This document shows positions 1-64,000 of a DNA stretch of 64,000 nt, piece by piece. How positions within the stretch are numbered: position 1 is the first letter of the stretch; every line of letters starts with the position of its first letter. Source of the stretch: an uncultured Ignavibacteria bacterium (GTDB taxonomy: Bacteria; Zixibacteria; MSB-5A5; WJJR01); assembly GCA_964440935.1 (NCBI GenBank), contig CAYTTY010000001.1, forward strand, positions 80,933 through 144,932, given 5' to 3'. The notes under the pieces are model-generated. The model was given only the letters and a program-made list of their open reading frames with translations, searched no databases and was not told the origin of the DNA. Both the position numbers and the translations under genes were made by a program.

Positions 1-899
1 ACGATTCGATCCGCACACCGTGGGTGTCGACGCGTGACCGCGTGCTCTCCGGTTGTGCGACCAACGCCGCATTGGCGTTCCGTCGACTCGGGGGCGACGC
101 GACGGTTGTCGGACGTGTCGGCAAAGATCGGCTTGACCACTACAAAGAGACGTTTGAACGTCTCGGTATCGCGCACGACACTGAGCCCTGCCCGGAATCG
201 GGTGGTTTCGGATTGGACTACGATGACCGGGGCCGGCGCGAACTCACGTTATTAGGACAGGCCGATCCGGTACGCAACGTGCCCTCGTCCGTGGCCGATG
301 CCGACATCGTGTTCATCGGGCCGGTGTTGCAGGAGACACCGTTTGACCTGATTCGACAGGTGCACAAGACGACCAACGCCACGATGGTGCTCGATCCGCA
401 AGGGCTGCTAAGACGGGTTGGCGATGACGGACGGGTGGAACACTTCAAACCGGATGGGATCGAAGATTTGTGTGCCTCGTTCGATATCGTGAAGCCGAAT
501 GAACTGGAAACGGAAATTTTCACCGGTGTCGATCCGCGAGAAGATCTCGATCGTGCAGCCTCCGTTCTCGTCGATTGGGGCATCCCGACCGTGATTATCA
601 CGCTGGCCGATCTCGGTGCACTTATCGTCTCGGACGGGAAGTGGTACCGGATCAGTGCCATTCCAACCCTGGCGGTTGATTCCACCGGTGCGGGCGACAC
701 GTTTGCCGGTGGGTTGATGTTTGCCCTGACGAATGGCCGCGATTGGATCGAGGCCGGACAGTTGGCCACGGCCGTCTCGTCAATTATGGTCGAGCAATGC
801 GGCCCCGAATTTGAATTGACCTTGGCAGAGGCCGAACGGCGTGCCCGGACGGTGACCGTCGAAACACGCAGGGTGGCCGCAGCGTCTGTCTCGTTATAA
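1..899 (+). CDS. PfkB-family carbohydrate kinase (ribokinase-like), 5' end at the window edge
   Basis: ORF track gives 24..899 with a GTG at 24, but the frame is open back to nt 3. A C-terminal GAGDTFAGG motif (PfkB signature 2) is present and the length is ~290 aa. The true start may lie upstream of the window. Confidence 0.75.
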
Positions 900-943
900 G
901 TCGAACGACTGCTGAGCACATAATCCTCGTGGAGGGGAGTCTG

Positions 944-2104
944 ATGTCCAAAGTTCGAGTAGCTATTATTGGTGTGGGGAACTGCGCTTCCTCGTTTGTG
1001 CAGGGGGTTGAGTACTACAAAAATGCCAGTCATGACGATTTCGTCCCCGGCCTGATGCATGTCAACCTCGGTGGGTACCACATCTCCGATATCGAGTTTT
1101 CCGCCGCCATTGACATTGACGCGAATAAAGTCGGGAAAGATCTGTCCGAAGCGATCTTCTCGGAGCCGAACAACACATTCAAGTTTTCCGATGTGCCACA
1201 CATGGGTATCACGGTGCAGCGCGGCATGACCCACGACGGTCTCGGGGAGTACCTGTCCAAGATCATCAAGAAGGCCCCGGGCGATACGGTCAACATTCGG
1301 CGCCTGCTTCAGGATACCGGCACCGACGTGGTCGTCAACTATTTGCCTGTGGGCAGCGAAGAGGCGACCAAGTGGTATGTCGAGCAGATCCTAGATGCCG
1401 GCTGCGGATTCGTCAACTGCATCCCCGTGTTCATTGCCAAGGAGAAGTATTGGCAGGAGCGTTTTGAGGAAAAGGGCTTGCCGATGATCGGCGATGATAT
1501 CAAATCGCAGGTTGGCGCGACTATTGCTCATCGCGTGTTGACCCGATTGTTCCACGATCGTGGCGTGAAGGTCATGCGCACCTCCCAGCTCAACGTAGGC
1601 GGGAACACCGACTTCCTCAACATGCTCGAACGGAAACGTCTCGAATCGAAGAAGATCTCGAAGACCAGTGCGGTCACGTCACAGTTGGACTACGACATCG
1701 GCGAAGAGAACATTCACATCGGGCCGTCCGACTATGTCGCCTGGTTGAAGGACCGCAAGTGGGCCTACATCCGCATGGAAGGCCAGACCTTCGGCGATGT
1801 GCCACTCAATGTGGAAATGAAAATGGAAGTCTGGGATTCGCCCAATTCGGCGGGCGTGGTCATCGACGCGGTTCGTTGTTGCAAGCTGGCCTTGAATAAC
1901 AACTTGAAAGGGGCCCTCGTCGGACCGTCGGCGTACTTCAAGAAGTCCCCGCCGGTGCAATACACCGACGATGAAGCGCACCGCCTGACCGAGGAGTTCA
2001 TCAAAAAGTACGGTCAAAAGGATGCCGGTACGACCGCGGGCAATGACGGCGATGGGGCGAAAGAGACACCCACCCGGCATGAGACGGTGGGAGTGAAGTC
2101 CTGA
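944..2104 (+). CDS. ino1: myo-inositol-1-phosphate synthase (bacterial/archaeal-type MIPS)
   Basis: Track ORF is 929..2104. I start it at the internal ATG 944 ([17 protein letters not shown]), which is preceded by a GGAGGGGA Shine-Dalgarno. The Rossmann GxGxxG/A motif, the ~385 aa length and overall similarity match archaeal/bacterial Ino1. Confidence 0.85.
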
Positions 2105-2214
2105 CCCGTAACGGTGCAGAATTCAACTGACTGGTCATCAGGCTCTGGAGTCTGGCACAAAGGGCGGCAACAGCCGCCTTTTCTGTTTGCTGATCGCCCC
2201 ATTCCGATATCATC

Positions 2215-2874
2215 ATGGCGGATAACCGGGAGGATTCAGTGCGCCGCGGATGGTTTGTTGTGATCGAAGGGCTCGATGCATCAGGGAAATCAACCCTGGT
2301 GCGCGATCTGACCCATACCTATCGACGAGAAGGGTATACTCTCACGACTGTTCGTGAGCCCGGTGGGACACGACTCTCAGAACAGGTGCGTCGGATTCTG
2401 TTGGATACCCGCGACAACCTGACAGCTCAAGCCGAGTTGTTCCTGTATCTCGCTTCTCGATCGCAACTTGTCGAAGAGGTCATCCGTCCGGCGCTCAATC
2501 GTGGCGAACTCGTCCTCTCCGATCGTTTTAGTTTATCAACACTGGCCTATCAGATCGGGGGACGGGGATTGCCCGCGCGCGATGTCATCTCGGCGGATCG
2601 TCTGGCGCGCAATGGCATTGAACCCGATTTGACCATTATGTTGACGGTGACCGAGGCGGAAGCGCGTCGACGGAAGAGCAACGCAAAGCTCGAACCCGAT
2701 CGCATGGAGCGGGAATCACAATCGTTCTTTCGCAAAGTGCGAGCCGAATACCGGCGACGTTCGATCAATCAACGCCGCATGTGCGTGATCGACTCGGCGA
2801 TCGGAATCGACCGCGTCTTTCAGGAAGCAAAATCGCAGATCGACCGGCGGCTCAGACGACGCCAACACGTGTAG
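2215..2874 (+). CDS. tmk: thymidylate kinase
   Basis: The P-loop FVVIEGLDASGKST is the classic dTMP kinase motif, and ~215 aa is the expected size. Confidence 0.85.
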   Translation: MADNREDSVRRGWFVVIEGLDASGKSTLVRDLTHTYRREGYTLTTVREPGGTRLSEQVRRILLDTRDNLTAQAELFLYLASRSQLVEEVIRPALNRGELVLSDRFSLSTLAYQIGGRGLPARDVISADRLARNGIEPDLTIMLTVTEAEARRRKSNAKLEPDRMERESQSFFRKVRAEYRRRSINQRRMCVIDSAIGIDRVFQEAKSQIDRRLRRRQHV

Positions 2875-2875
2875 T

Positions 2876-4537
2876 ATGACGATGATCACTCAGACAGACA
2901 GCCGTGTGACTGGTTGGGAACGTCAGTCCAAACGGGGCGATCTCACCAAGCGCGGTGCTATCATCGCACTGTTTGTCGTCGCACTGCTCATCGTCTCATT
3001 GGAGTGGCTCCGCACGAGTGATCGCTATCAGGGAGCGGTGGAGTTAACCACGGCCGCGCGGATTATCCTGACCAACTCGCCTCTCGACGTTGACGCCGAG
3101 ATGATTGCGCAGGCCGCCGCCGATGGCTTGACGTCGGTGCTCGACCCCTACTCCGGATATCTCACGCCGACCGAGCTGAATCTTCTGACCGAGGAAACGG
3201 CCGGTGCATACCATGGTCTTGGTGTCGAAATACGTCGGCGCGAGGGACGCATCTACATCATTGACGTAATGCCACAGTCTCCGGCCGAGGAGGCGGGATT
3301 GCGTCCCGGTGACCGGATCATCTCCGTGAACGGGCGCGCGAGCGTTGAACTGTCGCCCGATGAGCTCGTCGAAATCGTGCGCGGCGCGGAAAATGAACCA
3401 ATTGACATGGCGATCATGGCGCCCGATGGTATCGAGCGTCAGGTGTCTGTCATACCGCGCGACGTTGCCATCGACCCTTTTCCGCTTGTCGGAGTCACCC
3501 GCTCAGGGATCGGATACATCCGGTGGGAACACTTCACCAATGGCTCGGGCGATCGTCTTGCCGCATTGGTCGAGGAACTGCGCGTCGAAGAAACGGTGGG
3601 GTTGATTCTCGATTTGAGGGGGAATCCGGGCGGTATTGTCGCCGAGGCCGTGACCGCCGCCGGTCTGTTCCAGGCACCGCAGTCTTTAGTGTGCACCTTG
3701 GTGGGAGCATCGGAGGAGGACTCTGTTGAGTTTCGAACCTCCTCGCTCCCTATTTATCAGGAGCCGCTCGTCATCGTACAGGATGAGTTGTCGTCATCGG
3801 CGGCCGAGATTCTGGCGGCCAGTCTCCGGGATGCCGATCGGGCGGTGATCGTGGGACGTCGCAGCTTCGGGAAAGGTTGGGTGCAAAACGTCTTTCCCTT
3901 GTCGAATGGCGGCGGGTTGCGTCTCTCCACTGCGTATTACATCACACCGTCGGGGAACCGGATTGGCGATCCGTACAGCGCCCGTGAGCAGTTCGACTCG
4001 TTGGTGGCCGGAGGCCACTGGCTGGGAACAGGGCTGGCGGCCGATGTTGAAGTTCCTGAAGCGGGCGGCGGACCGTGGGAACAAATGATGATACGGGAGG
4101 GGCTCGCCACCGAATATGTCGTCGCTCACGCCGCCCGCTGGCCGGCGACTGGGGTCGAGGACTCGTTACGCATGATGCGCGACTTGGCCCGGTGGCTGTC
4201 CGGACGGGATTTGCGTCCTGAAGGCCCCGGTCAGAGCATCTTGGAACTGCTCTCCGACTCCGCCTCAGATTTTCAAGTATCACACAACCATGAGCGACTG
4301 ATCCGAGAACTGCGAGACGCCGTTGATGAGGATAACTGGTTGCGCTTCCGACGAGAGGCACCCGGCATTCTGCGTCATCTGTGGGAGGAGCGGCTGCGTC
4401 ACGTCGAAGTCGCCGACCCTGGAGAATTGGAAGCCCTGATCGAATTGGATCCGAGCCTGGCCACCGCACGTGACTTGATCGAGCAGCCGGAACGGTTTCA
4501 GTCGATTCTGGCCGACGTCACCAACGCCCTTCCCTGA
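2876..4537 (+). CDS. ctpA: carboxyl-terminal processing protease (S41 peptidase, PDZ domain)
   Basis: N-terminal transmembrane anchor; a PDZ region (GLRPGDRIISVNG); the S41 motif LILDLRGNPGG and the catalytic serine region (SAAEILA). The start is separated from the tmk stop by one nt. Confidence 0.85.
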   Translation: MTMITQTDSRVTGWERQSKRGDLTKRGAIIALFVVALLIVSLEWLRTSDRYQGAVELTTAARIILTNSPLDVDAEMIAQAAADGLTSVLDPYSGYLTPTELNLLTEETAGAYHGLGVEIRRREGRIYIIDVMPQSPAEEAGLRPGDRIISVNGRASVELSPDELVEIVRGAENEPIDMAIMAPDGIERQVSVIPRDVAIDPFPLVGVTRSGIGYIRWEHFTNGSGDRLAALVEELRVEETVGLILDLRGNPGGIVAEAVTAAGLFQAPQSLVCTLVGASEEDSVEFRTSSLPIYQEPLVIVQDELSSSAAEILAASLRDADRAVIVGRRSFGKGWVQNVFPLSNGGGLRLSTAYYITPSGNRIGDPYSAREQFDSLVAGGHWLGTGLAADVEVPEAGGGPWEQMMIREGLATEYVVAHAARWPATGVEDSLRMMRDLARWLSGRDLRPEGPGQSILELLSDSASDFQVSHNHERLIRELRDAVDEDNWLRFRREAPGILRHLWEERLRHVEVADPGELEALIELDPSLATARDLIEQPERFQSILADVTNALP

Positions 4538-4787
4538 ATCGGCTTAGCTTGCAGTGTGATTGACAATAGTGAATAACTTCCTGTTCCCGGCATGGCGGAT
4601 GGCGTCAAATCTCTATCTTCGGGCTTGCCATTGGCGGGACAACTTGGCTTCGTAGGAGGTCTGACGGGTATAGCGGGCTGAGTCGATGCCCTTGACGGGC
4701 CACTCCTCGCATATCTGCAGTCACGAAGCGGAGACAGAACGACACGACAAGTTGTACCAGAACTACAGATAGTAACGCACCGCACGG

Positions 4788-7343
4788 ATGACACCAATGC
4801 CGACGACTTCGAATTCTGCAGTGATAATGGCCGGTGGGTTTGGCACACGCCTGAAACCGCTCACCGTCTCGGTTCCAAAGCCGATGGTCCCGATGGCGAA
4901 TCGGCCGCTAATGGAGTATGTGGTCCAACTTCTCAAGCGTCACGGCCACGACTCGATGATTGGTCTGTTGTACTTTCAACCCGAGGCGATCACCGAGTAT
5001 TTTGGCGACGGATCCCAACTCGGCGTCGGTATGCAGTACATCCGGCCTGATGCCGATTTCGGCACCGCGGGGAGCGTGCGCAATGCCCTGCCACAATTGG
5101 CCGACCGATTTATCGTCATCTCGGGTGACGTGCTGACAGACATCGATTTGACCGAGGCGTTTGCCTTTCACGAGCGCTCCGGCGCCGAGGCCACCATGGT
5201 CTTAACGCGCCAGCAGAACCCATTGGCCTTTGGCATTGTCGTGACCCAACCAGACGGGCGGATTACTCGTTTTTTGGAGAAACCATCGTGGGGCGAAGTC
5301 TTCTCCGATACGATCAACACCGGCATCTACATCCTCGAGCGTAAACTCATGGAGACACTGCCCGCCGAAACGGCACTCGATTTCGGCAAAGATGTGTTTC
5401 CTCAGTTTCTGGCTGAGGGGCGGCGTCTGTACGGTTTCATCAGTCCCGGATATTGGCGTGATGTGGGCAATGTCAATGAATACACCGCCGCGCATTACGA
5501 TCTTCTGAACGGTACCATCGCGCCGATTTGGGAGCACCCACCGCAGCGGCGGGGCAATGGCATCCTGATTGCCGATCCCAGTTGTGTCATCGCCGACGAT
5601 GTTGAACTGGATGGCACCGTCGTGCTGGGTGGCCGCGTATCGGTGGGAGCGGGCGCAAAGCTGGCGAGTTGCGTGCTGGGTCCGGGAAGCGTTGTGGGGG
5701 CGGGCGCCCGTGTCCGGAACTCGGTACTCTGGTCGGCCGTGACCGTCGGCGGCGGTGCACGCGTCGATGAGGCGATTGTTCAGACCGGTTCACGCATTGG
5801 CCGTGGCAGCATCTTGCGCGAAAAGACCATTGTCTCAGAACTCTGTCAACTTGGCGCGGGCGTCATTGTACACGCGAACTGCCGCATTTGGCCACGCAAG
5901 CGCGTGGAGGACGGCGCCGTTGTCTCCTCCAGTATCGTGTGGGGGGAACAGTACAGTCGCGAGTTGTTTACCGACGCTAAAGTCTCGGGTCTCACCAATC
6001 GCGAGTTTACACCCGAATTTGCCGCACGTCTTGGCGCCGCATTTGCCTCCCAGTTCACAACGAATGAATCGATCATTATCGGTCGTGATCGGTCCGTCGA
6101 AGCGCGTGCCGTTGCGGAGGCCCTGAAGTCGGGCGTGTCCTCGTCCGGTGTCAATATCCGCGACTTGCGCGATACGATTGTGCCGATCCTCCGCTCCGAG
6201 TTGAAACGTACCGATGCCCGCGCCGGAATTTACGTTCGTTCGACACCGGATGAACCGCTGTCCACCGATGCCATCTTCTTTGACGGTGAGGGCTTCGATC
6301 TTCCGGCCGGCCGTGCTCAATCGATTGAGCGGTTGTTTGCCAGTGAAGATTTCCGTCGCGCCGACCCGGTCGATATGGGCATCATCGAGTACCCGGAAGG
6401 TGTTTTGGAACGGTACCGCCACACAATTCTCCGCGAGATCGATCGCGACGCGATCGGCGGAATGGGATATCGTGTTGTCGTGGATTACAACAACGGCTAT
6501 GTCGGGGAGATTCTGCCGTCGCTGCTGGCTGATCTGGGAATCGAGACCATCTCACTAAATTCCCAGCCACTCCAGTCCACGTCGGCCTTTCCCATCCGTG
6601 AACATGGTCCGTTGTCGCGCATTGTCAATGCGGTGGGTTATGACATGGGTATCTCGATCAACCCTGCCGGAGAACGGTTCGACACGGTCGATCACCAGGG
6701 AAGTCCAATCAGTTCCCAGCAACTGCTGGTGACGGTGGCGTCGCTGTTTTGGCAACTGCATCCGGGAAAGACGATTGCTGTGCCTGTCACGGCAACCTCT
6801 CACATCGAACGGCTGGCTGCCGAGCACAATGGCACCGTTGAGCGCGTGAAAAATGACCACCTGTCGCTGATGCGTGCAGCGGCAACCGGAACGAACGATT
6901 TTGTGGGCGGCACACGTGGTGGCTTCATTCTGCCGCCACGCCAACGGGGCGCCGATGCCATCGTAAACGTGATTCGACTGTTTGAATGGCTGGCGCGTAC
7001 CAAGTCTGATTTCACCGATCTGGCCTCGGCATGCCGTACCGGTGCGATTGTCCATGCCAGTGTATCGTGTCCGTGGAATCTGAAGGGATCATTGATGCGA
7101 CGCATCATGGAGCATACCAGCGACGATCGCAGGCAACTCGTCGACGGTGTTCGATTGGAACTGGACGATGGCTGGATATGGATGGCGCCGCACCGCCGCA
7201 CCGCACACTTTGAACTGATGGCCGAGTCCGATCAACCGTGGCGGTCGGGAGCGTTGGTAGAGGAATGGCGCGAACGCATTGCCGAGTGGGCCAAAGTGGC
7301 CGAGGATTCATTGCAAACGGCTGACGTCAATGCTGAAGTCTAG
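4788..7343 (+). CDS. fused sugar-1-phosphate nucleotidyltransferase (mannose-1-P guanylyltransferase-like) / left-handed beta-helix / phosphomannomutase-like protein
   Basis: N-terminus VIMAGGFGTRLKPLT...KPMVP matches the NTP-transferase fold. The middle has hexapeptide-like repeats. The C-terminal ~450 aa aligns to PGM/PMM domains I-IV (LTNREFTPEFAARLG...IIIGRDRS...). The canonical TASHNP and DGDGDR loops are replaced by RSTPDEP and NPAGER. Confidence 0.75.
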   Translation: MTPMPTTSNSAVIMAGGFGTRLKPLTVSVPKPMVPMANRPLMEYVVQLLKRHGHDSMIGLLYFQPEAITEYFGDGSQLGVGMQYIRPDADFGTAGSVRNALPQLADRFIVISGDVLTDIDLTEAFAFHERSGAEATMVLTRQQNPLAFGIVVTQPDGRITRFLEKPSWGEVFSDTINTGIYILERKLMETLPAETALDFGKDVFPQFLAEGRRLYGFISPGYWRDVGNVNEYTAAHYDLLNGTIAPIWEHPPQRRGNGILIADPSCVIADDVELDGTVVLGGRVSVGAGAKLASCVLGPGSVVGAGARVRNSVLWSAVTVGGGARVDEAIVQTGSRIGRGSILREKTIVSELCQLGAGVIVHANCRIWPRKRVEDGAVVSSSIVWGEQYSRELFTDAKVSGLTNREFTPEFAARLGAAFASQFTTNESIIIGRDRSVEARAVAEALKSGVSSSGVNIRDLRDTIVPILRSELKRTDARAGIYVRSTPDEPLSTDAIFFDGEGFDLPAGRAQSIERLFASEDFRRADPVDMGIIEYPEGVLERYRHTILREIDRDAIGGMGYRVVVDYNNGYVGEILPSLLADLGIETISLNSQPLQSTSAFPIREHGPLSRIVNAVGYDMGISINPAGERFDTVDHQGSPISSQQLLVTVASLFWQLHPGKTIAVPVTATSHIERLAAEHNGTVERVKNDHLSLMRAAATGTNDFVGGTRGGFILPPRQRGADAIVNVIRLFEWLARTKSDFTDLASACRTGAIVHASVSCPWNLKGSLMRRIMEHTSDDRRQLVDGVRLELDDGWIWMAPHRRTAHFELMAESDQPWRSGALVEEWRERIAEWAKVAEDSLQTADVNAEV

Positions 7344-7358
7344 CGGCCGACGGACAAT

Positions 7359-8996
7359 ATGATGACAATGACCAAATCGACGATAATTCACCTGTCACTT
7401 GGCCTCGGGCTTGTGTCCCTCTTGGCATTGAATGACATGGCGTATGGTCAGGCGAAGACGCAGACTCAGCGCGGAACCGAACCCGTGATCATTATCGAGG
7501 AACCGCAACCTGAACCCGAACCGAAAACACCTTCGCTCGAAGGGCCGACTTACCTCGACCGTGTGGTTGACCGGACCCGGTACATCGTCGGTCCCGGAGA
7601 CCGGTTGGGGATTGGGATTGCGGGTCAAACTCCATCAACCATCGATGTGATGGTCACTCCTGAGGGTAACGTCTTCATCCCCACAATTGGACCAGTGTAC
7701 GTGGCGAAGATGTCGCTCGACGACGCGAAGACGGCCATCGTCCAATTCTTACGGGAATACTACCCCAGTTCTAAGGTGTCTATTTCCCTGCTGGAAGTCC
7801 GCCGTTTTCGTGTGGCGGTGAGCGGTGCGGTCAAGCACGCCGGCCTGCAGACTGTCACCGCGAATACCCGCGCGTCAGAAGCGATTGATTTGGCAGGGTT
7901 GGCGACCAACGCGTCACAGCGGGGAGTGCACCTCGTTCGAGAGGATGATACGATTCGGGTTGATCTAACCTCCTTTTCGCGTCTGGGCGATCAATCGTCC
8001 AATCCGTATATCCGCGAGGGCGACATCCTGGTCGTTCCGATTCACCATCCGCGGTGGGGCAATGTGCGCATCTCCGGTGCGGTGAAAGAGGAGAGGGAAT
8101 TTGAGTTTGTCGAGGGGGAGACGGTCGGTGACCTGATTCAACTGGCTTATGGGTTCGCGCCCAATGCCGACACGAATGACGTCGAGCTGTGGCGCTTTGT
8201 TAACGGCGACACGGTGGCCACTCGAATTGCCTGGGGAAACGGTACCAGTTTCACCGATTGGATTGAGACGCCACTGGCGGCCGATGATCATATCATTGTC
8301 CGCGGTGTCGAGGACTATCGTCGCAGTTCCTCTGTCCAGATTACGGGTGAAGTTCTGCGTCCGGGGATTTATGTGTTTCCGGGGCGAAACGTATCACTTT
8401 TGTCGCTCGTGGATTCGGCGGGTGGATTTACTCCAGAGGCTGATATCACTGGCATCCGGGTCGCCCGTGCCCGACTTCCGCAGTGGGAGACCGAGTATCG
8501 GCGGCGACTTGAGCAACTCCCGCAGGAACTGCTGACCGAGTCCGAAAGTGACTGGTTGCTGGCCGATGCGATTTCGGTCCCCGGTCGTATTTCCACCGAC
8601 TTCGTCAAACTGTTCGTCCAGAGGGACCGCGAATATGATGTGTTTCTCTCCGATGAAGACGCGGTGACAGTACCGCCGCATTCCCCGTTTGTCAGCGTGA
8701 TCGGACGTGTCGTTCGGCCCGGACTGGTTCCGCACTCGTCGGGAGAGGGCTTCGACTACTACCTGGATCGCGCCGGCGGATTTGCCTGGCGTGCCGATCG
8801 CGGTGGATCATTTGTGGTAAAAGGAGGCACCGGGGCCACGGTGAAGCGCGGTGATGTCAGAGATATCACTTCCGGCGACCTGATCGTCGTCCCGACCAAA
8901 CGTGGGATTGATTTCTGGCAGGGATTCAAGGACGCTCTGGTCGTGACTGCCAATCTGGCAACCATCTATCTGGTCATCGACCAGGCTGTCGATTGA
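7359..8996 (+). CDS. polysaccharide export protein (Wza-like; Poly_export + SLBB domains)
   Basis: Signal peptide; a PGDxL-type Poly_export motif (YIVGPGDRLGIGI); repeated SLBB-like segments (GAVKxxG... twice); position at the head of a polysaccharide locus. Confidence 0.8.
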   Translation: MMTMTKSTIIHLSLGLGLVSLLALNDMAYGQAKTQTQRGTEPVIIIEEPQPEPEPKTPSLEGPTYLDRVVDRTRYIVGPGDRLGIGIAGQTPSTIDVMVTPEGNVFIPTIGPVYVAKMSLDDAKTAIVQFLREYYPSSKVSISLLEVRRFRVAVSGAVKHAGLQTVTANTRASEAIDLAGLATNASQRGVHLVREDDTIRVDLTSFSRLGDQSSNPYIREGDILVVPIHHPRWGNVRISGAVKEEREFEFVEGETVGDLIQLAYGFAPNADTNDVELWRFVNGDTVATRIAWGNGTSFTDWIETPLAADDHIIVRGVEDYRRSSSVQITGEVLRPGIYVFPGRNVSLLSLVDSAGGFTPEADITGIRVARARLPQWETEYRRRLEQLPQELLTESESDWLLADAISVPGRISTDFVKLFVQRDREYDVFLSDEDAVTVPPHSPFVSVIGRVVRPGLVPHSSGEGFDYYLDRAGGFAWRADRGGSFVVKGGTGATVKRGDVRDITSGDLIVVPTKRGIDFWQGFKDALVVTANLATIYLVIDQAVD

Positions 8997-10249
8997 TCAT
9001 GCAACACGATGATGTTAATCACATGACCAACAGGCCACCAGTTTACACGTCCAGTCCGGATGACACCGCCGAACGCACCCCGGGCGTGTGGCGCGTCGGT
9101 CTCGTGCTTGCACAGAACATCCGCGCGCTGGTGGCGATACCGCTAGTAACGGCGATCGTGGCGGTTCTCATTTCGTTTCTCTTTCCCAATACCTATCGGT
9201 CGACAGTCACAATCCTCCCTCCGGAGCGCACATTTCAGAGTATGGACATGCCGTGGGATGAGATTAGTTTGATGGCTGGCGGGGGCATGGCGCTCCCCGT
9301 CATGGCCACGCCATCGGACATTCTCGCTGCCGTGGTGACGTCACGCACCGTGCGCGATTCCCTGGTATCGAAAATGAACCTGGCGGAACGGTGGGAGACA
9401 ACTCCCGACGCCGCTTCGATTCAGCTCGAGATCAACAGCGGCGCCGAAGTTGAACTCTCCGGGATCGTCAAGGCGTGGGTTCACAGCAATGATCGTTTTT
9501 TTGCCGATACACTGGCCAACGGTATGGTTTTGCAAGCCGACCGTGTAAATCGTGCGATCGTCAATACAAAGGCCCGGCGAACACGGGAGTTTGTCGAGAA
9601 GCGGCTGGTGGAGACCAAAGCCGAAATGGAAATAGCCGCCGAACGTTTGGAGCGTTTCCAAAACGAACACCGGACCGTCGCACTGGAGACCCAAATCCAG
9701 CAGATGATCGAAAACGCCGCCTCGATGCAGGCGCAATTGACCGCCGATGAAATCGAATTGTCGGTGTTGGAGCAGACGCATTCGGCTGAACATCCCCAGG
9801 TCCAGCACCTGCGCTCGCGGATTCGTGAGACCCAGCGGCGGTTAAATGCCATTCAATCGAATCCGGGTGATACATCAATCGGCTTTGCGGCCGGCTTGAG
9901 CAAGATGCCGCACTTGGTACAGGAGTTGGCGGACATTACGCGTGAACTGAAGGTTGCCGAGAATCTGTATACCCTCCTTTCGACCGAATACGAAAATGCG
10001 CGCATCCAGGAACAGCGCGACACACCGTCGTTTTCGGTCCTGGATCACGCCGCCGGTGGGGGCGAGAAGGTCAGCCCGATGCGATCAATCATTGGTCTGG
10101 CAACATTCGTGTCGATGTTTGCATTGGTACTGGCGGTGATCGTGACACGCGAGTACTTTGCGCAGCTTGGCCGCCGCGACCCCGAACAGTACCATGCGTT
10201 GCGCGCGGTGTGGACAGAGCTTCGGCGCGGTTGGCGCAAAAGGAGTTGA
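8993..10249 (+). CDS. polysaccharide chain-length determinant (Wzz/GumC-type PCP, no kinase domain)
   Basis: N-terminal and C-terminal transmembrane helices flank a long periplasmic region rich in coiled coil. A proline/glycine-rich segment precedes TM2. Overlaps the wza-like stop by 4 nt. Confidence 0.7.
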   Translation: MIMQHDDVNHMTNRPPVYTSSPDDTAERTPGVWRVGLVLAQNIRALVAIPLVTAIVAVLISFLFPNTYRSTVTILPPERTFQSMDMPWDEISLMAGGGMALPVMATPSDILAAVVTSRTVRDSLVSKMNLAERWETTPDAASIQLEINSGAEVELSGIVKAWVHSNDRFFADTLANGMVLQADRVNRAIVNTKARRTREFVEKRLVETKAEMEIAAERLERFQNEHRTVALETQIQQMIENAASMQAQLTADEIELSVLEQTHSAEHPQVQHLRSRIRETQRRLNAIQSNPGDTSIGFAAGLSKMPHLVQELADITRELKVAENLYTLLSTEYENARIQEQRDTPSFSVLDHAAGGGEKVSPMRSIIGLATFVSMFALVLAVIVTREYFAQLGRRDPEQYHALRAVWTELRRGWRKRS

Positions 10250-11320
10250 TTGACCACGCAGGTCAGAACGGGACTGGACGATATGGCAGGACAGGACAAT
10301 ATTCGCGTTGGAATGATCGGACTGGGAGCTTGGGGGAAAAACCTCCTGCGAGAGTTTTATCACGGTCCGCAATCGGTGGTCCCGATTGCCAGTGATACCG
10401 ACAAAGCGGCCCGTGATCGTGCCCGCGACCAATACGATGGACTTGAATTAACGGGCAACCCGGAAGACGTACTCAATGCCGACGTTGATGCGGTCGTGGT
10501 TGCCACCCCGCCCGAGACGCATTACGCACTTGCCTCTACGGCCATCAAGAATGGGAAAGATGTATTCGTCGAAAAGCCGCTGGTATTAGACGTTGACGAG
10601 GGGCGCCACCTGACCGCCGAAGCCGAAGAGGCTGGACGCATTCTCATGGTGGGGCATATCATGATGTACCACCCGGCAGTCGACTGGCTAAAGGCGCACG
10701 TCAAGGAGGATGGTCTTGGTCCCGTCTACTATCTTTATGCGACACGTACCAATCTCGGACGTGTGCGCGAAATCGAGAACGCCATGTGGTCGTTTGCCCC
10801 GCATGACATCTCGATGATGTCGTACATCCTCGGTGCCCAGCCCGTCCGTGTCGCCGCCGTCGGGCAGTCCTATTTGCGAACCGGTATTGAGGATGTGACA
10901 TTCCTCACACTCTGGTATTCCCAAAACCGCATGGCGCACATTCACACCAGTTGGCTTGACCCGCATAAGGTGCGGTCGTTGACGATTGTCGGTCAAAAAC
11001 GGATGGCGGTGTTCTCCGATACGACGCCAACGCAACGCATCACGATCTTTGACAAAGGTGTCGACCGTGAATTTGACTACAACTCGTATGCCGAATACCT
11101 GACGTTGCGCACGGGCGAAGCGCACATTCCGCAAATTGATAACACCCAGCCACTCGCCATCGAGTGCCAGCACTTCATCGACCGTGTGCGCGACCGCCAA
11201 TCGCCGCGCACCGATGGGCACAACGGTGTCGCGGTGCTGCAGGTTCTGGCATCGGCACAACAATCACTAAAATCCGGCGGCATTCCGGTCGACATTCCCC
11301 CGCTGGAGGAGCGTGCATGA
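10250..11320 (+). CDS. Gfo/Idh/MocA-family NAD-dependent oxidoreductase (WbpB/WlbA-like UDP-sugar 3-dehydrogenase)
   Basis: Rossmann motif IRVGMIGLGAWGKN. The TTG start at 10250 has an AAGGAG Shine-Dalgarno 5 nt upstream; an alternative ATG lies at 10283. Position next to the acetyltransferase and DegT aminotransferase mirrors WbpB-WbpD-WbpE. Confidence 0.8.
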   Translation: MTTQVRTGLDDMAGQDNIRVGMIGLGAWGKNLLREFYHGPQSVVPIASDTDKAARDRARDQYDGLELTGNPEDVLNADVDAVVVATPPETHYALASTAIKNGKDVFVEKPLVLDVDEGRHLTAEAEEAGRILMVGHIMMYHPAVDWLKAHVKEDGLGPVYYLYATRTNLGRVREIENAMWSFAPHDISMMSYILGAQPVRVAAVGQSYLRTGIEDVTFLTLWYSQNRMAHIHTSWLDPHKVRSLTIVGQKRMAVFSDTTPTQRITIFDKGVDREFDYNSYAEYLTLRTGEAHIPQIDNTQPLAIECQHFIDRVRDRQSPRTDGHNGVAVLQVLASAQQSLKSGGIPVDIPPLEERA

Positions 11321-12087
11321 GCATTGTTATTGATCCCACGGCCCACGTAGCGGAAGATATTCGCTGGGGCGAGTTCTGTGTTGTTGGACCCGGAGCCGAA
11401 GTCGGCCCCGGTTGTGTGATTGGCCACCATGTTGTATTGGGTGCCGGCGCGGTGATTGGCGCAAATGTGCGCATTGATGATGGCGCCGTTATCGGTAAAC
11501 ACCCCATGCGTGCGGCGAATTCGGCCGTCACCAAAGACCAGGAGTTGCCTCCCGCGCGCATTGGGGATGATTGCATTATCGGCACGCATGTTGTCATCTA
11601 CCGTGGCGCGACGCTCGGCCGGCGCGTGTTGGTCGCCGATCTGGCCACCGTGCGCGAAGACGTCACCATCGGTGATTTCACCATCGTTGGGCGCGGTGTC
11701 GCGATTGAAAACAAGTGCACAATCGGCCGCTATGTGAAACTCGAAACCAACGTCTACATCACCGCCTACTCCGAGATTGGTGATCGCGTTTTTGTGGCGC
11801 CCGGTGCTTTGACATCAAACGACAATTTCGTCGGCCGCACTGAAGAACGCTTCAAGCATTTCAAGGGCATAGTGGTCGAACGCGGCGGACGCATCGGCGT
11901 CGGCGCGGTCATCCTGCCCGGCAAACATGTCGGTGACGATGCCCTCGTCGCGGCTGGGGCACTGGTCACGAAAGACGTTCCCGCCAAGCGGATCGTCGGT
12001 GGTATCCCCGCCAAAGACATGCGTGAAGTACCGGCCGAACAATTGCTCGATGCGCAGAACTGGCCGGATGTTAAAGGACAGGCTTGA
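11317..12087 (+). CDS. hexapeptide-repeat acetyltransferase (WbpD/WlbB-like UDP-3-amino-sugar N-acetyltransferase)
   Basis: The ATG at 11317 overlaps the upstream TGA (ATGA). The product MSIVIDPTAHV... carries repeated [LIV]-G-x-x-x-x hexapeptides (left-handed beta-helix). The track ORF 11164.. is the same frame extended into the upstream gene. Confidence 0.8.
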   Translation: MSIVIDPTAHVAEDIRWGEFCVVGPGAEVGPGCVIGHHVVLGAGAVIGANVRIDDGAVIGKHPMRAANSAVTKDQELPPARIGDDCIIGTHVVIYRGATLGRRVLVADLATVREDVTIGDFTIVGRGVAIENKCTIGRYVKLETNVYITAYSEIGDRVFVAPGALTSNDNFVGRTEERFKHFKGIVVERGGRIGVGAVILPGKHVGDDALVAAGALVTKDVPAKRIVGGIPAKDMREVPAEQLLDAQNWPDVKGQA

Positions 12088-12171
12088 GACCAATCACCTG
12101 CTGGACGGTCCACGTTGCGACCCTAGCACGACTCTACCGCTCCGCACATTATCATTGGAAGGATTAATGCC

Positions 12172-13275
12172 ATGGCAGTGCCCTTGATGGATCTGACACG
12201 CCAATATCAATCACTGAAGTCGGACATCGACACGGCCGTACGGCGGGTGTTCGAACATTCCCGTTTCATCCTGGGACCCGAGGTGGGCGACTTCGAAAAT
12301 GCCATCGCACAGAAGCTCGGTGTAAAACAGGCCGTCGGCGTGGCGTCCGGATCCGATGCGCTGATCCTGGGGTTGCATGCGGTGGGTGTCGGTCCACAGG
12401 ATGAAGTCGTTGTCCCGGCATTTTCGTTCTTTGCGTCGGCCGGTTCGGTCAGCCGGTTGTGGGCCAAACCGGTATTCTGCGATATTCGCCCCGACGATTA
12501 CAACATGAACCCCGAGGGGTTGGAAAAGGCCATTACCCCCAGGACGAAGGCGATCATGCCGGTGCACCTGTATGGTCAACTGGCCGATATGGAACCGATC
12601 AAGACAATCGCCGCCGCGCACAACATTCCCGTTGTGGAAGACGCAGCCCAGGCCATCGGTGCGACGCACAAGGGCACAGTGGCCGGACGGTGGGGACATG
12701 CTGGTTGTTTTTCATTCTTCCCGACGAAGAATCTGGGAGCCGCCGGTGACGGAGGCATGGTCGTCAGTGATCACGAGGACATTGCCGAGCGCGTGCGCCT
12801 GCTGCGTACGCATGGCGCCCGGCCCAAATACTTTCACAAGCTGATCGGCTTCAATTCACGACTCGATGCCCTGCAGGCCGCCTTGTTGAGAGTGAAACTC
12901 GCGCATCTGGACGCCTGGACCGAATGGCGTCGCGCATTGGCCGATGTCTATGACCGTGAACTGGAGGGCGTCGGCGATCTCATACTGCCCAAGCGCAATG
13001 GCGACGGCTATCACATCTTCCATCAATACACGCTGGCGACCGAGAAACGCGATGTTATGCGCGATCATCTCAAGGCCAAAGGCATCGGCGTCGAGGTATA
13101 CTATCCCGTACCGCTGCATCTCCAGGAATGCTACGCCGATCTCGGTGGCAAGCCGGGTGATCTCCCGGTGGCTGAAAAAGCGGCCCAAACGGTGTTCTCA
13201 ATTCCTATCTTCCCGGACATGACCGAATCTGAACAGGCAGAAGTGATCGACGCGGTCAAATCGTTTTTTGCCTAA
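12172..13275 (+). CDS. DegT/DnrJ/EryC1/StrS-family PLP-dependent sugar aminotransferase (WbpE/WlbC-like)
   Basis: N-terminus M..PLMDLTRQY...RFILGPEVGDFE is diagnostic of DegT-family enzymes. A GAAGDGG segment and ~365 aa length fit. Confidence 0.85.
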   Translation: MAVPLMDLTRQYQSLKSDIDTAVRRVFEHSRFILGPEVGDFENAIAQKLGVKQAVGVASGSDALILGLHAVGVGPQDEVVVPAFSFFASAGSVSRLWAKPVFCDIRPDDYNMNPEGLEKAITPRTKAIMPVHLYGQLADMEPIKTIAAAHNIPVVEDAAQAIGATHKGTVAGRWGHAGCFSFFPTKNLGAAGDGGMVVSDHEDIAERVRLLRTHGARPKYFHKLIGFNSRLDALQAALLRVKLAHLDAWTEWRRALADVYDRELEGVGDLILPKRNGDGYHIFHQYTLATEKRDVMRDHLKAKGIGVEVYYPVPLHLQECYADLGGKPGDLPVAEKAAQTVFSIPIFPDMTESEQAEVIDAVKSFFA

Positions 13276-13285
13276 CGGATAGCGC

Positions 13286-14422
13286 ATGGTCCGAACGAGC
13301 GCACGCACACCATCGACCAAACGCAAGCGCACCACGAAGCGCCCGTTGATCGCGTGCGTCTTTGGCACGCGTCCGCAATTGATCAAACTCGCGTCGGTGT
13401 GGCAACTGCTGTCGCAAGAGAGCCGACTCCTGCTGATCGATTCCGGCCAGCACTATGATCACGCGATGGCGGGAACATTCTACGCCGGCAAAAGGATTCG
13501 GACTCCCGATATCAATCTGGGGATTAAGGCCAAGTCGGCGGGGTCGCAGGTGGCCCGCATCGCAGTGGCGCTCGATTCAATTTTGACCAAGCGACGGCCG
13601 GATGCTGTTGTGACATTCGGCGATACCAGCACGACCGCCGGCGCGGCCATCGCGGCTGCGTACCAGAACATCCCCGTTGCACACATCGAAGCTGGCTTGC
13701 GCTCATTTGACTTGCGGGCCGCCGAAGAAAAAAACCGCGTACTGACCGATCATCTCTCCCAGTGGCTGTTCTGTCCCACGCAAACCGCCATTGCCAATCT
13801 AAAAAACGAAGGAATCACCAGCGGTGTATTCGGCGTTGGTGATGTGTTGTATGAGACATATCGCGAGCTCCAGACGCGTGCGACATCGAATGATCTCCTC
13901 GCGTCGTTCGGATTGACACACAGAGATTACTACTTCGTCACGTGTCATCGGGCGGAAACGACGGACGATCCGGAGCGCCTGCGCGCTTTGGTGACGGTGC
14001 TGGAAGACCTCGACCGGCCGACACTGTTTGCGGTTCATCCGCGTGCCCGTAAGAACCTCATTCGTCGGCGACTGTGGCGGCGTCTTAAGCGCATTACAAC
14101 TCTGCACTTGGTAGCACCGTTTGATCACGAAACAACCGTCGCGGCGATTGCCGGGGCCAAGGCCGTTCTGACCGATTCCGGCGGTGTTCAACGGGAGGCG
14201 TATTGGTCGCGGGTCCCGTGTCTGGTGCTGCGCGATCGGACCGAGTGGGTGGAGCTGACAAACTGCCGTGCGGTGCGGGTGGTCGACTTGGATCTGACCC
14301 GGATCCGTCAGGCACTGCAAACACGGTGGTCAATCCGTACGACCAGGGACAAACACTTTCGTAAGCACAATGCCTCTCAGAGAATCGTGCAGGTGCTGCT
14401 GCGCGATCTGGCACCGCGCTAA
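13286..14422 (+). CDS. UDP-N-acetylglucosamine 2-epimerase (non-hydrolysing; WecB/WbpI-like)
   Basis: FGTRPQLIKLA...DSGQHYD...HIEAGLRSFD motifs match the WecB family. The basic N-terminal extension suggests the real start may be at the internal TTG ~13346. Confidence 0.8.
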   Translation: MVRTSARTPSTKRKRTTKRPLIACVFGTRPQLIKLASVWQLLSQESRLLLIDSGQHYDHAMAGTFYAGKRIRTPDINLGIKAKSAGSQVARIAVALDSILTKRRPDAVVTFGDTSTTAGAAIAAAYQNIPVAHIEAGLRSFDLRAAEEKNRVLTDHLSQWLFCPTQTAIANLKNEGITSGVFGVGDVLYETYRELQTRATSNDLLASFGLTHRDYYFVTCHRAETTDDPERLRALVTVLEDLDRPTLFAVHPRARKNLIRRRLWRRLKRITTLHLVAPFDHETTVAAIAGAKAVLTDSGGVQREAYWSRVPCLVLRDRTEWVELTNCRAVRVVDLDLTRIRQALQTRWSIRTTRDKHFRKHNASQRIVQVLLRDLAPR

Positions 14423-14451
14423 ACCCGTCATTCAGCCGAAACCGTCACGCC

Positions 14452-15990
14452 ATGTCCGAACCCACCCTGCGCCAGGCCGGAGCGACCGTCATCATTCTGG
14501 TGATTGTCGTGAAAGTCGTTGGGTTTGTGCGTGAAGCCGTGATCGCCGGAGTGTACGGTACGACCCGCGTGGTGGATACATACCTGGCGGCCATCACCAT
14601 CCCGGCGATCTTCACCAACCTGGTCTTCCAGGCATTACCGAATGCATTCGTTCCGTTGTTTACTCCCGGGAACGCGCCGACGCGCGCCCGACGGTTGGCG
14701 ATCCAATTGTTGGTCATGTCACTTGGAGTCTCCGTGTTGCTATGGCTGAGCGCACCCTGGGTCGCCTTGGTCACCAACAGCGGTTTTGCTCCCGAATTGA
14801 AACGGCAGACCATCAGTCTCATCCGCATTGCCGCAGGCGGCGTACTCCTTGCGACGTTTGAAGCGCTGGGGCGGAGCCGGCTGATCGCCCAGCGCCGGTT
14901 TGTGCAGTCGGGATTGTCGCAACTGTGGTCGAGCGTGACGGTGATTATCGCCGTTGTCCTCTTCGTGGACGCCGGCGCATATGCCCTGATGTGGGGATTG
15001 GTGATTGGCATTGGCGTGATTGGAATCTGGAATGTGCTGCCGTTGAGCCACCGTCCGACAAGGCCGACCGAAGCGGCCGATGCTCAGCAGCCATCCGTTC
15101 CGGATGGCAGTTGGGTGGCCGTTGTCGTTCTCTTAACCGTCATTGCATCGCTCAATGGACTCATCGATCGGCACCTGGGCTCGTACCTGGAAGCGGGTTC
15201 GCTGGCCGCACTGCAATACGCGAATTTGATTGCCACGCAGCCGGTGGCAATTTGCGGCATTACGATCGCCACCGCCATCTTCCCGTACCTGACACAGAAA
15301 CTCTCAGCCGGTAATCGCGACGGTACGATGTCGCTGCTGGATCGCGCCATCCGGTGGTCGATGCTGGGTGGGATCCCGTCGGCCGTGATGGTGATCGTTT
15401 TCGCTCCCGAGATCTTGCAGATTTTGCTCGAGCGTGGCGAATTCGACATGCATTCGCGTGCCATTACCAGTGGCGCCTTGGCCATCTACGGATTCTGGAT
15501 GATCCCCGCCGTGGTCAGCGCCGTGGTGGCCAAAGTCCATTACTCCGCGCGTGGGGTACGGGCGCTTGTGTGGGCGACGGTGATCGGATTGGTGATCAAA
15601 GTCGGCGCCAGTTTCTGGTGGGTTGAACCGTTTGGCATTGCGGGGCTGGCGGGATCAAGCGCGGCGACACTGACAGCATACCTGATCGTCCTGACCGTTG
15701 CACTTCCGGGTTGGCTGAAATTCCCCCTTTGGAGGGGATGGGTGTCGGCAGCGGTCGTGCTCGCGGGGGTGACCGTTTTGGGAGCATTGGTTGGCGTGGT
15801 AGCCGCACGGTTGATTCCGATTCCTCCGGGCAAACTCGAGGCCTATATTCCCGTTGGGATCGCCACGATCACAACCATCGCGCTGCTGGCGACAGCAGCA
15901 CCGGCCCTGGGTGTTCAGGAACCGCGCCGGCTCATGGAGATGGCCAAGCCGTATCTCACTCGCAATCGTGGCACAGATGCCCACAAATAA
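14452..15990 (+). CDS. MurJ/MviN-family (MOP superfamily) lipid-linked oligosaccharide flippase
   Basis: N-terminus VVGFVREAVIAGVYGTTRVVDTYLAAITIPAIF aligns with the MurJ consensus (RVLGFxRDxxIAxxFG...DAFFVAFKxPN). ~14 predicted transmembrane helices; 512 aa. Confidence 0.8.
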   Translation: MSEPTLRQAGATVIILVIVVKVVGFVREAVIAGVYGTTRVVDTYLAAITIPAIFTNLVFQALPNAFVPLFTPGNAPTRARRLAIQLLVMSLGVSVLLWLSAPWVALVTNSGFAPELKRQTISLIRIAAGGVLLATFEALGRSRLIAQRRFVQSGLSQLWSSVTVIIAVVLFVDAGAYALMWGLVIGIGVIGIWNVLPLSHRPTRPTEAADAQQPSVPDGSWVAVVVLLTVIASLNGLIDRHLGSYLEAGSLAALQYANLIATQPVAICGITIATAIFPYLTQKLSAGNRDGTMSLLDRAIRWSMLGGIPSAVMVIVFAPEILQILLERGEFDMHSRAITSGALAIYGFWMIPAVVSAVVAKVHYSARGVRALVWATVIGLVIKVGASFWWVEPFGIAGLAGSSAATLTAYLIVLTVALPGWLKFPLWRGWVSAAVVLAGVTVLGALVGVVAARLIPIPPGKLEAYIPVGIATITTIALLATAAPALGVQEPRRLMEMAKPYLTRNRGTDAHK

Positions 15991-16021
15991 GTGAATCCGA
16001 AGCAAGCAGTTCCCATCTCGA

Positions 16022-17203
16022 ATGCCAACATCAGCGATCACGACCGTCATTGTCATTCACGCGCCCCAACCCTGGACCCGTGCCAACCGCCGGTGGGCAT
16101 TCCGTGCACTTGCTGACACACTGCCCGATCATGCGGGGATTCTCATCGTGGATCGGCCTGTCGATTGTGTGACCACCCCCTGGCGCGATCCCCAACGGGC
16201 ACGGCGTGGTATCTGGTCCACCCGAATCGAGCGGGAAAACCAACGGCTTGCCGTCGTCCATCCACGGCTCCCGCTACACGAGTTGCTTGCCGCACGTCTC
16301 CCCGGCGTCACGCGACTCAACACCCACTTCATGTCTCGTCAATTACGACGTGCCCTCAAACAGGTATATCCAGATGTACGACAAATCATTCAGTGGCTGC
16401 ACAATGCCGAGCAGGCGTGGATGTACGATGCGATTGACGGTTGCGGACGGGTGTATCATTGCTATGATGAATACAACTATGACTCCAACGGAGACTTCCT
16501 TCCCCGCCGGTGGGCCGTCGAACAAGCCGTATTGCAATCGGCGGATGTGACATTTGTCACGTCCTCGGTACTGATTTCACGGCGAGCGCACCTTGCCCGG
16601 CGATTGGAAATGCTGCCCAACGGCATGCCCGAGTTCTTTCTCACTCCCGACGTCGGCACTGACGATGTGATTGCCGCGACTCCCAAACCGCGCCTTGGCT
16701 ATGTCGGAAATATCTTTCCGCTGATCGACTTTGCGATGTTAGCGGCTGTAATGCAACGGCGGCCAGAGTGGCATTTGGTGATGGTCGGTCCGATTCACCG
16801 GACGGCTGACGTGTCACTGTTGCGCTCGCTTCCAAACGTGCACTTTGTCGGTCCCCGTCCGCATGAACAGCTACCGAGCGTGATGCGATATTTTGACGTT
16901 GGGTTGATCCCGATGATCATCAATGGTTTTACCAAACCGCTGACACCATTGAAACTCTTTGAATATATGGCGTGTGGTGTTCCGGTTGTCAGCACGAAAT
17001 TCCCCGAGCTTGAACAATATGCATCGGATATTGAACTGGTCGATTGCAGTAGCGGTGCATTCGAAGAGGCCATTGCGCGCACGTTGCGACGTGATCGATC
17101 GCACACCGCTACGCGACTTCGGGAGATCGCCCGTACACGAACGTGGACAGCCATTAACCGCGAATTTGTGGTTCCGATATTACGGGACGTGTTTTCATTT
17201 TAG
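16022..17203 (+). CDS. glycosyltransferase (GT-B fold, GT4-like)
   Basis: C-terminal region FVGPRPHEQLPSVMRYFDVGLIPMI...KLFEYMACGVPVVST matches the GT4 donor-binding region (E-x7-E-like). Confidence 0.7.
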   Translation: MPTSAITTVIVIHAPQPWTRANRRWAFRALADTLPDHAGILIVDRPVDCVTTPWRDPQRARRGIWSTRIERENQRLAVVHPRLPLHELLAARLPGVTRLNTHFMSRQLRRALKQVYPDVRQIIQWLHNAEQAWMYDAIDGCGRVYHCYDEYNYDSNGDFLPRRWAVEQAVLQSADVTFVTSSVLISRRAHLARRLEMLPNGMPEFFLTPDVGTDDVIAATPKPRLGYVGNIFPLIDFAMLAAVMQRRPEWHLVMVGPIHRTADVSLLRSLPNVHFVGPRPHEQLPSVMRYFDVGLIPMIINGFTKPLTPLKLFEYMACGVPVVSTKFPELEQYASDIELVDCSSGAFEEAIARTLRRDRSHTATRLREIARTRTWTAINREFVVPILRDVFSF

Positions 17204-17237
17204 CAGGTGAGACGGATCGCTCACTTCATGTCTCCAC

Positions 17238-18251
17238 ATGACATCCTCAACGCCCACCCGTCCATTGGTCCTGATTGTCGCTCCGCGAATCGTCGGGACA
17301 TTCATCGAGCAGGACCGCGCCCTGCTCGCCAACGACTTTGACGTCGAGCTGTATCCATTTTCCGGTGCACGATCATTTGGAACACTTAAGCAACGAATCG
17401 AGAACAGTGACATCATTCTGATCTGGTTCGCCGGACGCCACGCGCCGCCCGCCGTCTGGCTGGCACGACGCTACCGCAAACCAGTTGTGACCATCGTTGG
17501 CGGATACGAAGTCGAGTGGATTCCATCGATCTCGTATGGCGTGCCGCCGAACTCCTGGCGCCGAAGAATTGTCCGATGGGTGTTGAAGAACTCTGACCGG
17601 CTTGTTGCTGTTTCCGGTGTGACTCACCGAAGTGTGTTGCGTGTGGCACCGGAATCCGAAGACAAATTGCATCTGACCTATAATGCGGTCGACACCGAAC
17701 GATTCGCCACGTTATCAAGAGGGGATCGTTACGGTGTCCTCTGTGTTGGCATGATCACCAGACACACGATCAAGGTGAAGGGCTGGGACCGCTTCCGTGA
17801 CATCGCTGCGTCACTGCCGGGGGTGGAGTTTTGTGCGATCGGTCCGTTGGACGATGTCGCCAGGAAGACTCTCGTTGCCGACTCGCCTCCGAACATCACC
17901 TGGAGGGGACAGGTGACCGGACCCGATCTGATTGCCGCCTATCAGCGTGCGTCGGTCTATCTGCAGTGCTCCGTCCACGAGAGCTTCTCGCTGGCTCTGG
18001 CCGAGGCAATGGCCTGTGGATGCATCCCGGTCACAACGCAGGGAGGCGCTCTCCCCGAAGTGGCAGGAGACACGGGTTTCTTCATCGATACCAGTGACAT
18101 CGGCTCGTCGGTACAGACCGTCAGTGAGGCCTTGCAGTCCGACCCGGATCGTCGGAGACACGCTCGCAGGCAGATCGTCGATAACTTCTCGGTGGCAGAC
18201 CGACAACGGAAACTAAGCGAGTTGCTCCTGCGGACCCTTGATAAGGGATAG
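17238..18251 (+). CDS. glycosyltransferase family 4
   Basis: VYLQCSVHESFSLALAEAMACGCIPVTTQGGALPEV is the typical GT4 motif (ESFGxxxxEAMAxGxPVV). Confidence 0.75.
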   Translation: MTSSTPTRPLVLIVAPRIVGTFIEQDRALLANDFDVELYPFSGARSFGTLKQRIENSDIILIWFAGRHAPPAVWLARRYRKPVVTIVGGYEVEWIPSISYGVPPNSWRRRIVRWVLKNSDRLVAVSGVTHRSVLRVAPESEDKLHLTYNAVDTERFATLSRGDRYGVLCVGMITRHTIKVKGWDRFRDIAASLPGVEFCAIGPLDDVARKTLVADSPPNITWRGQVTGPDLIAAYQRASVYLQCSVHESFSLALAEAMACGCIPVTTQGGALPEVAGDTGFFIDTSDIGSSVQTVSEALQSDPDRRRHARRQIVDNFSVADRQRKLSELLLRTLDKG

Positions 18252-18388
18252 ATCGACTTGGATATTGATCGAAGCCGCCGATACTATCTCTAAGTGGCCG
18301 GAAGATGACAACTTAGCGGTACGAAGGCCGACGTCGTCTTGAATATCGTTGGATAGATTGCGTCGAACGCCTTATCATTCATCATGGA

Positions 18389-20737
18389 GTGGATGATGGG
18401 GGGACTGTTTTCCCGATGAATTGGATGAAGATGTACTTGGGTCGTTGGCGCTGGATCGTGTGGGATCTTTTTGCGATGCAGGGCGCCTTTGCCGTCGTCC
18501 TGTGGCTGCGGTTTGGCACCACGGGATCGGGGCAGCAGGTCCCAAGTACGCTGATCGATTATCTCGGTCCCGCGGCTTGGATATCCGCCGGGTGGCTGGT
18601 CATCTTCGCGGTTTTCGGTTTGTACCGCCAGCGTGCGTTTGCCTCGCATGCCGCGTGGCTGATGCGGCTGTTTAATGCGGTCACCTTCGGCACTCTATTG
18701 CTCGCCATTGTCACGTTCGACCCGACGCGTCCCTTCGCAGAGCCGCGCACGATCCTGATCGGTTATTGGGCGGCGATGTTGTTTTTCCTGGGTGGTGGCC
18801 GGTTGCTGCCTGCGCTCCAGGATAGCAGCAATCACGAGGAATCGATTGTCGTCACGCGAAGGCGTCTGGCGATCATTGCCATCGATGCCGTCCTGGTGGT
18901 GGCGTCGTACTACCTGGCATTCTGGCTGCGTTTTGATGGACACATTCCCGCCGATGCCCTGACCGCCTTTTGGAGTACGCTGCCGCTGGTGTTTCTCGTG
19001 CGCTTTGCCGCGTTCGTGATTTTCCGCCTGTATACCGGCGTCTGGCGGTACTCGTCGATCAATGACTTGTTTTCCATTTTGAAGGCCGTTTCTGCGGGCA
19101 CCGGCGTGCTCGTGCTGCCGGTGTTTTTCTTTGGCATTCCGGGATATCCACGGTCGGTCTTTCTGATCGACTGGTTCTTGCTGGTCATATTGCTCGGTGG
19201 TGTGCGTTTCGCGCTGCGCGCCTGGCGTGAGTTGCGACCGCGTTTCCGTCCCGATGGACGTCGCATTCTCGTCATCGGCGCCGGCGACGCCGGTGAGATG
19301 CTGATCCGCGAACTGAATCGGAATCCCGGGGCCTTTGGCGCACCGGTGGCCGTGATCGATTCCGATCCACGCAAACACGGTTCGCGTCTCCACGGTGTTC
19401 CTGTCATTGGTGGGCAGAATGCGATTCCCTCAGCCGTACGACGATTTCATGTCGACGAAATCCTGATCGCGATTCCATCGGCGACCGGGTCGCAAATGCG
19501 CGAAATCGTTGCCCAGTGCAGCCGCACCGGTGTGCCGTTTAAGACTGTTCCGTCGCTGCGCGAGTTGATCGGCAACCGCATCAGTTTGGCGCAGGCCCGA
19601 GCCGTCCACGTGGAAGACCTGCTCCGTCGTGCACCGGTCGAGATCGATTCGCCCACCTTGTCGCGGTTTCTCAGCGGCCGCCGTGTCATGGTGACCGGTG
19701 CGGCCGGGTCGATCGGCAGCGAGCTGGTGCGGCGCATTTTGCGTTACGCACCGGGCGAGCTCCTCCTGGTGGACCGTGCGGAGAACGCGCTGCACGACCT
19801 GATGGGTGAGTTGTCGTACATCGACAACTCCGGCTGCGTGCATGTTGCTCTGCTCGACATCACCGACCGCCGGCGGTTTCATCGTGAATTCGGCGACCGG
19901 GTTCCCGAGGTGATCTTTCATGCAGCCGCTTACAAACAGGTTCCGATCGCCGAGAATTACCCAGATGCCGTGGTGACCAACAACATCGGCGGTTCCCGGT
20001 TCTTGATGGATTGGTCACTCGAGCGTGGTGTGGCCGCATTTGTCAACGTGTCGACCGACAAAGCCGTGGTCCCGCGCAGTGTCATGGGCGCCACCAAGCG
20101 CGCTGCCGAATTGCTGGCACTCCGGCGCGCCGATGAAGGGCGGACCCGTTTCATCAACGTCCGATTCGGCAATGTCCTCGGATCCAGCGGGTCAGTCGTG
20201 CCTCTCTTCGAGCGTCAGATTCGTGCGGGCGGGCCGGTCACAGTAACACATCCCGACATCACGCGGTACTTCATGACGGCCACCGAGGCGGCGCTGCTCG
20301 TCTTGCAAGCGGGGGCGATCGGTGAAAACGGACAGACGCTGGTTCTGGATATGGGCGAACCGGTGCGCGTGGTCGACCTGGCGCGCGACATGATTGCATT
20401 GTCGGGATTGCGGCCGGACATCGACATTGCCGTCGAGTTTGTAGGATTGCGACCGGGCGAGAAGATGAACGAGGAGTTGTTCGGACCCAATGTGACACCA
20501 CGCCGTTCCACACACGAAAAGATCTGGATCGTCGACGCCGTCGATGATGCCGCGCCCGACTTTGAATCGCACATAACTGAGTTACTGCAATTGGCGGCAA
20601 CGGGCGATCATGAGGCCACCTTCCAGGCGCTCCTCGACGTGGTGCCGCACTTTGGACCCGAGGCGGATCAGCATCTCATTGACGACAACGACTCCATCGC
20701 CATAACACAGAACATGCAATTTCACAAGAATGGGTGA
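18389..20737 (+). CDS. membrane-anchored nucleotide-sugar 4,6-dehydratase (WbpM/PglF/CapD family)
   Basis: Four or five N-terminal transmembrane helices, then a CoA-binding-like linker and the SDR NAD-binding motif VTGAAGSIGSEL with the catalytic region. 782 aa; an alternative start lies at ATG 18416. Confidence 0.85.
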   Translation: MDDGGTVFPMNWMKMYLGRWRWIVWDLFAMQGAFAVVLWLRFGTTGSGQQVPSTLIDYLGPAAWISAGWLVIFAVFGLYRQRAFASHAAWLMRLFNAVTFGTLLLAIVTFDPTRPFAEPRTILIGYWAAMLFFLGGGRLLPALQDSSNHEESIVVTRRRLAIIAIDAVLVVASYYLAFWLRFDGHIPADALTAFWSTLPLVFLVRFAAFVIFRLYTGVWRYSSINDLFSILKAVSAGTGVLVLPVFFFGIPGYPRSVFLIDWFLLVILLGGVRFALRAWRELRPRFRPDGRRILVIGAGDAGEMLIRELNRNPGAFGAPVAVIDSDPRKHGSRLHGVPVIGGQNAIPSAVRRFHVDEILIAIPSATGSQMREIVAQCSRTGVPFKTVPSLRELIGNRISLAQARAVHVEDLLRRAPVEIDSPTLSRFLSGRRVMVTGAAGSIGSELVRRILRYAPGELLLVDRAENALHDLMGELSYIDNSGCVHVALLDITDRRRFHREFGDRVPEVIFHAAAYKQVPIAENYPDAVVTNNIGGSRFLMDWSLERGVAAFVNVSTDKAVVPRSVMGATKRAAELLALRRADEGRTRFINVRFGNVLGSSGSVVPLFERQIRAGGPVTVTHPDITRYFMTATEAALLVLQAGAIGENGQTLVLDMGEPVRVVDLARDMIALSGLRPDIDIAVEFVGLRPGEKMNEELFGPNVTPRRSTHEKIWIVDAVDDAAPDFESHITELLQLAATGDHEATFQALLDVVPHFGPEADQHLIDDNDSIAITQNMQFHKNG

Positions 20738-20807
20738 CAGACACCGGTTGTATCATTCGGCCACCGTTCCTTTAGCTGCGAACGTCTAAAGCCAATCTCA
20801 ATGCCCT

Positions 20808-22073
20808 ATGCTTGATCTCAAGTTTATTCGCGACAATGTGGAAACGGTGCGTCAAGGCATCGTCAACAAGAACGAAGAGGATCGTCTCGACGATCTGCTG
20901 CAACTGGATGAAAAGCGGCGCAGCATCATAGTCGACACCGAACAGTTGAAGCACGAAAAGAACGTTGCCTCACAAAACATCGCACGCGCGAAGAAGGCGG
21001 GTGAAGACGCTGCCGATGCGATCGCGGCCATGCGTGAGGTATCAAACCGCGTACAGTCGCTCGATTCCGAGCTGCGTGAGGTGGAGACACAGATGCGCGA
21101 GCTGCAACTGCGCATTCCCAACATCCCGCATCCCAATGTCCCCATAGGTGATGAATCGCAAAACAAAGATATCCGGTCATGGGGCGAAAAACCGGACTAC
21201 GGATTCACACCGAAGCCACACTGGGAAATTGGCGAAGCGCTCGGCATCTACAAGGGAGACGCGGGTGCGTCGATCAGCGGATCGGGGTTTTTCATTCTCG
21301 GACACACCGGCGCACGTATGCAGCGGGCGCTGATCAACTACATGATCGATTACCACTGCAACAATGGATATGTCGAGCATCGTGTCCCGTATCTGGTGAC
21401 GCGCCAGACAATGCAGGGGACGGGTCAACTGCCCAAGCTGGCCGACGACATGTATCATATTGAGGCTGACGACCTGTATTTGATACCGACCGCTGAAGTT
21501 CCACTTACGAACATTGATGCCGGTCATATCATCAAGGCGGATCACCTGCCGACGCGCATGGTGGCATATACCCCGTGCTTTCGCCGGGAGGCCGGTGCAC
21601 ACGGCAAAGATACCCGCGGCATGATTCGTGTGCACCAGTTCGACAAGGTTGAATTGGTCAAGATTGTCGAGCCCGATACATCGTATGATGAACTCGAGAC
21701 GCTGGTCAGCGATGCCGAAGCGATTTTACAGGCACTGAAACTCCCTTATCGGGTACGGATGCTGGCGTCGGGGGACTTGTCGTTTGCGGCGGCGAAGTGC
21801 TACGATCTCGAAGTGTATGCGGCTGGGATTGATACCTGGCTGGAAGTGAGTTCATGCTCCAATTTCGAGGACTTTCAGGCACGGCGCATGAACCTGCGGT
21901 GCCGTCCCGCCGACGGTGGCAAACCATTCTATCCACACACCTTAAACGGCTCGGCCCTGGCCCTGCCCCGGACCATGATTGCGATCTGGGAGAATTACCA
22001 GACACCGGATGGCGGGATTCGCGTGCCGGAGGTGTTGGTGCCGTACATGGGCGGGCTCACCGAAATTCACTGA
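20808..22073 (+). CDS. serS: seryl-tRNA synthetase
   Basis: N-terminal coiled-coil arm (MLDLKFIRDN...), then a class II aaRS core with motifs 2 and 3 (FRREAG...; GSALA...RT). 421 aa. Confidence 0.9.
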   Translation: MLDLKFIRDNVETVRQGIVNKNEEDRLDDLLQLDEKRRSIIVDTEQLKHEKNVASQNIARAKKAGEDAADAIAAMREVSNRVQSLDSELREVETQMRELQLRIPNIPHPNVPIGDESQNKDIRSWGEKPDYGFTPKPHWEIGEALGIYKGDAGASISGSGFFILGHTGARMQRALINYMIDYHCNNGYVEHRVPYLVTRQTMQGTGQLPKLADDMYHIEADDLYLIPTAEVPLTNIDAGHIIKADHLPTRMVAYTPCFRREAGAHGKDTRGMIRVHQFDKVELVKIVEPDTSYDELETLVSDAEAILQALKLPYRVRMLASGDLSFAAAKCYDLEVYAAGIDTWLEVSSCSNFEDFQARRMNLRCRPADGGKPFYPHTLNGSALALPRTMIAIWENYQTPDGGIRVPEVLVPYMGGLTEIH

Positions 22074-22099
22074 ACGGGGGCCAATGATGAGAGTAGAAC

Positions 22100-22138
22100 C
22101 CGAGGGGCGTGCCAGGGTGCGCCCCTGTGTTATTTTCG
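22100..22138 (+). terminator. putative intrinsic terminator downstream of serS
   Basis: Stem GAGGGGCG paired with CGCCCCT and a ~10-nt loop, followed by GTGTTATTTTCG (T-rich). Confidence 0.5.
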
Positions 22139-22171
22139 TATGAGTGATGGGCGGCTCGACACGATAATCTG

Positions 22172-23431
22172 ATGCGACGACGGCTCTGGAAATTCATTCA
22201 CGGACGCGCCGGCGCCACCGGCCTGCCTCTGGCCTTTAAGGGGCTGATGATTGCCGGTGTCGTGGTATTTGCCGCGTTTTTGGTCTACACCACCCAGACC
22301 ATGGTCTCGGAGTTGAAGGCCTCGGAAGCGCGCTTGGCGATGACCTATGCCAATCAATGGAAGCGTGCCGCCGAAGCAACCAATCCGGCCGAAATTGGAT
22401 TCCTGTTCGATGAGATTATCAGTCGGGAGGATTTCCCGATTGTTGTGGCCAACGCCGAGGGCTTTCCGCTGTACTGGCGTGGCCTCGAAGACATTCCCGA
22501 TAACGCCGAAGATCCCAAGGTCCGGGATGAAGTACGCCGACTCATGCAGCGAATGGGGGAGGAGTATCCACCTGTCCCCATTACTTATCAAGACCAGCTT
22601 CTCTACTATCTCTATTATGGAAATTACAGACTGGTCCAGGCCGTCAATCTATTTCCCTACATCGAAGTCGGTTTGTTAACACTGTTTCTGCTGATTGCCT
22701 ATGTGAGCTTCCGCAACATCAAGCGAGCCGAGCAGCGTTACATCTGGGTCGGTATGGCCAAGGAGACAGCCCATCAGTTGGGCACGCCGCTGTCTTCCTT
22801 GATGGGATGGTTGGAGTTATTGCAGGCCAGAACAGAGAACGATCAACCGCAACAGCCTTCTTCCGATGCCCACGAAATGGCAGAGACTGTTGATCGCATG
22901 CAGCGTGACGTTGCCCGTTTACGGCGTGTCGCCAATCGATTCGGTCAGATCGGCTCGGTCCCGGATTTGAAAGTGCAATCTGTGCAGCCCATTGTCGAAG
23001 AAGTGATTACTTACTTCCGCCAGCGTTTGCCATTCGGTGGTCAAGGTTGTTGTCTCACCGATGACATCGAGCCGACGCCTGAAGTCGCGATTAACCCGGA
23101 ATTGATTTCCTGGGTGTTGGAAAACCTGATCAAGAATGCTCTGGAATCTGTGGATCCTAAACAGGGCGTGGTGCACATCCAATTGCACCCTGCTGCCGGT
23201 GGTGGTGTTGAAATCGCCGTGATTGACAATGGACGCGGCATTACCGGAAAGCAACAGAAGAAGATCTTCGCACCCGGCGTCACAACCAAGAAGCGGGGCT
23301 GGGGCCTGGGCTTGACATTGGCCCGGCGAATTGTCATGGAATACCATGGGGGGGATCTGTATCTTGCGGAATCGATCCCTGATCAATCGACGCGCTTCGT
23401 GATTCACTTACCGGCAGCAGAGAATCCGTAG
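22172..23431 (+). CDS. sensor histidine kinase (PorY-like partner of the downstream PorX-like regulator)
   Basis: Two transmembrane helices flank a ~120-aa periplasmic loop. The HisKA H-box is ETAHQLGTPLSSL, followed by HATPase_c N/G boxes (NLIKNALES..., GWGLGL). Confidence 0.75.
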   Translation: MRRRLWKFIHGRAGATGLPLAFKGLMIAGVVVFAAFLVYTTQTMVSELKASEARLAMTYANQWKRAAEATNPAEIGFLFDEIISREDFPIVVANAEGFPLYWRGLEDIPDNAEDPKVRDEVRRLMQRMGEEYPPVPITYQDQLLYYLYYGNYRLVQAVNLFPYIEVGLLTLFLLIAYVSFRNIKRAEQRYIWVGMAKETAHQLGTPLSSLMGWLELLQARTENDQPQQPSSDAHEMAETVDRMQRDVARLRRVANRFGQIGSVPDLKVQSVQPIVEEVITYFRQRLPFGGQGCCLTDDIEPTPEVAINPELISWVLENLIKNALESVDPKQGVVHIQLHPAAGGGVEIAVIDNGRGITGKQQKKIFAPGVTTKKRGWGLGLTLARRIVMEYHGGDLYLAESIPDQSTRFVIHLPAAENP

Positions 23432-23448
23432 CAGCAAACGAAACGAGG

Positions 23449-25029
23449 ATGTCCGTTATGGCAAGCAATCTGCGCCAGGTATTGTGGGTGGACGACGAGA
23501 TCGATTTGCTCACGGCCCATTTTATGTTTCTCAAAGAGCGTGGGTACGAGGTCACCGGCGCGCATTCGGGTGATGATGCGCTCGGACATCTCGACAAGCA
23601 GCGTTTCGATCTGGTACTGCTCGACGAACAAATGCCGGGGATGGACGGTTTGTCCACGCTGGAGCAAATCAAGCGCCGCGACCCCAATTTGCCGGTGGTG
23701 ATGGTCACCAAGAGCGAAGAAGAGCAGATCATGGACGAGGCGATCGGAAAGAAAATCGACGATTACCTCACCAAACCGGTCAATCCGAGTCAGATACTCT
23801 CGGTGATCAAGCGCCATGTCGAGAAGCGAAAGATTCGGTCCGAGCATCTCGCCAAGCAGTATGTCGCCGATTTCAATCATTTGCGCGAAAACCTGTCGCC
23901 CAATGCCGACTGGACCGCATGGGTCGATGCTCACCGCTCACTGTCGCAATGGGACCTGGATCTGGACCTGTTCGTCAATTTGGGTTTGGACCAGACCCAC
24001 CGCGAACACAAGCGCGAATGGAATGTCGAATTTGGCCGTTGGGTGGAGCGGGAATACCCGCAGTGGATAGCCAATATCGACAACGACAAACGCCCGCCGC
24101 TTTCCGTCGATGTTGTGCCGAAGTACCTGGTGCCGCATCTCAAAGCAGGCCGCAAAGTCTACTTTTTTGTGATCGACTGCATGCGCTTCGACCAGTGGTT
24201 CAACATCGAGTCGGAATTGGCGGAATACTTCACCATCGATCGCGAGTTCTATTTTTCCTTGCTGCCTACGGCGACGCCGTTCTCACGCAATGCCATTTTC
24301 TCCGGGCTGACCGCCGATGAAATCCAACGATTGTATCCGGAACTTTGGCAAATCGGCGACAAAGACGAGTTTTCGCGTAACCGTCTCGAACGCCAACTGC
24401 TCGATCAGCAACTTGATCGTCTCGGCGTACGTCTGCCGTCGGAAGCGAAGTATGTGAAGGTTCTCGACTTTGCTGAAGGCGAAAGCATTGACAAAAAGTT
24501 CAGTTCGTACAAAGACACACCGCTGCTATCGGTGGTCTACAACTTCATCGATCACCTGACACACGGCCGCACGGACCACGAATTGTTATATGAATTGGCG
24601 CCGGATGAGGCGGCCTTTCGCGGCCTGATGAAGACATGGTTCGTGAATTCGTCGTGGTTCAAGGTCCTCCGCAAAATCGCCAAAGATCCGAATGCGATCG
24701 CCGTTGTCACCACCGATCACGGCAGCATCCTGGGATCACGCGGAACCATGGCGCATGGACGGCGCGACACGTCGCCCAGCCTGCGCTACAAATTCGGTGA
24801 CACCTTAAAGTGTGATCCCAAAGATGGCGTCATGGTGAAAGATCCACGCACCTATCGATTGCCGACGTTCACCATGAACACCACATACTTGTTGGCCAAA
24901 GAGGATTTCTATTTCGTCTATCCGACGAATTTCAACGAGTACCAGCGCAAGTTCGCCAATACCTTTCTCCACGGCGGCATTTCCATGCCCGAGATGATTT
25001 TGCCGGTGGCGACGCTGACGCCGAAGTAA
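23449..25029 (+). CDS. PorX-like response regulator: CheY-type receiver fused to a PglZ (alkaline-phosphatase superfamily) domain
   Basis: Receiver motifs are LWVDDE, DLVLLDEQMPGMDG and KP. The C-terminal ~380 aa contains TTDHGS and other phosphatase-superfamily metal-ligand motifs. An alternative start lies at ATG 23458. Confidence 0.75.
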   Translation: MSVMASNLRQVLWVDDEIDLLTAHFMFLKERGYEVTGAHSGDDALGHLDKQRFDLVLLDEQMPGMDGLSTLEQIKRRDPNLPVVMVTKSEEEQIMDEAIGKKIDDYLTKPVNPSQILSVIKRHVEKRKIRSEHLAKQYVADFNHLRENLSPNADWTAWVDAHRSLSQWDLDLDLFVNLGLDQTHREHKREWNVEFGRWVEREYPQWIANIDNDKRPPLSVDVVPKYLVPHLKAGRKVYFFVIDCMRFDQWFNIESELAEYFTIDREFYFSLLPTATPFSRNAIFSGLTADEIQRLYPELWQIGDKDEFSRNRLERQLLDQQLDRLGVRLPSEAKYVKVLDFAEGESIDKKFSSYKDTPLLSVVYNFIDHLTHGRTDHELLYELAPDEAAFRGLMKTWFVNSSWFKVLRKIAKDPNAIAVVTTDHGSILGSRGTMAHGRRDTSPSLRYKFGDTLKCDPKDGVMVKDPRTYRLPTFTMNTTYLLAKEDFYFVYPTNFNEYQRKFANTFLHGGISMPEMILPVATLTPK

Positions 25030-25031
25030 CC

Positions 25032-25460
25032 GTGGCCGGACAGACGACAAAGTGTGAGGCGGAAACCGTTGCCGTCGCCCATTCCTTCGCCCGATCCTTG
25101 AAGCCGGGCGACTGGGTGGGACTCATCGGTCCCCTTGGGGCCGGGAAATCGGTCTTCGCCCGGGCGGTCGGTGAGGCGCTCGGGGTCCGCGAACCAATGC
25201 CATCGCCGACATATACTCTCATGAATGTGCTCGATGGCGATATCCCGGTCTATCATGTGGATTTGTACCGTCTATCGTCGGCCGATGAGCTGGAATTTGC
25301 CGGTATTGCTCCGTATTTCCAATCGTCCGGTATCTGTCTCGTCGAATGGGCGGATCGCATTCGCGACCAGTGGCCCGCCACCGGTTGGCTTGTCACGATT
25401 AGCATCGCCGGCGATACCGAACGCCGTATCTCTATTGTTCCCCTCACCTCGGCATCGTAA
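25032..25460 (+). CDS. tsaE: tRNA t6A37 biosynthesis ATPase TsaE (YjeE)
   Basis: P-loop LIGPLGAGKS and the PSPTYTL motif; 142 aa. Confidence 0.85.
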   Translation: MAGQTTKCEAETVAVAHSFARSLKPGDWVGLIGPLGAGKSVFARAVGEALGVREPMPSPTYTLMNVLDGDIPVYHVDLYRLSSADELEFAGIAPYFQSSGICLVEWADRIRDQWPATGWLVTISIAGDTERRISIVPLTSAS

Positions 25461-25468
25461 GTATCTTC

Positions 25469-26170
25469 ATGCGCGTGTTGGCTTTTGACATGACGGCGTC
25501 GCGGATCACCGTTGGCTTGGCTCGTGATGGACGTCCCGTTGGACGGTGGGATGCCGGCGCCACACGCGGTCGCAGTGGCACGCTCGATGCGTTGATCGAC
25601 AAAGCCCTCTCCGAGTCAGGTCGGACTCGCCAGGACATCGACGGTCTCGGTTTGGTGACCGGCCCCGGATCCTTGACCGCGACGCGCATCGGCTGGGCGA
25701 CGGCGTCCGGCTGGGCACTGGCTGGGAACATTCCGATCACCGGCTGGCCGACTCAGGCAGTGCAGCGACGCTGGTGGTGCACTGCGGGTGCTCATTCCAA
25801 GTTGGGCATCGCCAATCCGGAGGAGTACTCCGTGGCCTGCGTGGTCCATCATCGGGGCGATGAGTTTTACCTCTATTATTTGTCGACAGATCGCGAGACC
25901 GGACATCCTGAGAGTATCCGTCTCGGTGAATGGGCGCCGACAGAGGGTGTGCCGACTGTCCTTGTTGGCAGCGGTCTTCTGGGATATCGGGATCGTTGGG
26001 TACGGTCGCTCGGCCAATCGGCTATCGTTGTCAGCGAGGATGATGCCCTGGTGGGCGGCGATATGCTTGCTGTGTGGGCGACTGAGGCGATTGATGACGG
26101 CCACCTCCTCGATCCGCTGGAATCTCCTCTGGACTACGGTTTGCCGCCTCAGTTTCGTAAAGCAAGATGA
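25469..26170 (+). CDS. tsaB: tRNA t6A37 biosynthesis protein TsaB (YeaZ, inactive Kae1 paralogue)
   Basis: TGPGSLTATRIG motif; ~230 aa; lies between tsaE and rimI as in many bacteria. Confidence 0.8.
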   Translation: MRVLAFDMTASRITVGLARDGRPVGRWDAGATRGRSGTLDALIDKALSESGRTRQDIDGLGLVTGPGSLTATRIGWATASGWALAGNIPITGWPTQAVQRRWWCTAGAHSKLGIANPEEYSVACVVHHRGDEFYLYYLSTDRETGHPESIRLGEWAPTEGVPTVLVGSGLLGYRDRWVRSLGQSAIVVSEDDALVGGDMLAVWATEAIDDGHLLDPLESPLDYGLPPQFRKAR

Positions 26171-26676
26171 TGGAGCAGGCGATCACCATACGTCCGATGA
26201 CCCGGACCGACCTCGATTGGATTGAAGCCCAAGAGCGACTGGTATTTACCGATCCCTGGCCCAAATCGGCCTTCAAGGAGTCGCTCGTGTTTAACGGTGG
26301 ATTGAATGTCGTTGCCGTGAACGGAGATGGCCAGTTGTGTGGATATCTGTGTGCCCAGGTAGTCGCCGATGAGATACAGATTCACAATATTGCCGTTCCT
26401 CCGTCAGCGCGTCGCCGTGGCATCGCACGCCAGTTGATGGATTATGCCGAGGCGCATGGGATGGAAAAGGGTGTTGCGTGCGCCGTGCTTGAGGTGCGTA
26501 TTACGAATAAGTCCGCGATCGCGATGTACGCCAATCGCGGCTATCAGAGCATTGGTCGGCGCCGCGGCTATTACCGTCGTCCCTTGTGCGATGCTTTGGT
26601 CCTGATGAAGATCTTAGACGATTCCGACTCCGGAGATCGTCAGATGGCGGAGACATCCGATGGAATGGTTTCGTAA
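26167..26676 (+). CDS. rimI: ribosomal-protein-alanine N-acetyltransferase (GNAT)
   Basis: GNAT motif A (IAVPPSARRRGIARQLM); overlaps tsaB by 4 nt. Confidence 0.8.
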   Translation: MMEQAITIRPMTRTDLDWIEAQERLVFTDPWPKSAFKESLVFNGGLNVVAVNGDGQLCGYLCAQVVADEIQIHNIAVPPSARRRGIARQLMDYAEAHGMEKGVACAVLEVRITNKSAIAMYANRGYQSIGRRRGYYRRPLCDALVLMKILDDSDSGDRQMAETSDGMVS

Positions 26677-27571
26677 AGCAAGAGCCGGTTTGGCACGCCA
26701 GGAAAAACGTGATATTCCCGACGGATTGTGGACGAAATGCGGCGGGTGCGGGGAGATTATCTATGCCCGCGAACTCGAACGCCGCAGTTGGGTGTGCCCA
26801 TCGTGTGAGTTCCACTTCCGCATTGGGCATCAGGATTATATCCGGCTGATCCTCGACGATGGCGCGCTCGAAGAATATGACCGCGGTCTGGTGTCGCAGG
26901 ATCCTCTGCAGTTTAAGGACAAAAAGAAGTACCCCGAACGGATCGCCGCCGCCCAACAGAAAACCGGTCTGGCTGATGCGGTCGTCTGCGGCATTGGAAA
27001 AATCGAGCAACGTCCGGTTTCGTTCAGTGTAATGGAATTCGCCTTTGTCGGCGGCAGCATGGGATCAGTCGTGGGGGAGAAGATCGCCCGCGCGATCGAA
27101 CGGGCAATGACGCGGCGCATCCCATTGATCATTGTCTGCTGTTCGGGCGGTGCGCGGATGCAGGAGGGGATTCTCTCCCTGATGCAAATGGCCAAGACCA
27201 GCTACTTACTGGCCGAGCTGGCCGAAATGCACCTCCCGTACATCACGGTACTGACCAATCCCACTACCGCCGGTGTGATGGCATCGTACGCGTCGCTGGG
27301 TGATGTGATTATCGCCGAGCCGGGCGCGCAGTTGGGATTTGCCGGCCCACGCGTAATTCGCGAGACGATCCGTCAGGAATTGCCGCCGGGGTTCCAGAGC
27401 TCCGAGTATTTCCTGGAGCACGGTTTTCTGGATCGCATCGTGAAACGCACCGAGTTGAAGTCAACGATCGCCAATCTGCTTCAATTTCTCTGCGGTCCAA
27501 CGTCGGGCGTCAATGATCCCGAGGGGTTGCGAGTCAAACCAACCGAACTGGAACCCGATTCCGCCGAGTGA
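26660..27571 (+). CDS. accD: acetyl-CoA carboxylase carboxyltransferase beta subunit
   Basis: N-terminal zinc ribbon CGGCGEIIYARELERRSWVCPSCEFH, then the crotonase-fold carboxyltransferase domain (GGSMG...GGARMQEG). Confidence 0.9.
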   Translation: MEWFRKARAGLARQEKRDIPDGLWTKCGGCGEIIYARELERRSWVCPSCEFHFRIGHQDYIRLILDDGALEEYDRGLVSQDPLQFKDKKKYPERIAAAQQKTGLADAVVCGIGKIEQRPVSFSVMEFAFVGGSMGSVVGEKIARAIERAMTRRIPLIIVCCSGGARMQEGILSLMQMAKTSYLLAELAEMHLPYITVLTNPTTAGVMASYASLGDVIIAEPGAQLGFAGPRVIRETIRQELPPGFQSSEYFLEHGFLDRIVKRTELKSTIANLLQFLCGPTSGVNDPEGLRVKPTELEPDSAE

Positions 27572-28893
27572 GTACGACGTCACTCATCTCCTACAGTGAA
27601 GCCGTTCGACGCCTCTATTCGCTCGAACGCTGGGGCATCAAACTGGGTCTGGATAACATCAAGGCCCTCTGTGAACGTCTCGATCACCCGGAACTGAAAG
27701 TCCCCGCCGTCCATGTTGCCGGCACCAACGGTAAGGGCTCGGTGACCGCTCTTGTGGAAGCGATGGTTCTGGGGGCGGGATTCCGCGTGGGACGCTACAC
27801 CTCCCCGCATCTGCGTGACTTACGAGAACGAATCCAGCTCAATGGCAGGCCGATTTCCCGCCAACGTGTCCAGCGCTTTATGGCCGATCACTGGACCACA
27901 ATTCGCCGGGAGCGATACTCGTATTTCGAATCGGTGTCGGCGATGGCATTCGATACGTTTGCATCGGCGAAATGTGATCTGGCCGTCATCGAAGTTGGGC
28001 TTGGTGGACGGTTCGACGCGACCAATGTGATTCAGCCGGAGATTTGTGTCATCACCAACATTGATTTCGATCACGAACGCACATTGGGTCGAACACTCAA
28101 TAAGATTGCATTTGAAAAGGCCGGAATCATCAAACGGGGAACGCCGGTCCTGCTTGGGGATCTGCCGGAGGTTGCCGCCCGTCGCATCGTCCAAGTTGCT
28201 GATCGCGTCGGTGCGCCGGTATTTACCTGTAACGATGTTTACGCCGCGTATCATCGCACGAATGGCGAAGCAATGACGCGCTACACGTGGCGGCTGCCGC
28301 TTCTTGGAGAACATCAGCGGCACAACTTCCGCGTCGCACTGGCGGCACTATTGTTGTTGAATGCATCAGGACTGCAGATACCGATTCAGCGTGCCCGGGA
28401 AGGCATCCGCCGCACGCAATGGCCGGCGCGTTTTCAAATCGTTCCGGGCCAACCGAAGACCGTCTACGACGTTGCCCATAATCCCTCGGGAATGCATGAA
28501 TTCGCACGCACGTGGCGTGATTACATCGGCCATCCCGGCGTCATGGTGTTCACCACCCGCGACGATAAAAAATACCGGACCATGTGGACCGATCTGTCGA
28601 CTGTGACATCGCATTGGATTGGCTGTCCGCTGCCGCACAGTCCGGGAATCAGTCGGTCTGTCATGGAGCGGCTGGCCCGCCGGACCGGCACGCCGTTCAC
28701 GTGGGCGGAGACGCCGCGCGAGGCGATGATGGCAGCACGACGAATCGCCGGCGCGGAGGATGTTGTCGGTGTGGTGGGATCTCACTACCTGATTGGCGAG
28801 ATCATTCCCGCGGGGCTGTTGACCGGTCGCTACCGCCCACCCGTAACCCAAGAACTGACATGGCAAAACATCATTCTGTCAACATCCCTGTGA
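27568..28893 (+). CDS. folC: bifunctional folylpolyglutamate synthase / dihydrofolate synthase
   Basis: Mur-ligase P-loop HVAGTNGKGS; ~440 aa; accD-folC adjacency as in E. coli. Confidence 0.85.
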   Translation: MSTTSLISYSEAVRRLYSLERWGIKLGLDNIKALCERLDHPELKVPAVHVAGTNGKGSVTALVEAMVLGAGFRVGRYTSPHLRDLRERIQLNGRPISRQRVQRFMADHWTTIRRERYSYFESVSAMAFDTFASAKCDLAVIEVGLGGRFDATNVIQPEICVITNIDFDHERTLGRTLNKIAFEKAGIIKRGTPVLLGDLPEVAARRIVQVADRVGAPVFTCNDVYAAYHRTNGEAMTRYTWRLPLLGEHQRHNFRVALAALLLLNASGLQIPIQRAREGIRRTQWPARFQIVPGQPKTVYDVAHNPSGMHEFARTWRDYIGHPGVMVFTTRDDKKYRTMWTDLSTVTSHWIGCPLPHSPGISRSVMERLARRTGTPFTWAETPREAMMAARRIAGAEDVVGVVGSHYLIGEIIPAGLLTGRYRPPVTQELTWQNIILSTSL

Positions 28894-29048
28894 GGAACGG
28901 CGTAAAGTCACAAGGTCTGTATCGTGCCTGGTCTGAGGGGAACAGCTATTTGTTGACAACGGTGAATGGCCGGCGAACACGCTTATGTTGAATGTCATTG
29001 TGTGAATACTAAATATAGCCTGACGCTCCGGGCGTAATGATGGAGGAA

Positions 29049-29378
29049 TCAATGGCGACACCAGTCGAAGTCACTGATGCAACATTCGAAAACGAAGTCC
29101 TGAAATCCGACGTCCCGGTACTGGTGGATTTCTGGGCCGAGTGGTGCGGGCCGTGTAAACGGATCGCCCCAATGGTGGAAGAGCTGGCGGGCGAGTACAA
29201 CGGCCGTCTCAAAGTCGTGAAGCTCGACGTTGACAGCAACAATGCGACGGCGATGCAATTTCGCATCATGAGCATTCCCAGTTTGCTGTTCTTTAAGGAC
29301 GGGGAGAAGGTCGATCAGGTGATCGGATTGTATCCCAAAGAGCATTTCGTCGAGAAAATCGAGAAACTGGTCAACTAA
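29049..29378 (+). CDS. trxA: thioredoxin
   Basis: WCGPC active site; 109 aa counted from ATG 29049, which has a GGAGGA Shine-Dalgarno. The track ORF starts 12 nt earlier. Confidence 0.9.
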   Translation, partial: SMATPVEVTDATFENEVLKSDVPVLVDFWAEWCGPCKRIAPMVEELAGEYNGRLKVVKLDVDSNNATAMQFRIMSIPSLLFFKDGEKVDQVIGLYPKEHFVEKIEKLVN

Positions 29379-29399
29379 TCAGATTCTGTTTCTGTAACA

Positions 29400-29430
29400 T
29401 CGCGGGGGCAGTGCTCCACTGCCCCCGCTG
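29400..29430 (+). terminator. GC-rich hairpin downstream of trxA (possible terminator, no U-tract)
   Basis: GCGGGGGCAGTG-CTC-CACTGCCCCCGC, a perfect 12-bp stem. Confidence 0.4.
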
Positions 29431-29440
29431 ATCAAAGGCA

Positions 29441-29878
29441 ATGGCCGGTAGCCGAACCGTTGAAGTGGATATCGTATGGGATGGCGGGATGTCGTTCGTG
29501 GCGCGAACGGATTCCCATCATTTCGTAACGCTTGATGCATCCAAAGACGATGGCGGGGCCAACACCGGTCCCCGGCCAATGGAAATGGTCGCCTGCGCAT
29601 TGGGCGGCTGTACGGCCATGGATGTCATTGCTATACTGCAGAAGAAACAGAAGACCGTTGAGTCACTGAACGTTCAGGTGACCGGCAACCGCCGCAGCGA
29701 ATCACCGGCGGTCTTCGAAGAGATCCAACTCGATTACCGAATCAGCGGTTCCAACCTGACGGAGGAGGATGTCCGTCAGGCGATCGAGCTCTCGCTGGAT
29801 AAGTACTGCTCAGTTGTTGACATGCTGCGACCACGTGTCCGCATCACCCCGAAATGGACGTTGGAGCGCACGTCGTAA
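29441..29878 (+). CDS. OsmC/Ohr-family peroxiredoxin-like protein
   Basis: Conserved two-cysteine OsmC pattern (...ALGGCTAMD...YCSV...); 145 aa. Confidence 0.85.
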   Translation: MAGSRTVEVDIVWDGGMSFVARTDSHHFVTLDASKDDGGANTGPRPMEMVACALGGCTAMDVIAILQKKQKTVESLNVQVTGNRRSESPAVFEEIQLDYRISGSNLTEEDVRQAIELSLDKYCSVVDMLRPRVRITPKWTLERTS

Positions 29879-30018
29879 GCACGGCAACTTTTGCGAACGC
29901 CCGCATGGTTTTGCCGTATAAGAAGTTACAGGGGTGTTGTGTGTACGCCCAAAGTGGACATAAGTCTCCTCGCAGTCGATATAATCCAATACTGGTGCTT
30001 ACCGGAGACATCTAGCGG

Positions 30019-30864
30019 ATGCGATACACAGTGGGACAGAGCGGGTGGGGCGGCGGCCATAGTGGTGGCGGTTTGCCACCGGCGATCAAACTCCTACTGA
30101 TTGCCAATGGCGGGTTGTTCCTGCTCCAGATGGCCTTTTATGCGCCGCTGGTCTATTATCTGGGTCTTACGCCGACGATGTTCTGGAAGGGTGCGATCTG
30201 GCAGATCGGTACCTACATGTTCCTCCACGGCGGGTTCTTTCACATCGTGTTCAATATGTTCGCCCTGTGGATGTTCGGGCGTGATCTGGAATTCGCTTGG
30301 GGATCGCGTCAGTTTCTCAAGTACTATATGGTCTGCGGAGTTGGCGCCGGGATTGTGACAGCCATCCTGCTGCCGAACCAAGCGATCCCGACCATCGGTG
30401 CTTCAGGCGCCGTCTTTGGGATTCTGTTGGCTTTCGGCATGATGTGGCCTAATCGCACCATCTACCTGTGGTTTTTCCTGCCGATCCCCGCCAAGTACAT
30501 GGTTATCTTATTTGGTGTCATTGAGTTATTTGCCGCCTCGCAGGGCAGTGGCGGGGGCATTGCCCATTGGACTCATCTCGGTGGGTTGGCCATCGGTTTT
30601 ATCTACCTCCGCTTTGGCGGTCGAAAACTGAAATTTCGGATTCCCAACCCATTTGGGTTCATTGGCCGCTGGCGGGGTAGACGGAAGGCCAAGAAACTGC
30701 GCAAGAAGTGGGACGATCAGCGCGATCTGATGGAGTCGGTCGACCGCGTGCTCGATAGAATTAATGAAGTAGGTTACGAAAATCTGACCGATGAAGAGAA
30801 AGAGGTCCTTGAGAAGGCAGCGAAGAAACTGTCTGTCGGCAAGGATCACAAGAGCGTCGGTTAG
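30019..30864 (+). CDS. rhomboid-family intramembrane serine protease
   Basis: Six transmembrane segments, the GASGAVFG catalytic-serine motif and a downstream His in TM6. The C-terminal tail is lysine-rich and charged. Confidence 0.85.
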   Translation: MRYTVGQSGWGGGHSGGGLPPAIKLLLIANGGLFLLQMAFYAPLVYYLGLTPTMFWKGAIWQIGTYMFLHGGFFHIVFNMFALWMFGRDLEFAWGSRQFLKYYMVCGVGAGIVTAILLPNQAIPTIGASGAVFGILLAFGMMWPNRTIYLWFFLPIPAKYMVILFGVIELFAASQGSGGGIAHWTHLGGLAIGFIYLRFGGRKLKFRIPNPFGFIGRWRGRRKAKKLRKKWDDQRDLMESVDRVLDRINEVGYENLTDEEKEVLEKAAKKLSVGKDHKSVG

Positions 30865-30945
30865 AACCCTGCTTGGTCGAGCGCTATCTGGGATTCGGAC
30901 GGCACGGTGGCAGCCGTCTGTGGTCCCGCTAAAGAGGTTGACACC

Positions 30946-31833
30946 ATGATATCACTCGCGATTGCCGTCAAAGATCCGGCCGCCACACGCCGGTACCGCC
31001 AGTTGCTCACTGAATCGGGCTGCGAAGCTCTCTACATCACCACGATTATCGAGCTGGTTCGGACTGTCAAATCCCGTCCTATCGACGTTGTTATCTTCGA
31101 TCTTGGCTTGTCGTCGCTGCCAGCTTCAGAGTGGCTGACGATTGTTGAGAAGGATAACGACTTAGCGCTAACACCGGTGCTTTGGATCGGCAGCAATATT
31201 CCTCGCTCACTAACTCCGGCGATTGAGGAGCATCGGCCCGGCCTGTGGCTCAAGACGATACCCAAGGCCGACGAGCTGATGGCGGCTGTCTTTCAACTCA
31301 TTGGGCGGAGGGTTGATACCGGCGCCGTCCCGCCCGTGGAGCATCGCGTCGACGAACGCGAGTGGACGCCCCAGGATGACTTGATCGATGACGCCCTGCA
31401 AATCTTCGAAGAAGAAGTCGGCAGGCCTGCCAATGCCTCGCCGGGAACTGACTTTAAAGTCCAGGATACCCACACCGGGTCGCACCGGCAACGATCTCAG
31501 CCGCCCGGTGAGGCCGCTCCGGAACGTCTCGCGCCACAGCACGGCGACAACCATCCTGAGGTTGATGACGAGATCGAAGTGGCCGTTTCGGAAGTGACGA
31601 CGATGCCCGGGGCCACCGGACCCAAGCGCAAGATCTTCGGAGCCAACAACCGGCCTCCCGCTGTGGCTCAAATTGATTTGGATGCTGGAGACGATCCAGG
31701 CGCCGACGTGGACATGGTCGACGAGATTGTCGAACGCGTCATCGAGCGGCTGGCCTCCAAACTGGCCAAACAGATCGATGCGTCGATGATCCGTCGTGAA
31801 ATCGCCGTGGTCATGCGCGAAAAAGGCAGTTAA
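30946..31833 (+). CDS. hypothetical protein with N-terminal CheY-like (receiver-like) fold and acidic low-complexity linker
   Basis: ISLAIAVKD...VVIFDLGLSSLP...LWIGSN pattern resembles REC beta1/beta3/beta4. The remainder is acidic and disordered with a short C-terminal helix. Track ORF is 30907..; I prefer ATG 30946. Confidence 0.45.
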   Translation: MISLAIAVKDPAATRRYRQLLTESGCEALYITTIIELVRTVKSRPIDVVIFDLGLSSLPASEWLTIVEKDNDLALTPVLWIGSNIPRSLTPAIEEHRPGLWLKTIPKADELMAAVFQLIGRRVDTGAVPPVEHRVDEREWTPQDDLIDDALQIFEEEVGRPANASPGTDFKVQDTHTGSHRQRSQPPGEAAPERLAPQHGDNHPEVDDEIEVAVSEVTTMPGATGPKRKIFGANNRPPAVAQIDLDAGDDPGADVDMVDEIVERVIERLASKLAKQIDASMIRREIAVVMREKGS

Positions 31834-31962
31834 ATCGTTTCATGTCAGATTGTTAGTCGGCCATCGCAAGTCTCCTGCCGGAACGCCAAATCGCCGATTG
31901 ACAACAGCATAGGGAACATCTCACCTTCCGCGCTGTATTTGACCACAATGAAGGTGAGGCCT

Positions 31963-33885
31963 ATGAAACACATCATCTGCAGACCCGCATCCTCTCTCTT
32001 GGCCATTTTCATATTCATCGCTGCTCTGGCAGCCACGGTCGCCCCGGCCAGCGCACAGTTCGATGCCATGGGCGGCAGTGGGACGCAGGATATCCTCTCC
32101 CTACGGACGGTCGTCTCTCACGAGACCGTCGCTCCCGGCGATACCATCTGGCTGGCCGTTCAGCTACAATTAGAGCCTGAATGGCATGTCAATTCTGCCC
32201 AACCGTTGCAGGACTATCTCATCCCAACCCAGCTCAATGTCGTCGATGGCGCGGGCTATACAGTCGGAGCGATCGGATATCCGTCCGGTCACACGATTCC
32301 ACTGTTGGGCGAAGACATGTCGGTCTACGAAGACGGTGCTGTTGTCGCCGTCCCCGTGGTCATCGCCGGAAACCAATCTCACGGCACTTTGGAGATCAAT
32401 GGCACCCTCGAATATCAGGGTTGCAATAACGAAATGTGTATCGCGCCGGCAGAGGACGAGTTGACGTGGACTGTCACTGTTGGCGATGAAACCACAGGAC
32501 CGCAGCACTCCAACTTGTTTGGATCAGCATCGGCTCCGGGTACGGAGAGCCAAGCCGCGAAGTGGAATCTCGAAGTTGGCGATGAGGGAACGGCACCGAA
32601 AAGCGAGCTGGAACGGCTGATCAATGAGTATGGCACATGGGGCTATCTGCTCGCGATGCTGCTTGCCTTCGGCACTGGGTTCCTACTCTCATTTTCACCG
32701 TGCACCTACCCGATGATCCCGATCACGGTATCGATTTTCGCGGGACAGGCCCGTGGGATGGGGCGCGGCTTCTTCCTCTCGCTCATTTATGTCCTCACCA
32801 TGGCCATTATCTACGGCATCATGGGAGCAATCATCGCGACTGTTGGCGGAGTTTTCGGAGCTTGGCTGGCGCATCCGGTTGTTGTTGGTGTGATCGTCGC
32901 AATCTTCGTGATCTTCGCGTTGTCCATGTTTGGCCTCTTCGAACTTCAGGTACCCGATGCGATTCGCAATCGCATGGCTGCAAAAGGGGAAGGGGGCGGT
33001 ATCGGCGGCGTGATCGTGCTCGGTGCGGTGGCGGCGCTGGTCGTCTCACCCTGTGTTGGACCATTTGTTGCCGGTATCATGCTTTACATCGCGACAACGG
33101 GATCGACCATTCTCGGATTTCTCACGCTGTTCACATTCGCACTCGGTTTGGGCACACTGTTTATCGTCATCGGGACATTCGCATCGGCGATCCAGGCGTT
33201 GCCGAACGCCGGGATGTGGATGGAATCGGTAAAGAAGTTCTTCGGTTTTGTCCTCCTGTTAATGGCGCTGTACTTCCTGCGCACGTTGATTTCGACTGAA
33301 CTGCTGGCATTGCTGACCGGACTCTTATTCCTCGGTGCGGGTGTCTTTGGAGGTGGATTCGACCGACTGACGCATGAGGCGACGTTCTTCCCGCGCCTCA
33401 AGAAGGCCTTCGGTATTCTCACAACCCTTCTGGGTATCTATCTGATCGGCGGCTATCTGGTGGCCAATGGATTTATCTGGCCACCGGTGGAATTCAAAGG
33501 CGGAGCATCATCGGCGACATCGCACGAGACCGAGAAGATCGACTGGGTCACGGACCTCGACCGCGGTCTCAAGCAAGCGCAACAGATGGGTCGTCCCGTA
33601 TTGATCGATACCTGGGCCACCTGGTGTGCCAACTGCTACAAATTGGATCGCAATACCTGGGCTGATGATCGCGTGGCCAACGATGCCGAACGGTTCGTTC
33701 CCCTCAAACTGCAACTTGAGACCGGCGACGCTCCGGAAACCAAGCGCTTCCTGGAGTTATTCAAGTTGAAGCAGTATTCGCTGCCGACGATCATCCTGAT
33801 CGATTCGGGTGGGCGTGTAGCGGATGTCATCCAGGGATATCTGGGGCCTGAGGACATGCTCACGCGAATGCAGGCAGTCTCCTGA
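31963..33885 (+). CDS. dsbD: thiol:disulfide interchange protein DsbD (N-terminal DsbD-alpha-like domain, CcdA-type TM core, C-terminal thioredoxin-like domain)
   Basis: Signal peptide. TM-core cysteines lie in FSPCTYP and SPCVGP. C-terminal WATWCANCY is a CxxC thioredoxin-fold motif. Start chosen at ATG 31963 (track 31939). Confidence 0.8.
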   Translation: MKHIICRPASSLLAIFIFIAALAATVAPASAQFDAMGGSGTQDILSLRTVVSHETVAPGDTIWLAVQLQLEPEWHVNSAQPLQDYLIPTQLNVVDGAGYTVGAIGYPSGHTIPLLGEDMSVYEDGAVVAVPVVIAGNQSHGTLEINGTLEYQGCNNEMCIAPAEDELTWTVTVGDETTGPQHSNLFGSASAPGTESQAAKWNLEVGDEGTAPKSELERLINEYGTWGYLLAMLLAFGTGFLLSFSPCTYPMIPITVSIFAGQARGMGRGFFLSLIYVLTMAIIYGIMGAIIATVGGVFGAWLAHPVVVGVIVAIFVIFALSMFGLFELQVPDAIRNRMAAKGEGGGIGGVIVLGAVAALVVSPCVGPFVAGIMLYIATTGSTILGFLTLFTFALGLGTLFIVIGTFASAIQALPNAGMWMESVKKFFGFVLLLMALYFLRTLISTELLALLTGLLFLGAGVFGGGFDRLTHEATFFPRLKKAFGILTTLLGIYLIGGYLVANGFIWPPVEFKGGASSATSHETEKIDWVTDLDRGLKQAQQMGRPVLIDTWATWCANCYKLDRNTWADDRVANDAERFVPLKLQLETGDAPETKRFLELFKLKQYSLPTIILIDSGGRVADVIQGYLGPEDMLTRMQAVS

Positions 33886-33948
33886 CCGACCTTTCGATTG
33901 CTTCCCTTCGCCTCGTGTGATTTCTTCGCGTCGGCTGGAGAGGAGGAC

Positions 33949-36672
33949 GGCATGGCCACACAGCGGCCCCGGCTGTATCTCATTGATGGAACGGCAGTCG
34001 CGTACCGGGCGCATTTCGCCTTTATCCAAAATCCCCTGCGCAATTCGCGCGGTGAGAATGTCTCGGCCGTCTTCGGTGTGGCCAACTCGTTGTTGAAGTT
34101 GCGCCGTGAGGAGACACCCGATTACTGGGCGTTCGTGTTCGACCGTCCCGAACCGACATTTCGCCACGAAGTCTACGAAGAGTACAAAGCCACCCGGGAA
34201 AAAGCGCCTGATGAGATGATTGAGCAATTGCCGCAGTTGAAGAACCTCGCGGCGGCTCTGGGTTGTCCTCTGGTTGAATTGGCCGGATATGAAGCCGATG
34301 ATCTGATTGCCACGCTTGCACGGAAGGCGGTCGACGCGGGTTGTGATGTGGTTGTCGTGTCGGGTGACAAAGATCTGATGCAACTGGTGAACAAGCACGT
34401 TTCGATCTACAACCCGCGCAAAGCGGGGGCTGAAATCGAACGGTTGGATGAGAAGGGCGTCGAGGAGAAGTTTGGTGTTCCGCCCAATCAGGTTCGCGAT
34501 GTGCTGGCCCTCATGGGTGACACCTCAGACAACATCCCCGGCGTTCCCGGGATCGGTCAGAAGACGGCGATCAAGCTGATTAAGGAATTCGGCGACCTCG
34601 AATCAGTGTTAAAAGCTGCTCCCAGTGTCTCAGCAAAAGGTCTGCGCACCAAACTCACCGAAAACGCCGATAAGGCACGCCTGTCGTACGATCTGGTACG
34701 GCTCGACGACAATTGTCCGGTGGAGTGGGTTCCTGACCAGTACCAAGCCCAGACATTCGATACCGAAAGCGCCGTAGCCCTATTCGAGGAATTCGAGTTT
34801 CGATCACTCATCAAATGGGTCGCGCCCGATATGGCGGAAACCACAGGTGGTTCCTCCGGAGCCGTTGACAAAGAAGGATCATACCACTGTGTAACATCAC
34901 TGAAAGAACTCAAATCTCTCGTCACCAAAATGCACAAGGCCGACTGGCTCGCATTCGACACGGAAACCACCTCGCTGGAGACCTTGGATGCCGAACTGGT
35001 TGGCATTTCGCTCTCCTTCGAGTGGGGCACAGCTTACTATATTCCGGTCGGTCACGATGAGACGAAGGAGAATCTCCCACTCGACAAAGTCCTCGATACC
35101 TTGCGTCCCGTGTTTGCGGGGGGGAAGCCGCGACTGATTGCACAGAATGCCAAGTACGATCTCCGTGTATTCAGTCGCTGTGGTTTTGATATCGACGTCG
35201 TCGGTTTTGATCCCATGATCGCGGCGTTCTGCTTGAATCCGTCACTGCGATCGTACTCCCTCAACACATTGGCCCAAACCCATTGCGATCACGCGATGCA
35301 GCCGATCGATGAGTTGATTGGCACGGGCAAAAACCAGAAGAGCTTCGCCACCGTCCCGGTGGACAAGGCCACCTACTACGCCGCCGAGGACGCCGACTAT
35401 ACTTATCGTCTCCTCGATGTTCTCAATCCGAAGCTCGACGAGGAGGACCTGCGCAAGCTTTTCGATCAAATCGAAATGCCGTTGGTGCCGGTGCTGGCAC
35501 GGATGGAAACCAATGGGGTACGGGTCGATACGGACTACCTGGAACAACTCTCGTTAGAGATGGACAACCAGATAGTCCAGGTCACCGAGACGATTTATGC
35601 AGTGGCGGGGGAGGAGTTCAATCTGAACTCACCGGTGCAACTGGGTCATATTCTCTTCGATGTTCTGAAACTGAAGCCGCAACGCAAAACTGCCAAAACC
35701 GCGCAGCATGCCACCGATGTCAGCGTGCTCGAAAAACTCGCCTCTCAACATGAACTCCCACAGTTGATGCTCGACTACCGGCGGGTGGCGAAGCTGAAAT
35801 CGACCTATGTCGATGCGCTACTCCGGTTGGCGCGTCCGAAGACCAACCGTGTTCATACGTCATTTAATCAGGTCGTTGCGGCCACCGGACGGTTGTCGTC
35901 GACCGATCCGAACTTGCAGAACATTCCGATTCGTACCGAAGAGGGGCAGAAGATTCGTCGTGCCTTCATTCCACGCGATACCAACCATACGCTCCTGGCT
36001 GCCGACTACTCCCAGATCGAATTGCGGTTGATGGCCCACTTCTCACAGGACAAATCGCTGTTGGCGGCGTTTCGCGATGCCGCCGATGTGCACGCCCGAA
36101 CCGCGGCGGAGATATTCGATATTGATGAAGAGGACGTCACCCCCGATCAGCGTCGATTGGCCAAGACGGCCAATTTCGGCATCATTTACGGGGTCTCGGC
36201 CTATGGTCTGTCCCAACAGTCAGATATGACGGTTGGCGAGGCGAAGACCTTCATTGACACCTATTTCGACCGCTACCCGGGAGTCCGGAAGTTTATTGAT
36301 CAGACGATCAAAGACGCGAAGAAGACGGGGGAAGTGCGGACGCTCTATGGCCGCCGCCGCTTCCTGCCCGATCTGAAATCATCGAATCGGCAGCGCCGGG
36401 AGTTTGCTGAACGGATCGCGGTCAACACGCCGATGCAGGGGACCGCCGCCGACATCATCAAGCTGGCCATGATCGAGATCGATAAGTTGTTGCGCGGCAA
36501 GAAGTCCGCGATGGTGCTCCAGGTCCACGACGAACTGATTTTCGATGCGCATAACTCAGAGATCGAATGGCTGTCCGACATGGTAAAAGAAACCATGGAG
36601 AGTGCCGTCGATCTCGACGTGCCCTTGGTGGTCGACATCGGCGTAGGCGCTAACTGGCTCGATGCCAAATAA
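33949..36672 (+). CDS. polA: DNA polymerase I (5'-3' exonuclease, 3'-5' exonuclease and polymerase domains)
   Basis: Start at ATG 33949 with a GAGGAGGA Shine-Dalgarno. N-terminus LYLIDGTAVAYRAHFAF is the FEN-like 5' nuclease. Polymerase motifs A (DYSQIELR), B (RRxAKxxNFGxxYG) and C (VHDE) are present. 907 aa. Confidence 0.9.
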   Translation, partial: GMATQRPRLYLIDGTAVAYRAHFAFIQNPLRNSRGENVSAVFGVANSLLKLRREETPDYWAFVFDRPEPTFRHEVYEEYKATREKAPDEMIEQLPQLKNLAAALGCPLVELAGYEADDLIATLARKAVDAGCDVVVVSGDKDLMQLVNKHVSIYNPRKAGAEIERLDEKGVEEKFGVPPNQVRDVLALMGDTSDNIPGVPGIGQKTAIKLIKEFGDLESVLKAAPSVSAKGLRTKLTENADKARLSYDLVRLDDNCPVEWVPDQYQAQTFDTESAVALFEEFEFRSLIKWVAPDMAETTGGSSGAVDKEGSYHCVTSLKELKSLVTKMHKADWLAFDTETTSLETLDAELVGISLSFEWGTAYYIPVGHDETKENLPLDKVLDTLRPVFAGGKPRLIAQNAKYDLRVFSRCGFDIDVVGFDPMIAAFCLNPSLRSYSLNTLAQTHCDHAMQPIDELIGTGKNQKSFATVPVDKATYYAAEDADYTYRLLDVLNPKLDEEDLRKLFDQIEMPLVPVLARMETNGVRVDTDYLEQLSLEMDNQIVQVTETIYAVAGEEFNLNSPVQLGHILFDVLKLKPQRKTAKTAQHATDVSVLEKLASQHELPQLMLDYRRVAKLKSTYVDALLRLARPKTNRVHTSFNQVVAATGRLSSTDPNLQNIPIRTEEGQKIRRAFIPRDTNHTLLAADYSQIELRLMAHFSQDKSLLAAFRDAADVHARTAAEIFDIDEEDVTPDQRRLAKTANFGIIYGVSAYGLSQQSDMTVGEAKTFIDTYFDRYPGVRKFIDQTIKDAKKTGEVRTLYGRRRFLPDLKSSNRQRREFAERIAVNTPMQGTAADIIKLAMIEIDKLLRGKKSAMVLQVHDELIFDAHNSEIEWLSDMVKETMESAVDLDVPLVVDIGVGANWLDAK

Positions 36673-36679
36673 GTAAACT

Positions 36680-38353
36680 GTGAGGACTATGAAACAGACA
36701 GCAGACATCTCCGTCCGAATTCGAAATTGCACAACCATGATACTGGCGGTCTTCTGCGTTGTGGGGATAATGACACCTTCGTCAACCCAGGCGTTCAATG
36801 TCGATTCGTGTCATTGGGCGCAGTGGGATACGGTTATTGCTCTGTCACCGGAGCGGCCAGCCGCGCGATTTGGTGTTTATGCCTACCGCACTTTGGCGGT
36901 GGCCCACCCCGAGGTCTACCTGAAGTCGGATTCGTTGTTCGCCGACATCATCGAGCGAATTCCCGGCAGCCGCTCGACCTGGCGTGGCGCCAATCTGCGC
37001 AATGTCGAAATCTTCCGGCGCGTCCAGACAGGCGAGGCGCGCGGACCCTCCTTCTCGTTTCGGGATTGGGCTCCCACCTTGGACAGCATCGGGGATGCAG
37101 GTCGACTGAACGCGAGCACGTCATGGCTCGATCGACGTCTGCCGTCAGCGGCGGTCCTTTTGCACGGAACAGTGCATCGGCTGTCGACGGCCGAGGCGGC
37201 GATGTTGCGATATACGCAGTATCGTGCGGTCAAGGTACCAGCGGAAAGCCTGTATGTTGTCATTGATACCGCTGGTCGTGGATACCTTGCGAGGAATTCC
37301 GGAGTCGTATCGGTGGAAGCCGGGCACGCCGTCGACGATCCCAAGGCGATTACGCCCGCCCTCGTGTTCAATGAGCATGATGCGTATTATCCGCTTTTCG
37401 GCCGGGATGACCGTGAGAGGTCGCCATCGTTGAAGCGCATGGCCGCGCTCCTTGGCACCGGTCAGGCGCCGGCATTGACCGAGCCGGAGCTCAGACGTGT
37501 CGCCAAACTGCGGGACATCACGGCACTAGACTCTGAGCGGGAGAAGGCGTTGGCTGCCCTCGTAGCGCTGGGCGCCGTCGATGTGAGTCTCCAGCCGATT
37601 GCCGAGGCCTGGCGCCCGGTGACTTCCGATTCCACGTCACTGGCTACTTATGTGGATGGAATGGTGCGCACGACCGTGTACTGGGCCGATCGACTGAGTC
37701 CACACACGGCCGAGCTTGCTGCGCTGGTCACCGGTCCGGACATCGCCCAATTCGCGCCGACTCTCGAAGAGGCATATCTCGGGTTGTGTGGCCGTCCCGT
37801 TGATCCCACCGATTCGACCAACACCGTATACGAAGCCGGTGGGTTTCTCTGGTCGTTTGAGATGATGAATCTGATTCTCGACGATCTCATCCGTTTACGG
37901 ACCGGGCAACCCTCGTCGCAAGCGCTGGCCATGGCGGCGATTCTGGACTGCCGCGATATTGAAAACACACTCGTGGAATTCGCCAATATCGCCGACCGTC
38001 CCGCTCGCAATTGGGTGTTGGCCGCACAGGGACGTTGGCAATTCAATTTGGGGCAGTGGACACATGTCCCCGACAGTGTTTTGACGCGGCGTGCAATGCC
38101 GATCGGTCTCGAGTCGTATGTGGTTGATTCTCGCTATACTGCTATCGAAGCAACACGCGTGATTACCGGGGCAGACGACCTCACCATACTTGAGGAACTG
38201 TCAGATATTCTCACGGTGCTGCCGGCATTCTTCCTGCGTGTACCGTCACCGGAAGGCCGTCAACGCGACATAGACTACTTGATCTTCGATCTCACCAACG
38301 ACAAGATCGATATTGTGCGCTTGCCATGGCCGCAATTCGGTGATGATACCTAG
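36680..38353 (+). CDS. hypothetical secreted protein (no recognisable domain)
   Basis: Long ORF with coding-like GC3 bias. N-terminal hydrophobic signal-like segment (MILAVFCVVGIMTPSSTQA). Wedged between polA and coaE. Confidence 0.5.
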   Translation: MRTMKQTADISVRIRNCTTMILAVFCVVGIMTPSSTQAFNVDSCHWAQWDTVIALSPERPAARFGVYAYRTLAVAHPEVYLKSDSLFADIIERIPGSRSTWRGANLRNVEIFRRVQTGEARGPSFSFRDWAPTLDSIGDAGRLNASTSWLDRRLPSAAVLLHGTVHRLSTAEAAMLRYTQYRAVKVPAESLYVVIDTAGRGYLARNSGVVSVEAGHAVDDPKAITPALVFNEHDAYYPLFGRDDRERSPSLKRMAALLGTGQAPALTEPELRRVAKLRDITALDSEREKALAALVALGAVDVSLQPIAEAWRPVTSDSTSLATYVDGMVRTTVYWADRLSPHTAELAALVTGPDIAQFAPTLEEAYLGLCGRPVDPTDSTNTVYEAGGFLWSFEMMNLILDDLIRLRTGQPSSQALAMAAILDCRDIENTLVEFANIADRPARNWVLAAQGRWQFNLGQWTHVPDSVLTRRAMPIGLESYVVDSRYTAIEATRVITGADDLTILEELSDILTVLPAFFLRVPSPEGRQRDIDYLIFDLTNDKIDIVRLPWPQFGDDT

Positions 38354-38367
38354 CGCAGAATGGGCCG

Positions 38368-39027
38368 ATGCCAACTGTTGACATTCGGATTCACAGGACC
38401 ACGCACGTGACTCACGCACGCTCCGCCGCCACCATCCCCGTTATTGGAGTGACCGGTGGTGTGGGCTCGGGCAAGACACTGGTCGCGCAGTATTTTGCGT
38501 CCTGGGGGGCAGCGCTGGTCAGTGGCGATGAGATTGGCCGATTGGTGCTGGACCATTCACCCACAGTTCGGCGACGTCTGGCCAAAGTTTTCGGGCCCGA
38601 CATATTGAAAGGCGACCAAGTCCGCCGCGATATCCTCGCCGAGCGCGCCTTCGCCAACAACGACTCCGTCCTTAAACTGAATTCAATCGTCCATCCGCCC
38701 CTGATTCGGGAGTTGAACAAGCAAGTGGCCCACTTGCGCCGCGCCGGAGAGTACCCTGCGGTGGTCATCGATGCCGCTCTCCTGGCGGAATGGGGGGGGG
38801 CGCGCATTCACTGGGATGCGCTCGTGGCCGTGTGGGCCCCAATGCGGCTGCGCATGAAGTGGATGCGCAAACGGGGCTGGTCCGACCGGGAGATCCGGGC
38901 GCGCATCCGTCGCCAGATGCCCTGGACCGAGCGTCGCAAGCTCGCCGATTTCATTGTCAAAAACGACTCCTCTTTGACAGTCCTCAAACGACGCGCAAGA
39001 CATTGCTGGGGAAAGATCGTATCATGA
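38368..39027 (+). CDS. coaE: dephospho-CoA kinase
   Basis: P-loop IGVTGGVGSGKT. Start position is uncertain; the canonical N-terminus would begin ~60 nt downstream. Confidence 0.8.
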   Translation: MPTVDIRIHRTTHVTHARSAATIPVIGVTGGVGSGKTLVAQYFASWGAALVSGDEIGRLVLDHSPTVRRRLAKVFGPDILKGDQVRRDILAERAFANNDSVLKLNSIVHPPLIRELNKQVAHLRRAGEYPAVVIDAALLAEWGGARIHWDALVAVWAPMRLRMKWMRKRGWSDREIRARIRRQMPWTERRKLADFIVKNDSSLTVLKRRARHCWGKIVS

Positions 39028-39072
39028 TACAGGCTGTATTCTTACAGCCACCTCACAACGAAAGGGAACCTG

Positions 39073-39957
39073 ATGTCCGGTACGACAGAACGTCACAATC
39101 CCTATCGCCTGAGTCTCGATGAGCTGAACGAGAAAGCGCTCACGATCCGTCGCGACATCATCACGATGCTGATCGAGGCCCAATCGGGACACTCCGGCGG
39201 ATCAATGGGGTTCGCCGATGTGGCAACCGCGCTCTATTTCCACGAATTGGTGTATGATCCCAAGCGGCCCAAATGGCCCGGACGCGACATGTGGTTTTGG
39301 TCGATGGGACACATGACTCCGATTCACTACTCCTCCCTGGCCGAGGCTCGCTTCTTCCCATTGCGCGATCTGATGAAGTTCCGCAAGTTCGACGGGCAAC
39401 TGCAGGGGCATCCGTCGTCGATGGATACACCCGGTGTTGAGGTGTCCTCTGGTTCGCTGGGTCAGGGACTCTCCATTGCGTTCGGCGCAGCCTATGGGTC
39501 TCGGATGGACGGGCACCCGCGCCGCGTTTATGCGTTTTTGTCGGATGGTGAACAGCAGGAAGGTTCAACGTGGGAAGCGGCAATGTCGGCCGGACACTAT
39601 GGTCTCGACAATCTCTGTGCCGTGATTGACTACAATAACATCCAGATCGATGGACACGTCGAAGACATCATGGGCATCGCTCCGCTGGGGGAGAAGTATC
39701 GCGCGTTCCGCTGGAACGTGATTGAAATCGATGGCCACGACATGCAGGCTATTCTCAACGCATTCGACGAAGCCCGTGCCTACAAAGGCAAGCCCACCGT
39801 CATCCTGGCCCGCACCATCATGGGCAAGCCCGTGTCGTTTATGTGGGACAATTTCCAGTGGCATGGCAAACCGCCGAAACCGGAGGAAGGCGACAAAGCC
39901 TTAGCCGAACTGGGCACGACTTACGAGGAATGGTCGCAGCGATTATTGAGCAACTAA
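39073..39957 (+). CDS. transketolase, N-terminal (TPP-binding PP) subunit of a split enzyme
   Basis: GHSGGSMG and GSLGQGL motifs; 294 aa. Immediately followed by the C-terminal subunit gene. Confidence 0.85.
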   Translation: MSGTTERHNPYRLSLDELNEKALTIRRDIITMLIEAQSGHSGGSMGFADVATALYFHELVYDPKRPKWPGRDMWFWSMGHMTPIHYSSLAEARFFPLRDLMKFRKFDGQLQGHPSSMDTPGVEVSSGSLGQGLSIAFGAAYGSRMDGHPRRVYAFLSDGEQQEGSTWEAAMSAGHYGLDNLCAVIDYNNIQIDGHVEDIMGIAPLGEKYRAFRWNVIEIDGHDMQAILNAFDEARAYKGKPTVILARTIMGKPVSFMWDNFQWHGKPPKPEEGDKALAELGTTYEEWSQRLLSN

Positions 39958-39990
39958 CGACGCACCTGTCACACAGATGAGGGCATCATC

Positions 39991-40944
39991 ATGCCGGAAA
40001 TGAAGAAAACACGTGAAGGATTCGGACGCGGACTGGTCGATCTCGGACGGGTCAATCCCGACATCGTGGTGTTGGTCGGCGATCTCACGGATTCGACCAT
40101 GGTAGGCTTTTTCGCGGAAGAATTCCCTGATCGGTTTATTGAAATGGGTGTTGCCGAGCAGAATATGATGAACACCGCGGCCGGTCTGTCGCTCGTCGGC
40201 AAGATTCCGTATCTGGCCACATACGGGGCCTTCGCTACCTGCCGGTGTGCGGATCAAATTCGCGTGACGGTGTGTTACTCGGACCTGAATGTCAAGATTG
40301 GCGGCGCTCACGGCGGCATCTCAGTCGGTCCCGACGGCGCCACGCATCAGGCGATGGAAGAGATTTCGATGATGCGTTCCCTCCCCAATATGAAGGTGAT
40401 CGTCCCGACCGACTTCCACGAGACCCGCAAAGCCACGGTGGCCTCCGCCGATATCTGGGGACCGTTCTACATCCGTTTTGGCCGGGAGAATGTCCCCGTC
40501 GTTACCGATGAAAGCACACCATTTGAATTCGGCAAGGGGCTGGTGATGCGCGACGGTTCCGACGTGGCCATTGTCGCGTGCGGCGTTATGGTTTTTGAAG
40601 CGCTGGAGGCGGCCGAGACATTGGCGCATGAGGGAATCGACGCACGTGTCATCAATCTGCACACGGTCAAACCGATCGATACGGAATTGCTGATCAAAAC
40701 GGCAGAGGAGTGCGGTGCGATTGTCACTGCCGAGGAACATCAGATCAATGGCGGGCTGGGCGGTGCCGTGGCCGAGGTGATTGTCCGCCATTACCCGGTA
40801 CCAATGGAAATGGTCGCGGTGAACGATCGGTTCGGCCAATCCGGAAAACCTGATGAATTGATGACGGCTTTTGGCCTGAAAGCACCCGACGTGGTTCGTG
40901 CGACCAAAGCCGTCTTGAAAAGGAAGTCTGTCAGAGTGTACTGA
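39991..40944 (+). CDS. transketolase, C-terminal (Pyr + C-terminal domain) subunit
   Basis: EMGVAEQNMM motif; 317 aa. Confidence 0.85.
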   Translation: MPEMKKTREGFGRGLVDLGRVNPDIVVLVGDLTDSTMVGFFAEEFPDRFIEMGVAEQNMMNTAAGLSLVGKIPYLATYGAFATCRCADQIRVTVCYSDLNVKIGGAHGGISVGPDGATHQAMEEISMMRSLPNMKVIVPTDFHETRKATVASADIWGPFYIRFGRENVPVVTDESTPFEFGKGLVMRDGSDVAIVACGVMVFEALEAAETLAHEGIDARVINLHTVKPIDTELLIKTAEECGAIVTAEEHQINGGLGGAVAEVIVRHYPVPMEMVAVNDRFGQSGKPDELMTAFGLKAPDVVRATKAVLKRKSVRVY

Positions 40945-40978
40945 GTTATCCATGGTACGTTCGTCCGCAGGAGGACAC

Positions 40979-42172
40979 ATGCTGACCACAGAAAAACCAT
41001 CGACGTTGCGTCTGGCGTCCCGCATGAGCAATCTCGGGACCGAGACTGCTTTTGAGGTATTAGCCAAGGCGCGCGAATTGGAAAGCAAGGGGCGCACCAT
41101 CGTCCATCTGGAAATTGGAGAGCCCGATTTCACCACCCCGCAGCACATCATCGAAGATGCGGTCAATCATCTTCGTGCCGGTGAAACTCACTACGGTCCC
41201 TCGGCGGGATTGCCCGACGTCCGCAAGGCGATTGCCCGCTATGTGTCGGAATCGCGCGGTGTCGATGTTTCGCCGGATCGCGTTGTGGTGACCCCCGGGG
41301 CCAAGCCGATCATGTTCTTTGCCATCCTGGCCCTCATCGAAAACGGCGACGAGGTGATCTACCCGAACCCGGGATTCCCGATCTACGAATCGGCAATTCG
41401 CTTCTTTGGAGGCACACCGGTTCCTATCCCGCTGCGCGAAGAGCACAATTTCCGCCTCGATATCGAAGAACTGATGGGGTTGGTCACGGATCGGACAAAG
41501 CTGATCGTCATTAACTCACCGCAAAACCCGACGGGCGGGATTCTTACCCGCTCGGATCTCGAAGCGATCGGACGCATGGCCGTCGAACGCGACATCTATG
41601 TGCTCTCCGACGAAATCTACAGCCAGATCGTGTATGAAGGTGAATTTCAGAGTATTCTGCACGCTGTGCCGGAGGCACTCGACCATGTCATCCTGCTCGA
41701 TGGTATGTCGAAGACATTCGCCATGACCGGTTGGCGATTGGGCTGGGGCGTGATGCGTCCTGATTTGGCGGCGGCGGTGGCCAAGCTGCAAACCAACAGC
41801 AACTCATGCACCTCAACGTTCTCCCAATTGGTCATTCCGGGCGCATTGTTTGGTCCGCAGGAAGCGGTCAGCGACATGCGACAGGAATTCAAACGGCGCC
41901 GCGATGCCATCGTCGACGGTCTCAATTCGATCGACGGCATCACCTGCAAGAAGCCGGCGGGTGCGTTCTATGTCTTTCCTAACATCAAGGAATTGGGAAT
42001 GACATCGAAGGAGACGGCCGATCGGATCCTCGAAGAGGCCAACGTTGCGGCCCTGGCCGGTACCTCGTTTGGCAAGAATGGGGAGGGCTATATGCGCTTC
42101 TCGTATGCCAATTCGATTGAGAATATTGAAAGCGGTGTTCAACAAATCAAAGACTGGGTTGCCAAACTCTGA
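40979..42172 (+). CDS. class I/II PLP-dependent aminotransferase (aspartate/aromatic aminotransferase family)
   Basis: ATG 40979 has an AGGAGGA Shine-Dalgarno; the track starts at 40952. Motifs EIGEPDF, NPxNPTG, SKTFAMTGWRLG (PLP lysine) and conserved Arg near the C-terminus. Confidence 0.85.
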   Translation: MLTTEKPSTLRLASRMSNLGTETAFEVLAKARELESKGRTIVHLEIGEPDFTTPQHIIEDAVNHLRAGETHYGPSAGLPDVRKAIARYVSESRGVDVSPDRVVVTPGAKPIMFFAILALIENGDEVIYPNPGFPIYESAIRFFGGTPVPIPLREEHNFRLDIEELMGLVTDRTKLIVINSPQNPTGGILTRSDLEAIGRMAVERDIYVLSDEIYSQIVYEGEFQSILHAVPEALDHVILLDGMSKTFAMTGWRLGWGVMRPDLAAAVAKLQTNSNSCTSTFSQLVIPGALFGPQEAVSDMRQEFKRRRDAIVDGLNSIDGITCKKPAGAFYVFPNIKELGMTSKETADRILEEANVAALAGTSFGKNGEGYMRFSYANSIENIESGVQQIKDWVAKL

Positions 42173-42199
42173 TCAATTCATTTCTTCAATAACCGTCTG

Positions 42200-42236
42200 G
42201 AGCCCCCGTCTGCATTATTATTGGCAGCGGGGGCTT
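42200..42236 (+). terminator. hairpin downstream of aminotransferase (possible terminator)
   Basis: AGCCCCCGTCTGC...GCAGCGGGGGCT stem-loop; weak U-tract. Confidence 0.4.
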
Positions 42237-42768
42237 CGTCATGACGATAGATAGATCTGCCGTTCTTCACTGATTTCGACAGACCCCACATCCCCGATCC
42301 GTTGAATAGCAACTCGTTGACTGGCAACGCGATGCGAGTCAGTGCGGTGCTGTCGTCGGGCTATTGTGCAGGTGTACAAACCCTTCAACGCGGCGGAGAG
42401 GGGAAGGATACATGTTAAAGAATCAGCCAATCTGTCGAAGACGTTGATAGGTGTTCTCTTTTGGAACACAGGGGTTAGTGTGTGAACAGATGTGGAGGGA
42501 GGCGGACGCCGTGGCACCCCGGATGCGTTGTACTGGACCGTTAGTTTCTGCTCCGAAATCACTTGGTGCCAAAAAAAGTGTGTCGAATTTCCTTGACGAA
42601 TTGCCTCCACGGTATCACCGTTCGACCAGCGGACTAGGTCCAGGGGGGACCTATGGGAAGCAACGAATGGATGCGTTGCGATGACCCGGGTAGTCAACCG
42701 CTTCATCACAGCCAGGAATTAAGACAACTCAATAGAGCAACGCTCACTCTTCAGTAAGGAGGGGACAC

Positions 42769-45750
42769 TTGCGTGCATGGATCAAACGCGGGTGGATAGC
42801 CTGCTTGTTGGTGGTCTGCATGGCGTTGGTGGCCAATGCAGCGACCACTGGCAAGATCACGGGTGTCGTCACCGACAAGGCAACCGGTGAACCGATTCCC
42901 GGCGCGGCTGTCACGATCGAGGGGACCGTGCTCGGTGCTCTCACAGACGATGAGGGTCGCTTCGTGATCCTCAATGTACCGGTCGGCACCCACAGACTGC
43001 GGGCGTCGATTGTCGGCTATCAGCCGATGGTGCTGACGAACGTTGGCGTGTCTGTCGACCTGACGACCTACGAAGACTTCGAACTCTCGGAGCGGGCCGT
43101 CGAAATGGAAGCGGTCACGGTCACGGTGGAACGGCCGATGATCATCCGAGACCAAACGTCCTCATTGCGCATCGTCGGCGAGGAGTTGATTCAGAACTCT
43201 CCAACACGTGGCTACGATGAAATCGTCCAGTTGCAGTCGGGCGTTGTGCGCTATTCGGACAACGCGGCCCGGGGCCGCGCGCGGGGTGACCGTGAGAACT
43301 CGGTCAACGGTACACTGCACATTCGTGGCGGCCGGGCCTCCGAGGTGGCTTACTACGTCGATGGATTCTCACAGCAGGATCCGCTGACCGGCATGTCGAC
43401 CGTGAACATCAACCAGAATGCCATCCAGGAAGTGCAGTTGACCACCGGTGGATTCAGTGCCGAGTATGGCAAGATCTCCTCCGGTGTGGTCAATGTGACG
43501 ACCAAGGGCGGTTATGGCACCTCGGGTTACAACGGCGGCTTTGAGGTGGCAACCGACAATCTCGAAGTTGACAAATCCTACGATTACAATTTGTACTCCG
43601 CGCACCTCTCTGGCCCGGTGCTGCCCGACAATGACCGGCTATCTTTCTTTGCCTCGGGCGAACGCCGCTGGCAGGGAGACCGTGCGCCGCGGGCCAACAT
43701 GGAAAACTCGTTCGCCGATCGGCACCGGATGCCGGTGAACTCGCTTTCTGGATGGTCGTATCAGGGGAAGCTCTACTACGACCTGACCAATGACATCCAA
43801 CTGAAGGCCGGCGTGCTCGGTTCGAGAGATGATTGGCGCGAATTCCGGATGGACTACTACTTCGCCCGCGATCATGTCCCGCGTTACGACGACGAGAACA
43901 ACTCGTTGTACGGACAGATTGTCCACAACATCTCACCGAAGACATTCTATACCGCCTCGGTCAATTACTTCCAGACCAAGCGCCTGCGCGGTGACGGTGT
44001 CCATTTCGACAATCTGCTCGAGTATTCGCGTCCCGATGGTCAGACGCGATTCGACGAGTCAACGTTGTTCTGGTTGGGTGATGATCCCGCGACGCCGGAC
44101 TCCTTTGAAGTACGGCCGGTCCACATCGGTGGTACCGACTCGGCGTACGTACGCATGCCGGTCGAAGCGACGGTGATCGATTCTTCCGGTGAAACGGTGG
44201 ATACCATCCGTTATGCCAACGAGGGTCACGTGTGGGATGACTTTCTGAAGCGGAACTCGTCCTATGTCGGATTTGACTTCGACCTGACCAGCCAGGTGCA
44301 CCCGAACCATGAAATCAAAACCGGTCTCGAGTTCCAACGCCACAACCTGAAGTTCTACCAGCATTACTTTCCGACGAACGCGTACTCGGGCCTCGACGGC
44401 GGTGGTTTCCGCGACGCCAACAATTACGGGTACGACAAGTTGGCCAACGAATCCGACACATTGTCAGAAGGCAATGAAGCCCGTACCCCGCTCGAATTCG
44501 CCGGATACATTCAAGACAAGTTCGAGTGGCAGGGGCTGGTGGTCAACGCCGGTATCCGTCTCGACGTGCTCGATGTGAACACGCGTCGCCTGGTGAACGA
44601 TGCGGTGCCGCTCAACGGTGACTCTACACGTGGTAATCCCGAGGTCCTCGATATCGACTCCGACATGGAGCCGGCCGAGGTTCAATACGATATCTCGCCC
44701 CGTCTGGGTATCGGGTTCCCGGTGTCGGATCAGTCGGTCTTCCATTTTTCGTATGGAAAGTTTTTCCAGCGTCCCGACTTGCAGAATCTGTATGTGGCTT
44801 GGGACTACATGGAATACAAGATCCGGGATGGCGGTTACTACGTAGCGTTTGGAAACCCGAACCTGGAGCCGTCCAAGACAACGGCCTATGAAATCGGTTT
44901 TACGACGCAAATCAACGACTACTCGAAGGTGTCCATTACAGCCTATTACAAGGATACCGAGGGCAACACCGAAGTGGTCAATCAGAACGCCGACAGTATC
45001 CTGTCAGAAGGGACCAAGAACTTTGCCACCTACCGCAATGCGGACTTTGCTACGGTTCGCGGTATCGATCTCAGTTACTCCATGCGCCGCATTCGCAACG
45101 TGCAGTTGGATTTGAACTACACACTGGCGTACGCGAAGGGGACCGGCTCTACGGCCAACACCCAGCGGAACGTGGCCTGGCAAAACAAGGAAGCGCCCAG
45201 CCAGTCGGCACCGCTCGCGTTCGACCAGCGGCATCAGTTCTCGGCGATATTGGACATCCGCTCCCGTGACAAGGAAGGCCCGAAACTAGGCGATTTCTAT
45301 CCATTGGAAAACGCCGGTGTCAACCTCGTGTTCAATGCGACTTCGGGAAGGCCATACACGAAGATGGACGTGTTCAATGAAATCACTCTCGGTGCCGTGA
45401 CATCGGTACCGGACGGTTCCATCAATAGCCGGTATGGGCCGTGGATCTATCGCCTCGATATGAAGGCCAATCGCGCCTTTAAGATTGGCCGCCTGAACTT
45501 CGACGCGTACGTGTGGGTGCTCAACCTCCTCGACCGCGACAATGCGCTCGACGTTTACGAAAGTACTGGATTGCCGAACACGACCGGATGGTTGTCGTCC
45601 CCCGATGGGCAGGAATTTCTGAGGACGCAAGGGGACGACGTCGACTACACCGGCGTGTCAAATAGCGAGAAGTATGAAATCAAACAGAACGACCCGAACA
45701 GCTACGACACACCGCGGCAGATTCGGTTCGGTTTGAGGACATTCTTCTAA
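42769..45750 (+). CDS. TonB-dependent outer-membrane receptor with N-terminal carboxypeptidase-regulatory-like (CarbopepD_reg) domain
   Basis: TTG start with an AAGGAGGGG Shine-Dalgarno 4 nt upstream. Signal peptide, then KITGVVTD...GEPIPGAAVTIEG (CarbopepD_reg fold), then plug and barrel. Ends in ...RFGLRTFF with the terminal aromatic typical of OM barrels. 993 aa. Confidence 0.85.
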   Translation: MRAWIKRGWIACLLVVCMALVANAATTGKITGVVTDKATGEPIPGAAVTIEGTVLGALTDDEGRFVILNVPVGTHRLRASIVGYQPMVLTNVGVSVDLTTYEDFELSERAVEMEAVTVTVERPMIIRDQTSSLRIVGEELIQNSPTRGYDEIVQLQSGVVRYSDNAARGRARGDRENSVNGTLHIRGGRASEVAYYVDGFSQQDPLTGMSTVNINQNAIQEVQLTTGGFSAEYGKISSGVVNVTTKGGYGTSGYNGGFEVATDNLEVDKSYDYNLYSAHLSGPVLPDNDRLSFFASGERRWQGDRAPRANMENSFADRHRMPVNSLSGWSYQGKLYYDLTNDIQLKAGVLGSRDDWREFRMDYYFARDHVPRYDDENNSLYGQIVHNISPKTFYTASVNYFQTKRLRGDGVHFDNLLEYSRPDGQTRFDESTLFWLGDDPATPDSFEVRPVHIGGTDSAYVRMPVEATVIDSSGETVDTIRYANEGHVWDDFLKRNSSYVGFDFDLTSQVHPNHEIKTGLEFQRHNLKFYQHYFPTNAYSGLDGGGFRDANNYGYDKLANESDTLSEGNEARTPLEFAGYIQDKFEWQGLVVNAGIRLDVLDVNTRRLVNDAVPLNGDSTRGNPEVLDIDSDMEPAEVQYDISPRLGIGFPVSDQSVFHFSYGKFFQRPDLQNLYVAWDYMEYKIRDGGYYVAFGNPNLEPSKTTAYEIGFTTQINDYSKVSITAYYKDTEGNTEVVNQNADSILSEGTKNFATYRNADFATVRGIDLSYSMRRIRNVQLDLNYTLAYAKGTGSTANTQRNVAWQNKEAPSQSAPLAFDQRHQFSAILDIRSRDKEGPKLGDFYPLENAGVNLVFNATSGRPYTKMDVFNEITLGAVTSVPDGSINSRYGPWIYRLDMKANRAFKIGRLNFDAYVWVLNLLDRDNALDVYESTGLPNTTGWLSSPDGQEFLRTQGDDVDYTGVSNSEKYEIKQNDPNSYDTPRQIRFGLRTFF

Positions 45751-45809
45751 AAGAGAGATGTCGGATGTTGGAGAATATCTCATACGATAGTGTCCATAGG
45801 AGGACGAGT

Positions 45810-48752
45810 ATGAAGCTCTTGAGGAAACTGATCGTTCCGACTGTTGTCCTCGCCTGGGCGTCCGTCGCGGTGGCGGCGGTGCCGATCGGGGGACCCTACG
45901 CGGGGGTTCAGCCGGCGGGGACACAGATCACGGATACACAAACATGGATCGATATCAACAACCTGTTGATGTTCGTCACCAACACCGGGTCGTTTGCCTA
46001 CGACCAGGGCGGTGTATTAGGCAAAAGCGACGGCCTTTACTTCCCGCGTGGCACCAACAAGACCGTCATTTTCGCAGGCGGTTTCTGGATGGGCGCCAAG
46101 GTGAACGATGAGATTCGTATCGCACTGGCCGAATATTCTGATGAGTTCGTTCCCGGTCCGTTTGGCGGCGACCCAACAGCCCAGAAAAACCGCGTCTACA
46201 AGATTCGTCAAGGCGACACGCCCGAATCGAATCCCGATTACGCCGACTGGCCATTCGAGGATGGTGCTCCGGCGTTGAAGGCCGCCGACGGCTCGGATTC
46301 GCTCGATGCCAGCGGCAATCCGATTCCCGGGCTAGTCGGCGACATGACCCTATGGTCGGTGTTTAATGACGGTGACCCGACGGCACATAGCAACAATGCC
46401 GGGGACACCGAGCCACTCAACGTCGAAGTGCACAATACGACCTTCGCCTTCGAACGCACGGGAGCGTTGGGCAACTGCATCTTTGTCCGCCTGAAGATCA
46501 TCAACAAGGGCGCCGACACGCTGAAGGACGCCTTTGTGAACACCTGGGCGGACCCTGATTTGGGTGATGCCGGTGACGACCTCGTGGGTTGCGACACCAC
46601 GCTCAGCCTGGGCTACTGCTACAACGCCGGCAGTGACCAGACCTATGGCGCGGCGCCGCCCGCAGTTGGTTACGACTTCTTCCAAGGTCCCATGATCGAG
46701 ACAGGCAACTTGGAAGATTCGGCGCTGGCCTACGGCCAGTGGTTCCACGGATTCAAGAACCTGCCGATGACATCGTTCAACAAATACATCAATGGTACAG
46801 ACCCCAGCAGCGCCGAGCAGTCCTACAACTACATGTCGGGTCTTCAGCGGGAGGGCCAGCCGCACACCAATCCGACTACTGGAGAGGTGACCACCTACGT
46901 GCATTCAGGCGATCCGGTCACCGGCATTGGCTGGCTTGATTCCAACCCGGCCGACCGTCGCTACTTCCTCTCATCCGGCCCATTCGACATGGCGCCGGGA
47001 GATTCGCAGGAAGTGGTGATCGGTATCGTGGTCGGACAGGGTGCCGACCGGCTCACGTCAATCACGGCGTTGAAGTTCAATGATCAGTTTGCACAGAGTG
47101 CATTCGACAAGAACTTCAACCTGCCACGCCCGCCGGTTGCACCGAAGATCACCGCGACCGAACTCGATCAGGCCGTTGTTCTCACGTGGACAGACACGTC
47201 GGAGGTCGACCCCGGTGACTACGCCTTTGAGGGGTACAATATCTATCAGGGGCTGACGAGTTCCGGACCCTGGCAGTGGCTGGCGACCTTTGATCTCGAA
47301 AACGAAATCACGGTCATCTTCGATCAGGACGTCGATTTGGATTTTGGTGTTGTCGTGGAGAAGCCGGTCCAGCGCGGTTCCGATTCGGGCATCAGACGCT
47401 ACATCCACCTTACGGATGACAAGTTCGAAGGACGGCCGCTACGCAACTACACCGACTATCATTTTGCGGTGACTGCTTACTCCTATAAAGAGGGAGAGGC
47501 ACCCAACAACCTTGAAAACCCATTCTCCGCGGCCCGTGTGAAGGTAACGCCGCAGCCGGAGGCACCGGGAGTGGACATTAGCGGTGTCCTTGCGGATACA
47601 ATTCCTGCCGAGCACACGGCCGGTGGTGGAGACGGCTCAGCATTCGCACTTGTGATCGATCCGTCGATCACAACGGGACACGATTACGCAGTCGGTTTTG
47701 ATGACGACGGCTCAGGTGGTTACACCTGGCGCGTCACCGATCTTGATGAGAACGACGACGTTGTTACGGGTCAAACCAACCAAAGCGGCGATGATGACTA
47801 TCCCATTTTCGATGGGCTCATGGTCAAAGTCCTCGGACCGCCGGTGGGCGTCAAGGGTGTCGATGAAGTGGCCAACGAGAGCGGCCCCATCGAACCGGAC
47901 AATGTTCATTTCAGTCTCAATTCAACTGGCGATTGGTACATCGATCCGGGTGGCGGCTTCGATCGCTACTCTTGGCAAGGTGGAACAACGCATGATTACG
48001 AGATTCGGTTCACGCCAGAGGCGACCGAATACTGCTGGGACTGGTTTGGACAGGGAGATTACGCGTTCGTCTTTGGAACACGTGTTCCCATTGAATTTTG
48101 GGATATCACAGACAACCGTCGAATCACCTTCATGTTGATCGACGACGATGAAAGTGGTGACTTTTCATGGGGCGACGGTCTGTACATTTGGGACATCAAC
48201 TACGATGACGTTGCCTGGGAGACTCCCGGGATTCACACGGGCGACTATGATCCGGATTACCACGATTTGCATTACGGTCGCTTCTGGTTTTACGACTACT
48301 CCCATGAGTTGACGCGGCCGGCACCGGGGACGATTGTGCGGGTGACGACGAATAAGATCAACACGGATGAGGACGTCTTCACGTTTACCGCCCCAGCGGT
48401 CGATACCGGCGGTCCGGCGGAGGTGGCCGACGATCTCTCGCAGATCAAAGTCGTGCCGAACCCGTATTACGCATTCTCGTCCTACGAGCCGGATCAGTTC
48501 GCACGTCAAGTCCGCTTCACCAACCTCCCGGAATCATGCACGATTCGCATTTTCAATCTGGGCGGTGACCTGGTACGGACACTCACAAAGGACGACCCGA
48601 CCACCTTCACGACGTGGAATCTTCAGACGGAAAACAACATCCTCGTTTCGTCGGGGCTGTATGTCTATGTCGTCACAGATAACATGTCGGGGGCCGATCA
48701 CGTGGGCAAGATGGCGGTCTTTGTTGAGATCGAACAATTGGATGTCTATTGA
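45810..48752 (+). CDS. large secreted protein with C-terminal T9SS-type sorting domain (Por_Secre_tail / FlgD-Ig-like); function unknown
   Basis: ATG 45810 preceded by GGAGGA. Signal peptide MKLLRKLIVPTVVLAWASVAVAA. The C-terminal ~90 aa (VVPNPYY...IRIFNLGGDLVRTL...SGLYVYVV...AVFV) matches the beta-sandwich CTD of T9SS cargo. An internal FN3-like segment is present. Confidence 0.6.
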   Translation: MKLLRKLIVPTVVLAWASVAVAAVPIGGPYAGVQPAGTQITDTQTWIDINNLLMFVTNTGSFAYDQGGVLGKSDGLYFPRGTNKTVIFAGGFWMGAKVNDEIRIALAEYSDEFVPGPFGGDPTAQKNRVYKIRQGDTPESNPDYADWPFEDGAPALKAADGSDSLDASGNPIPGLVGDMTLWSVFNDGDPTAHSNNAGDTEPLNVEVHNTTFAFERTGALGNCIFVRLKIINKGADTLKDAFVNTWADPDLGDAGDDLVGCDTTLSLGYCYNAGSDQTYGAAPPAVGYDFFQGPMIETGNLEDSALAYGQWFHGFKNLPMTSFNKYINGTDPSSAEQSYNYMSGLQREGQPHTNPTTGEVTTYVHSGDPVTGIGWLDSNPADRRYFLSSGPFDMAPGDSQEVVIGIVVGQGADRLTSITALKFNDQFAQSAFDKNFNLPRPPVAPKITATELDQAVVLTWTDTSEVDPGDYAFEGYNIYQGLTSSGPWQWLATFDLENEITVIFDQDVDLDFGVVVEKPVQRGSDSGIRRYIHLTDDKFEGRPLRNYTDYHFAVTAYSYKEGEAPNNLENPFSAARVKVTPQPEAPGVDISGVLADTIPAEHTAGGGDGSAFALVIDPSITTGHDYAVGFDDDGSGGYTWRVTDLDENDDVVTGQTNQSGDDDYPIFDGLMVKVLGPPVGVKGVDEVANESGPIEPDNVHFSLNSTGDWYIDPGGGFDRYSWQGGTTHDYEIRFTPEATEYCWDWFGQGDYAFVFGTRVPIEFWDITDNRRITFMLIDDDESGDFSWGDGLYIWDINYDDVAWETPGIHTGDYDPDYHDLHYGRFWFYDYSHELTRPAPGTIVRVTTNKINTDEDVFTFTAPAVDTGGPAEVADDLSQIKVVPNPYYAFSSYEPDQFARQVRFTNLPESCTIRIFNLGGDLVRTLTKDDPTTFTTWNLQTENNILVSSGLYVYVVTDNMSGADHVGKMAVFVEIEQLDVY

Positions 48753-48772
48753 GCGAGGGGAGAAACCGAACC

Positions 48773-49792
48773 ATGAAGAGACTCATAATCATCGTGGCGG
48801 CGATTGCCCTGGTGGTGAGTTGTGTGGACACCACGATCGCCGAAAACGCCCCACGCCTTGGATCGGCGGGCGCACATGAATTGCGTCTGCCTGTATCGGC
48901 CCGCATGATGGGCATGGCGGGTGCGTCGCTGGTGAACGCGAAAGGCACCGACGGGTTGTTCTGGAATCCTGCCGGGATTGCCATGTCGGAGCGCACCGAA
49001 CTGGAATTCTCGCACTTGACGTACATCGCGGATATCAATCAGAGTTACCTTGGTGCTGTCACGCATTTCGGCTCGATCGGATCATTTGGGCTGTCGGCGA
49101 AGTTCATTACGACGGGCGATATCGCCGTGACAACCGAAACCCAGCCCAATGGTACCGGCGAGATGTACTCACCGACGTTCTCGGTCATCGGTGCTCACTG
49201 GGCGCGCCGATTCACCGATCGTATCACCTTCGGGCTGTCGACGCATTACATCACCGAAAGCATCGATCGCGCGCGCGCGACAGGTGTCGCATTCGACTTG
49301 GGATTTGACTACGATCCGCAGTGGCGGGGACTGAAGTTTGCGATCGTGATGAAAAACTACGGCCCCGACATGCGGTTCGGTGGCGAGGGCTTCTCCGAAG
49401 ACGTGCGTGTTCCGGGGCAGGATCCCAACTCACCGGACAAAACCATTCGCCAGCAGTCGGCGGCGTTTGAATTGCCGTCACATGTGAAGCTTGGCTTGGC
49501 GTGGGAGGCATGGCAGCAGGATCGCAATAACATGATGCTCTACGGATCGTTCCAGAGCAACACGTTCAACAACGACGAAGGACACTTCGGCGGAGAGTAC
49601 TCGTACGACAACACGTTCTTCCTGCGCGCCGGATACACCTACTCCGATCAGGATGCGTACCTGTATGGTGTGACGTTCGGCGGCGGGCTTGTCCTCAAGT
49701 GGGGCGAGACCGACATGATGTTCGACTACGCCTGGACCGAAACCGACGTGTTCGACGCCAATCAGTATTTCACCGTCAAAGTGGCTTTCTGA
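48773..49792 (+). CDS. outer-membrane beta-barrel of the FadL/OmpP1/PorV superfamily (PorV/PorQ-like)
   Basis: Signal peptide. N-terminal hatch-like motif SARMMGMAGASLV...LFWNPAGIA (FadL family has SxRxxGxAGAG...NPA). Amphipathic beta-strand periodicity throughout; ends ...TVKVAF. Sits directly downstream of the CTD protein. Confidence 0.55.
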   Translation: MKRLIIIVAAIALVVSCVDTTIAENAPRLGSAGAHELRLPVSARMMGMAGASLVNAKGTDGLFWNPAGIAMSERTELEFSHLTYIADINQSYLGAVTHFGSIGSFGLSAKFITTGDIAVTTETQPNGTGEMYSPTFSVIGAHWARRFTDRITFGLSTHYITESIDRARATGVAFDLGFDYDPQWRGLKFAIVMKNYGPDMRFGGEGFSEDVRVPGQDPNSPDKTIRQQSAAFELPSHVKLGLAWEAWQQDRNNMMLYGSFQSNTFNNDEGHFGGEYSYDNTFFLRAGYTYSDQDAYLYGVTFGGGLVLKWGETDMMFDYAWTETDVFDANQYFTVKVAF

Positions 49793-49823
49793 TACGGATA
49801 TCAGAAAAGCGCACGGACGCTCA

Positions 49824-49859
49824 AAACACCCCCGCTCCGCAAGCGGGGGTGTTTTTTTG
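49824..49859 (+). terminator. Rho-independent terminator
   Basis: CACCCCCGC-TCCGCAA-GCGGGGGTG stem followed by T7 (TTTTTTT). Confidence 0.85.
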
Positions 49860-50043
49860 AGCAGGCGATCAGACGAGCGATTCGATCGTCGATGTGGCCC
49901 TGATGGCGCTTTGGGCCATCAGGGCCTGCGTACCTCACACTGGAATCGTATTCGGCCGTCATCCGCGATCAGTCATTGCGCACAGGACAAATGACGATAA
50001 CTTGGGTGGTACGATGTGGAGGCGTAGAACGTACAAAAGAGAC

Positions 50044-51975
50044 ATGACACGGCGTGGGGAATACAGGCTATCGGTATTCTGTGTGGTACTCGCACTCATG
50101 TTGGCTACGACTGTGGGTGCCCAGTCAGACCCACAGAGGCATGGTCCGATCTCGCCGCCCGCCATCGAAGTGGTGTATCCTAAGAAGGGGCAGCGGATCG
50201 GGCCGGTCGATTCCACGTTTGTGATCGGTTCAGTTACGCCGGGGGCATCTTTACGCATCAATGGCCATCTTATCGATGTCTACCGTACCGGTGGGTTTTT
50301 GGCCTGGCTGCCCGTCGAGAAGGGCAAGTTCACCTTCCGCCTGCGTGCGACCGATGGATTCCATTTCGATTCGCTCGACCTGCCGGTCACCATCGCCGAC
50401 CCGCGACCAATTCCGCCCGATAGCGGGCTGATCATCCGCAACGTGCGCCCGATGTGGAACCGGACGATTCGCGCCGGCGATGAAATCGAGATTCGGTTTG
50501 ATGGGACCGTCGGATGTGACGCCCGGTATTGGATTATCGGAGATGTCGATTCACTTGGGCCGTTTCCCATGGCTGAGCAGCATTATGAGCGCTATTCCGA
50601 TTTCCACACATATCGCAAGGACGCATTGCTCGAAGACGGTCCCCGGTACGATCAGGCGCCGTCCGGAGGCCGCTATACCGGTGTCTGGAGAGTCCCCGAT
50701 ATCGAGGGCGCCGATTCGCTGACGGTTCGAGTTGAGCTGACCGGGCTCTCTCAGAAATGGCTGGAGTCGCGACGGCGTCACTACAAGACACACTACGGGC
50801 CACCGATACCGATCGACACGACAGTCCGCACGATTCGTGAGACCGCAACCGGCAGATTGCGTCCAGTTGATGATCTCCCGCCGCGGGTGGTTGAATTCAC
50901 TGACAGTGTGCAGACGCTGCGCATGGGTCCAAGACTGGGGTACATCACGATCTTTCAGCCTTACGGTGTGCGCACCCGTTGGTGGGGAGAGGCGGGACCG
51001 TGGACCATCTTACAGTTGGCGCCGGGACACATCGCCTGGCTTGAAAAAGATAAGACGAGGCTCCTGCCGGAGGGCACGCCGGTTCCGGAAACATTTATTG
51101 CGCGGATGTCCACCAAAGTCAGCGGTGACGATGTGCAATTCCGCGTGGGAACGTCGGAGCGGATTCCATTCAAGATAACCGTCGATGACGATCTGCATCA
51201 TGTGCGCGTGATCCTGTTCGGCGCCACGTCGAACACCGACTGGATCGAGCACGATCCCGATGATGACCTGATCAAGAACATCACCTGGTCGCAAATGCAA
51301 CCCGGTGTGTATGTGATCAACTTACGCCTGGCGCAACAGGTGTGGGGTTACGATGCCCATTACGATAACAAACAGTTTGTGCTGGAATTCAAACGGCCAC
51401 CGTATGTCAGCGATGATCTCGAAGGACTCAAGGTCGCGGTCGATGCCGGGCATTCACGCGATCCCGGCGCCATTGGGCCGACCGGCCTGATGGAAAAGGA
51501 CGCGAATCTCAAGATCGCCTGGAAAGTACACGCCGAACTGAAAGAGCGCGGTGCTGATGTCGTCATGACGCGTCTCGGCGATGAACATGTCGCGCTCTAT
51601 GACCGCCCGTCGCTGTCGGTCGCCGAGGATGTCGACCTGTTCGTGTCGGTGCACAACAATGCCGTTCCCGACGGTATCAATCCGTACTACCGCAACGGCA
51701 CGTCAACGTACTACTACCACACGTTCTCACGCGATTTCGCGCGGCACATGCACCATCGTGTCCTCGATGCCACTGAACTCAACGATTACGGTCTCACCCA
51801 CGGCAACTTCGCCGTGATCCGTCCCACGCATTATCCCTCCGTCCTCGTTGAATGTGCGTTCATCATTCTCCCCGAACAGGAGGAGATGCTGTTGGACGAC
51901 GATTTCATTGAGCGCACGGCCAAGGGGATTGTGAAAGGTATTGAGGATTTCGTGGAGGCGCGGTTGAAGCGGTAA
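50044..51975 (+). CDS. multidomain N-acetylmuramoyl-L-alanine amidase (C-terminal Amidase_3/AmiC-type domain, ~450 aa N-terminal region of unknown function)
   Basis: Start chosen at ATG 50044 (MTRRGEYRLSVFCVVLALMLATTVGA signal peptide); the track ORF begins 49894. The C-terminal VAVDAGHSRDPGA...EHVAL...SVHNNA...ECAFI motifs are the Zn-binding residues of Amidase_3. Confidence 0.8.
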   Translation: MTRRGEYRLSVFCVVLALMLATTVGAQSDPQRHGPISPPAIEVVYPKKGQRIGPVDSTFVIGSVTPGASLRINGHLIDVYRTGGFLAWLPVEKGKFTFRLRATDGFHFDSLDLPVTIADPRPIPPDSGLIIRNVRPMWNRTIRAGDEIEIRFDGTVGCDARYWIIGDVDSLGPFPMAEQHYERYSDFHTYRKDALLEDGPRYDQAPSGGRYTGVWRVPDIEGADSLTVRVELTGLSQKWLESRRRHYKTHYGPPIPIDTTVRTIRETATGRLRPVDDLPPRVVEFTDSVQTLRMGPRLGYITIFQPYGVRTRWWGEAGPWTILQLAPGHIAWLEKDKTRLLPEGTPVPETFIARMSTKVSGDDVQFRVGTSERIPFKITVDDDLHHVRVILFGATSNTDWIEHDPDDDLIKNITWSQMQPGVYVINLRLAQQVWGYDAHYDNKQFVLEFKRPPYVSDDLEGLKVAVDAGHSRDPGAIGPTGLMEKDANLKIAWKVHAELKERGADVVMTRLGDEHVALYDRPSLSVAEDVDLFVSVHNNAVPDGINPYYRNGTSTYYYHTFSRDFARHMHHRVLDATELNDYGLTHGNFAVIRPTHYPSVLVECAFIILPEQEEMLLDDDFIERTAKGIVKGIEDFVEARLKR

Positions 51976-52155
51976 TGTTTACTGAAGTCGATGTGGTATG
52001 TTGACACTGACTCGACAACCCATTTAATTCACACTGGCCAAGGTCATTGCACATACGTCAGGGCACCCGGCCGGGAGTACACAGCGGTGCTCCCCGGCGC
52101 TGGGGCGTGTTGACAACGTCTTATAGCAATTGTCATAAATCCTTTCCGTTTGGAT

Positions 52156-52347
52156 CAGGGTGCCAGGGGCCTTGAGGGGTGTGTTGCAAAACCCCCGAGA
52201 ATCACAGCCTTCGGGAGGGCGAGCCTCCCGGCGAGCCGCAACGGCATGTTCCACACGGCGGCTCGGCGGGAGCCTCGCCCTCCCCAGTCTGAGGTGATGA
52301 TAGTCAGCAGGCTTCTCAACACGCCCCTTGAGGCCCGTGGCACCCTG
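52156..52347. repeat. long nested inverted repeat (31-bp outer stem enclosing a 27-bp inner stem)
   Basis: Outer arms CAGGGTGCCAGGGGCCTTGAGGGGTGTGTTG (52156-52186) and CAACACGCCCCTTGAGGCCCGTGGCACCCTG (52318-52347) pair at 30/31 allowing G-U. Inner arms 52213-52239 and 52258-52285 (GGGAGGGCGAGCCTCCCGGCGAGCCGC / GCGGCTCGGCGGGAGCCTCGCCCTCCCC) pair at 25/27. Each inner arm is itself palindromic (GGGAGG-GCGA-CCTCCC). Confidence 0.7.
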
Positions 52348-52452
52348 ATGTCATCACGATGCACACGGTGCCTCGCTTCCCCTCAATCGGAAATCTATTC
52401 TGACAACCGCTCTAGGATGTGATCATATCGGGCGTTGTGAAGACGATCATCT

Positions 52453-52523
52453 GTAGGGGCGTACTGAGTACGCCCTCTCCCCGTATCGGATACGCGCCGA
52501 GGGCGTATTCAATACGCCCCTAC
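52453..52523. repeat. twin perfect palindromes GGGCGTAYT-N-ARTACGCCC (candidate operator pair or cruciform)
   Basis: GGGCGTACTGAGTACGCCC at 52457-52475 and GGGCGTATTCAATACGCCC at 52501-52519, separated by a third palindrome CGTATCGGATACG (52482-52494). The outer 25-nt arms are also mutually complementary. Confidence 0.65.
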
Positions 52524-52663
52524 GAGAGTACACGATCTTCAATGACACACGTTTTGCAACACGTCCCTCTGCCGTGGGATGCGCCGGTATTCACACATGG
52601 GTTATATTATTCACGTCATATTTAAAGCAATTGTCAGAATAACGTTCTGATTAAATTGAGAAG

Positions 52664-52892
52664 TGTTGTCATTCTCGCGAAAGCGGGAATCCATTTTCCG
52701 CGCGTGGCTGGGCTCAAAATGGCTCCCAGCTTTCGCGGGGATGACAGCGAGGGTCCCTGACGGCCCAATGGATTGCCGTTTGATTTCTATACTCTGTCAT
52801 CCCCGTCGGCCGTGGCGGACCGAGACAGTGTCGTAATTGCTTGTGTACGAAGACAATGGATTCCCGCTTTCGCGGGAATGACAGCGAAGGTT
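52664..52892. mobile_element. MITE-like unit bounded by inverted copies of a dRS3-type palindromic repeat (ATTCCCGC-TTTC-GCGGGAAT + GACAGCGA)
   Basis: Copy 1 is on the minus strand at 52668-52693 (GTCATTCTCGCGAAAGCGGGAATCCA). Copy 2 is degenerate, on the plus strand at 52721-52752. Copy 3 is perfect, on the plus strand at 52857-52890 (TGGATTCCCGCTTTCGCGGGAATGACAGCGAAGG). Copies 1 and 3 form ~27-nt terminal inverted repeats around ~165 bp. Confidence 0.5.
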
Positions 52893-53269
52893 ACTTGGCA
52901 ATCGGAAATCTATTCTGACAACCGCTCTATTATAGTTATAGGACGACTGAGCCGTAGGTCAGGGGCACAGCGCCCGCAACGTCCGTTGCGTTCACGACTG
53001 CGTGAGCGTGCCGGGCTCCTGACAATCGGAGAACAGGGGAAGACCAGAGCGATTGTCAACACCGTCTTTCGATTGACCGAGCGATGTAGCACGGGCGCCT
53101 CGCCCGTGCGGCATGGCCCGCTCGACCATGCTCACGGCAAGCGGGACGGCCATGCTACGGTCTCGTGAATCGGAAAGTTCTTCTGACAATCGCTATAATC
53201 CCTGGCGTGTCAGGCGCGTGATTGGGATACCAGCGGCTTTACGACAATCGTTTCAATGGTGCACAAACT

Positions 53270-54094
53270 CTAGCCTTTCACCGCCCCCGCGGTAATCCCC
53301 GCAATAATCTGTCTTTGGAAGAAGAGGAACACGATCAGCACTGGAACCGTGGCCATAGTAGACGCAGCGAACAAGTGCGGAAGATCGACCCCCTGATAGC
53401 CCCGAAACATGGCCAAGGCAACGGGCAGTGTGCGCGCCTTTTCATTGGTGAGAATGAACGGGAAGAGAAACGAGTTCCACGTCAACCAGAACACCTGAAC
53501 CGCCAGCACCGCCAGTGTCGGTTTGCAGATAGGCATGACAATGCGGTACACGATCCGCCACGGTCCTGCACCGTCGACACGCGCCGCCTCCTCGACTTCA
53601 ATCGGCACCGATGACACCGCGCTACGCACCAAGAGTACACCGAGCGGCATCACGATGACGGGCAGGATGATCGCTGCAAGGGTGTCGTAAAGGCCGAGTT
53701 GATGGATCAGAATGAACATCGGTACAATCAACACATACTGCGGTACCATCAAAACGATCGCCGACGACGCAAACAAAACTCGTCGTCCGGGAAATCGACG
53801 CCGCGCTAAAGCATATCCCACCGGAAAACACAGCAACAGATTGCCAATCGTTACAATGATCGCAACGACGGCAGAATTGAACAGGTAAAAGCCAAATGGC
53901 ATCGACCCAAACAGATCGACGTAGTTGCCCCACCGTGGCGCATTATCCAACGGGTTGAACCAGCGCGCATCCCAGTGTGGCGATACCGAACCAACCACCA
54001 TCCAGATAAACGGGAGCAGCATCCCGGCTAGGACAATCAGCAGAACAACGGAGAGAGTCTTCTCGCCAGTGGTACGGGGACGATCGTGCCTCAT
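53270..54094 (-). CDS. carbohydrate ABC transporter permease (MalG/UgpE-type)
   Basis: Six transmembrane helices and an EAA loop (EAARVDGAGPWRIVYRIVMP); 274 aa. Confidence 0.85.
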   Translation of the reverse strand: MRHDRPRTTGEKTLSVVLLIVLAGMLLPFIWMVVGSVSPHWDARWFNPLDNAPRWGNYVDLFGSMPFGFYLFNSAVVAIIVTIGNLLLCFPVGYALARRRFPGRRVLFASSAIVLMVPQYVLIVPMFILIHQLGLYDTLAAIILPVIVMPLGVLLVRSAVSSVPIEVEEAARVDGAGPWRIVYRIVMPICKPTLAVLAVQVFWLTWNSFLFPFILTNEKARTLPVALAMFRGYQGVDLPHLFAASTMATVPVLIVFLFFQRQIIAGITAGAVKG

Positions 54095-54987
54095 TCTTCC
54101 GCACCCCGTCCAAATGACAACAACCGAAACTGAACGAGCGAAATCAGGGCGATGACAATAAACAACAAATAGGCCGCGGCCGATGCGTATCCCATGTCAA
54201 AACGCTCGAATCCCGACGTGTAAACATGATATACGACAGTCGTCGTCGACCCGACCGGCCCGCCCTGTGTCATTACGAAGATCTCGGTGAAGATCTGGAA
54301 ACTCTTGATCAGGTTGATCACGACCGCGTAGAGCAACATCGGCCGCAGGTACGGCCACGTGATCGCCCAGAACCGCTGCCAGGCATTGGCGCCGTGGGTC
54401 AACGCATCATCGATCAAATCCTGTGGAATGGTCTGCAACCCCGCCAGAAACAAAAGCGCGTAGTAGCCGATCGACACCCACACGTCCATGACCATCACCG
54501 CCAGCAGCGCGGTTGATTCCGAGAGCAGAAACCCCTGCTCCGGGACCGGAATGCCGATCATTTGCGCCAGGCGATACAGATATCCATTTTGGCCGTACAA
54601 CTGGAGAAATACCAGTGCGACGACCACTGTCGCCGTTAGTGTCGGTGCGAAAAAGCCGGCACGGAACAACGCCCGTCCCCAGATACGGCGGTTCAGCGCT
54701 AATGCAACGACGATGGCAATCGCGGTTGTAACCGGAACCGTTCCCGCCGCAAAGAATACGGTGTGCCCGAGTGCACTCCAGAATTCACTGTTGTTGAGCA
54801 CGGCTGCGAAGTTTGCCAGTCCGACCCACGTCCACTCACCGGAGAACACATCGCGCCGTGCAAAGGCGAGGGCCAAAGCATAGAGAAGAGGATACAGCCA
54901 GAAGACGCCGAGCACAATCGTCCATGGCAATGACAACACGACGCCCGACCAGTCGCGCCGGGTGTCGTGGGAGTCAGGTATGGACAT
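54091..54987 (-). CDS. carbohydrate ABC transporter permease (MalF/UgpA-type)
   Basis: EAA-like loop IDDALTHGANAWQRFWAITWPYLRP; six transmembrane helices. The stop overlaps the downstream permease start (ATGA). Confidence 0.85.
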   Translation of the reverse strand: MSIPDSHDTRRDWSGVVLSLPWTIVLGVFWLYPLLYALALAFARRDVFSGEWTWVGLANFAAVLNNSEFWSALGHTVFFAAGTVPVTTAIAIVVALALNRRIWGRALFRAGFFAPTLTATVVVALVFLQLYGQNGYLYRLAQMIGIPVPEQGFLLSESTALLAVMVMDVWVSIGYYALLFLAGLQTIPQDLIDDALTHGANAWQRFWAITWPYLRPMLLYAVVINLIKSFQIFTEIFVMTQGGPVGSTTTVVYHVYTSGFERFDMGYASAAAYLLFIVIALISLVQFRLLSFGRGAEE

Positions 54988-55010
54988 ATCCGTCGTTAGC
55001 GAAGAAGTTG

Positions 55011-56300
55011 CTACTTCTCCAAGATGTCATTAATGCGGTCGCAGGTTTCGGCCATGGCTGAGGGAGGATCCAACTTTTCGTACAAGGCCTGCTCAATACC
55101 CCATTCGAGTTCCTTTTCAATGTCAACCCAGTCGGGGTGCACCGGTGGTGATTGCGCGCTCAGCATCTGCCGCATAAACACGCGACGCACCGGATGCTCA
55201 TAGAAGTAGGGATTGTTTCCGGTCTCGATATGGACCGGAGTGGCACACCCGGTGGCGATACACAGGTTGAAAACGTGTTTCGGTTTGAGCAGATGACGCG
55301 CCAGCTTGATCGCGCCCAGCGGTTCTCGTGCGGCCCGTGGAATCGCCAGATACTCGCCACCGGCAAAGGAGACCGAGCCACCGTGGTCGACACTCGGCTG
55401 CGGGAGCATATGCACCGAGTAGCGAAAGTCGGCAATGTCGGCTTCATCGATCCGCCGATACAGCCAATCCCCGCTCAGATGGAAGAGCAGCTCGCCAGAC
55501 ATGAACATATTGTCCAGGACCGCTTGTTTTTCAACGATACCGAATTGCTTCAGATCGACAAAGAACTCCAGTGCTTCAATGGCCTCGGGCATCACCAGAG
55601 CGCACTGATCGCCGAGGAGGCTGTCGGGTTCGAGGATGTCCGCCTCATTCGACCACAGATAGGGGAGAAAGGCCTTGTAGAGCCGATGCCGTTCGGCCGC
55701 GTTGATGCCGTAGCCGTAAAACTGCGGTTTATGACGGTTGGCAAAACGCGACCACAGTTTCAATTCACCCCATGTGACTGGTGGACGGTTTGGCCGGAGG
55801 CCCACGACCTCCGCGATCACATCATTCTGGTATAGAACACGTGTGGAGAGATACCACGGTAACGCCCAACAGCTCCCTCGGTAGATGCTTGGTGGCCAGC
55901 CGATGTATTCGGGTTGCAGGCGGGCGTACTCTGACGACAGATCGGTCAGTGCACCCGGTGCTGCGAACTCGGCGATCCAATCCGATCCCACCTCGAGCAA
56001 GTCGGGTGCCTCATTGCCGGCAAACGCGGCCACGATCTTCTGATGTCCGTCGTTCCACGTCAGGTCGGTGATCTCGACTTCGTATTCGGGATTTTCGCTC
56101 TCGAATTCCTCGACCGCCTTGATGATGACGTCTTTGACCTTCGGATCGGTCCAGAACTGCCAGAAGCGAACGATCGTCCGTCCGTCTGAGGTTCGCTGAT
56201 TGTCGCCACTGCCACACCCGCCAAAGACAAGCACGACCGCTGCCAAGCAGAGGACAGTCAGACGACAGACGATTGCTGTGTGTGATTTGGTCATATCCAT
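55011..56300 (-). CDS. ABC transporter extracellular solute-binding protein (family 1, sugar-type) lipoprotein
   Basis: Signal peptide with lipobox (LVFGGCGS). ~430 aa, typical of MalE/UgpB-like solute-binding proteins. First gene of the SBP-permease-permease operon. Confidence 0.8.
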   Translation of the reverse strand: MDMTKSHTAIVCRLTVLCLAAVVLVFGGCGSGDNQRTSDGRTIVRFWQFWTDPKVKDVIIKAVEEFESENPEYEVEITDLTWNDGHQKIVAAFAGNEAPDLLEVGSDWIAEFAAPGALTDLSSEYARLQPEYIGWPPSIYRGSCWALPWYLSTRVLYQNDVIAEVVGLRPNRPPVTWGELKLWSRFANRHKPQFYGYGINAAERHRLYKAFLPYLWSNEADILEPDSLLGDQCALVMPEAIEALEFFVDLKQFGIVEKQAVLDNMFMSGELLFHLSGDWLYRRIDEADIADFRYSVHMLPQPSVDHGGSVSFAGGEYLAIPRAAREPLGAIKLARHLLKPKHVFNLCIATGCATPVHIETGNNPYFYEHPVRRVFMRQMLSAQSPPVHPDWVDIEKELEWGIEQALYEKLDPPSAMAETCDRINDILEK

Positions 56301-56309
56301 AACGCTAAA

Positions 56310-56345
56310 CAGCCCGCCTTTGGGCGGGCTGTCAAGTAACTAACG
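56310..56345 (-). terminator. hairpin between the LTXXQ gene and the ABC operon (possible terminator/attenuator)
   Basis: CAGCCCGCC-TTTG-GGCGGGCTG perfect 9-bp stem, followed on the minus strand by TTTAGCGTT. Confidence 0.4.
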
Positions 56346-56481
56346 ATGTGCAGATCAAAGTAGAGGGCGGTTTGGAGAATCATAGGTGATGGTGAGTGTA
56401 TGCATTCCTTTCGTTTTCATATCCGCGTCAGGACCATCCGCTACTACTTGCGTCCCAAACACACGGTCCGCAAACCCCAGG

Positions 56482-57567
56482 TTAGTGGGGTCCGCGGCGT
56501 CCGTGTGGACCAGACGGAAGGAGGTCCGTCATTGCCTCGAAAACAGCCTGTTGCTCGTCGTTTAGAATGGCTACGATTGCGTCGTGCGTGTCCTCACGAA
56601 TCTGCTCGACCTGTTCACGCCTGGCCTCACGATCGGGACGTTGATCGCCGATGCCGTCGTGCAGGTCCTGCATGTGGTCATGTGTCGTCGCCAGAATGGT
56701 CTCAAGCTGTGAGACCTGTGCATTGCTGAGATCCAGAGCTGCAGTCAAGAGTTCCACGCGGGCGTCGTGGCGCTCGATCATACCGTCCTGCATGTGTTCC
56801 CGACGTTCCTCGCGCCGCTCCTGACGATTGGCTTCGAGCTGCTGGAGTTGGTTGGGTGTGAGGATGGCTTCAACGCTTTCGCGCATCTGCTCGCGAAGAG
56901 CGACCGCTTCCTCGGACCGTCCGAAGCCGCGTTCACCGCCATATTGCTCGCGCAGTGCCTGCATGGCCTCGCGGTGCTCTTCGCGCAGTTCGGCTAACTG
57001 TGTTCGCTGCGCTTCAGTCGGATCCAGCTCGGCAAACATCTCTTGGCCGGACCCACGATGTCCTCGGAACCCGCGTCCGCCACGACGCCCATCGGTGCGG
57101 TCGGTCCACTGTTCCCGCGCCTGCATCCGCATGGTTTCATGCTGATCTTTGATGACTTCAAGCAACGCGACCATCTGATCGGCGTCGAGGATTTCGGCGC
57201 TCTCTTTGAGCAACGTATGGAGCGGACGGTCACCGGCGGGGCGTCCGCGAAAACCACGTTCGCCATCTTCACGCGCCTGTTGACGCTTCGCCCGGCGGCT
57301 GTCGACCGCGCGGTTGTAACGATCCAGCGCCGATTGCATCAGATTTTCCTGATCACTTTTCAGGCTGACTTTGGCCTGGACGGCGCTCAGCGTAATCGGT
57401 TCGATGAACGTGCCGTCATCGGTCGAGGCCGTCAGGTTCGACCCTTGTGTGCTGGTATCGCCCGACTGGCATCCGACCAGTCCGAATGCGAAGAGGGCGA
57501 CGCCGAGGATCAGGATACTGCCGATCATTTGCGTGCGGCGTTTCGGTGTCATTGTTGGTGTCTTCAT
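56482..57567 (-). CDS. periplasmic LTXXQ-motif protein (Spy/CpxP/ZraP family-like), lipoprotein
   Basis: Start at ATG 57567 (rc) with an AGGAGG Shine-Dalgarno; the track begins 57681. Lipobox LVGC. Repeated LxxxQ-type helices (LDADQMVALL, LDPTEAQRTQLAEL, LTPNQLQQL). Highly charged, low-complexity and helical. Confidence 0.65.
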   Translation of the reverse strand: MKTPTMTPKRRTQMIGSILILGVALFAFGLVGCQSGDTSTQGSNLTASTDDGTFIEPITLSAVQAKVSLKSDQENLMQSALDRYNRAVDSRRAKRQQAREDGERGFRGRPAGDRPLHTLLKESAEILDADQMVALLEVIKDQHETMRMQAREQWTDRTDGRRGGRGFRGHRGSGQEMFAELDPTEAQRTQLAELREEHREAMQALREQYGGERGFGRSEEAVALREQMRESVEAILTPNQLQQLEANRQERREERREHMQDGMIERHDARVELLTAALDLSNAQVSQLETILATTHDHMQDLHDGIGDQRPDREARREQVEQIREDTHDAIVAILNDEQQAVFEAMTDLLPSGPHGRRGPH

Positions 57568-57632
57568 CGTGTAGTCCTCCTGAAGCTGATTGCTATAGCT
57601 CGTTATCGTGTATTCCCTGCCTGAATTCTCGA

Positions 57633-58454
57633 CTAGTTCAGTTCGGACATCGGCTCGACGGCGAGTTCGACTTTCGTCCATTGGTTTAGCGGCTCGGGCC
57701 GTTCGGGACGATTGCGGCCGCGTCGGCCAAAGCCACCGGCGCCACCGAATCGACCGTCTCGTCCACGCATGCCTTCGCGTGTCTTCACCAGTGGCTCACG
57801 ATCAAATTCGGGTTTAGGCGTCTCGAAGCCGATTCCGATGTCGCCGCCCGGATTCGTTCCAATTGCGTAGAGATGTTCTTCACTGTAGAAGAGTGGCACC
57901 TTCAACTCGTAGACTAGCCGCCTGTTTTCAATCATCAGTTGCGCGCTGATGTCCGCCCGGGCGCCGGTCTGGATGCGCTGAATGACCTCGCCTTGTTCAT
58001 CCAGCAACTCCATTCCCGGCGCCAGCGAGTCGGACAACACAGTGAGATCGTTACGATCCGGACGTTTTCCCGTGAATCGTCGAAGTGATCCGCTACCCAC
58101 AAGTCCCACCGGATAGCGGACACCAAATTCCTTATCATCGCCGCCGTCGGGATCGAACCATATGATCAGGCCAAGCCCCATGATCTGACGAATGGCCGTC
58201 TCATCAGTGGTGGCCAAATGAACATAGATGAATTCGTCATCATTCCGAACCGCGATCCCGACTTTGGTGTCATCGAGGTGGATTTTCGCCTGAGCCCACT
58301 CCGATTCCGCGCCGTCAATAACGACGGAGTCGGAATTCCACTGACTGGTGATTTCCGGTTCGCCGCTGTGTGCCGTCGTCACGTAGAGGCCGCAGACAAG
58401 AATCGCGACCAGGCCGCTGGTGATTCGCTTGGTTGTGTCAGTCCGTGCCAACAT
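57633..58454 (-). CDS. hypothetical secreted protein
   Basis: Signal peptide (VAILVCGLYVTTAHS). Gly/Arg-rich C-terminal tail. Between the HK and the LTXXQ protein on the same strand. Confidence 0.45.
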   Translation of the reverse strand: MLARTDTTKRITSGLVAILVCGLYVTTAHSGEPEITSQWNSDSVVIDGAESEWAQAKIHLDDTKVGIAVRNDDEFIYVHLATTDETAIRQIMGLGLIIWFDPDGGDDKEFGVRYPVGLVGSGSLRRFTGKRPDRNDLTVLSDSLAPGMELLDEQGEVIQRIQTGARADISAQLMIENRRLVYELKVPLFYSEEHLYAIGTNPGGDIGIGFETPKPEFDREPLVKTREGMRGRDGRFGGAGGFGRRGRNRPERPEPLNQWTKVELAVEPMSELN

Positions 58455-58595
58455 TTCCTGCCCTCCATGAGCGCTCGGTCTCCGTCGCTCTCACAAGGGA
58501 ATACCTTTGAGATGTGGTAGAAATGTTGCAGAGGGATGGAATTGTGCGATTGGGCTCAGAATTCGATGTGGATGACCCTGCGTCGCCCGGACCTC

Positions 58596-58632
58596 CCGCC
58601 CGCGCGGCATGGCCGAGACGGCCATGCTACGA
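58596..58632. repeat. REP-like palindromic element (second copy of the one at 53100-53160)
   Basis: GCGGCATGGCC-GAGAC-GGCCATGCTACG with a perfect 8-bp stem. 53108-53157 carries the same termini (GCGGCATGGCC...GACGGCCATGCTACG) with an internal insertion. Confidence 0.5.
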
Positions 58633-58642
58633 GAGTGGGCTC

Positions 58643-60106
58643 TTACCGTGGCAACTCATTGCCCTTAGGCAGTTCGACAGAAATCACCGCCCCCGACGGT
58701 TCCTGATTCGCGGCCCAAACAGATCCACCATGCTGCTGCGCGATCTCTTTGACGATGGCCAGTCCCAGTCCTGTCCCTGAATCGGAACGCGCTGGATCGG
58801 CACGGTAAAACCGGTCGAAAATGTGGGGAAGGTCATCATCACGAAAACCCGAACCGTCGTCGGCTACGGTCAGCCTGTATCGGTCCGGTGAAGGCACATC
58901 AATGCTGACCGTGACCGATCCACCAGATGGCACATATCGCAGCGAATTGATCAGCAGATTTTCGAACATCTGTTCGAGCCGACGACCGTCGGCGATGATC
59001 CAGGCTTCCTGATCCGGTGTCGGACCATCGATCTGCAATCCGGCTTTCTCAAAGCGTGGACGGTAGCGGCCGATCGTGTTGCGACATAACGCCGCCCAAT
59101 CAAGCGATTCGGGAGAGAGGGCCGCCGACCCCGACTCCAACCGAGCCAACTCGAGCAGATCATTCACGAGCAAGCCCATCCGTTGCGATTCATCGAGGAT
59201 ATTCGACAGATACTGACGTCGTTCATCATCCGAAATCGGTATGTCGGGCCGCTGTAAGGTCTCCGCATATCCACGAATCGATGTCAGCGGTGTCGAAAGT
59301 TCGTGCGAGATATCGGCCAGCAGTTGGCGACGTTGCTTATCCATCCGTTCGACGCGCTCCCGGGATTGCGCCAGGCTCTCTGTCATACGATTGAGCTGCT
59401 CACCGACACGGTCGATTTCGTCTCGTCCGGAGTGTTCCACCCGGACACTCAAGTCACCCTCAGCCACCTGCAAGGCCAGATGTTCGAGCGCGCGAATCCG
59501 TCGGAGCAGATAACGGAAGATGATGAATCCACCGGCGCCGGCGAGGACGATCGCCACCGGCAGGATAAACAGGATGTGCCACGGCGAGTGCTGGCGGCGT
59601 AAAGAGATGCCGCGTCGGGGTGACATGGCCACCACTTCACCAATGACGCCTTCAGTGGTCTCAACAGGCATGACCGCTGTCATCAGCCGCTTGTCGGATT
59701 GGATTTCCCAGAGACGGCGTCCCCAGCGCCGCCCGCGCGTTGAGTCCTGGCCCTCGTCGGGTGGTGCGAGACCGGGCGGCGGGTTCATCCGGTTAAACGG
59801 ACCGGGACGACTCGCGACAATCTCGCCATCAGTGCCGCGAAAGGTCAGACGGGCACCCGATTCGATTGACGAATACTCGCGTAAGATCTCGCGGATCTGG
59901 CCCTGCGTAGGATTGCCCGGAAGCGAAGCCAGTTCGCGAGCGGCATCGCGCGCCAAGTCCTCCAGCGTGCTTTGCTGCAAACGATCGGCGATCGGCCGTA
60001 GAATGGTGACAGCGAAGACACCCTGGACAATGGTGGCGACGACCAGAACCAGCAGGAAGACGCCGGCGAAGGTCCACAGCAAGCTGCGGGGACGCAATCG
60101 CTTCAT
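58643..60106 (-). CDS. sensor histidine kinase (TM-periplasmic-TM-HAMP-HisKA-HATPase)
   Basis: H-box ADISHELSTPLTSIRG; N box LINSLRY; G boxes DDGSGF and GTGLGLAIV; 487 aa. Confidence 0.85.
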   Translation of the reverse strand: MKRLRPRSLLWTFAGVFLLVLVVATIVQGVFAVTILRPIADRLQQSTLEDLARDAARELASLPGNPTQGQIREILREYSSIESGARLTFRGTDGEIVASRPGPFNRMNPPPGLAPPDEGQDSTRGRRWGRRLWEIQSDKRLMTAVMPVETTEGVIGEVVAMSPRRGISLRRQHSPWHILFILPVAIVLAGAGGFIIFRYLLRRIRALEHLALQVAEGDLSVRVEHSGRDEIDRVGEQLNRMTESLAQSRERVERMDKQRRQLLADISHELSTPLTSIRGYAETLQRPDIPISDDERRQYLSNILDESQRMGLLVNDLLELARLESGSAALSPESLDWAALCRNTIGRYRPRFEKAGLQIDGPTPDQEAWIIADGRRLEQMFENLLINSLRYVPSGGSVTVSIDVPSPDRYRLTVADDGSGFRDDDLPHIFDRFYRADPARSDSGTGLGLAIVKEIAQQHGGSVWAANQEPSGAVISVELPKGNELPR

Positions 60107-60789
60107 TCACTTGCCTCCGTGAATCGATAACCGGCGCCCCAGACCGTTTGAATGTAGCGCGGATGGGACGCATCGGTCTCGAGATGTTTTCGCAGGCGGC
60201 TGATCAGACTATCGATGGAACGTGGATCGACCACCCGATCTTCACCCCAGACCTGTTCCATCAGGGCCTCCCGCGAGTACACGCGCCCGGCATGCGACGC
60301 CATGAAGTAGAGCAAGTCGAATTCGAGTGATGTCAGTTCGACCGGCTGTCCATTGCGCATCACGACGCGGCGCGACGGATCGATGGTCAACGGACCGCGG
60401 GTCAGCGGCTCCTTACGTGAGACCGATGTTGTTCGCCTCAGCAGCGCGCGGACACGTGCCACCAGCTCGAGGGTACTGAATGGCTTGGTGAGATAGTCGT
60501 CCGCGCCGATTTCAAATCCAAGTACCTTGTCGCCTTCGCTGGAGCGGGCCGTGAGCATCAGGATGGGGAGATCGCTGTCGCGACGAATCTGTCGGGTGAG
60601 TTCGATCCCGTCCATATGCGGCATCATGACATCCAGCACCAGCAACCGGGGACGCTGCCGTTGCACCTCATGCAAGGCGGTCAATCCATCGTGAACCTGT
60701 CGGCACGAGAACCCGGCTGCTTCGAGGTTCTTAGCCACCAGTTCGGCAATCTTGCGGTCATCTTCGGCAATGAGAATGTCCAGGCTCAT
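60103..60789 (-). CDS. OmpR-family response regulator (receiver + winged-helix DNA-binding domain)
   Basis: ILIAEDD, LLVLDVMMPHMDG and KP receiver motifs. C-terminal winged helix (...YIQTVWGAGYRF). Overlaps the HK by 4 nt. Confidence 0.9.
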   Translation of the reverse strand: MSLDILIAEDDRKIAELVAKNLEAAGFSCRQVHDGLTALHEVQRQRPRLLVLDVMMPHMDGIELTRQIRRDSDLPILMLTARSSEGDKVLGFEIGADDYLTKPFSTLELVARVRALLRRTTSVSRKEPLTRGPLTIDPSRRVVMRNGQPVELTSLEFDLLYFMASHAGRVYSREALMEQVWGEDRVVDPRSIDSLISRLRKHLETDASHPRYIQTVWGAGYRFTEASE

Positions 60790-60884
60790 AACATACGCTC
60801 GCTGGAAATCGGCATCCTGTCAAGCAGATCGAATCGACTCGCGTGATTCACACGTCCCCTGACTCCTCAACGAGGGGTGCCCCA

Positions 60885-60921
60885 CCCTAACCGGAAGCCA
60901 TTACATGGCTTCCGGTTAGGG
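60885..60921. other. perfect 15-bp stem hairpin in the regulator upstream region
   Basis: CCCTAACCGGAAGCC-ATTACAT-GGCTTCCGGTTAGGG. No U-tract on either strand. Preceded by a second small hairpin (CCCCTG...GAGGGG). Confidence 0.5.
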
Positions 60922-61196
60922 TGAGATACGGCCCCGATGGTCCGACCGTGTTTCGGCGGATGCGCGGTCGGATAACATGGAATGGTTACCAAGATCTAAC
61001 CTCTGTTGTAACCTGTTGTGTTAACTTGGCAAAAGCGCATCCGCCCTACGTATAGGGCCCGCTGAGCCTGGATACTGTAACTCGATTCCCCTTCCACAAC
61101 CCAAATCACCCGTTGCGTTTTCCGCCAAATCAACGTACAATGGTCGGTCTTTTTGACCGACGATTCTGACAGAGACAAACCAAGGTGAGATGACCG

Positions 61197-61397
61197 ATGG
61201 CCAAACGTTGCAGCATAACAGGAAAACATCCGGTGGCGGGGAATAATGTCTCCCACGCCAACAATAAGACGAAACGTCGTTTCAATCCCAATCTCGTGTC
61301 CAAGCGCATTTGGAACCCGACGCAGAAGCGCTGGGTGCGTATGCGCATTTCGACCAAGGCTCTGAAGACGCTTGATAAGAAGGGTTGGGTGCGATAA
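61197..61397 (+). CDS. rpmB: 50S ribosomal protein L28
   Basis: MAKRCSITGKHPVAGNNVSHANNKTKRRFNPNL...; 66 aa; canonical L28 sequence. Confidence 0.9.
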   Translation: MAKRCSITGKHPVAGNNVSHANNKTKRRFNPNLVSKRIWNPTQKRWVRMRISTKALKTLDKKGWVR

Positions 61398-61423
61398 CCC
61401 GACCGGCTGGCTTCGATGGAAAT

Positions 61424-61455
61424 GAAAAAGCCCCGCCATTGGCGGGGCTTTTTCT
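61424..61455. terminator. bidirectional Rho-independent terminator (rpmB / cytochrome convergent pair)
   Basis: AAAAAGCCCCGCC-ATT-GGCGGGGCTTTTT: an A-tract, a 9-bp GC stem and a T-tract. Confidence 0.85.
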
Positions 61456-61476
61456 GTTCTACCTGAATGTGTCAGA

Positions 61477-62544
61477 CTACCGGTCGCTCTTCATGGTTTG
61501 AATGTTGGCCAATCCCGCGATGCCCTCCTGGGAATTGACGAAGTCCTGTGTCCGCTCCAGAACCGCCTCGGCGTACGCCGGATTGTGCACACCGTAGCTT
61601 TGATCCTCGAGGAGCATCAAATAGTTCCAGATTGCACCGAGCTCGTCGGCAGAGCGCTGCACCCCCGGTATGATATGATCGTGATCGTCGATCCAGCCAA
61701 GAGCGATCAAATCATCACGCAACGCTTCAAGGTCGTCGGTAAAGGGACCCTGATAGTCGCGTGTGAAGGTTGTTCCGTCCGTTGCCGAGCCGAAATTGTG
61801 GCAGGTGCATCCGGGGATATTCACGCGTTCGGAACCGCGATAGTTGTAAACAATTTTGTAGGTGTGTCCGCCCGCCAGAGCATTCTCCGGAACGCCGGCC
61901 ATGTGGCAGGTGACGCATCCGTTGCTGATCGCATTATTGTGCGCCGCGTCGGATGGATACGCACCCTGGCCGAACTCGTACGCCCCTTGCCCACTGAGAA
62001 TATTGGTCTGTGGACCGTGGTGCGGTCCCCAGTACGGGCTTTGGACAATCTCGCCATCGTTGAAACCGGGGGAGGGATTGCGAACCTGGTGGCACACCGC
62101 GCACTCGTTACTGGTGCCCTTATCGTACGTGCCACCCTGATTCACCAGCACTGCGCCTTCTTGCCGTAAACTGAAGTTTTCGCGGGTGTGTGGCGCGTGA
62201 CAGGTGAAGCAACCGATACGCGACGAGAATTCCACCGGGATGGCCTCGCCGGTGTTCACGTAGTGTTGATGTCCCTCGTTCGTGTGACAGCGTGAACACT
62301 CGGGGGTAATGTCATCGCCACGACGAAGATAGGTGTCGCCGGTGTTGTGTTTCGAGTCTTCAAACTCCGTTTGGAAAGGTGCGAGTAACACCGCCAATTC
62401 ATCATCATACTGATCGGTATGGCAGTTCATGCATGATGCGGTCCCGGCCGGCCCCTGGGGACCCTGATCGCCTTCGCATCCTGTCAATCCGACTGCCAAG
62501 ATGGCCATTGCCAGCATCATCCATCCCAGTGCAATCTTTTTCAT
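61477..62544 (-). CDS. multihaem c-type cytochrome lipoprotein (five canonical CxxCH sites)
   Basis: Lipobox LTGCEG. Haem-binding motifs CMNCH, CSRCH, CFTCH, CAVCH and CVTCH, plus a non-canonical CTCH. 355 aa. Confidence 0.8.
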   Translation of the reverse strand: MKKIALGWMMLAMAILAVGLTGCEGDQGPQGPAGTASCMNCHTDQYDDELAVLLAPFQTEFEDSKHNTGDTYLRRGDDITPECSRCHTNEGHQHYVNTGEAIPVEFSSRIGCFTCHAPHTRENFSLRQEGAVLVNQGGTYDKGTSNECAVCHQVRNPSPGFNDGEIVQSPYWGPHHGPQTNILSGQGAYEFGQGAYPSDAAHNNAISNGCVTCHMAGVPENALAGGHTYKIVYNYRGSERVNIPGCTCHNFGSATDGTTFTRDYQGPFTDDLEALRDDLIALGWIDDHDHIIPGVQRSADELGAIWNYLMLLEDQSYGVHNPAYAEAVLERTQDFVNSQEGIAGLANIQTMKSDR

Positions 62545-62767
62545 CTGTTCCCTCCTATCAACACTCCTTGTCCATTGCTTCCATGATTGCGCATATGTTC
62601 ACAAACTTACTCCACTTTCATCATCATCGGCACGCTTGTCAAGGAAATACACCTTTAATCAGGTCTGGTTTTGCCCGCTTTTGACAACCCTAAGTTGAAA
62701 GGCGCGTTCAAAATAGGCGCATCTTGAACGTGCCGAATAAGTTGTCACTGTAATGTCAGTGAAGCGG

Positions 62768-64000
<1,233 letters not shown>

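Follow-up and report, generated by a model that had tools for sequence, protein, structure and literature searches.

Operon organization

Three consecutive open reading frames on the forward strand of the window (the whole 64-kb stretch of DNA that was analysed, from a Zixibacteria genome) encode a TonB-dependent receptor, a large secreted protein and an outer-membrane β-barrel, which are referred to here as g1, g2 and g3 (Table 1). The start codon of g1 is a TTG located 6 nt downstream of the Shine–Dalgarno sequence AAGGAGG (42757–42763). The longest frame of g2 begins at 45765; translation probably starts further in, at 45810, from an ATG downstream of AGGAGG, and the exact 980-residue product is present in public gene calls. 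For g3, the longest frame begins at a TTG at 48749. The ATG at 48773 is preceded by GAGGGGAG, is shared with the syntenic orthologue and gives the exact 339-residue product of public gene calls. Since this is the likely start, the overlap of the barrel gene with the 3′ end of g2 in the original prediction is an artefact of taking the longest frame, and the probable gap is 20 nt (59 nt between g1 and g2). The hairpin of the terminator (49823–49855) and its U-run fold with −24.9 kcal/mol (z = −5.1; none of 200 shuffles folds equally well). The operon reading, proposed earlier as a same-strand trio closed by a strong terminator, is confirmed by the Shine–Dalgarno-led starts, the short gaps and the single strong terminator.

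Table 1. Features of the g1–g2–g3 operon, with positions in the window
Feature	Position	Strand	Basis
Upstream leader or promoter region of operon	42433..42768	+	Alignment to locus L081
g1, TonB-dependent receptor, 993 aa	42769..45750	+	Pfam matches above cut-offs
g2, secreted multidomain all-β protein, 980 aa, outside curated families	45810..48752	+	Shine–Dalgarno sequence and ATG; product on record
g2 type I signal peptide, MKLLRKLIVPTVVLAWASVAVA↓A	45810..45878	+	Direct sequence reading; AF2 N-terminal helix, residues 2–22
g2 N-terminal domain, residues 45–437, large β-supersandwich closing in a long helix	45942..47120	+	AF2, Foldseek
g2 middle β-sandwich (FN3/Ig-like) domains, residues ~445–685	47142..47864	+	AF2 strand pattern; Foldseek FN3 arrays
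g2 variable cassette, residues 686–847, 162 aa	47865..48350	+	Orthologue comparison
g2 CTD-like seven-strand β-sandwich, residues 879–970	48444..48719	+	AF2, profile search, Foldseek
g2 conserved tail after strand 7, FVEIEQLDVY-COOH	48720..48749	+	Family logo
g3, PorV/PorQ-family outer-membrane β-barrel, 339 aa, signal peptide	48773..49792	+	NF033709
Intrinsic terminator ending operon	49823..49858	+	14-bp stem, then U7

The leader lies within a non-coding gap of ~600 nt, 3′ of an aminotransferase gene and its hairpin. Identity to the syntenic Zixibacteria locus L081 is 78% over 42433–47719, in one unbroken alignment that takes in the leader, g1 and, of g2, the 5′ two-thirds. No Rfam family matches the region 42100–42850 at E ≤ 1, and there is no riboswitch upstream.

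The TonB-dependent receptor

The g1 protein carries a signal peptide (MRAW…LVANA↓A) followed by a CarboxypepD_reg domain (residues 30–118; CarbopepD_reg_2, 69.3 bits against a Pfam cut-off of 32.2), a TonB-box-like segment AVTVTV-ERP (residues ~114–123), a plug (residues 127–239; PF07715, 34.1 bits, cut-off 23.9) and a β-barrel that reaches the C-terminal Phe (TonB_dep_Rec_b-barrel, PF00593; 80.7 bits, cut-off 27). The motifs V.V.A-ERPL, IRGGR, YYVDG and AEYG are kept across 66 operon-linked homologues, and the syntenic orthologue is 87% identical. By its sequence, g1 is an intact TonB-dependent transporter in which both the TonB-box-like segment and the motifs of the plug are conserved. It is not a SusC/RagA protein: the SusC model TIGR04056 demands 368.25 bits, g1 scores 61.6, and only the N-terminal ~220 residues align. 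Profile searches of Pfam and NCBIfam gave no SusD-type family match for g2 or any tested neighbour, and g2 itself is ruled out as a SusD by the lack of any Pfam match at E ≤ 0.1 and by its all-β fold, which is not α-helical and TPR-like. Two earlier claims, that the receptor is of the CarbopepD type without a SusD partner and that the locus is distinct from canonical SusC/SusD polysaccharide-utilization loci (PULs), are thereby upheld by the domain scores, the failed SusC model and the absence of a SusD gene downstream.

Domain structure of g2

The g2 product is a Sec-exported, all-β protein of roughly 100 kDa. Its more than 2208 full-length relatives are all labelled hypothetical. The AF2 model has a pLDDT of 88.9 and a pTM of 0.75; the N-terminal domain modelled alone reaches 96.6 and 0.94. 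This domain is the best-conserved part of the protein and holds the acidic motif DPDLG..DDLVGCD. It matches 6358 clusters at 50% identity with E ≤ 1e-3 (1890 with E ≤ 1e-30) and is covered by no Pfam or NCBIfam model. Foldseek relates it to the noncatalytic N-terminal supersandwich of the GH15 glucodextranase 1ug9 (TMq 0.41, r.m.s.d. 5.8) and to dextran dextrinase, GH94 and GH116 proteins (E down to 2e-7). With a TM of about 0.4 the resemblance is moderate, and the domains matched are noncatalytic. A GH15, GH94 or GH116 enzyme is ruled out, as the match is confined to the supersandwich (TM 0.36–0.44), the helical barrel is absent and g2 is almost entirely β; no catalytic domain was matched in Pfam or by Foldseek. 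Other relatives of the N-terminal domain carry the sorting domain PF18962 at or near its cut-off of 27 (P0129, 35.6 bits; P0121, 25.3 bits), so that elsewhere the domain is an extracellular type IX secretion system (T9SS) passenger.

Through the middle domains, up to residue 685, g2 is 86% identical to the orthologue P0001. The cassette that follows has no similarity to its 225-residue counterpart in the syntenic orthologue, whereas the flanks are 84–86% identical, and DNA homology to the syntenic locus is interrupted at 47720–48371. Across the g2 family the cassette varies from 136 to 365 residues and falls into at least four sequence communities; the cassettes of g2 and its nearest orthologue belong to separate ones.

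The C-terminal region adopts seven strands within residues 880–970 in the AF2 model and contains the motifs VPNPYY, CTIRIFNLGGDLVRTL and SSGLYVYVV and a conserved lysine in GK967MAVF. The nearest structures by Foldseek are PorZ (5m11, 4.7e-7) at the top and PorU (6za2, 5.5e-5), along with a phage protein annotated 'secretion system C-terminal sorting domain'. A profile search of the PDB with the domain family likewise retrieved the C-terminal domains (CTDs) of PorU (E = 0.032) and PorZ (E = 0.24) and no others, and the C-terminus of the PorZ model NF052228 aligns with 22.8 bits. A near-invariant lysine close to the C-terminus is a criterion for type A CTDs (PMC10994853). At least 90% of 78 sequences retain Gly966-Lys967, and position −14 is Lys or Arg in 182 of 184 tails. 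The sorting-domain model TIGR04183 scores 17.3 bits against a cut-off of 23, and PF18962 gives no match at E ≤ 0.1; some relatives weakly reach the FlgD_ig family PF13860. A type B CTD is ruled out, with no match to PF13585 or TIGR04131 at E ≤ 0.1.

Canonical CTDs end in …K-x-x-x-x-K/R, and the canonical relatives of g2 finish with KKMVLLK. In g2 the sandwich is instead followed by a tail of about ten residues, beginning with the Phe of GKMAVF and with the family logo F-x-E-x-E-x-L-x-x-[FY], which places the domain off the extreme C-terminus. Glu −8, Glu/Gln −6, Leu −4 and Phe/Tyr −1 are near-invariant in 184 relatives, and the remaining operon-linked set has looser variants. Residues 975–980 have low confidence in the AF2 monomer model. 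The C-terminus of g2 is thus only CTD-like: it has the seven-strand fold and the lysine, while its scores lie below the HMM thresholds and its position is not terminal. Of the original description of a ~980-residue protein ending in a T9SS-type sorting domain, the size holds and the C-terminal fold agrees; the TIGR04183 and PF18962 scores do not bear out the assignment.

Among the open reading frames scanned in the window, no T9SS core gene (SprA, PorKLMN or PorU) is evident and none besides g2 has a CTD-like end. Within the FCB phyla sampled in one study, which included Ignavibacterium album and lay outside Zixibacteria, SprA is reported to be present in the Ignavibacteriota representative and missing only from Chlorobiota (PMC12611786). 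The literature searched yielded no paper on T9SS core genes in Zixibacteria and none on the three-gene system described here.

The g3 barrel

The PorV/PorQ-family model NF033709 matches g3 with 157.2 bits (cut-off 90) over positions 4–326 of 326, and 32 of 32 operon-linked homologues match it at E ≤ 0.001. The syntenic orthologue is 90% identical, and NCBI's name for a mate in the 90% cluster is 'PorV/PorQ family protein'. Neither equivalog applies: the nearest, PorQ (NF033711), scores 83 bits against a cut-off of 220, followed by PorV (NF033710) with 45.7 against 250. BamG is also rejected, as NF053685 has no match to g3 at E ≤ 0.1 (four of the 32 relatives match weakly). The PorP family model is weakly touched by three of the 32, and Pfam and NCBIfam searches found no match to Slam-type families.

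A FadL/TodX-type channel for hydrophobic compounds, placed beside a TonB-dependent receptor and an unrelated secreted enzyme (g2), would account for a weak Toluene_X match (PF03349) and for weak matches of the g3 family profile to TodX (E about 1e-5). The former is below its cut-off (24.1 against 29.7 bits) and covers residues 49–164 only, so that g3 is not assigned to FadL, in contrast to the clear pass of the PorV/PorQ model; and the profile matches Flavobacterium johnsoniae PorV (6h3i_F, E = 9.4e-22) with an E-value 16 orders of magnitude below that for TodX. Such a channel would also leave unexplained the strict link between the C-terminal type of g2 and g3 (see below), and g2 matched no catalytic domain in the Pfam and Foldseek searches. 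We consider hydrophobic uptake of this kind highly improbable. The barrel, originally placed in the FadL/PorV superfamily, thus groups with PorV/PorQ and not with FadL.

Conservation and genomic context of the triad

Relatives of g2 occur in at least 579 species genomes. The order g1–g2–g3 on one strand was found in every one of the 68 genome-scan loci for which both flanks were available, mostly with spacings of 0–50 nt, and in four separately fetched loci (L001, L081, L090 and L091). Hosts include Zixibacteria, Ignavibacteria (among them the cultured Melioribacter), Eisenbacteria, Latescibacteria, Marinimicrobia and GN15, with many loci assigned by imprecise MAG labels only. The arrangement is far beyond chance and the genes are inherited together, so that the triplet is retained as a unit over several FCB phyla, as the original prediction would have it. 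One Zixibacteriota MAG contains two complete triads, each with a receptor and a barrel of its own, that are 50% (g1), 44% (g2) and 51% (g3) identical.

The neighbours of the triads are housekeeping genes, several of them for cell-envelope enzymes: an Amidase_3 protein in this window and, elsewhere, NlpC/P60 proteins (four loci), S66 and S13 peptidases and SurA-like PPIases. Of the 112 genes flanking triads, none encodes a glycosidase, a nutrient peptidase, part of a sigma/anti-sigma pair or a hybrid sensor, in contrast to classic PULs. As flanking catabolic and regulatory genes and an upstream riboswitch are absent, the loci offer no pointer to the substrate.

This context, the broad conservation of the triad and a hypervariable, cassette-like domain suited to an exposed surface could also indicate a structural, biogenesis or surface-coat complex of the envelope, in which g1 would be mainly a membrane platform, g3 a pillar and g2 a protective or adhesive layer, with the cassette diversifying under phage or predator pressure. 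A precedent is found in the BamA–BamG–BamH complex of F. johnsoniae (Bacteroidota), where the FadL-family barrel BamG is docked to the larger barrel BamA and serves as a pillar for the extracellular protein BamH (PMC12611786). That complex differs from the triad in its partners, in its function in outer-membrane protein biogenesis and in the lipoprotein nature of BamH, and g3 has no BamG match. The TonB-box-like segment and plug motifs of g1, kept family-wide, argue for active transport, and genomes carry several paralogous triads, in the manner of nutrient systems; we regard an envelope complex as improbable.

Natural exchanges of the g2 C-terminus

Two groups of g2 relatives have other C-termini. 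Those ending in dockerins (L010, L069, L082 and L083) and those with canonical type A CTDs (…KKMxLLK; L078, L084, L085/86 and L089) lack g1 and g3 within the available sequence, and they lack the tail; every tail-type relative has both g1 and g3. The C-terminal module of g2, comprising the CTD-fold domain and the tail, is thus confined to loci with g1 and g3. The suggestion that the barrel is dedicated to a single cargo is strengthened by these natural exchanges.

A comparable gene logic is found in Proteobacteria, where the TbpA–TbpB–Slam and Slam-dependent hemophore systems combine a TonB-dependent receptor, a surface capture protein and a dedicated 14-strand barrel for display. Slam substrates are lipoproteins, and Slam exports TbpB-type partners of TonB-dependent receptors. 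The protein families of the triad are unrelated to these, and its display is probably via the T9SS. Alternatively, g3, alone or with g1, might surface and anchor g2 independently of the T9SS in a Slam-like manner, with the CTD-like domain and tail as a barrel-docking module. The subthreshold TIGR04183 and PF18962 results, the conserved aromatic-ended tail that canonical T9SS cargo lacks, the strict tie between tail type and g3, and the lack of a published demonstration of T9SS core genes in Zixibacteria in the searched literature all fit this scheme. It is opposed by the fold, conserved lysine and PorZ/PorU relationship of the g2 domain, which are traits of T9SS CTDs, by the canonical T9SS CTDs of sister proteins whose passenger domains are the same, and by the failure of g3 to match Slam-type families. 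Furthermore, PorV-family barrels are small, have 14 strands and work as carriers next to SprA, the 36-strand pore; they do not themselves form a passage for folded proteins of ~100 kDa (PMC10994853). Display without the T9SS therefore appears unlikely.

Comparison with known systems

In the PorZ–PorQ and PorU–PorV pairs of the Porphyromonas gingivalis T9SS attachment complex, a surface protein with an uncleaved seven-strand CTD is held by a 14-strand barrel of the PorV family (PMC10202324). The triad likewise pairs a large β-rich protein, predicted to be retained on the surface, with a PorV-family barrel; PorZ and PorU are the sole PDB relatives of the g2 C-terminus, and PorQ is the nearest equivalog of g3. 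The differences are that g2 has neither the β-propellers of PorZ nor the peptidase domain of PorU and that its CTD bears the extra conserved tail, that g3 is far under both equivalog cut-offs, and that the triad places cargo and barrel genes side by side, couples them to a TonB-dependent receptor, is multi-copy and occurs mainly outside the Bacteroidota that have been studied, for example Porphyromonas and Flavobacterium. For cargo with type B CTDs, cognate PorV-like carriers (PorP/SprF-like, e.g. SprB–SprF of F. johnsoniae) are encoded beside the cargo and serve it both as an alternative carrier and as its anchor on the surface (PMC10202324, PMC12618676, PMC10994853). The clustering of a dedicated PorV-like barrel with its cargo is thus shared, whereas the g2 CTD is type A-like, g3 is PorV/PorQ-like and those systems have no TonB-dependent receptor.

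The SusC/SusD (RagA/RagB) systems of Bacteroidota PULs resemble the triad in having a receptor with a CarboxypepD_reg-type N-terminal domain directly upstream of its partner, which is surface-exposed in these systems and predicted to be so in the triad, and several paralogues per genome. They differ in that the partner in the triad is no lipoprotein and has no SusD fold or family, but carries a CTD and has a barrel to itself, in that the triad locus lacks enzymes and regulators, and in that g1 fails the SusC model. In the IhtA–IhtB system of P. gingivalis, a TonB-linked receptor is adjacent to a CTD-family surface protein, a T9SS cargo thought to serve it; unlike g2, IhtB has a canonical cleaved CTD and A-LPS attachment and lacks a dedicated barrel.

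Proposed mechanism

We propose that the operon encodes a self-contained outer-membrane module in which g2, exported by the T9SS and retained on g3, captures a substrate for import by g1; we place the probability of this reading at roughly 55%. The original idea of a self-contained, T9SS-dependent capture and import module is partly supported: the checks set for it on the barrel, the C-terminal domain and the conservation of the triplet do not refute it. In this scheme, the type A-like CTD would direct g2 across the outer membrane via the T9SS translocon, and g3 would act in place of PorV as the cognate carrier of g2. CTD and tail, left uncleaved, would then stay bound to g3 and keep g2 attached to the surface, for which PorQ–PorZ, PorV–PorU and the PorP/SprF-type carriers of type B cargo are precedents. 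The likeness to PorZ and PorU counts for such anchoring because their CTDs remain retained on PorQ and PorV (PMC10202324). By this analogy, g3 probably holds g2 on the cell surface, and the best reading of what was first called a PorV-type shuttle is that g3, like PorQ, carries its cognate cargo and anchors it by a CTD that is retained. Anchored beside or over g1, g2 would capture the substrate, and g1 would import it with energy from TonB.

In this role g2 would correspond in function to SusD or TbpB while being lipid-free, and the triad is a likely SusD-free route of nutrient capture. More tentatively, tail-bearing CTDs and g3 barrels might form a third, hitherto unrecognized class in which a T9SS signal is paired with a cognate carrier, besides type A/PorV and type B/PorP–SprF, one that is hard-wired to a TonB-dependent receptor and has a cassette exchangeable between orthologues. 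If so, the triad would provide in Zixibacteria, Ignavibacteria, Eisenbacteria, Latescibacteria and Marinimicrobia the capture partner that SusD lipoproteins provide in Bacteroidia, and T9SS-delivered, barrel-anchored proteins would be integral to TonB-dependent import in much of the FCB superphylum.

The glycosidase-type supersandwich fold of the N-terminal domain suggests that the substrate may be a glycan or other polymer. The cassette may tune binding or diversify the exposed surface; it is not obviously the receptor-contacting part, since its exchange between orthologues is accompanied by no corresponding change in g1 or g3.

Operon organization

All three genes of the triad, encoding a TonB-dependent receptor (g1), a large predicted surface protein (g2) and a PorV/PorQ-type barrel (g3), are consecutive on the + strand and end in a strong terminator, as originally predicted. 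The g2 product read from the ATG is an exact match to public gene calls, from which the 995-residue version given by the longest open reading frame (start 45765) is absent. The barrel gene had also been described as overlapping the 3′ end of the cargo gene; this overlap is an artefact of the longest reading frame (TTG at 48749, rejected here), because the ATG at 48773 is preceded by GAGGGGAG, coincides with the start of the syntenic orthologue and yields the 339-residue product held in the public record.

Coordinates of features in the window and in related loci (L numbers) from the genome scan
Feature	Location	Strand	Details
Polysaccharide biosynthesis and export cluster	4788-20737		
Fusion protein	4788-7343		851 aa; sugar-1-phosphate nucleotidyltransferase and phosphohexomutase
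Wza/EpsE-like exporter	7359-8996		
Fusion protein	18389-20737		782 aa; polyprenyl glycosylphosphotransferase and PseB-like 4,6-dehydratase
ORF in the polA-coaE interval	36680-38353		557 aa
Aminotransferase gene	40952-42172		upstream of g1; own hairpin at its end
Leader	42173-42768		non-coding, ~600 nt
g1	42769-45750	+	993 aa; TTG start, AAGGAGG six bases before
g2	45810 (start)	+	980 aa; ATG preceded by AGGAGG
g2 cassette	47865-48350		residues 686-847 (162 aa)
g3	48773 (start)	+	339 aa; ATG
Terminator	49823-49858	+	14-bp hairpin then U7; -24.9 kcal/mol, z = -5.1
Amidase_3 protein	49894-51975		693 aa
Cassette of closest orthologue	L081 12056-12730		225 aa
Dockerin-ending g2 paralogues	L010 5872-8727; L069 5881-8838; L082 8001-10838; L083 8001-10844		Ignavibacteria and Zixibacteria MAGs; standing alone
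Tandem or extra g2-like genes	L043 60-4389; L044 and L049 11992-14971		KSB1 and unclassified MAGs
GWxTD-domain protein (examples)	L038 10461-11819; L052 10609-11982; L068 10302-11672		PF20094, ~455 aa; same strand, directly 3′ of the triad
Tol-Pal/TonB-ExbBD-type cluster	L090 469-3988		Zixibacteriota MAG; MotA_ExbB, ExbD, TonB_C, TolB, OmpA-like

Conservation of the triad

With each GTDB species represented by one genome, the scan recovered a g2 relative in at least 579 species genomes. The best 79 loci belong to Zixibacteria, Ignavibacteria (including the cultured Melioribacter sp. Ez-97), Eisenbacteria, Latescibacteria, Marinimicrobia, KSB1, GN15 and Bacteroidota-labelled MAGs. To establish synteny, the three window proteins were searched by tblastn and ORFs were then delimited. 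The proposal that the triplet is kept as a unit held throughout: gene order and strand are preserved in 68/68 loci with sequence on both sides, with intergenic gaps mostly of 0-50 nt, and independent gene calls bear out the arrangement in four loci (L001, L081, L090 and L091). This conservation excludes chance adjacency, and the triplet is almost certainly one functional unit. One Zixibacteriota MAG contains two complete triads whose copies are 50% (g1), 44% (g2) and 51% (g3) identical; thus, every cargo is paired with a receptor and a barrel of its own. Some loci contain tandem or extra g2-like genes, among them a second g2 copy located 3′ of g3 with no receptor of its own.

Structure of the g2 protein

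g2 is a Sec-exported multidomain β protein with a C-terminus of the fold of the T9SS cargo C-terminal domain (CTD). It is annotated publicly as a hypothetical protein, as are all those of its more than 2,208 full-length relatives that have a source name; the closest are from Zixibacteria MAGs, which places the window in a Zixibacteria genome. No Pfam family matches at E<=0.1. The AlphaFold2 model (78 sequences; pLDDT 88.9, pTM 0.75) is almost wholly β and consists of a signal peptide, a 390-residue N-terminal domain with a long terminal helix, FN3/Ig-like sandwiches, a domain at residues 686-847, a seven-strand sandwich at residues 880-970 and ten terminal residues, the last six of which have low confidence.

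For the N-terminal domain modelled alone (pLDDT 96.6), the structural matches are to a non-catalytic part of glucodextranase (GH15), dextran dextrinase and enzymes of families GH94 and GH116, namely their N-terminal supersandwich (TM 0.36-0.44, best E 2e-7); this modelled likeness hints weakly at a carbohydrate ligand. No catalytic domain is matched by HMM or by fold, and a role for g2 as an enzyme was rejected. Neither Pfam nor NCBIfam has a model for the domain. In a library of 1.84 billion proteins, the number of 50%-identity clusters that it matches is 6,358 with E<=1e-3 and 1,890 with E<=1e-30. Some relatives (library proteins P0121, P0122, P0129 and P0161) hold two copies, and the 1,788-residue P0129 joins the domain to BNR/YCF48-like repeats and a Por_Secre_tail above cut-off, which argues that the domain is an extracellular module that moves among several architectures.

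The original prediction placed a T9SS-type sorting domain at the C-terminus, an assignment borne out by fold and not by HMM score. The only NCBIfam matches of g2 are two weak ones in this region, to the PorZ C-terminus (22.8 bits) and to TIGR04183 (17.3 bits, cut-off 23). The nearest folds are those of PorZ and PorU: Foldseek places PorZ at the top (4.7e-7) with PorU among the matches, and in a family-profile search of all PDB sequences the PorU (E 0.032) and PorZ (E 0.24) CTDs are the sole hits. Within the last strand, the lysine of a near-invariant G-K is equivalent to the one conserved in type-A CTDs, one of the two known classes (PMC10994853). The 120-residue CTD used alone as a query retrieved only short fragments of up to 208 residues, which were uninformative about architecture.

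Receptor and barrel families

g1 scores above the Pfam cut-offs for CarbopepD_reg_2, Plug and TonB_dep_Rec_b-barrel; assignment to SusC/RagA was rejected (61.6 bits versus a model cut-off of 368), and no close relative was found among solved structures. An alignment of 66 operon-linked homologues retains a TonB-box-like segment (V-x-V-x-A-ERPL) and the plug motifs IRGGR, YYVDG and AEYG, so g1 looks like a working TonB-dependent transporter.

For g3, the PorV/PorQ half of the predicted FadL/PorV-superfamily assignment stands and the FadL half does not. The PorV/PorQ family model NF033709 gives 157 bits (cut-off 90) and is matched by 32/32 g3 homologues from related operons; the best equivalog is PorQ at 83 bits, under the cut-off of that model, and a 90%-cluster mate carries the NCBI name 'PorV/PorQ family protein'. 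The Pfam FadL model is sub-cut-off. A profile of the 32 homologues detects F. johnsoniae PorV (6h3i_F) with E = 9.4e-22 and TodX at only ~1e-5, scores that disfavour g3 acting as a FadL-type channel for the uptake of hydrophobic compounds.

C-terminal exchange among g2 relatives

The three genes are obligately co-inherited, and the tail-bearing CTD co-occurs with both partners. Every operon-linked g2 protein ends in a CTD-like sandwich followed by a conserved tail of ~10 residues after the last strand, GK[ML]A[VI]F-x-E-x-E-x-L-x-x-[FY]-COOH, with lineage variants such as FQPEERLDVY and FIDRERLQQF. Relatives without the partners are few and deviate exactly at the C-terminus. A type-I dockerin (Pfam, 33.6 bits in P0029) forms the end of four (L010, L069, L082 and L083), and a dockerin on a protein secreted by these Gram-negative lineages would imply a cohesin-bearing anchor. 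In others (L078, L084, L085/86 and L089), the C-terminus is a canonical type-A CTD (…NPF…GVYFY…KKMxLLK) with Por_Secre_tail or FlgD_ig matches. No g1 or g3 homologue lies beside the dockerin or canonical-CTD relatives over several kilobases on at least one side, with both sides covered for L010, L069, L078, L082 and L084. The same passenger thus appears with three alternative C-terminal modules, only the tail-bearing one being accompanied by receptor and barrel. The counts are not phylogenetically independent, and the pattern holds across several phyla. This exchange, read from sequence comparison, is the strongest evidence that the C-terminus of g2 works with g3 (and g1).

A barrel that accompanies a cargo might also display it independently of the T9SS, as a Slam barrel does. 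A CTD score below threshold and the unusual tail would suit such a role for g3, whereas the small size of PorV-type barrels and the use of canonical T9SS CTDs by sister proteins weigh against it.

Variable cassette

The closest orthologue (P0001, locus L081) shares the gene neighbourhood of the window from polA through to the ABC transporter and is 87% identical in g1, 90% in g3, 86% in g2 residues 1-685 and 84% in residues 848-980. The intervening g2 residues have no detectable similarity to the corresponding segment of the orthologue, and DNA homology ends at 47719 and restarts at 48372. Across 220 relatives, the length of this cassette ranges over 136-365 residues, and at least four sequence communities can be distinguished; the window belongs to a different one from its nearest orthologue. 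At least one community (type 4) has members in two phyla, Zixibacteria and Latescibacteria, and the types do not follow phylogeny. Single-linkage clustering merges the variable domain into one component, community detection being needed to separate the types, so these are divergent relatives and not unrelated folds. Dissimilar sequence between conserved flanks shows that the cassette has either been exchanged or diverged very rapidly, with no corresponding change in g1 or g3.

Proposed mechanism

The CTDs of PorU and PorZ are retained, and the two proteins remain attached to PorV and PorQ, respectively; type-B cargo exits the translocon on cognate carriers (PorP/SprF) that are encoded adjacently and serve as surface anchors (PMC10202324, PMC10994853, PMC12618676). 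By analogy with these pairs, g3 would be the cognate carrier of g2, docking at the lateral gate of SprA instead of PorV, receiving the CTD and holding it and the tail bound so that g2 stays on the surface. We assign a probability of roughly 0.7 to g3 being the carrier or anchor of g2. Export of g2 through the T9SS translocon, likewise argued by analogy, is fairly probable; among the FCB phyla sampled, which included Ignavibacterium album and not Zixibacteria, SprA is reported to be missing only from Chlorobiota (PMC12611786, PMC11285876). Anchored in this manner, g2 would capture substrate for g1. Because g1 is always co-encoded and keeps its transport motifs, capture for import is the most likely function of g2, to which we give even odds. 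g2 would then be a lipid-free counterpart of SusD and TbpB. A precedent for a FadL-family barrel serving as a pillar on another barrel is found in BamA-BamG-BamH (PMC12611786).

That a PorV-like barrel can act as a cognate carrier is already known. No description of the triad was found in the searchable literature, where we also could not find a tail-bearing type-A-like CTD class, PorQ-like partners of this kind, an obligate pairing with a TonB-dependent receptor, the very large passenger family or the swappable cassette. Current T9SS biology comprises two CTD classes with their carriers, nearly all known from a few Bacteroidota, and the lineages bearing the module abound in sediments, aquifers and oceans. 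The comparative 'domain-swap' pattern is clean and ties a very large uncharacterised family to a TonB-dependent receptor and to a PorQ-like barrel of its own. If the model is true, the cognate-carrier principle reaches a type-A-like CTD, the T9SS is mechanistically linked to TonB-dependent uptake, and many lineages represented only by MAGs may provide their receptors with SusD-free surface capture proteins. The presence of the operon in a cultured Melioribacter makes the model directly testable.

Genomic context

The leader between the aminotransferase gene and g1 is unusually long. Its last ~335 nt align with a related Zixibacteria locus, inside a segment 78% identical overall. A search for a riboswitch or regulatory RNA as a clue to the substrate gave no Rfam match at E<=1, and the single weak σ70-like site found is on the opposite strand. 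A 156-residue ORF in the leader (42239-42709, minus strand) is probably spurious, with no family match and no call in the orthologous locus.

In the window, the triad is flanked by housekeeping genes: polA, a DsbD-like gene, coaE, a split transketolase and the aminotransferase upstream, and an Amidase_3 protein and a sugar ABC transporter downstream. In Pfam scans of 59 downstream and 53 upstream neighbours at related loci, the immediate neighbours vary from locus to locus and are diverse housekeeping genes, with no PUL-like content (glycosidases, regulators or sigma/anti-sigma pairs). Elsewhere, cell-wall enzymes (NlpC/P60 in four loci, S66 and S13) and SurA-like PPIases occur downstream of the triad.

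The housekeeping and cell-wall neighbours, together with the hypervariable cassette, would favour a structural or surface-coat complex in place of an importer. Conservation of the TonB-box and plug motifs and the existence of paralogous copies argue against such a complex.

The sole recurrent neighbour family is a GWxTD-domain protein in 11/59 loci, Ignavibacteria-type, which may be a fourth, lineage-specific component. In one Zixibacteriota MAG (L090), the triad lies ~3 kb from a Tol-Pal/TonB-ExbBD-type cluster, which may be coincidental. In the Amidase_3 protein of the window, the amidase is confined to residues 514-684 and the N-terminal ~500 residues have no assignment. The ORF between polA and coaE has no NCBIfam match; a gene equal in size at the equivalent place in L081 (895-2568) lacks a Pfam match, and the pair appears to represent a conserved protein without known function. 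Further upstream, the window contains a polysaccharide biosynthesis and export cluster with two fusion proteins.

Follow-up and report, generated by a model that had tools for sequence, protein, structure and literature searches.

A probable nest of IS630-family MITEs and palindromic repeats in a convergent intergenic gap of an uncultured Zixibacteria genome

Gene context and folding of the gap

Between positions 51976 and 53269, the DNA analysed here lies between the stop codons of two convergent genes and folds back on itself into hairpins; the question is what kind of DNA has accumulated there. Positions are those of the window, that is, the whole stretch of 64,000 nucleotides that was analysed. 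The gap is preceded by a gene for an N-acetylmuramoyl-L-alanine amidase (Amidase_3; 49894-51975, + strand) and followed by an ABC permease gene (53270-54094, - strand), with which a convergent ABC-transporter operon ends. A preliminary description had presented the gap as the longest non-coding stretch of the window, and this proved correct: the only other gap of more than 1 kb between large ORFs, at 28894-30018, contains ORFs of 113 and 145 aa, the former thioredoxin-like on the basis of a WCGPC motif. No Pfam match was obtained for the ORFs inside 51976-53269, one of which reads ...WIPAFAGMT..., as had been noted. A tRNA and tmRNA scan found none. The GC content had been said to fall to about 50%; this applies locally (about 49 to 51% at 52350-52950), but not to the region as a whole, where it is 55.4%, compared to 57.2% across the window.

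A repeat search in the gap returned 12 families of direct repeats as well as 17 inverted pairs, the arms of which are up to 40 nt long and 83 to 94% complementary. For the key motifs, the expectation by chance is 0 matches. Both features of the preliminary description, a mosaic of short repeats in both orientations and very long secondary structures, are borne out by these counts and by the folding energy of the whole region, which is -620 kcal/mol, compared to -468 ± 11 kcal/mol in dinucleotide shuffles (z = -14). For the individual units described below, z ranges from -5.8 to -11.3. Folding had been suggested as a check on the region, and when the 64 kb were scanned in 425 sliding windows, the four strongest GC-corrected outliers all fell in 51976-53269, which is by far the most strongly self-folding DNA of the window. 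When the remaining 62.7 kb were searched for further copies of any of the gap repeats, none was found.

About 300 nt of the gap could not be assigned to repeats (51976-52063, 52604-52622, 52930-53046 and 53198-53269). The first of these segments, the spacer 3' of the amidase stop codon, is part of an interval, 51976-52121, whose fold is unexceptional (z = -1.3), and the last, before the permease stop codon, has a z of 0.0.

Three units with ends of an IS630-family insertion sequence

A motif of about 30 nt is present in six copies in the gap, in strictly alternating orientation, and is absent from the rest of the window. The six copies pair up into three units of 149 to 303 nt, U1, U2 and U3 (family A), which all have the same polarity (+) and are devoid of transposase coding capacity. 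Their left ends are of the type TTGTCATAAATCC.TTCCG.TT and their right ends of the type AATCGGAAA..T.TTCTGACAA..GCT. U1 extends over 289 nt (52124-52412; IRL 52124-52153, IRR 52383-52412), and TA flanks were read off the sequence at 52122-52123 and 52413-52414. U2, of 303 nt (52625-52927; IRL 52625-52654, IRR 52898-52927), is likewise flanked by TA, at 52623-52624 and 52928-52929. U3 is shorter, 149 nt (53047-53195; IRR 53166-53195), and its IRL is degenerate: complementarity between the arms is 70% over 30 nt, and the unit has TA on its right, at 53196-53197, but CA on its left. The folds of the three units have z values of -10.9, -8.8 and -5.8, respectively. A CRISPR array was also considered and rejected, given that the motif copies alternate in orientation and that same-strand spacings are irregular (515 and 268 nt).

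A TIR HMM that was trained solely on ends from other genomes was run over the entire 64-kb window. Five significant matches were obtained (E from 1e-4 to 1e-9), all of them at ends of the three units: 52122-52153 (E = 4.9e-7) and 52383-52414 (E = 8.5e-9) for U1, 52624-52652 (E = 1.1e-4) and 52898-52929 (E = 3.1e-9) for U2, and 53167-53197 (E = 1.4e-9) for the right end of U3. The left end of U3 gave only a weak partial match, at 53046-53060 (E = 0.16). The spacer that precedes U3 (52930-53046, fold z = -1.9) contains a moderate hairpin and a 13-nt fragment resembling an IRR at 53016-53028, which is not significant with the same HMM (E = 11). All copies in the window are the three units in the gap, with none elsewhere in the 64 kb.

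The element to which such ends belong was found in other metagenomes and genomes, in three full-length copies where the same ends, flanked by TA, surround an IS630 transposase of 318 to 347 aa. In locus L034, a complete insertion sequence of about 1108 nt, GAGCGGTTGTCA...TGACAACCGCTC (also given as GAGCGGTTGTCAGAATAATTTTCCGATTG ... CCAATCGGAAAATATTTATGACAACCGCTC), stands between two TA dinucleotides around an ORF of 347 aa. This ORF scored 242.8 bits on the NCBIfam model for IS630 family transposases (NF033545, cutoff 100), and its Pfam domains are DDE_3 and HTH_23/28/29/32/33. The transposases of the two other copies, L040 and L041, share 70% and 85% identity, respectively, with the L034 enzyme. 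Relative to the direction of the transposase gene, the TTGTCATAAAT-type end is the left one and the TTCTGACAA-type end the right one. The right end encodes the last residues of the transposase and its stop codon (ATC GGA AAA TTA TTC TGA, that is, IGKLF and stop), which accounts for the left/right asymmetry common to all short units.

Short units with these ends are not restricted to the gap. A motif scan was performed on one genome per species, and a metagenome scan added nine loci, L034 among them. In the first of these scans, the motif with the extension ..CGCTATA was found in units of 105 to 212 nt displaying the same left/right asymmetry, in a Desulfobacterales metagenome-assembled genome (MAG; 13 contigs), a Zixibacteria MAG, a Pseudomonadota MAG and unclassified MAGs. 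TA flanks are found on both sides of most of the units in other genomes as well. A 134-nt unit in locus L037 retains the 5' leader of the insertion sequence together with the ATGGCGCGC start of its transposase gene, and is therefore an internal-deletion derivative. Its right end is identical to that of U1 at 31 of 31 positions and to that of U2 at 32 of 32; the IRR of U1 is also 91% identical to the insertion sequence of L034. The interiors of U1 to U3 contain no recognisable deletion remnants of the insertion sequence, and blastn matches to it are confined to the ends. Across genomes, too, the transposon ends alone are conserved, and the interiors of the units differ.

The sequences identify U1 to U3 as MITEs of a single IS630-family insertion sequence, and the preliminary view of the gap as a MITE-type intergenic repeat mosaic can be upheld: it holds three units with IS630-family TIRs and TA flanks, among which other palindromes are nested. 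We consider it highly probable, at about 0.88, that non-autonomous mobile DNA, in the form of IS630-family MITEs and nested palindromic repeats, has accumulated as a nest between the convergent genes. No IS630 transposase was found in the 64-kb window, and a tblastn search of the gap with the IS630 transposase gave nothing even at E = 10.

This last result bears on another explanation, namely that a single full-length IS630 copy has decayed in the region. From the left end of U1 to the right end of U3 (52124-53195), the distance of 1072 nt is close to the 1108 nt or so of the L034 element, as this explanation would have it. However, the interval encloses a further two right and two left ends with TA flanks, the gap is devoid of any transposase remnant, and its similarity to the insertion sequence is limited to the ends. 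A single decayed copy is thus extremely improbable.

A second explanation, put forward in the preliminary description as an alternative, is that structured non-coding RNAs (sRNA or ribozyme-like) are encoded by the units, with the hairpins as their functional folds. The extreme stability of the folds, with z down to -11, would suit such genes, and one hairpin resembles part of the Francisella sRNA FtrB, at 27.4 bits compared to a gathering score of 66. No Rfam family reached its threshold, though: in a scan at permissive E-values, the best match had 32.7 bits for a gathering score of 79, and all matches were generic, hairpin or miRNA-like. Moreover, the two strands fold equally well (-620 kcal/mol for the + strand, -602 kcal/mol for the - strand), the arms contain G.T and A.C mismatches in balanced numbers (13 versus 14, hence no G.U bias), and a consensus scan for promoters and terminators revealed no sigma-70-like promoter and nothing above shuffles. 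What is kept between genomes is the transposon ends, which the IS630 element accounts for, the interiors being unrelated. We regard RNA genes as very unlikely here, and the island should be annotated neither as RNA genes nor as ORFs (for instance, the 131-aa ORF that contains IPAFAGMT).

If the gap is read as a nest of MITEs, its closest precedent is the RUP element with IS630-Spn1, Correia elements, REPINs and BIMEs being architectural analogues; the element found here would be an unnamed member in an uncultured phylum. RUP of pneumococcus is mobilised by IS630-Spn1: its TIRs match those of an IS630-family insertion sequence, it inserts at TA, and it is intergenic and forms long stem-loops (PMC2229807). 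The units of the gap share with RUP a short, non-coding, intergenic nature, IS630-type TIRs, TA sites and long stem-loops. They differ in their hosts (Zixibacteria and other environmental lineages), in their longer ends (about 30 bp) and in their highly variable interiors with nested repeats. The parent transposase differs as well, since the most similar proteins encoded on sequenced plasmids, which all carry an IS630-family annotation, are less than 30% identical to it. The ends of Correia elements begin with TATAG, as do those found here. The Correia or NEMIS elements of Neisseria are also TA-flanked MITEs with inverted ends of about 25 to 30 bp and long hairpins (PMC2229807); past TATAG, however, their end sequence is unrelated, and in the present case an autonomous IS630 parent could be identified.

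The family of this parent is large, with 2342 transposase homologs at E <= 1e-40. These are mostly on contigs of 1.1 to 1.5 kb, as expected for a multi-copy insertion sequence. The ends, the TA duplication and the parent transposase now define an IS630-family element, so far without a name, together with its MITEs; element and MITEs occur in Zixibacteria, Desulfobacterales and further uncultured lineages, and they visibly fragment metagenome assemblies.

Repeats nested within and beside the MITEs

Almost the whole interior of U1 is filled by an inverted-repeat element of a second family, B (52154-52349; arms 52154-52193 and 52310-52349). Its 40-nt arms are 83% complementary and its fold has a z of -11.3. 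The family B ends, of about 33 nt (GTGCCACGGGCCTCAAGGGGCGTGTTGA...), recur with an unrelated interior in a locus of a Zixibacteria MAG (L024, 2907-3092), at 10 nt from an IS630 MITE. No clear target duplication was seen for family B. In the viral collection, its end had one match, which lies in an apparent coding sequence and was judged to be due to chance, and no parent was found there. Nested deeper still is a hairpin doublet, GGGAGGGCGAGCCTCCCGGCGAGCCGC / 18-nt spacer / complement, at 52213-52284, the 27-nt arms of which are 93% complementary; the 64-kb window contains no other copy of it.

Around U1, a further pair of arms was detected. The left one (52064-52120, +), which has the GGGGCGTGTTGACAA core of B-type ends, pairs with the right one (52548-52603, -), and the predicted duplex reaches -65 kcal/mol, compared to -37 ± 4.6 kcal/mol in shuffles. 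A segment of the right arm (52551-52569) has 89% complementarity with the inner B end at 52174-52192. These similarities suggest, tentatively, that the outer arms are an older, decayed B-like element enclosing U1 and the doublet of GTAG-type palindromes that follows it.

This doublet, GTAGGGGCGTACTGAGTACGCCC ... GGGCGTATTCAATACGCCCCTAC, occupies 52453-52523, and its stem extends to about 52438-52541. It consists of 35-nt arms, 86% complementary and 1 nt apart, and has a fold z of -9.6.

The interior of U2 is built by family C, whose repeat TGTCATTCCCGCGAAAGCGGGAATCCA is the source of the string IPAFAGMT. Its hairpins are nested in U2 at 52667-52891, with arms at 52667-52698, 52716-52754 and 52852-52891 and a fragment at 52794-52805. 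They were delineated from the inverted pairs I3 (94%), I5 (84%) and I17 and from the direct repeat D2, and they fold with a z of -8.9. It is this hairpin that caused the weak Rfam match to FtrB. Its general form is GTCATTCC - variable stem - short loop - stem' - GGAATCCAG, and variants keep the GTCATTCC...GGAATCCAG base while the apical stem is changed by compensatory pairs. Hairpins of this form had 54 matches in the fetched loci, compared to 2 to 6 in shuffles. The exact 26-mer of 52858-52883 is present in 21 stretches of unrelated IMG/VR contigs. According to crude ORF calls, 19 of 31 C-type hairpins in viral contigs are intergenic, with no clear pattern of position or orientation. The searchable literature yielded no description of the family C hairpin or of repeat-derived peptide strings. 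It is conceivable, albeit doubtful, that the IPAFAGMT hairpin is one member of an undescribed, very widespread family of hairpins that are mobile or recognised by a protein. If it belonged to a distinct class of mobile hairpins with its own enzyme, the gap would record the interplay of that class with IS630 MITEs, and this pan-taxon hairpin nested in U2 is the only open thread of wider interest.

Several of these repeats invite comparison with REPINs (as defined in PMC3116915), which are mobilised by RAYT (Y1) transposases. Three inverted pairs (I2, I5 and I6) are inverted doublets of short imperfect palindromes that form a hairpin. Like REPINs, the doublets at 52453-52523 and 52213-52284 and the C-type doublet each comprise two inverted copies of a palindrome, and one type begins with GTAG. 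The likeness has its limits, however, as a Y1 transposase search of the 64-kb window found none, and many unrelated contigs contain an identical C-type 26-mer. REPs are species-specific, and such identity across unrelated contigs is not expected of them. In the BIMEs of E. coli, palindromic units of alternating orientation are combined with other short motifs into intergenic mosaics. The gap has the same general organisation; by contrast with BIMEs, its scaffold consists of IS630 MITEs with nesting, its sequences are unrelated and its host is different.

Relatives, assembly and possible history of the gap

Homologs of the amidase place the window in Zixibacteria. The preliminary description had suggested that the same intergenic slot be compared in relatives, and two relatives indeed differ from the window there. 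In L039, where the amidase is 80% identical at the amino acid level, the flanking genes are 75 to 83% identical at the nucleotide level and gene order is the same, the slot is only 237 nt long, contains no IS630 ends and has no similarity to 51976-53269. In L065, from the MAG WJJR01, nucleotide identity is 87% up to the amidase stop codon and divergence is immediate thereafter. The first 208 nt of the L065 slot contain a B-like end and a homolog of the GTAG doublet (78% identity; L065 positions 4581-4661), and U1 is absent. U1 to U3 thus show presence/absence polymorphism, both relatives being without them in the available sequence. An exact empty site was sought by aligning the slots of the relatives, which are too diverged for this purpose; the REPIN-like element alone aligns. 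Elsewhere, in L024, the MAG WJJR01 carries two IS630 MITEs and one B element.

An independent assembly of the same sample (Logan contigs, SRR7048227) was compared with the window. Contigs L064 and L001 are 100% identical to 41205-52148 and 53169-64000, and therefore include the spacers 51976-52063 (in L064) and 53198-53269 (in L001) without any difference. They stop inside the outermost IS630 ends, at 52148 in the left end of U1 and at 53169 within the IRR of U3, probably on account of these ends being repeated elsewhere in the sample. Together with the relatives, such breaks suggest that the MITEs may be dispersed in many copies within this genome.

The central 1 kb (52149-53168) is outside the coverage of these contigs, so that the order or number of units could contain assembly error. 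One may thus ask whether short-read joining or collapse of repeat copies has created an arrangement in 52149-53168 that is partly artefactual, in which case the number and order of units would not be real. That the Logan assembly does not bridge the centre and that the right ends of U1 and U2 are identical over 31 nt would both fit with such an artefact. On the other hand, the independent contigs match the flanks at 100% identity and reach into the first and last IS630 ends, the units differ in their interiors and their TA flanks are intact, a relative has a homolog of the REPIN-like element in the corresponding slot, and the adjacency of families A and B recurs at another locus of a relative. 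An artefact of this kind is therefore judged unlikely.

Returning to a nest of mobile DNA, its history may be pictured as follows. An IS630-family DDE transposase encoded elsewhere would bind the ends of about 30 bp of U1 to U3 and move these MITEs in trans, by cut-and-paste, into TA, which would be duplicated on insertion. Duplication of TA and mobilisation in trans are proposed because of what is known of IS630/Tc1-mariner elements and of the precedent of RUP and IS630-Spn1 (PMC2229807). The convergent gap may have served as a harmless 'safe haven': as it holds no promoters to disrupt, insertions would be tolerated there, and each of them would widen the neutral target, giving rise to a nest. 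The B, C and GTAG palindromes would have arrived by routes of their own, into the MITEs or beside them; for the GTAG doublet, textbook knowledge would suggest a Y1 enzyme of the RAYT type as the mover. The earlier proposal of a 'decayed mobile-element landing pad' is acceptable as a fair description of the outcome, in which a safe gap between convergent genes received one insertion after another. In a small space, the nest would illustrate MITE-in-MITE insertion between convergent genes, by ordinary selfish DNA.

Every layer of the nest is an inverted repeat, and the DNA, as well as any read-through RNA, therefore folds into long nested hairpins, which may have some terminator or RNA-stabilising side effect. 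A stronger proposal, compatible with a mobile-element origin, is that the hairpins were co-opted as a bidirectional transcription barrier or as an mRNA 3'-end stabiliser for the convergent operons. Such roles have been described for bacterial MITEs in general, with REP, ERIC and Correia cases named (PMC2229807), and the very stable stems and their position between the stop codons of convergent genes are what co-option would predict. We nevertheless give it a low probability: terminator-like sites number 2, compared to 1.5 expected in shuffles, one of these two lies inside the permease gene, and relatives manage with a short gap in which these elements are absent.

The IS630-family ends and their distribution

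In the IS630-family element, the right inverted repeat covers the final five codons of the transposase and its TGA stop (IGKLF*), as found in three full-length copies outside the window (L034 16-45, L040 4008-4029 and L041 3939-3960). Because the repeat overlaps the 3' end of the gene, the C-terminus of the transposase survives as a fossil in the MITEs that share this end. On the same ENA contig as one full-length copy, and 1.6 kb from it, lies a 143-amino-acid Y1_Tnp (IS200-like) gene (L040 5658-6089, minus strand).

In the related Zixibacteria MAG, an intergenic gap of 600 nt contains an IS630 MITE separated by 10 nt from a copy of family B, the second type of inverted-repeat element (the pair spans L024 2698-3092, WJJR01000427.1), and a second MITE, near-identical to the first, is found 3.3 kb away. 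This locus repeats the MITE/family B adjacency, and clustering of these elements is therefore recurrent in the lineage. IS630-type MITEs were also found on at least 13 contigs of the Desulfobacterales MAG JAGVGH01 (among the loci, L002, L005, L006, L008, L009, L012, L014, L015, L018, L022, L023 and L026), where the same ends surround at least two unrelated types of interior. These copies imply that the parent IS spread across phyla.

Two families of hairpins

The 'IPAFAGMT' hairpin repeats occupy window positions 52667-52891. Their 26-mer GGATTCCCGCTTTCGCGGGAATGACA was matched exactly in 21 stretches from unrelated IMG/VR contigs (L043-L063), and one of these loci alone provides several copies of this type (L047 872-896, 2950-2975, 3005-3029 and 3353-3378). 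Among related copies GTCATTCC...GGAATCCAG is constant, and the apical stem varies through compensatory changes on its two sides, CCTGC/GCAGG and CCGGC/GCCGG being two of the versions. According to crude ORF calls, the majority of copies are singlets located between ORFs. A literature search for this hairpin found no description of it. On the minus strand, 52823-52905 gave a sub-threshold Rfam match to the Francisella sRNA FtrB (27.4 bits, compared to a gathering score of 66), the sole cause of which is the hairpin GUCAUUCCCGCG.A.GCGGGAAUC common to both; this suggests that the 'IPAFAGMT' type of repeat is embedded in the Rfam family FtrB.

Hairpins composed of GTAGGGGC, a variable apex and GCCCCTAC are repeated across unrelated contigs, at times within IS630 MITEs. 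They are found at L035 8532-8560, near L048 650, at L065 4581-4661 and at window 52453-52523, and constitute a second hairpin superfamily in which the base is conserved and the tip is variable.

The start of the amidase gene

The amidase gene that borders the gap on its left (49894-51975) was called mechanically as an ORF of 693 amino acids. Gene calls in the database give this protein, or a near-identical one, shorter lengths of 653 and 625 amino acids. Translation probably begins downstream of 49894.

Follow-up and report, generated by a model that had tools for sequence, protein, structure and literature searches.

Inverted AT-rich repeats in a convergent intergenic spacer of a Candidatus Zixiibacteriota bacterium as candidate ends of small foldback elements

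The DNA stretch analysed here (the window, 64,000 nucleotides) contains a 1,294-bp spacer, 51976-53269, without credible genes. It carries six copies of a motif of ~31 nt, AATCGGAAA-N5-TTCTGACAAYYGCTMTA, arranged in the order - + - + - + and all located within 52120-53199. We propose, with a probability of about 0.5, that the motif makes up the terminal inverted repeats of a new family of MITE/BIME-like repeats. The array is most likely an ordinary bacterial “junk” repeat and not a set of promoters. The original prediction had named the conserved ends of a small mobile element among its options, and this option is now the best supported, as the copies form three inverted pairs with sharp edges, TA termini in five of six cases, AT-rich sequence and hairpins, at a locus that lacks the array in relatives.

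Results

Six copies of an AT-rich motif with sharp edges

The copies (Table 1) share, in this order, the blocks AATCGGAAA, five variable bases, TTCTGACAA, YY, GCT, N and TA. Their GC content is 28-47%, compared with 57% for the genome and the window. Searching an IUPAC pattern with up to three mismatches yielded four matches, where 100 dinucleotide-preserving shuffles gave an expectation of 0.00. A position weight matrix built from the five good copies (M1, M2, M3, M4 and M6) scores these at 46-53 bits and the degenerate M5 at 9.1 bits. All scores in the rest of the window (128 kb, both strands) are -2.9 or lower, and no further copy was found in the other 62.7 kb.

All five copies described originally are present, with shifts of a few bases, and the total has to be raised to six by the degenerate copy at 53043-53076 on the minus strand. 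Two copies had been reported as identical over 29 nt at a distance of about 515 bp; the distance is right, and the identical stretch of M2 and M4 is in fact a 31-mer (52384-52414 and 52899-52929, 515 bp apart) with unrelated flanks. At 52110 and 53019-53028, TGACAA cores stand alone, while a third, placed at 53051 on the reverse strand, turned out to be part of M5.

When the six copies were aligned with 12 nt of flanking sequence, similarity dropped at once on both sides. The complete identity of M2 and M4 between unrelated flanks argues for a discrete unit and not a segmental duplication, and it would fit a recent duplication. Spacings of 501 and 515 bp brought up the tandem duplication of a ~500-bp segment as a candidate, which was rejected as the intervening sequences are unrelated. 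Non-functional local duplication by unspecified means takes up the probability left over by the readings considered in this work.

Table 1 Features of the spacer between the amidase gene and the ABC-transporter operon
Feature	Position	Strand	Description
Left flank L0	51976-52119		Ancestral spacer; 52084-52116 orthologous to sister sequence after the amidase stop
Motif copy M1	52120-52151	-	AAACGGAAAGGATTTATGACAATTGCTATAAG; left end of U1
Interval I1	52152-52384		Long hairpin 52154-52349, arms are “R2” repeats GGGGnGTGTTGCAAAAC; z = -9.3
Perfect-type palindrome within I1 hairpin	52213-52284		GGGAGGGCGAGCCTCCCGGCGAGCCGC / its reverse complement
Motif copy M2	52385-52416	+	Right end of U1; 31-mer identical to that of M4
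Interval I2	52417-52620		Palindrome 52415-52566 with REPIN-like GTAG-headed doublet; z = -6.6
GTAG doublet of I2	52453; partner ends at 52523	+; partner inverted	GTAGGGGCGTAcTGAgTACGCCC at 52453
R2 copy within I2	52551-52569	-	
Motif copy M3	52621-52652	-	Left end of U2; M1 subtype (..ATTGCTnTAA)
Interval I3	52653-52899		Three TGTCATTCCCGCGAAAGCGGGAATCCATT copies jointly building a long hairpin; z = -7.1
TGTCATTCCCGCGAAAGCGGGAATCCATT copies in I3	52667-52698; 52716-52746; 52852-52883	+; -; -	
Motif copy M4	52900-52931	+	Right end of U2; 31-mer identical to that of M2
Interval I4	52932-53042		Weak hairpin, z = -1.8; solitary CTGACAATCG core at 53019-53028
Motif copy M5	53043-53076	-	Degenerate, TCAATCGAAAGACGGTGTTGACAATCGCTCTGG, 1-2 nt insertion; left end of U3
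Interval I5	53077-53167		GTAG-headed doublet; z = -1.8
GTAG doublet of I5	53086; 53160	+; -	GTAGCACGGGCG.. at 53086; GTAGCATGGCC.. read from 53160
Motif copy M6	53168-53199	+	AATCGGAAAGTTCTTCTGACAATCGCTATAAT; right end of U3
Right flank R0	53200-53269		Ancestral spacer, orthologous to sister sequence after the permease stop
Unit U1	52120-52416		Inverted pair M1/M2, 297 bp
Unit U2	52621-52931		Inverted pair M3/M4, 311 bp
Unit U3	53043-53199		Inverted pair M5/M6, 157 bp

Three inverted pairs at the base of long hairpins

The six copies are arranged as three inverted pairs with the GCTnTA end outward, which delimit the units U1, U2 and U3. Over 30-31 nt, the partners are 70-77% complementary within a pair and up to 84% between pairs. 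The outer termini are 5'-TA-3' in five of the six copies, and a 2-bp target-site duplication of TA would be inseparable from the repeat itself. Three subtypes of ends can be distinguished: M1 is similar to M3 (..ATTGCTnTAA, the left ends of U1 and U2), M2 equals M4 (..ACCGCTCTA, the right ends of U1 and U2), and M5 is similar to M6 (..ATCGCT, both ends of U3). Such end-specific subtypes, kept between units, are what is expected of copies of an element whose left and right ends differ slightly.

Each unit folds as a single long hairpin with the motif pair at its base (z = -11.3, -9.3 and -5.0 for U1, U2 and U3; z-scores were computed against shuffles, and coding controls gave -0.45 +/- 0.95). 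The original prediction also had a large hairpin abutting each copy; the intervals bear this out, strongly for I1, I2 and I3 and more weakly for I4 and I5 (Table 1). No credible ORF lies inside U1, U2 or U3, and a search of 5.8 billion proteins with seven concatenated ORFs from the array, aimed at copies annotated elsewhere as genes, had no match at E <= 1. Pairwise comparison of I1, I3 and I5, the interiors of the units, detected no similarity in either orientation.

If the copies were promoters of small non-coding transcription units, as the original prediction had suggested, the hairpins would be their RNAs. The CTGACA/TTGACA core indeed resembles the -35 hexamer upstream of the organism's genes, whose promoters look like TTGACA-N17-TAnAAT (for example, upstream of rpmB), and M6 and M1 end in TATAAT and TATAAG, respectively, each 17 nt after CGGAAA. 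However, a scan of 51900-53400 found no sigma-70-type site, and in a manual alignment of all copies TGACAA is not followed by a conserved -10 at a distance of 16-18 nt. If the terminal TATAAT-like end served as the -10, the blocks that are conserved best (AATCGGAAA, TTCTGACAA and GCT) would fall in the promoter spacer, a spacing unlike that of -35 and -10 elements, and transcription from adjacent copies would converge on shared segments of 111-204 bp. Terminator-like sites show no enrichment (2, with 1.2 expected), and the copies are not followed by terminator-ended units. Rfam 15 returned no match at gathering thresholds and only generic miRNA-hairpin matches below them, and ARAGORN detected no tRNA or tmRNA. 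We consider promoters quite unlikely.

Palindromic repeats between the copies

The intervals between the copies are 91-247 bp long, and each is dominated by a palindrome. Several short repeat families contribute to them. The R2 repeat GGGGnGTGTTGCAAAAC has four occurrences, and the repeat TGTCATTCCCGCGAAAGCGGGAATCC has three copies among the interiors of the array. The doublet at 52453/52523 is headed by GTAG (GTAGGGGCGTAnTnAnTACGCCC), and a copy related to the GTAG doublet of I5 (53086/53160) was found at 58582-58628. Nunvar et al. (PMC2817692) tabulated GTAG-headed palindromes of this form as REP units, and BIMEs are defined as clusters of REPs in alternating orientation (PMC2817692). In a distant search of the plasmid collection, only the ATTCCCGCGAAAGCGGGAAT-type palindrome matched, in Neisseria, Legionella and sphingomonads, and the motif did not; palindromes similar to those of I3 thus occur in the DNA of these bacteria. 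I4 may be a remnant of the ancestral spacer, as judged from its local similarity to the 237-bp spacer of the relative L027, which is marginal (z = 3.1).

The position of the motif beside such palindromes is also compatible with binding boxes for an IHF-like DNA-bending or nucleoid protein, or for a regulator, within a REP/BIME-type cluster. E. coli BIME-1 (RIP) elements contain an IHF site, and the IHF consensus, WATCARNNNNTTR, is loose. GC-rich palindromes flank the AT-rich motif, its blocks are conserved in a bipartite manner, and M3 matches WATCARNNNNTTR exactly (AATCAGAACGTTA). The other copies deviate at two or more positions, so that one of six matches a loose consensus, which may not be the preference of IHF/HU of Zixibacteria. 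The motif is also absent from the other intergenic regions of the window and from the relatives, which would be odd for a general host protein. We consider such boxes, another option named in the original prediction, unlikely.

Recent gain of the array

The spacer is flanked by the 3' ends of two converging transcription units, the gene of an N-acetylmuramoyl-L-alanine amidase (plus strand, ending at 51975) and a sugar ABC-transporter operon (minus strand, ending at 53270), whose permease gene is the converging neighbour of the amidase gene. Homologues of the amidase place the organism in Candidatus Zixiibacteriota. The converging amidase/permease junction is kept without the motif in four relatives, with gaps of only 237 bp (GCA_054680595.1, amidase 80% identical at the amino-acid level), 86 bp (JGI contig L031, 61%) and 0 bp, where the genes overlap (contigs L029 and L030, 56%). 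A matrix scan of ~90 kb of the relatives' loci found no copy of the motif.

A sister strain with ~87% nucleotide identity at the amidase 3' end is represented by three short contigs, L033 (GCA_014729565.1) and L034 and L035 (both from SRR28370465). Positions 20-51 of the L033 tail, after the amidase stop, are 76% identical to 52084-52116 of the window, and the tail of L035, after the permease stop, is 66% identical to 53210-53284 over 76 nt (E = 8.5e-5). In its assembled flanks, the motif is absent up to 208 nt from the amidase and up to 176 nt from the permease. The sister strain does carry the R2 repeat, and L033 has a GTAG doublet homologous to that of I2. Compared with this strain, the I2 module at first looked inverted; the inversion was dismissed, as it vanished once both sister flanks were aligned, and the sister locus is itself palindromic. 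Given that the relatives and the sister flanks lack the motif, the comparison indicates that the ~1.1-kb array (about 52119-53209) is a recent, lineage-specific gain. An exact empty site was not alignable in the relatives' spacers, and the fast evolution of the spacer precluded the reconstruction of one.

The location at a switch of gene orientation raises the idea of replication-termination (Ter-like) or chromosome-dimer-resolution sites. All genes in 1-51975 lie on the plus strand and nearly all in 53270-64000 on the minus strand, and the bulk GC skew changes sign at ~52 kb, with the same flip in the relative L027. The flip, however, stems from codon position 1 (+0.21 to the left and -0.16 to the right), and the sign is reversed at third positions; the skew therefore reflects the coding strand rather than replication. 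In relatives, the junction is retained with a gap of 0-237 bp that lacks the motif, and sites in alternating orientation cannot form a fork trap. A pattern search for dif (28 bp, 11-6-11, ..ATAA-N6-TTAT..) gave matches at chance level and none in a motif copy, and the dyad of the motif is of the form 6-5-6. A role at the terminus is thus highly improbable.

Searches beyond the window and assembly breaks at the outermost copies

Collections were scanned with the exact pattern TCGGAAA-N5-6-TTCTGACAAYYGC. Among 185,579 species-representative genomes, 11 single matches in unrelated taxa were found, approximately the number expected by chance, and the same holds for 14 single matches among JGI metagenome contigs. 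Most of these stop short of the full motif, and the two that extend are AT-rich coding DNA. A related pattern had no match in IMG/VR. Strict scans at chance level mean that the repeat family is either narrow or, elsewhere, too diverged to match.

In an independent assembly of the same strain (Logan, k=31, SRR7048227), two contigs match the window without mismatches over 10,944 and 10,832 bases (21.8 kb in all). One (L032) ends at 52148, inside M1, and the other (L001) at 53169, so that its last 31-mer is copy M6; the two breaks coincide with the inner edges of the outermost copies. Within the window, each of the 30-mers at the two contig ends occurs once. A branch of the de Bruijn graph at M1 and M6 would mean that these 30-mers have a second context within the sample, which could be additional copies in the genome or other arrangements of the array. 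This is suggestive only, as contig breaks are not specific to the repeat and L032 also starts inside a gene.

Branches at the inner edges of M1 and M6 are also what coexisting module arrangements would give, if the copies were sites of a site-specific recombinase that inverts, captures or shuffles the hairpin modules. By analogy, this would resemble a shufflon with its sfx sites, or Acinetobacter plasmids, in which modules are bounded by pdif sites of alternating orientation. The strict alternation over six sites with modules of 91-247 bp, the sharp edges and the identity of two sites agree with this, as does a small dyad inside the motif, TCrGAA-N5-TTCTGA, which is perfect in M3. Nevertheless, the dyad has arms of only 6 bp and an odd 5-bp spacer, unlike dif (11-6-11), lox/FRT and hix, and no dif-like site was found. 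The modules carry neither genes nor promoters for which an inversion would be of consequence, and the apparent inversion of I2 relative to the sister strain is ambiguous, the repeats involved being palindromic. Among the ~50 genes of the window (~45 long ORFs scanned), no tyrosine or serine recombinase gene was detected. We therefore regard recombination sites as a doubtful alternative. The narrower version, in which the six sites would be crossover sites of a recombinase encoded elsewhere and the array a non-coding multiple-inversion or cassette array, is rather improbable. If it were true, the array might modulate how transcription of the two converging operons terminates or how they are insulated from each other, and the k=31 branching at M1 and M6 would reflect arrangements coexisting in the population.

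Discussion

A foldback-element model

We favor the reading in which the motif would be the ~31-bp terminal inverted repeat of lineage-specific, small, non-coding foldback (MITE-like) elements. Three of them, U1, U2 and U3, would lie side by side, interleaved and filled with other palindromic repeats (REP/REPIN-like doublets headed by GTAG, and two or three additional families), which would make the whole locus a BIME-like mosaic in a “safe” spacer between converging genes. A transposase encoded elsewhere in the genome might bind the motif and have moved or duplicated the units; a Pfam scan of ~45 of the ~50 long ORFs of the window identified no gene for a transposase, a RAYT/Y1 transposase, a tyrosine or serine recombinase or an integrase. 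Copies within one MITE family normally have a common interior, and the unrelated interiors of U1-U3 would have to be explained by nested insertions, that is, by palindromic elements that were later nested into one another. Any present effect of the array, such as bidirectional termination or the shielding of mRNA 3' ends in the amidase and ABC-transporter operons, would be a by-product.

If correct, this model would add a previously undescribed family of small mobile repeats in Candidatus Zixiibacteriota, a little-studied candidate phylum with metagenomic representatives only, and a case in which several palindromic repeat families became nested in one convergent spacer within a short evolutionary time. 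In practice, the array would account for the short-k assembly breaks at this locus, could be used as a marker of strain-level variation and cautions against calling its hairpins genes or small RNAs. The repeat family would be a narrow one of a well-known kind, so that it would not surprise specialists in bacterial repeats, and no major open question is touched unless the recombination reading is true.

Comparison with known systems

Two types of repeat arrays were rejected as candidates. A CRISPR array consists of direct repeats in one orientation with regular spacers of 25-50 nt; in the present array the motif alternates in orientation, with spacings of 91-247 nt. Arrays of attC sites have a single orientation, RYYYAAC/GTTRRRY boxes, ORF cassettes and an intI gene; here, the orientation alternates, cassette ORFs are absent and the window has no integrase, the boxes having been compared by eye only. 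Closer in layout are the R64 shufflon and pdif modules, in which short, conserved, alternating sites likewise separate segments of 100-300 bp. They differ from the array in that it has no nearby recombinase gene and no coding or promoter cargo, and its site architecture misfits the known core sites.

REP, REPIN and BIME elements, which are mobilised by RAYTs (PMC2817692, PMC3116915), are similar to the array in that both are extragenic mosaics of several short repeat families, situated at the 3' ends of converging genes, in which palindromic units alternate in orientation and are spaced rather evenly. As in REPINs, some interior palindromes of the array (52453/52523 and 53086/53160) are GTAG-headed doublets. 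The motif itself, in contrast, is AT-rich with a weak 6-bp dyad and not a GTAG-headed, GC-rich palindrome. Moreover, in BIMEs it is the palindromic units that are conserved, whereas here the motif is conserved and alternates, with differing palindromes between its copies. No RAYT gene was seen in the window.

With respect to MITEs, the outer end TATAGCGATTG.. resembles the Correia end TATAGTGGATT.., which serves as a lead only. Several features of the array depart from those of MITEs: the interiors of U1-U3 are completely different, GC-rich palindromes, U1 and U2 (297 and 311 bp) exceed the usual size of <200 bp, and one cluster was seen in the 64-kb window, where no partner transposase was found. 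TA termini and AT-rich ends are features given for bacterial MITEs (Delihas 2008, PMC2229807). Like the Correia/NEMIS, RUP and ERIC MITEs (PMC2229807), the units are small and non-coding, have terminal inverted repeats of ~24-31 bp with AT-rich ends and 5'-TA-3' at five of the six outer termini, fold as stem-loops over the whole unit, and occupy an intergenic site with presence or absence between close relatives.

Strand switch at the array

An inspection of gene orientation around the array indicated that roughly 43 genes lie in a row on the plus strand (window 1-51975), and that the stretch from 53270 to 64000 is almost wholly minus-strand. Bulk GC skew switches sign at ~52 kb. Because the skew at the strand switch is carried by codon position 1, with third positions opposite in sign, the flip reflects the coding strand and not replication. 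Within the plus-strand block, the ORF at 23383-25029 encodes a response-regulator receiver domain together with a PglZ domain. A histidine kinase gene adjoins this ORF, which has no bearing on the motif array. The crude ORF map shows an apparent 373-bp gap directly behind it (25030-25402), where a gene was probably overlooked, as the sequence is coding-like.

Repeats and growth of the spacer

The R2 repeat is present in the array in four copies. In the sister strain, R2 flanks the same spacer at both sides, with the copies mutually inverted. At the amidase/permease locus, R2 is older than the 31-nt motif.

Downstream of the permease gene in the sister strain (contig L035), the last ~15 nt of the gene and the CCATTGAAACGGT element that follows are duplicated; the spacer therefore also grows by local duplication. 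Directly 3' of the amidase stop codon on another contig of this strain (L034) lies CAATCCGAAGAAGAACGGTGCCCCACCGCTCTG, both ends of which resemble the degenerate motif copy M5 at a chance level (E ~2). The motif may have arisen from CAATCCGAAGAAGAACGGTGCCCCACCGCTCTG, or the resemblance may be coincidental.

Two Logan k=31 contigs of the source strain, L032 and L001, end at window positions 52148 and 53169, which are precisely the inner edges of M1 and M6, the two outermost copies of the motif. Repeats do not account for every contig break in the sample, since L032 starts at window position 41205, inside an aminotransferase gene.

Repeat elements in the array and in related sequences.
Feature	Sequence	Location	Remark
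R2, window	GGGGnGTGTTGMAAAACCC	52102-52116, 52174-52192, 52311-52329 (-), 52551-52569 (-)	four copies in array
R2, sister strain		L033 4525-4543; L035 2654-2671
Permease-end duplication	CCATTGAAACGGT	L035 2496-2671	downstream of permease
Sequence 3' of amidase	CAATCCGAAGAAGAACGGTGCCCCACCGCTCTG	L034 2089-2128	ends resemble M5 (window 53045-53070)
Palindrome	TGTCATTCCCGCGAAAGCGGGAATCC	52667-52698, 52716-52746, 52852-52883	three copies
GTAG-headed palindrome	..GCGGCATGGCCGAGACGGCCATGCTAC	58582-58628	same family as 53086-53160

Palindromes beyond the array

A further copy of the REP-like, GTAG-headed palindrome sits in the spacer upstream of a histidine-kinase operon. No 31-nt motif is found beside this copy, so the dispersal of the GTAG-headed family does not depend on the motif. 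The palindrome TGTCATTCCCGCGAAAGCGGGAATCC shares 84-94% identity with intergenic repeats of Neisseria gonorrhoeae, Legionella and sphingomonad replicons; a hairpin nearly identical to it is present in distant phyla.

Follow-up and report, generated by a model that had tools for sequence, protein, structure and literature searches.

A nested palindrome at a convergent gene junction of a Zixibacteria genome is probably the body of a TA-flanked MITE

What kind of element is the long nested palindrome that lies between two convergent genes in this 64-kb stretch of DNA (64,000 nucleotides, hereafter the window), and does its strong folding point to a dedicated function? The first-pass annotation had described a 190-nt double-nested inverted repeat at 52156-52347. 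We found it in place and measured its outer and inner arms: the hairpin spans ~196 nt (52154-52349, with no strand assigned). An inverted-repeat search and alignment placed the outer left arm at 52154-52193 (+ strand) and the outer right arm at 52310-52349 (- strand); these arms are 40 nt long and 83% complementary, and each carries a copy of a ~36-nt sequence (GGGTGCCAcGGGCCTnnAGGGGCGTGTTGnAAAAC) that we call module M, inverted on the right. Between them lies a central doublet (52213-52284) made of two 27-nt arms (52213-52239 and 52258-52284), which are 93% complementary and separated by an 18-nt loop. Each inner arm is itself a mini-hairpin, as had been noticed before, and both can be read directly from the sequence (GGGAGG-GCGAG-CCTCCC and GGGAG-CCTCGCC-CTCCC). 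An extra segment of 39 nt on the right side makes the whole structure asymmetric.

The palindrome is an inverted duplication of the 36-nt module around a doublet of small hairpins, so that any single strand, DNA or RNA, folds to a very stable hairpin. Folding of both strands had been proposed as a check, and the RNA fold of 52150-52355 reached -140.0 kcal/mol on the + strand and -140.1 kcal/mol on the - strand, with G-U counts that were also alike. Shuffled versions of the same segment folded at a mean of -85 kcal/mol (sd 4.9), which gives z = -11.3, and none of 200 shuffles folded as stably; the earlier remark that the dyad symmetry goes well past that of a terminator is borne out. A search of the 64-kb window for inverted repeats (22 nt or more, within 400 nt) returned eight, and seven of these fall in the gap between the two convergent genes (51976-53269). 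The hairpin is non-random, far beyond chance, yet it is a member of a cluster and not unique.

The element could be identified from the terminal inverted repeats (TIRs) that sit just outside the hairpin, immediately beyond the interval first described, where they had been overlooked. They delimit a MITE-like element of 289 bp (element A, 52124-52412) that holds the hairpin. Its left TIR (TAGCAATTGTCATAAATCCTTTCCGTTTG, 52124-52152, - strand) has two mismatches to the core pattern and its right TIR (CAATCGGAAATCTATTCTGACAACCGCTC) occupies 52384-52412 on the + strand; in the sequence, a TA adjoins the element at its left (52122-52123) and right (52413-52414) ends. Folded as DNA, the whole element with these dinucleotides (52122-52414) forms a single hairpin in which TIR pairs with TIR (z = -9.4). 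The TIR is ~28 bp long, has the 27-nt consensus AAWCGGAAA-N4-TTMTGACAA-N2-GCT followed by N-TA, and is organized in three blocks (AAWCGGAA, TTMTGACAA and GCT) that are conserved and keep a fixed spacing. The window contains six copies of this motif, for a chance expectation of 0.04, and all of them are inside the 1.3-kb gap. They alternate in orientation (52125-52151, -; 52385-52411, +; 52626-52652, -; 52900-52926, +; 53048-53074, -; 53168-53194, +) and form three inverted pairs around three different palindromic bodies, named A, B and C, with a TA directly outside five of the six element ends. Element A is smaller than ~500 bp and has no coding capacity, and the G+C content here is 60%. The ORFs that cross the region gave no Pfam domain, and with no domain in any overlapping ORF a coding reading of it was rejected. 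A reading of the TIR as an outward promoter was discarded as well, since it fails on hexamer spacing.

Element B (52625-52927, 303 bp) has ends that belong to this TIR family and is flanked by TA left and right; element C (53047-53195, 149 bp), also of this family, has a degenerate left TIR with four mismatches and TA on the right only. The right ends of A and B (52384-52414 and 52899-52929) are identical at 31 of 31 positions, including those that vary within the family. Given only 74% similarity of the left ends and interiors that are unrelated, these elements look mosaic, as would result from interior exchange or end conversion.

The interior of B consists of three to four copies of a hairpin module of ~30 nt (TGTCATTCCCGC-GAAA-GCGGGAATCCATT, with the core ATTCCCGC-N4-GCGGGAAT), located at 52667-52698 (+), 52716-52746 (-) and 52852-52883 (-). 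We take this hairpin to resemble the dRS3 repeat of Neisseria, ATTCCC-N8-GGGAAT. Modules of the ATTCCCGC type were also seen in other loci retrieved in this study (L006 ~4290, L020 ~3758, L026 ~659 and L031 ~640-690), nearly unchanged in Desulfobacterales, in another deltaproteobacterial MAG and in Zixibacteria MAGs, and in variants from three loci (L003, L008 and L013) the stem is kept by two-sided changes (CCCCGGC/GCCGGGG, CCCCAGC/GCTGGTG). An exact 20-mer of the module is also present in Neisseria gonorrhoeae DNA printed as part of a construct (PMC7593972). Hairpin doublets headed by GTAG (e.g. GTAGGGGCGTACTGAGTACGCCC) were observed at 52453-52523, in the interior of C (~53086-53160), at two places in L031 (798-853 and 432-512) and at L040 4580-4670; they have a REP/REPIN layout, which would give these Zixibacteria genomes palindromic repeats of a second class. 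Finally, in the spacer between B and C (52930-53046) a block that resembles part of a TIR (CTGACAATCGG, ~53020-53030) is accompanied by a GTAG-headed segment, and the spacer may be the remnant of another decayed element.

Element A is itself surrounded by the two parts of a further element, D. The left part (52049-52121, + strand) is a copy of module M, and the right part (52415-52600, no strand assigned) comprises the GTAG-headed doublet at 52453-52523 and an inverted module M copy at 52551-52590; the two arms of A and the two arms of D thus account for the four copies of module M in the window. We read A as having inserted at a TA inside D, which would be an older copy of the A type. D has no recognisable TIR, and neither has the left side of the element at locus L031, which belongs to a congeneric MAG. 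In view of these TIR-less copies, the unit of module M and doublet might also have spread by another route.

The congeneric MAG is 87.8% identical to the window at the nucleotide level, in an alignment that ends exactly at a stop codon, that of the amidase gene on the left of the gap. After this gene it carries a D-like element without TIRs, composed of the arm module and a GTAG-headed hairpin doublet, which resembles the sequence surrounding A in the window; element A is not present in the 208 nt of contig that remain there. Alignment located module M at two other loci of this MAG, and only two to three copies of an A-type interior were seen, in this same genome. One of them, at L031, has the architecture of A (module, perfect central doublet, inverted module, 39-nt spacer and TIR) with a centre unrelated to that of A in sequence, and it is located after a different gene. 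Homologous structures with compensatory changes had been suggested as a test of the palindrome; what we recovered is this one homologue, in which the arm module is kept and the centre is unrelated, and the differences between the arms look like drift. At the same locus (590-713, - strand) we observed two same-orientation TIR copies 97 nt apart, the second of which lacks a partner end and comes after just one ATTCCCGC-type hairpin, indicating that one-ended or truncated copies of the family exist.

This organism belongs to the Zixibacteria, as its amidase shows, and the history of the junction can be followed in its relatives. The left flank is the gene for an N-acetylmuramoyl-L-alanine amidase (49894-51975, +), the last gene of the + strand, and the right flank is an ABC transporter permease gene (53270-54094, -), the first of the - strand: the large ORFs all run on the + strand from 1 to 51975 and all on the - strand from 53270 to 64000. 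The two genes leave a convergent gap of 1,294 bp (51976-53269). The same convergent pair is found in three relatives, where it is separated by 237 bp (80% amino-acid identity) or 180 bp (66%), or overlaps by 26 bp (56%), and neither the TIR nor module M is present at these three junctions. The relative at 80% identity has an identical gene order and no TIR motif in 21.8 kb, and only the gene ends align between its gap and that of the window. The short junctions and the alignment limited to gene ends indicate that ~1 kb was added in the lineage of the window. The elements are therefore present in one lineage and absent from others at an orthologous junction, in a comparison that is not base-precise: no base-precise empty site was recovered from these relatives, since their intergenic DNA does not align. 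GC skew turns from positive to negative at ~52 kb, where gene orientation switches, and a scan of the window for tRNA and tmRNA genes returned none.

We then consider how far the TIR family extends. An exact-pattern scan of one genome per species, in which the counts derive from listed matches and are therefore minimum values, detected the TIR in at least 13 contigs of a Desulfobacterales MAG and at least seven contigs of another deltaproteobacterial MAG. Also among the matches listed were two contigs of a Zixibacteria MAG and single matches in other phyla; two matches in Paenibacillus were set aside, as they look like chance and lie in a conserved stretch common to two species. In the matched loci, inverted TIR pairs bound elements of 147-380 bp whose flanks mostly read TA-N-AGC...GCT-N-TA, and conservation within a genome ends right after GCT-N-TA. 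In one genome, nine copies could be aligned over ~190 bp, with a mean column identity of 72%, and similarity is lost just outside the TA. Elements at these other loci also fold as long hairpins, with similar energy on both strands; strong folding is a property of the whole family and does not indicate a dedicated function. The copies thus combine conserved ends, unrelated flanks and multiple dispersed locations, the pattern by which a MITE is recognised.

A transposase ORF near or between the TIRs was not found in ~200 kb of loci, a survey that included an all-against-all BLASTP for any repeated ORF. BLAST of plasmids with the element and the TIR consensus gave nothing or chance 20-mers, and a scan of viral contigs gave two chance matches only, with no autonomous element. 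A metagenome scan with an A-type pattern, which was too strict, produced a single chance match inside a coding region. Our literature search found no published description of this TIR family, and its part based on sequence strings returned nothing relevant except the Neisseria construct with the dRS3-like 20-mer.

These elements are TIR-bounded, non-coding, dispersed and lineage-specific, and they are self-complementary over their whole length. Inverted TIR pairs, sharp boundaries, dispersed copies and no transposase inside are the signature of a MITE family, and we conclude that the palindrome is very probably the body of a non-coding mobile repeat, a TA-flanked MITE. The hairpin element is, in this sense, an ordinary kind of feature.

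How such an element could move can be proposed from its structure. The three-block layout of the TIR is what the DNA-binding domain of a transposase would read, and a transposase encoded elsewhere would bind both ends, excise the element and insert it at a TA. The mobilising enzyme is likely to be of a TA-duplicating type, from IS630/Tc1-mariner or from the IS427 and ISL2 groups of IS5. The latter groups duplicate 2-4 bp, including TA, and the TIR described here presumably resembles that of Tc1. Mobilisation is thus probably by an IS630/Tc1-like or an IS5-like transposase. By analogy with RUP and IS630-Spn1, and with a TATAG-ended hairpin MITE of Thiomargarita, an IS630/Tc1-type enzyme would be the first candidate, and one from the IS427/ISL2 groups of IS5 the second. 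At the left end, about 19 of 23 cases have an adjoining TA, and at the right end 21 of 23 do. A 2-bp TA, taken by itself, is compatible with a target duplication and with a conserved tip of the repeat alike, and the latter could be the case here. At the junction in the window, A would have landed in the older copy D and B and C beside it, and the space between the two 3' ends would have grown in this way to 1.3 kb. As to the host, a block to read-through, protection of the 3' ends of the convergent transcripts, or a barrier role would be speculation.

Several other explanations had to be weighed. A palindrome of this size could be a fold-back chimera, which is possible in MAG assemblies, and two independent contigs do stop at the edges of the region: two Logan contigs of run SRR7048227 end inside the left TIR of A (L041, window ~52148) and inside the right TIR of C (L001, ~53169), and a contig from another run (L042) breaks off within the arm module, 40 nt beyond the stop codon of the amidase gene. 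However, one Logan contig of SRR7048227 was aligned and matches the window without a difference as far as the left TIR of A, which it enters (neither contig of this run reaches across the hairpin interior, and both may come from the sample of the MAG). What speaks against an artefact is that the left junction recurs in a separate assembly, that the arms are imperfect and that 39 extra nt make the right side asymmetric; moreover, the region is internal to a 213-kb contig and the same architecture recurs in another MAG. We consider the probability of an artefact negligible. Breaks inside TIRs or the arm module are as expected at repeats, which fragment the assemblies of this lineage, and these contig ends may mark further copies. 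The first-pass annotation had also considered a cruciform-forming DNA element, such as a recombination, replication-related or attC-like site. The part of this proposal that stands is a DNA palindrome tied to transposition, that is, to recombination in a broad sense. An integron attC site is, like this palindrome, imperfect, bulged and non-coding, but RYYYAAC/GTTRRRY core sites are absent from 52140-52360, 196 nt exceeds the length of an attC, the repeats alternate in orientation with no cassette array, and the neighbours are amidase and ABC transporter genes, making an attC or attC-like site extremely improbable. A feature of the replication terminus (fork barrier, dif-associated site or cruciform) would be attractive given the position, exactly at the switch of gene orientation and GC skew, and given that a relative keeps the convergent junction and a weak skew change. 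Nevertheless, the window has no dif-like 28-mer (the best candidate has at least 10 mismatches in 28), nothing in the gap is conserved with that relative, the junctions of the relatives measure 0-240 bp and lack these repeats, and the same elements occupy many unrelated loci of other genomes. We regard a terminus feature as highly unlikely.

A structured RNA had been the other early proposal. One that has a function (as an sRNA, or in processing or stability) and is made from a single strand would account for the extreme stability of the fold; the site is downstream of two convergent operons and probably transcribed by read-through, and in the Correia MITE the RNA stem-loops serve as substrates of RNase III (PMC2229807). 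Against it, Rfam gave no match at gathering scores in the whole window, and relaxed settings (E up to 10, in the region) produced only generic miRNA-hairpin noise far below threshold. Both strands fold equally in energy and G-U counts, a scan detected no promoters and only chance levels of terminator-like sites, the sole homologue has a different centre and arm changes without clean compensation, and the element is missing from relatives. The RNA proposal did not hold up, and we deem it very unlikely. A REP/REPIN-type element, in which short palindromes form a doublet that a RAYT (an IS200/IS605-like tyrosine transposase) mobilises, with the TIRs belonging elsewhere, has features in common with the hairpin. 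The arms of the central doublet are themselves hairpins, as in a REPIN; neighbouring palindromes (52453-52523, inside C, L031 798-853 and the tail of L040) consist of a GTAG head and then a hairpin; and units of module M and doublet occur without TIRs, as in D and in the element after the amidase gene of Bin_224. But the mini-hairpins at 52213-52229 and 52268-52284 have no GTAG or GTGG head, and the element is bounded symmetrically by a TIR family that clearly acts as element ends elsewhere. We therefore give the REPIN reading a small chance.

For a TA-flanked MITE, only two aspects are mildly unusual: ends that are almost identical between Zixibacteria and Desulfobacterota-type MAGs, and interiors that are modular. 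A bolder reading of the same observations, which we consider possible but unlikely, takes the ~28-bp end with its three blocks (AAWCGGAAA-N4-TTMTGACAA-N2-GCT-N-TA) as the hallmark of a MITE superfamily not described so far. Zixibacteria and Desulfobacterota-type MAGs, and perhaps a wider range of genomes, would share it with hardly any change, and its palindromic interiors would be exchangeable, one of them being a dRS3-like ATTCCCGC-N4-GCGGGAAT hairpin with compensatory stem changes. Its transposase would be unknown, or selection would favour interiors able to form hairpins, for instance to insulate the ends of convergent genes.

On this identification, the striking structure is accounted for by selfish repetitive DNA rather than by a device for regulation or replication, which saves follow-up effort. 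The same ends in phylogenetically distant uncultured bacteria would imply horizontal spread of one transposase lineage, and the nested insertions suggest rapid turnover of an otherwise compact junction. Since these elements break short-read assemblies exactly at their ends, they are relevant to closing MAGs of Zixibacteria and Desulfobacterales. Their value for mobile-element biology is modest.

Among known systems, the Correia/NEMIS elements of Neisseria are likewise TIR-bounded MITEs with a long stem-loop. Correia elements are flanked by TA and have a 26-bp TIR. They differ in TIR sequence and are restricted to Neisseria, whereas the TIR family described here spans Zixibacteria and Desulfobacterota-type MAGs. 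REPINs are similar in that two inverted small hairpins make a larger one in intergenic DNA at gene 3' ends, but the hairpin studied here has no GTAG head and is bounded by TIRs. The transcribed stem-loops of Correia elements affect neighbouring mRNAs (PMC2229807). RUP, which has been linked to IS630-Spn1 by TIR similarity and TA target sites, shares with our elements a small size, no coding capacity, TIRs, insertion at TA, intergenic location and many copies (PMC2229807); it differs in being 107 bp long with TIRs that match a known IS, compared with 147-380 bp, long nested palindromic interiors and no parent IS found in our case. A MITE of Candidatus Thiomargarita nelsonii has TATAG ends, a long hairpin and dispersed copies, and its authors relate it to IS630 (PMC4853749); our TIR core is absent from the supplementary consensus sequences of that paper, and the comparison does not show common identity. 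Chunjie, a MITE from Geobacter uraniireducens, is 178-235 bp long, exists in numerous copies, both full and partial, and its RNA is predicted to fold at about -98 to -130 kcal/mol (PMC3184786, PMC10969869). Set beside these values (PMC3184786), the fold energy of our hairpin is not exceptional for a bacterial MITE. Chunjie has 21-bp TIRs, 9-bp direct repeats and A+T-rich sequence (PMC3184786), in contrast to TA, ~28 bp and 60% G+C here, and on the basis of those TIRs and direct repeats our element is not Chunjie. Nevertheless, it works like RUP, Correia and Chunjie, and it displays most of the features by which MITEs are recognised.
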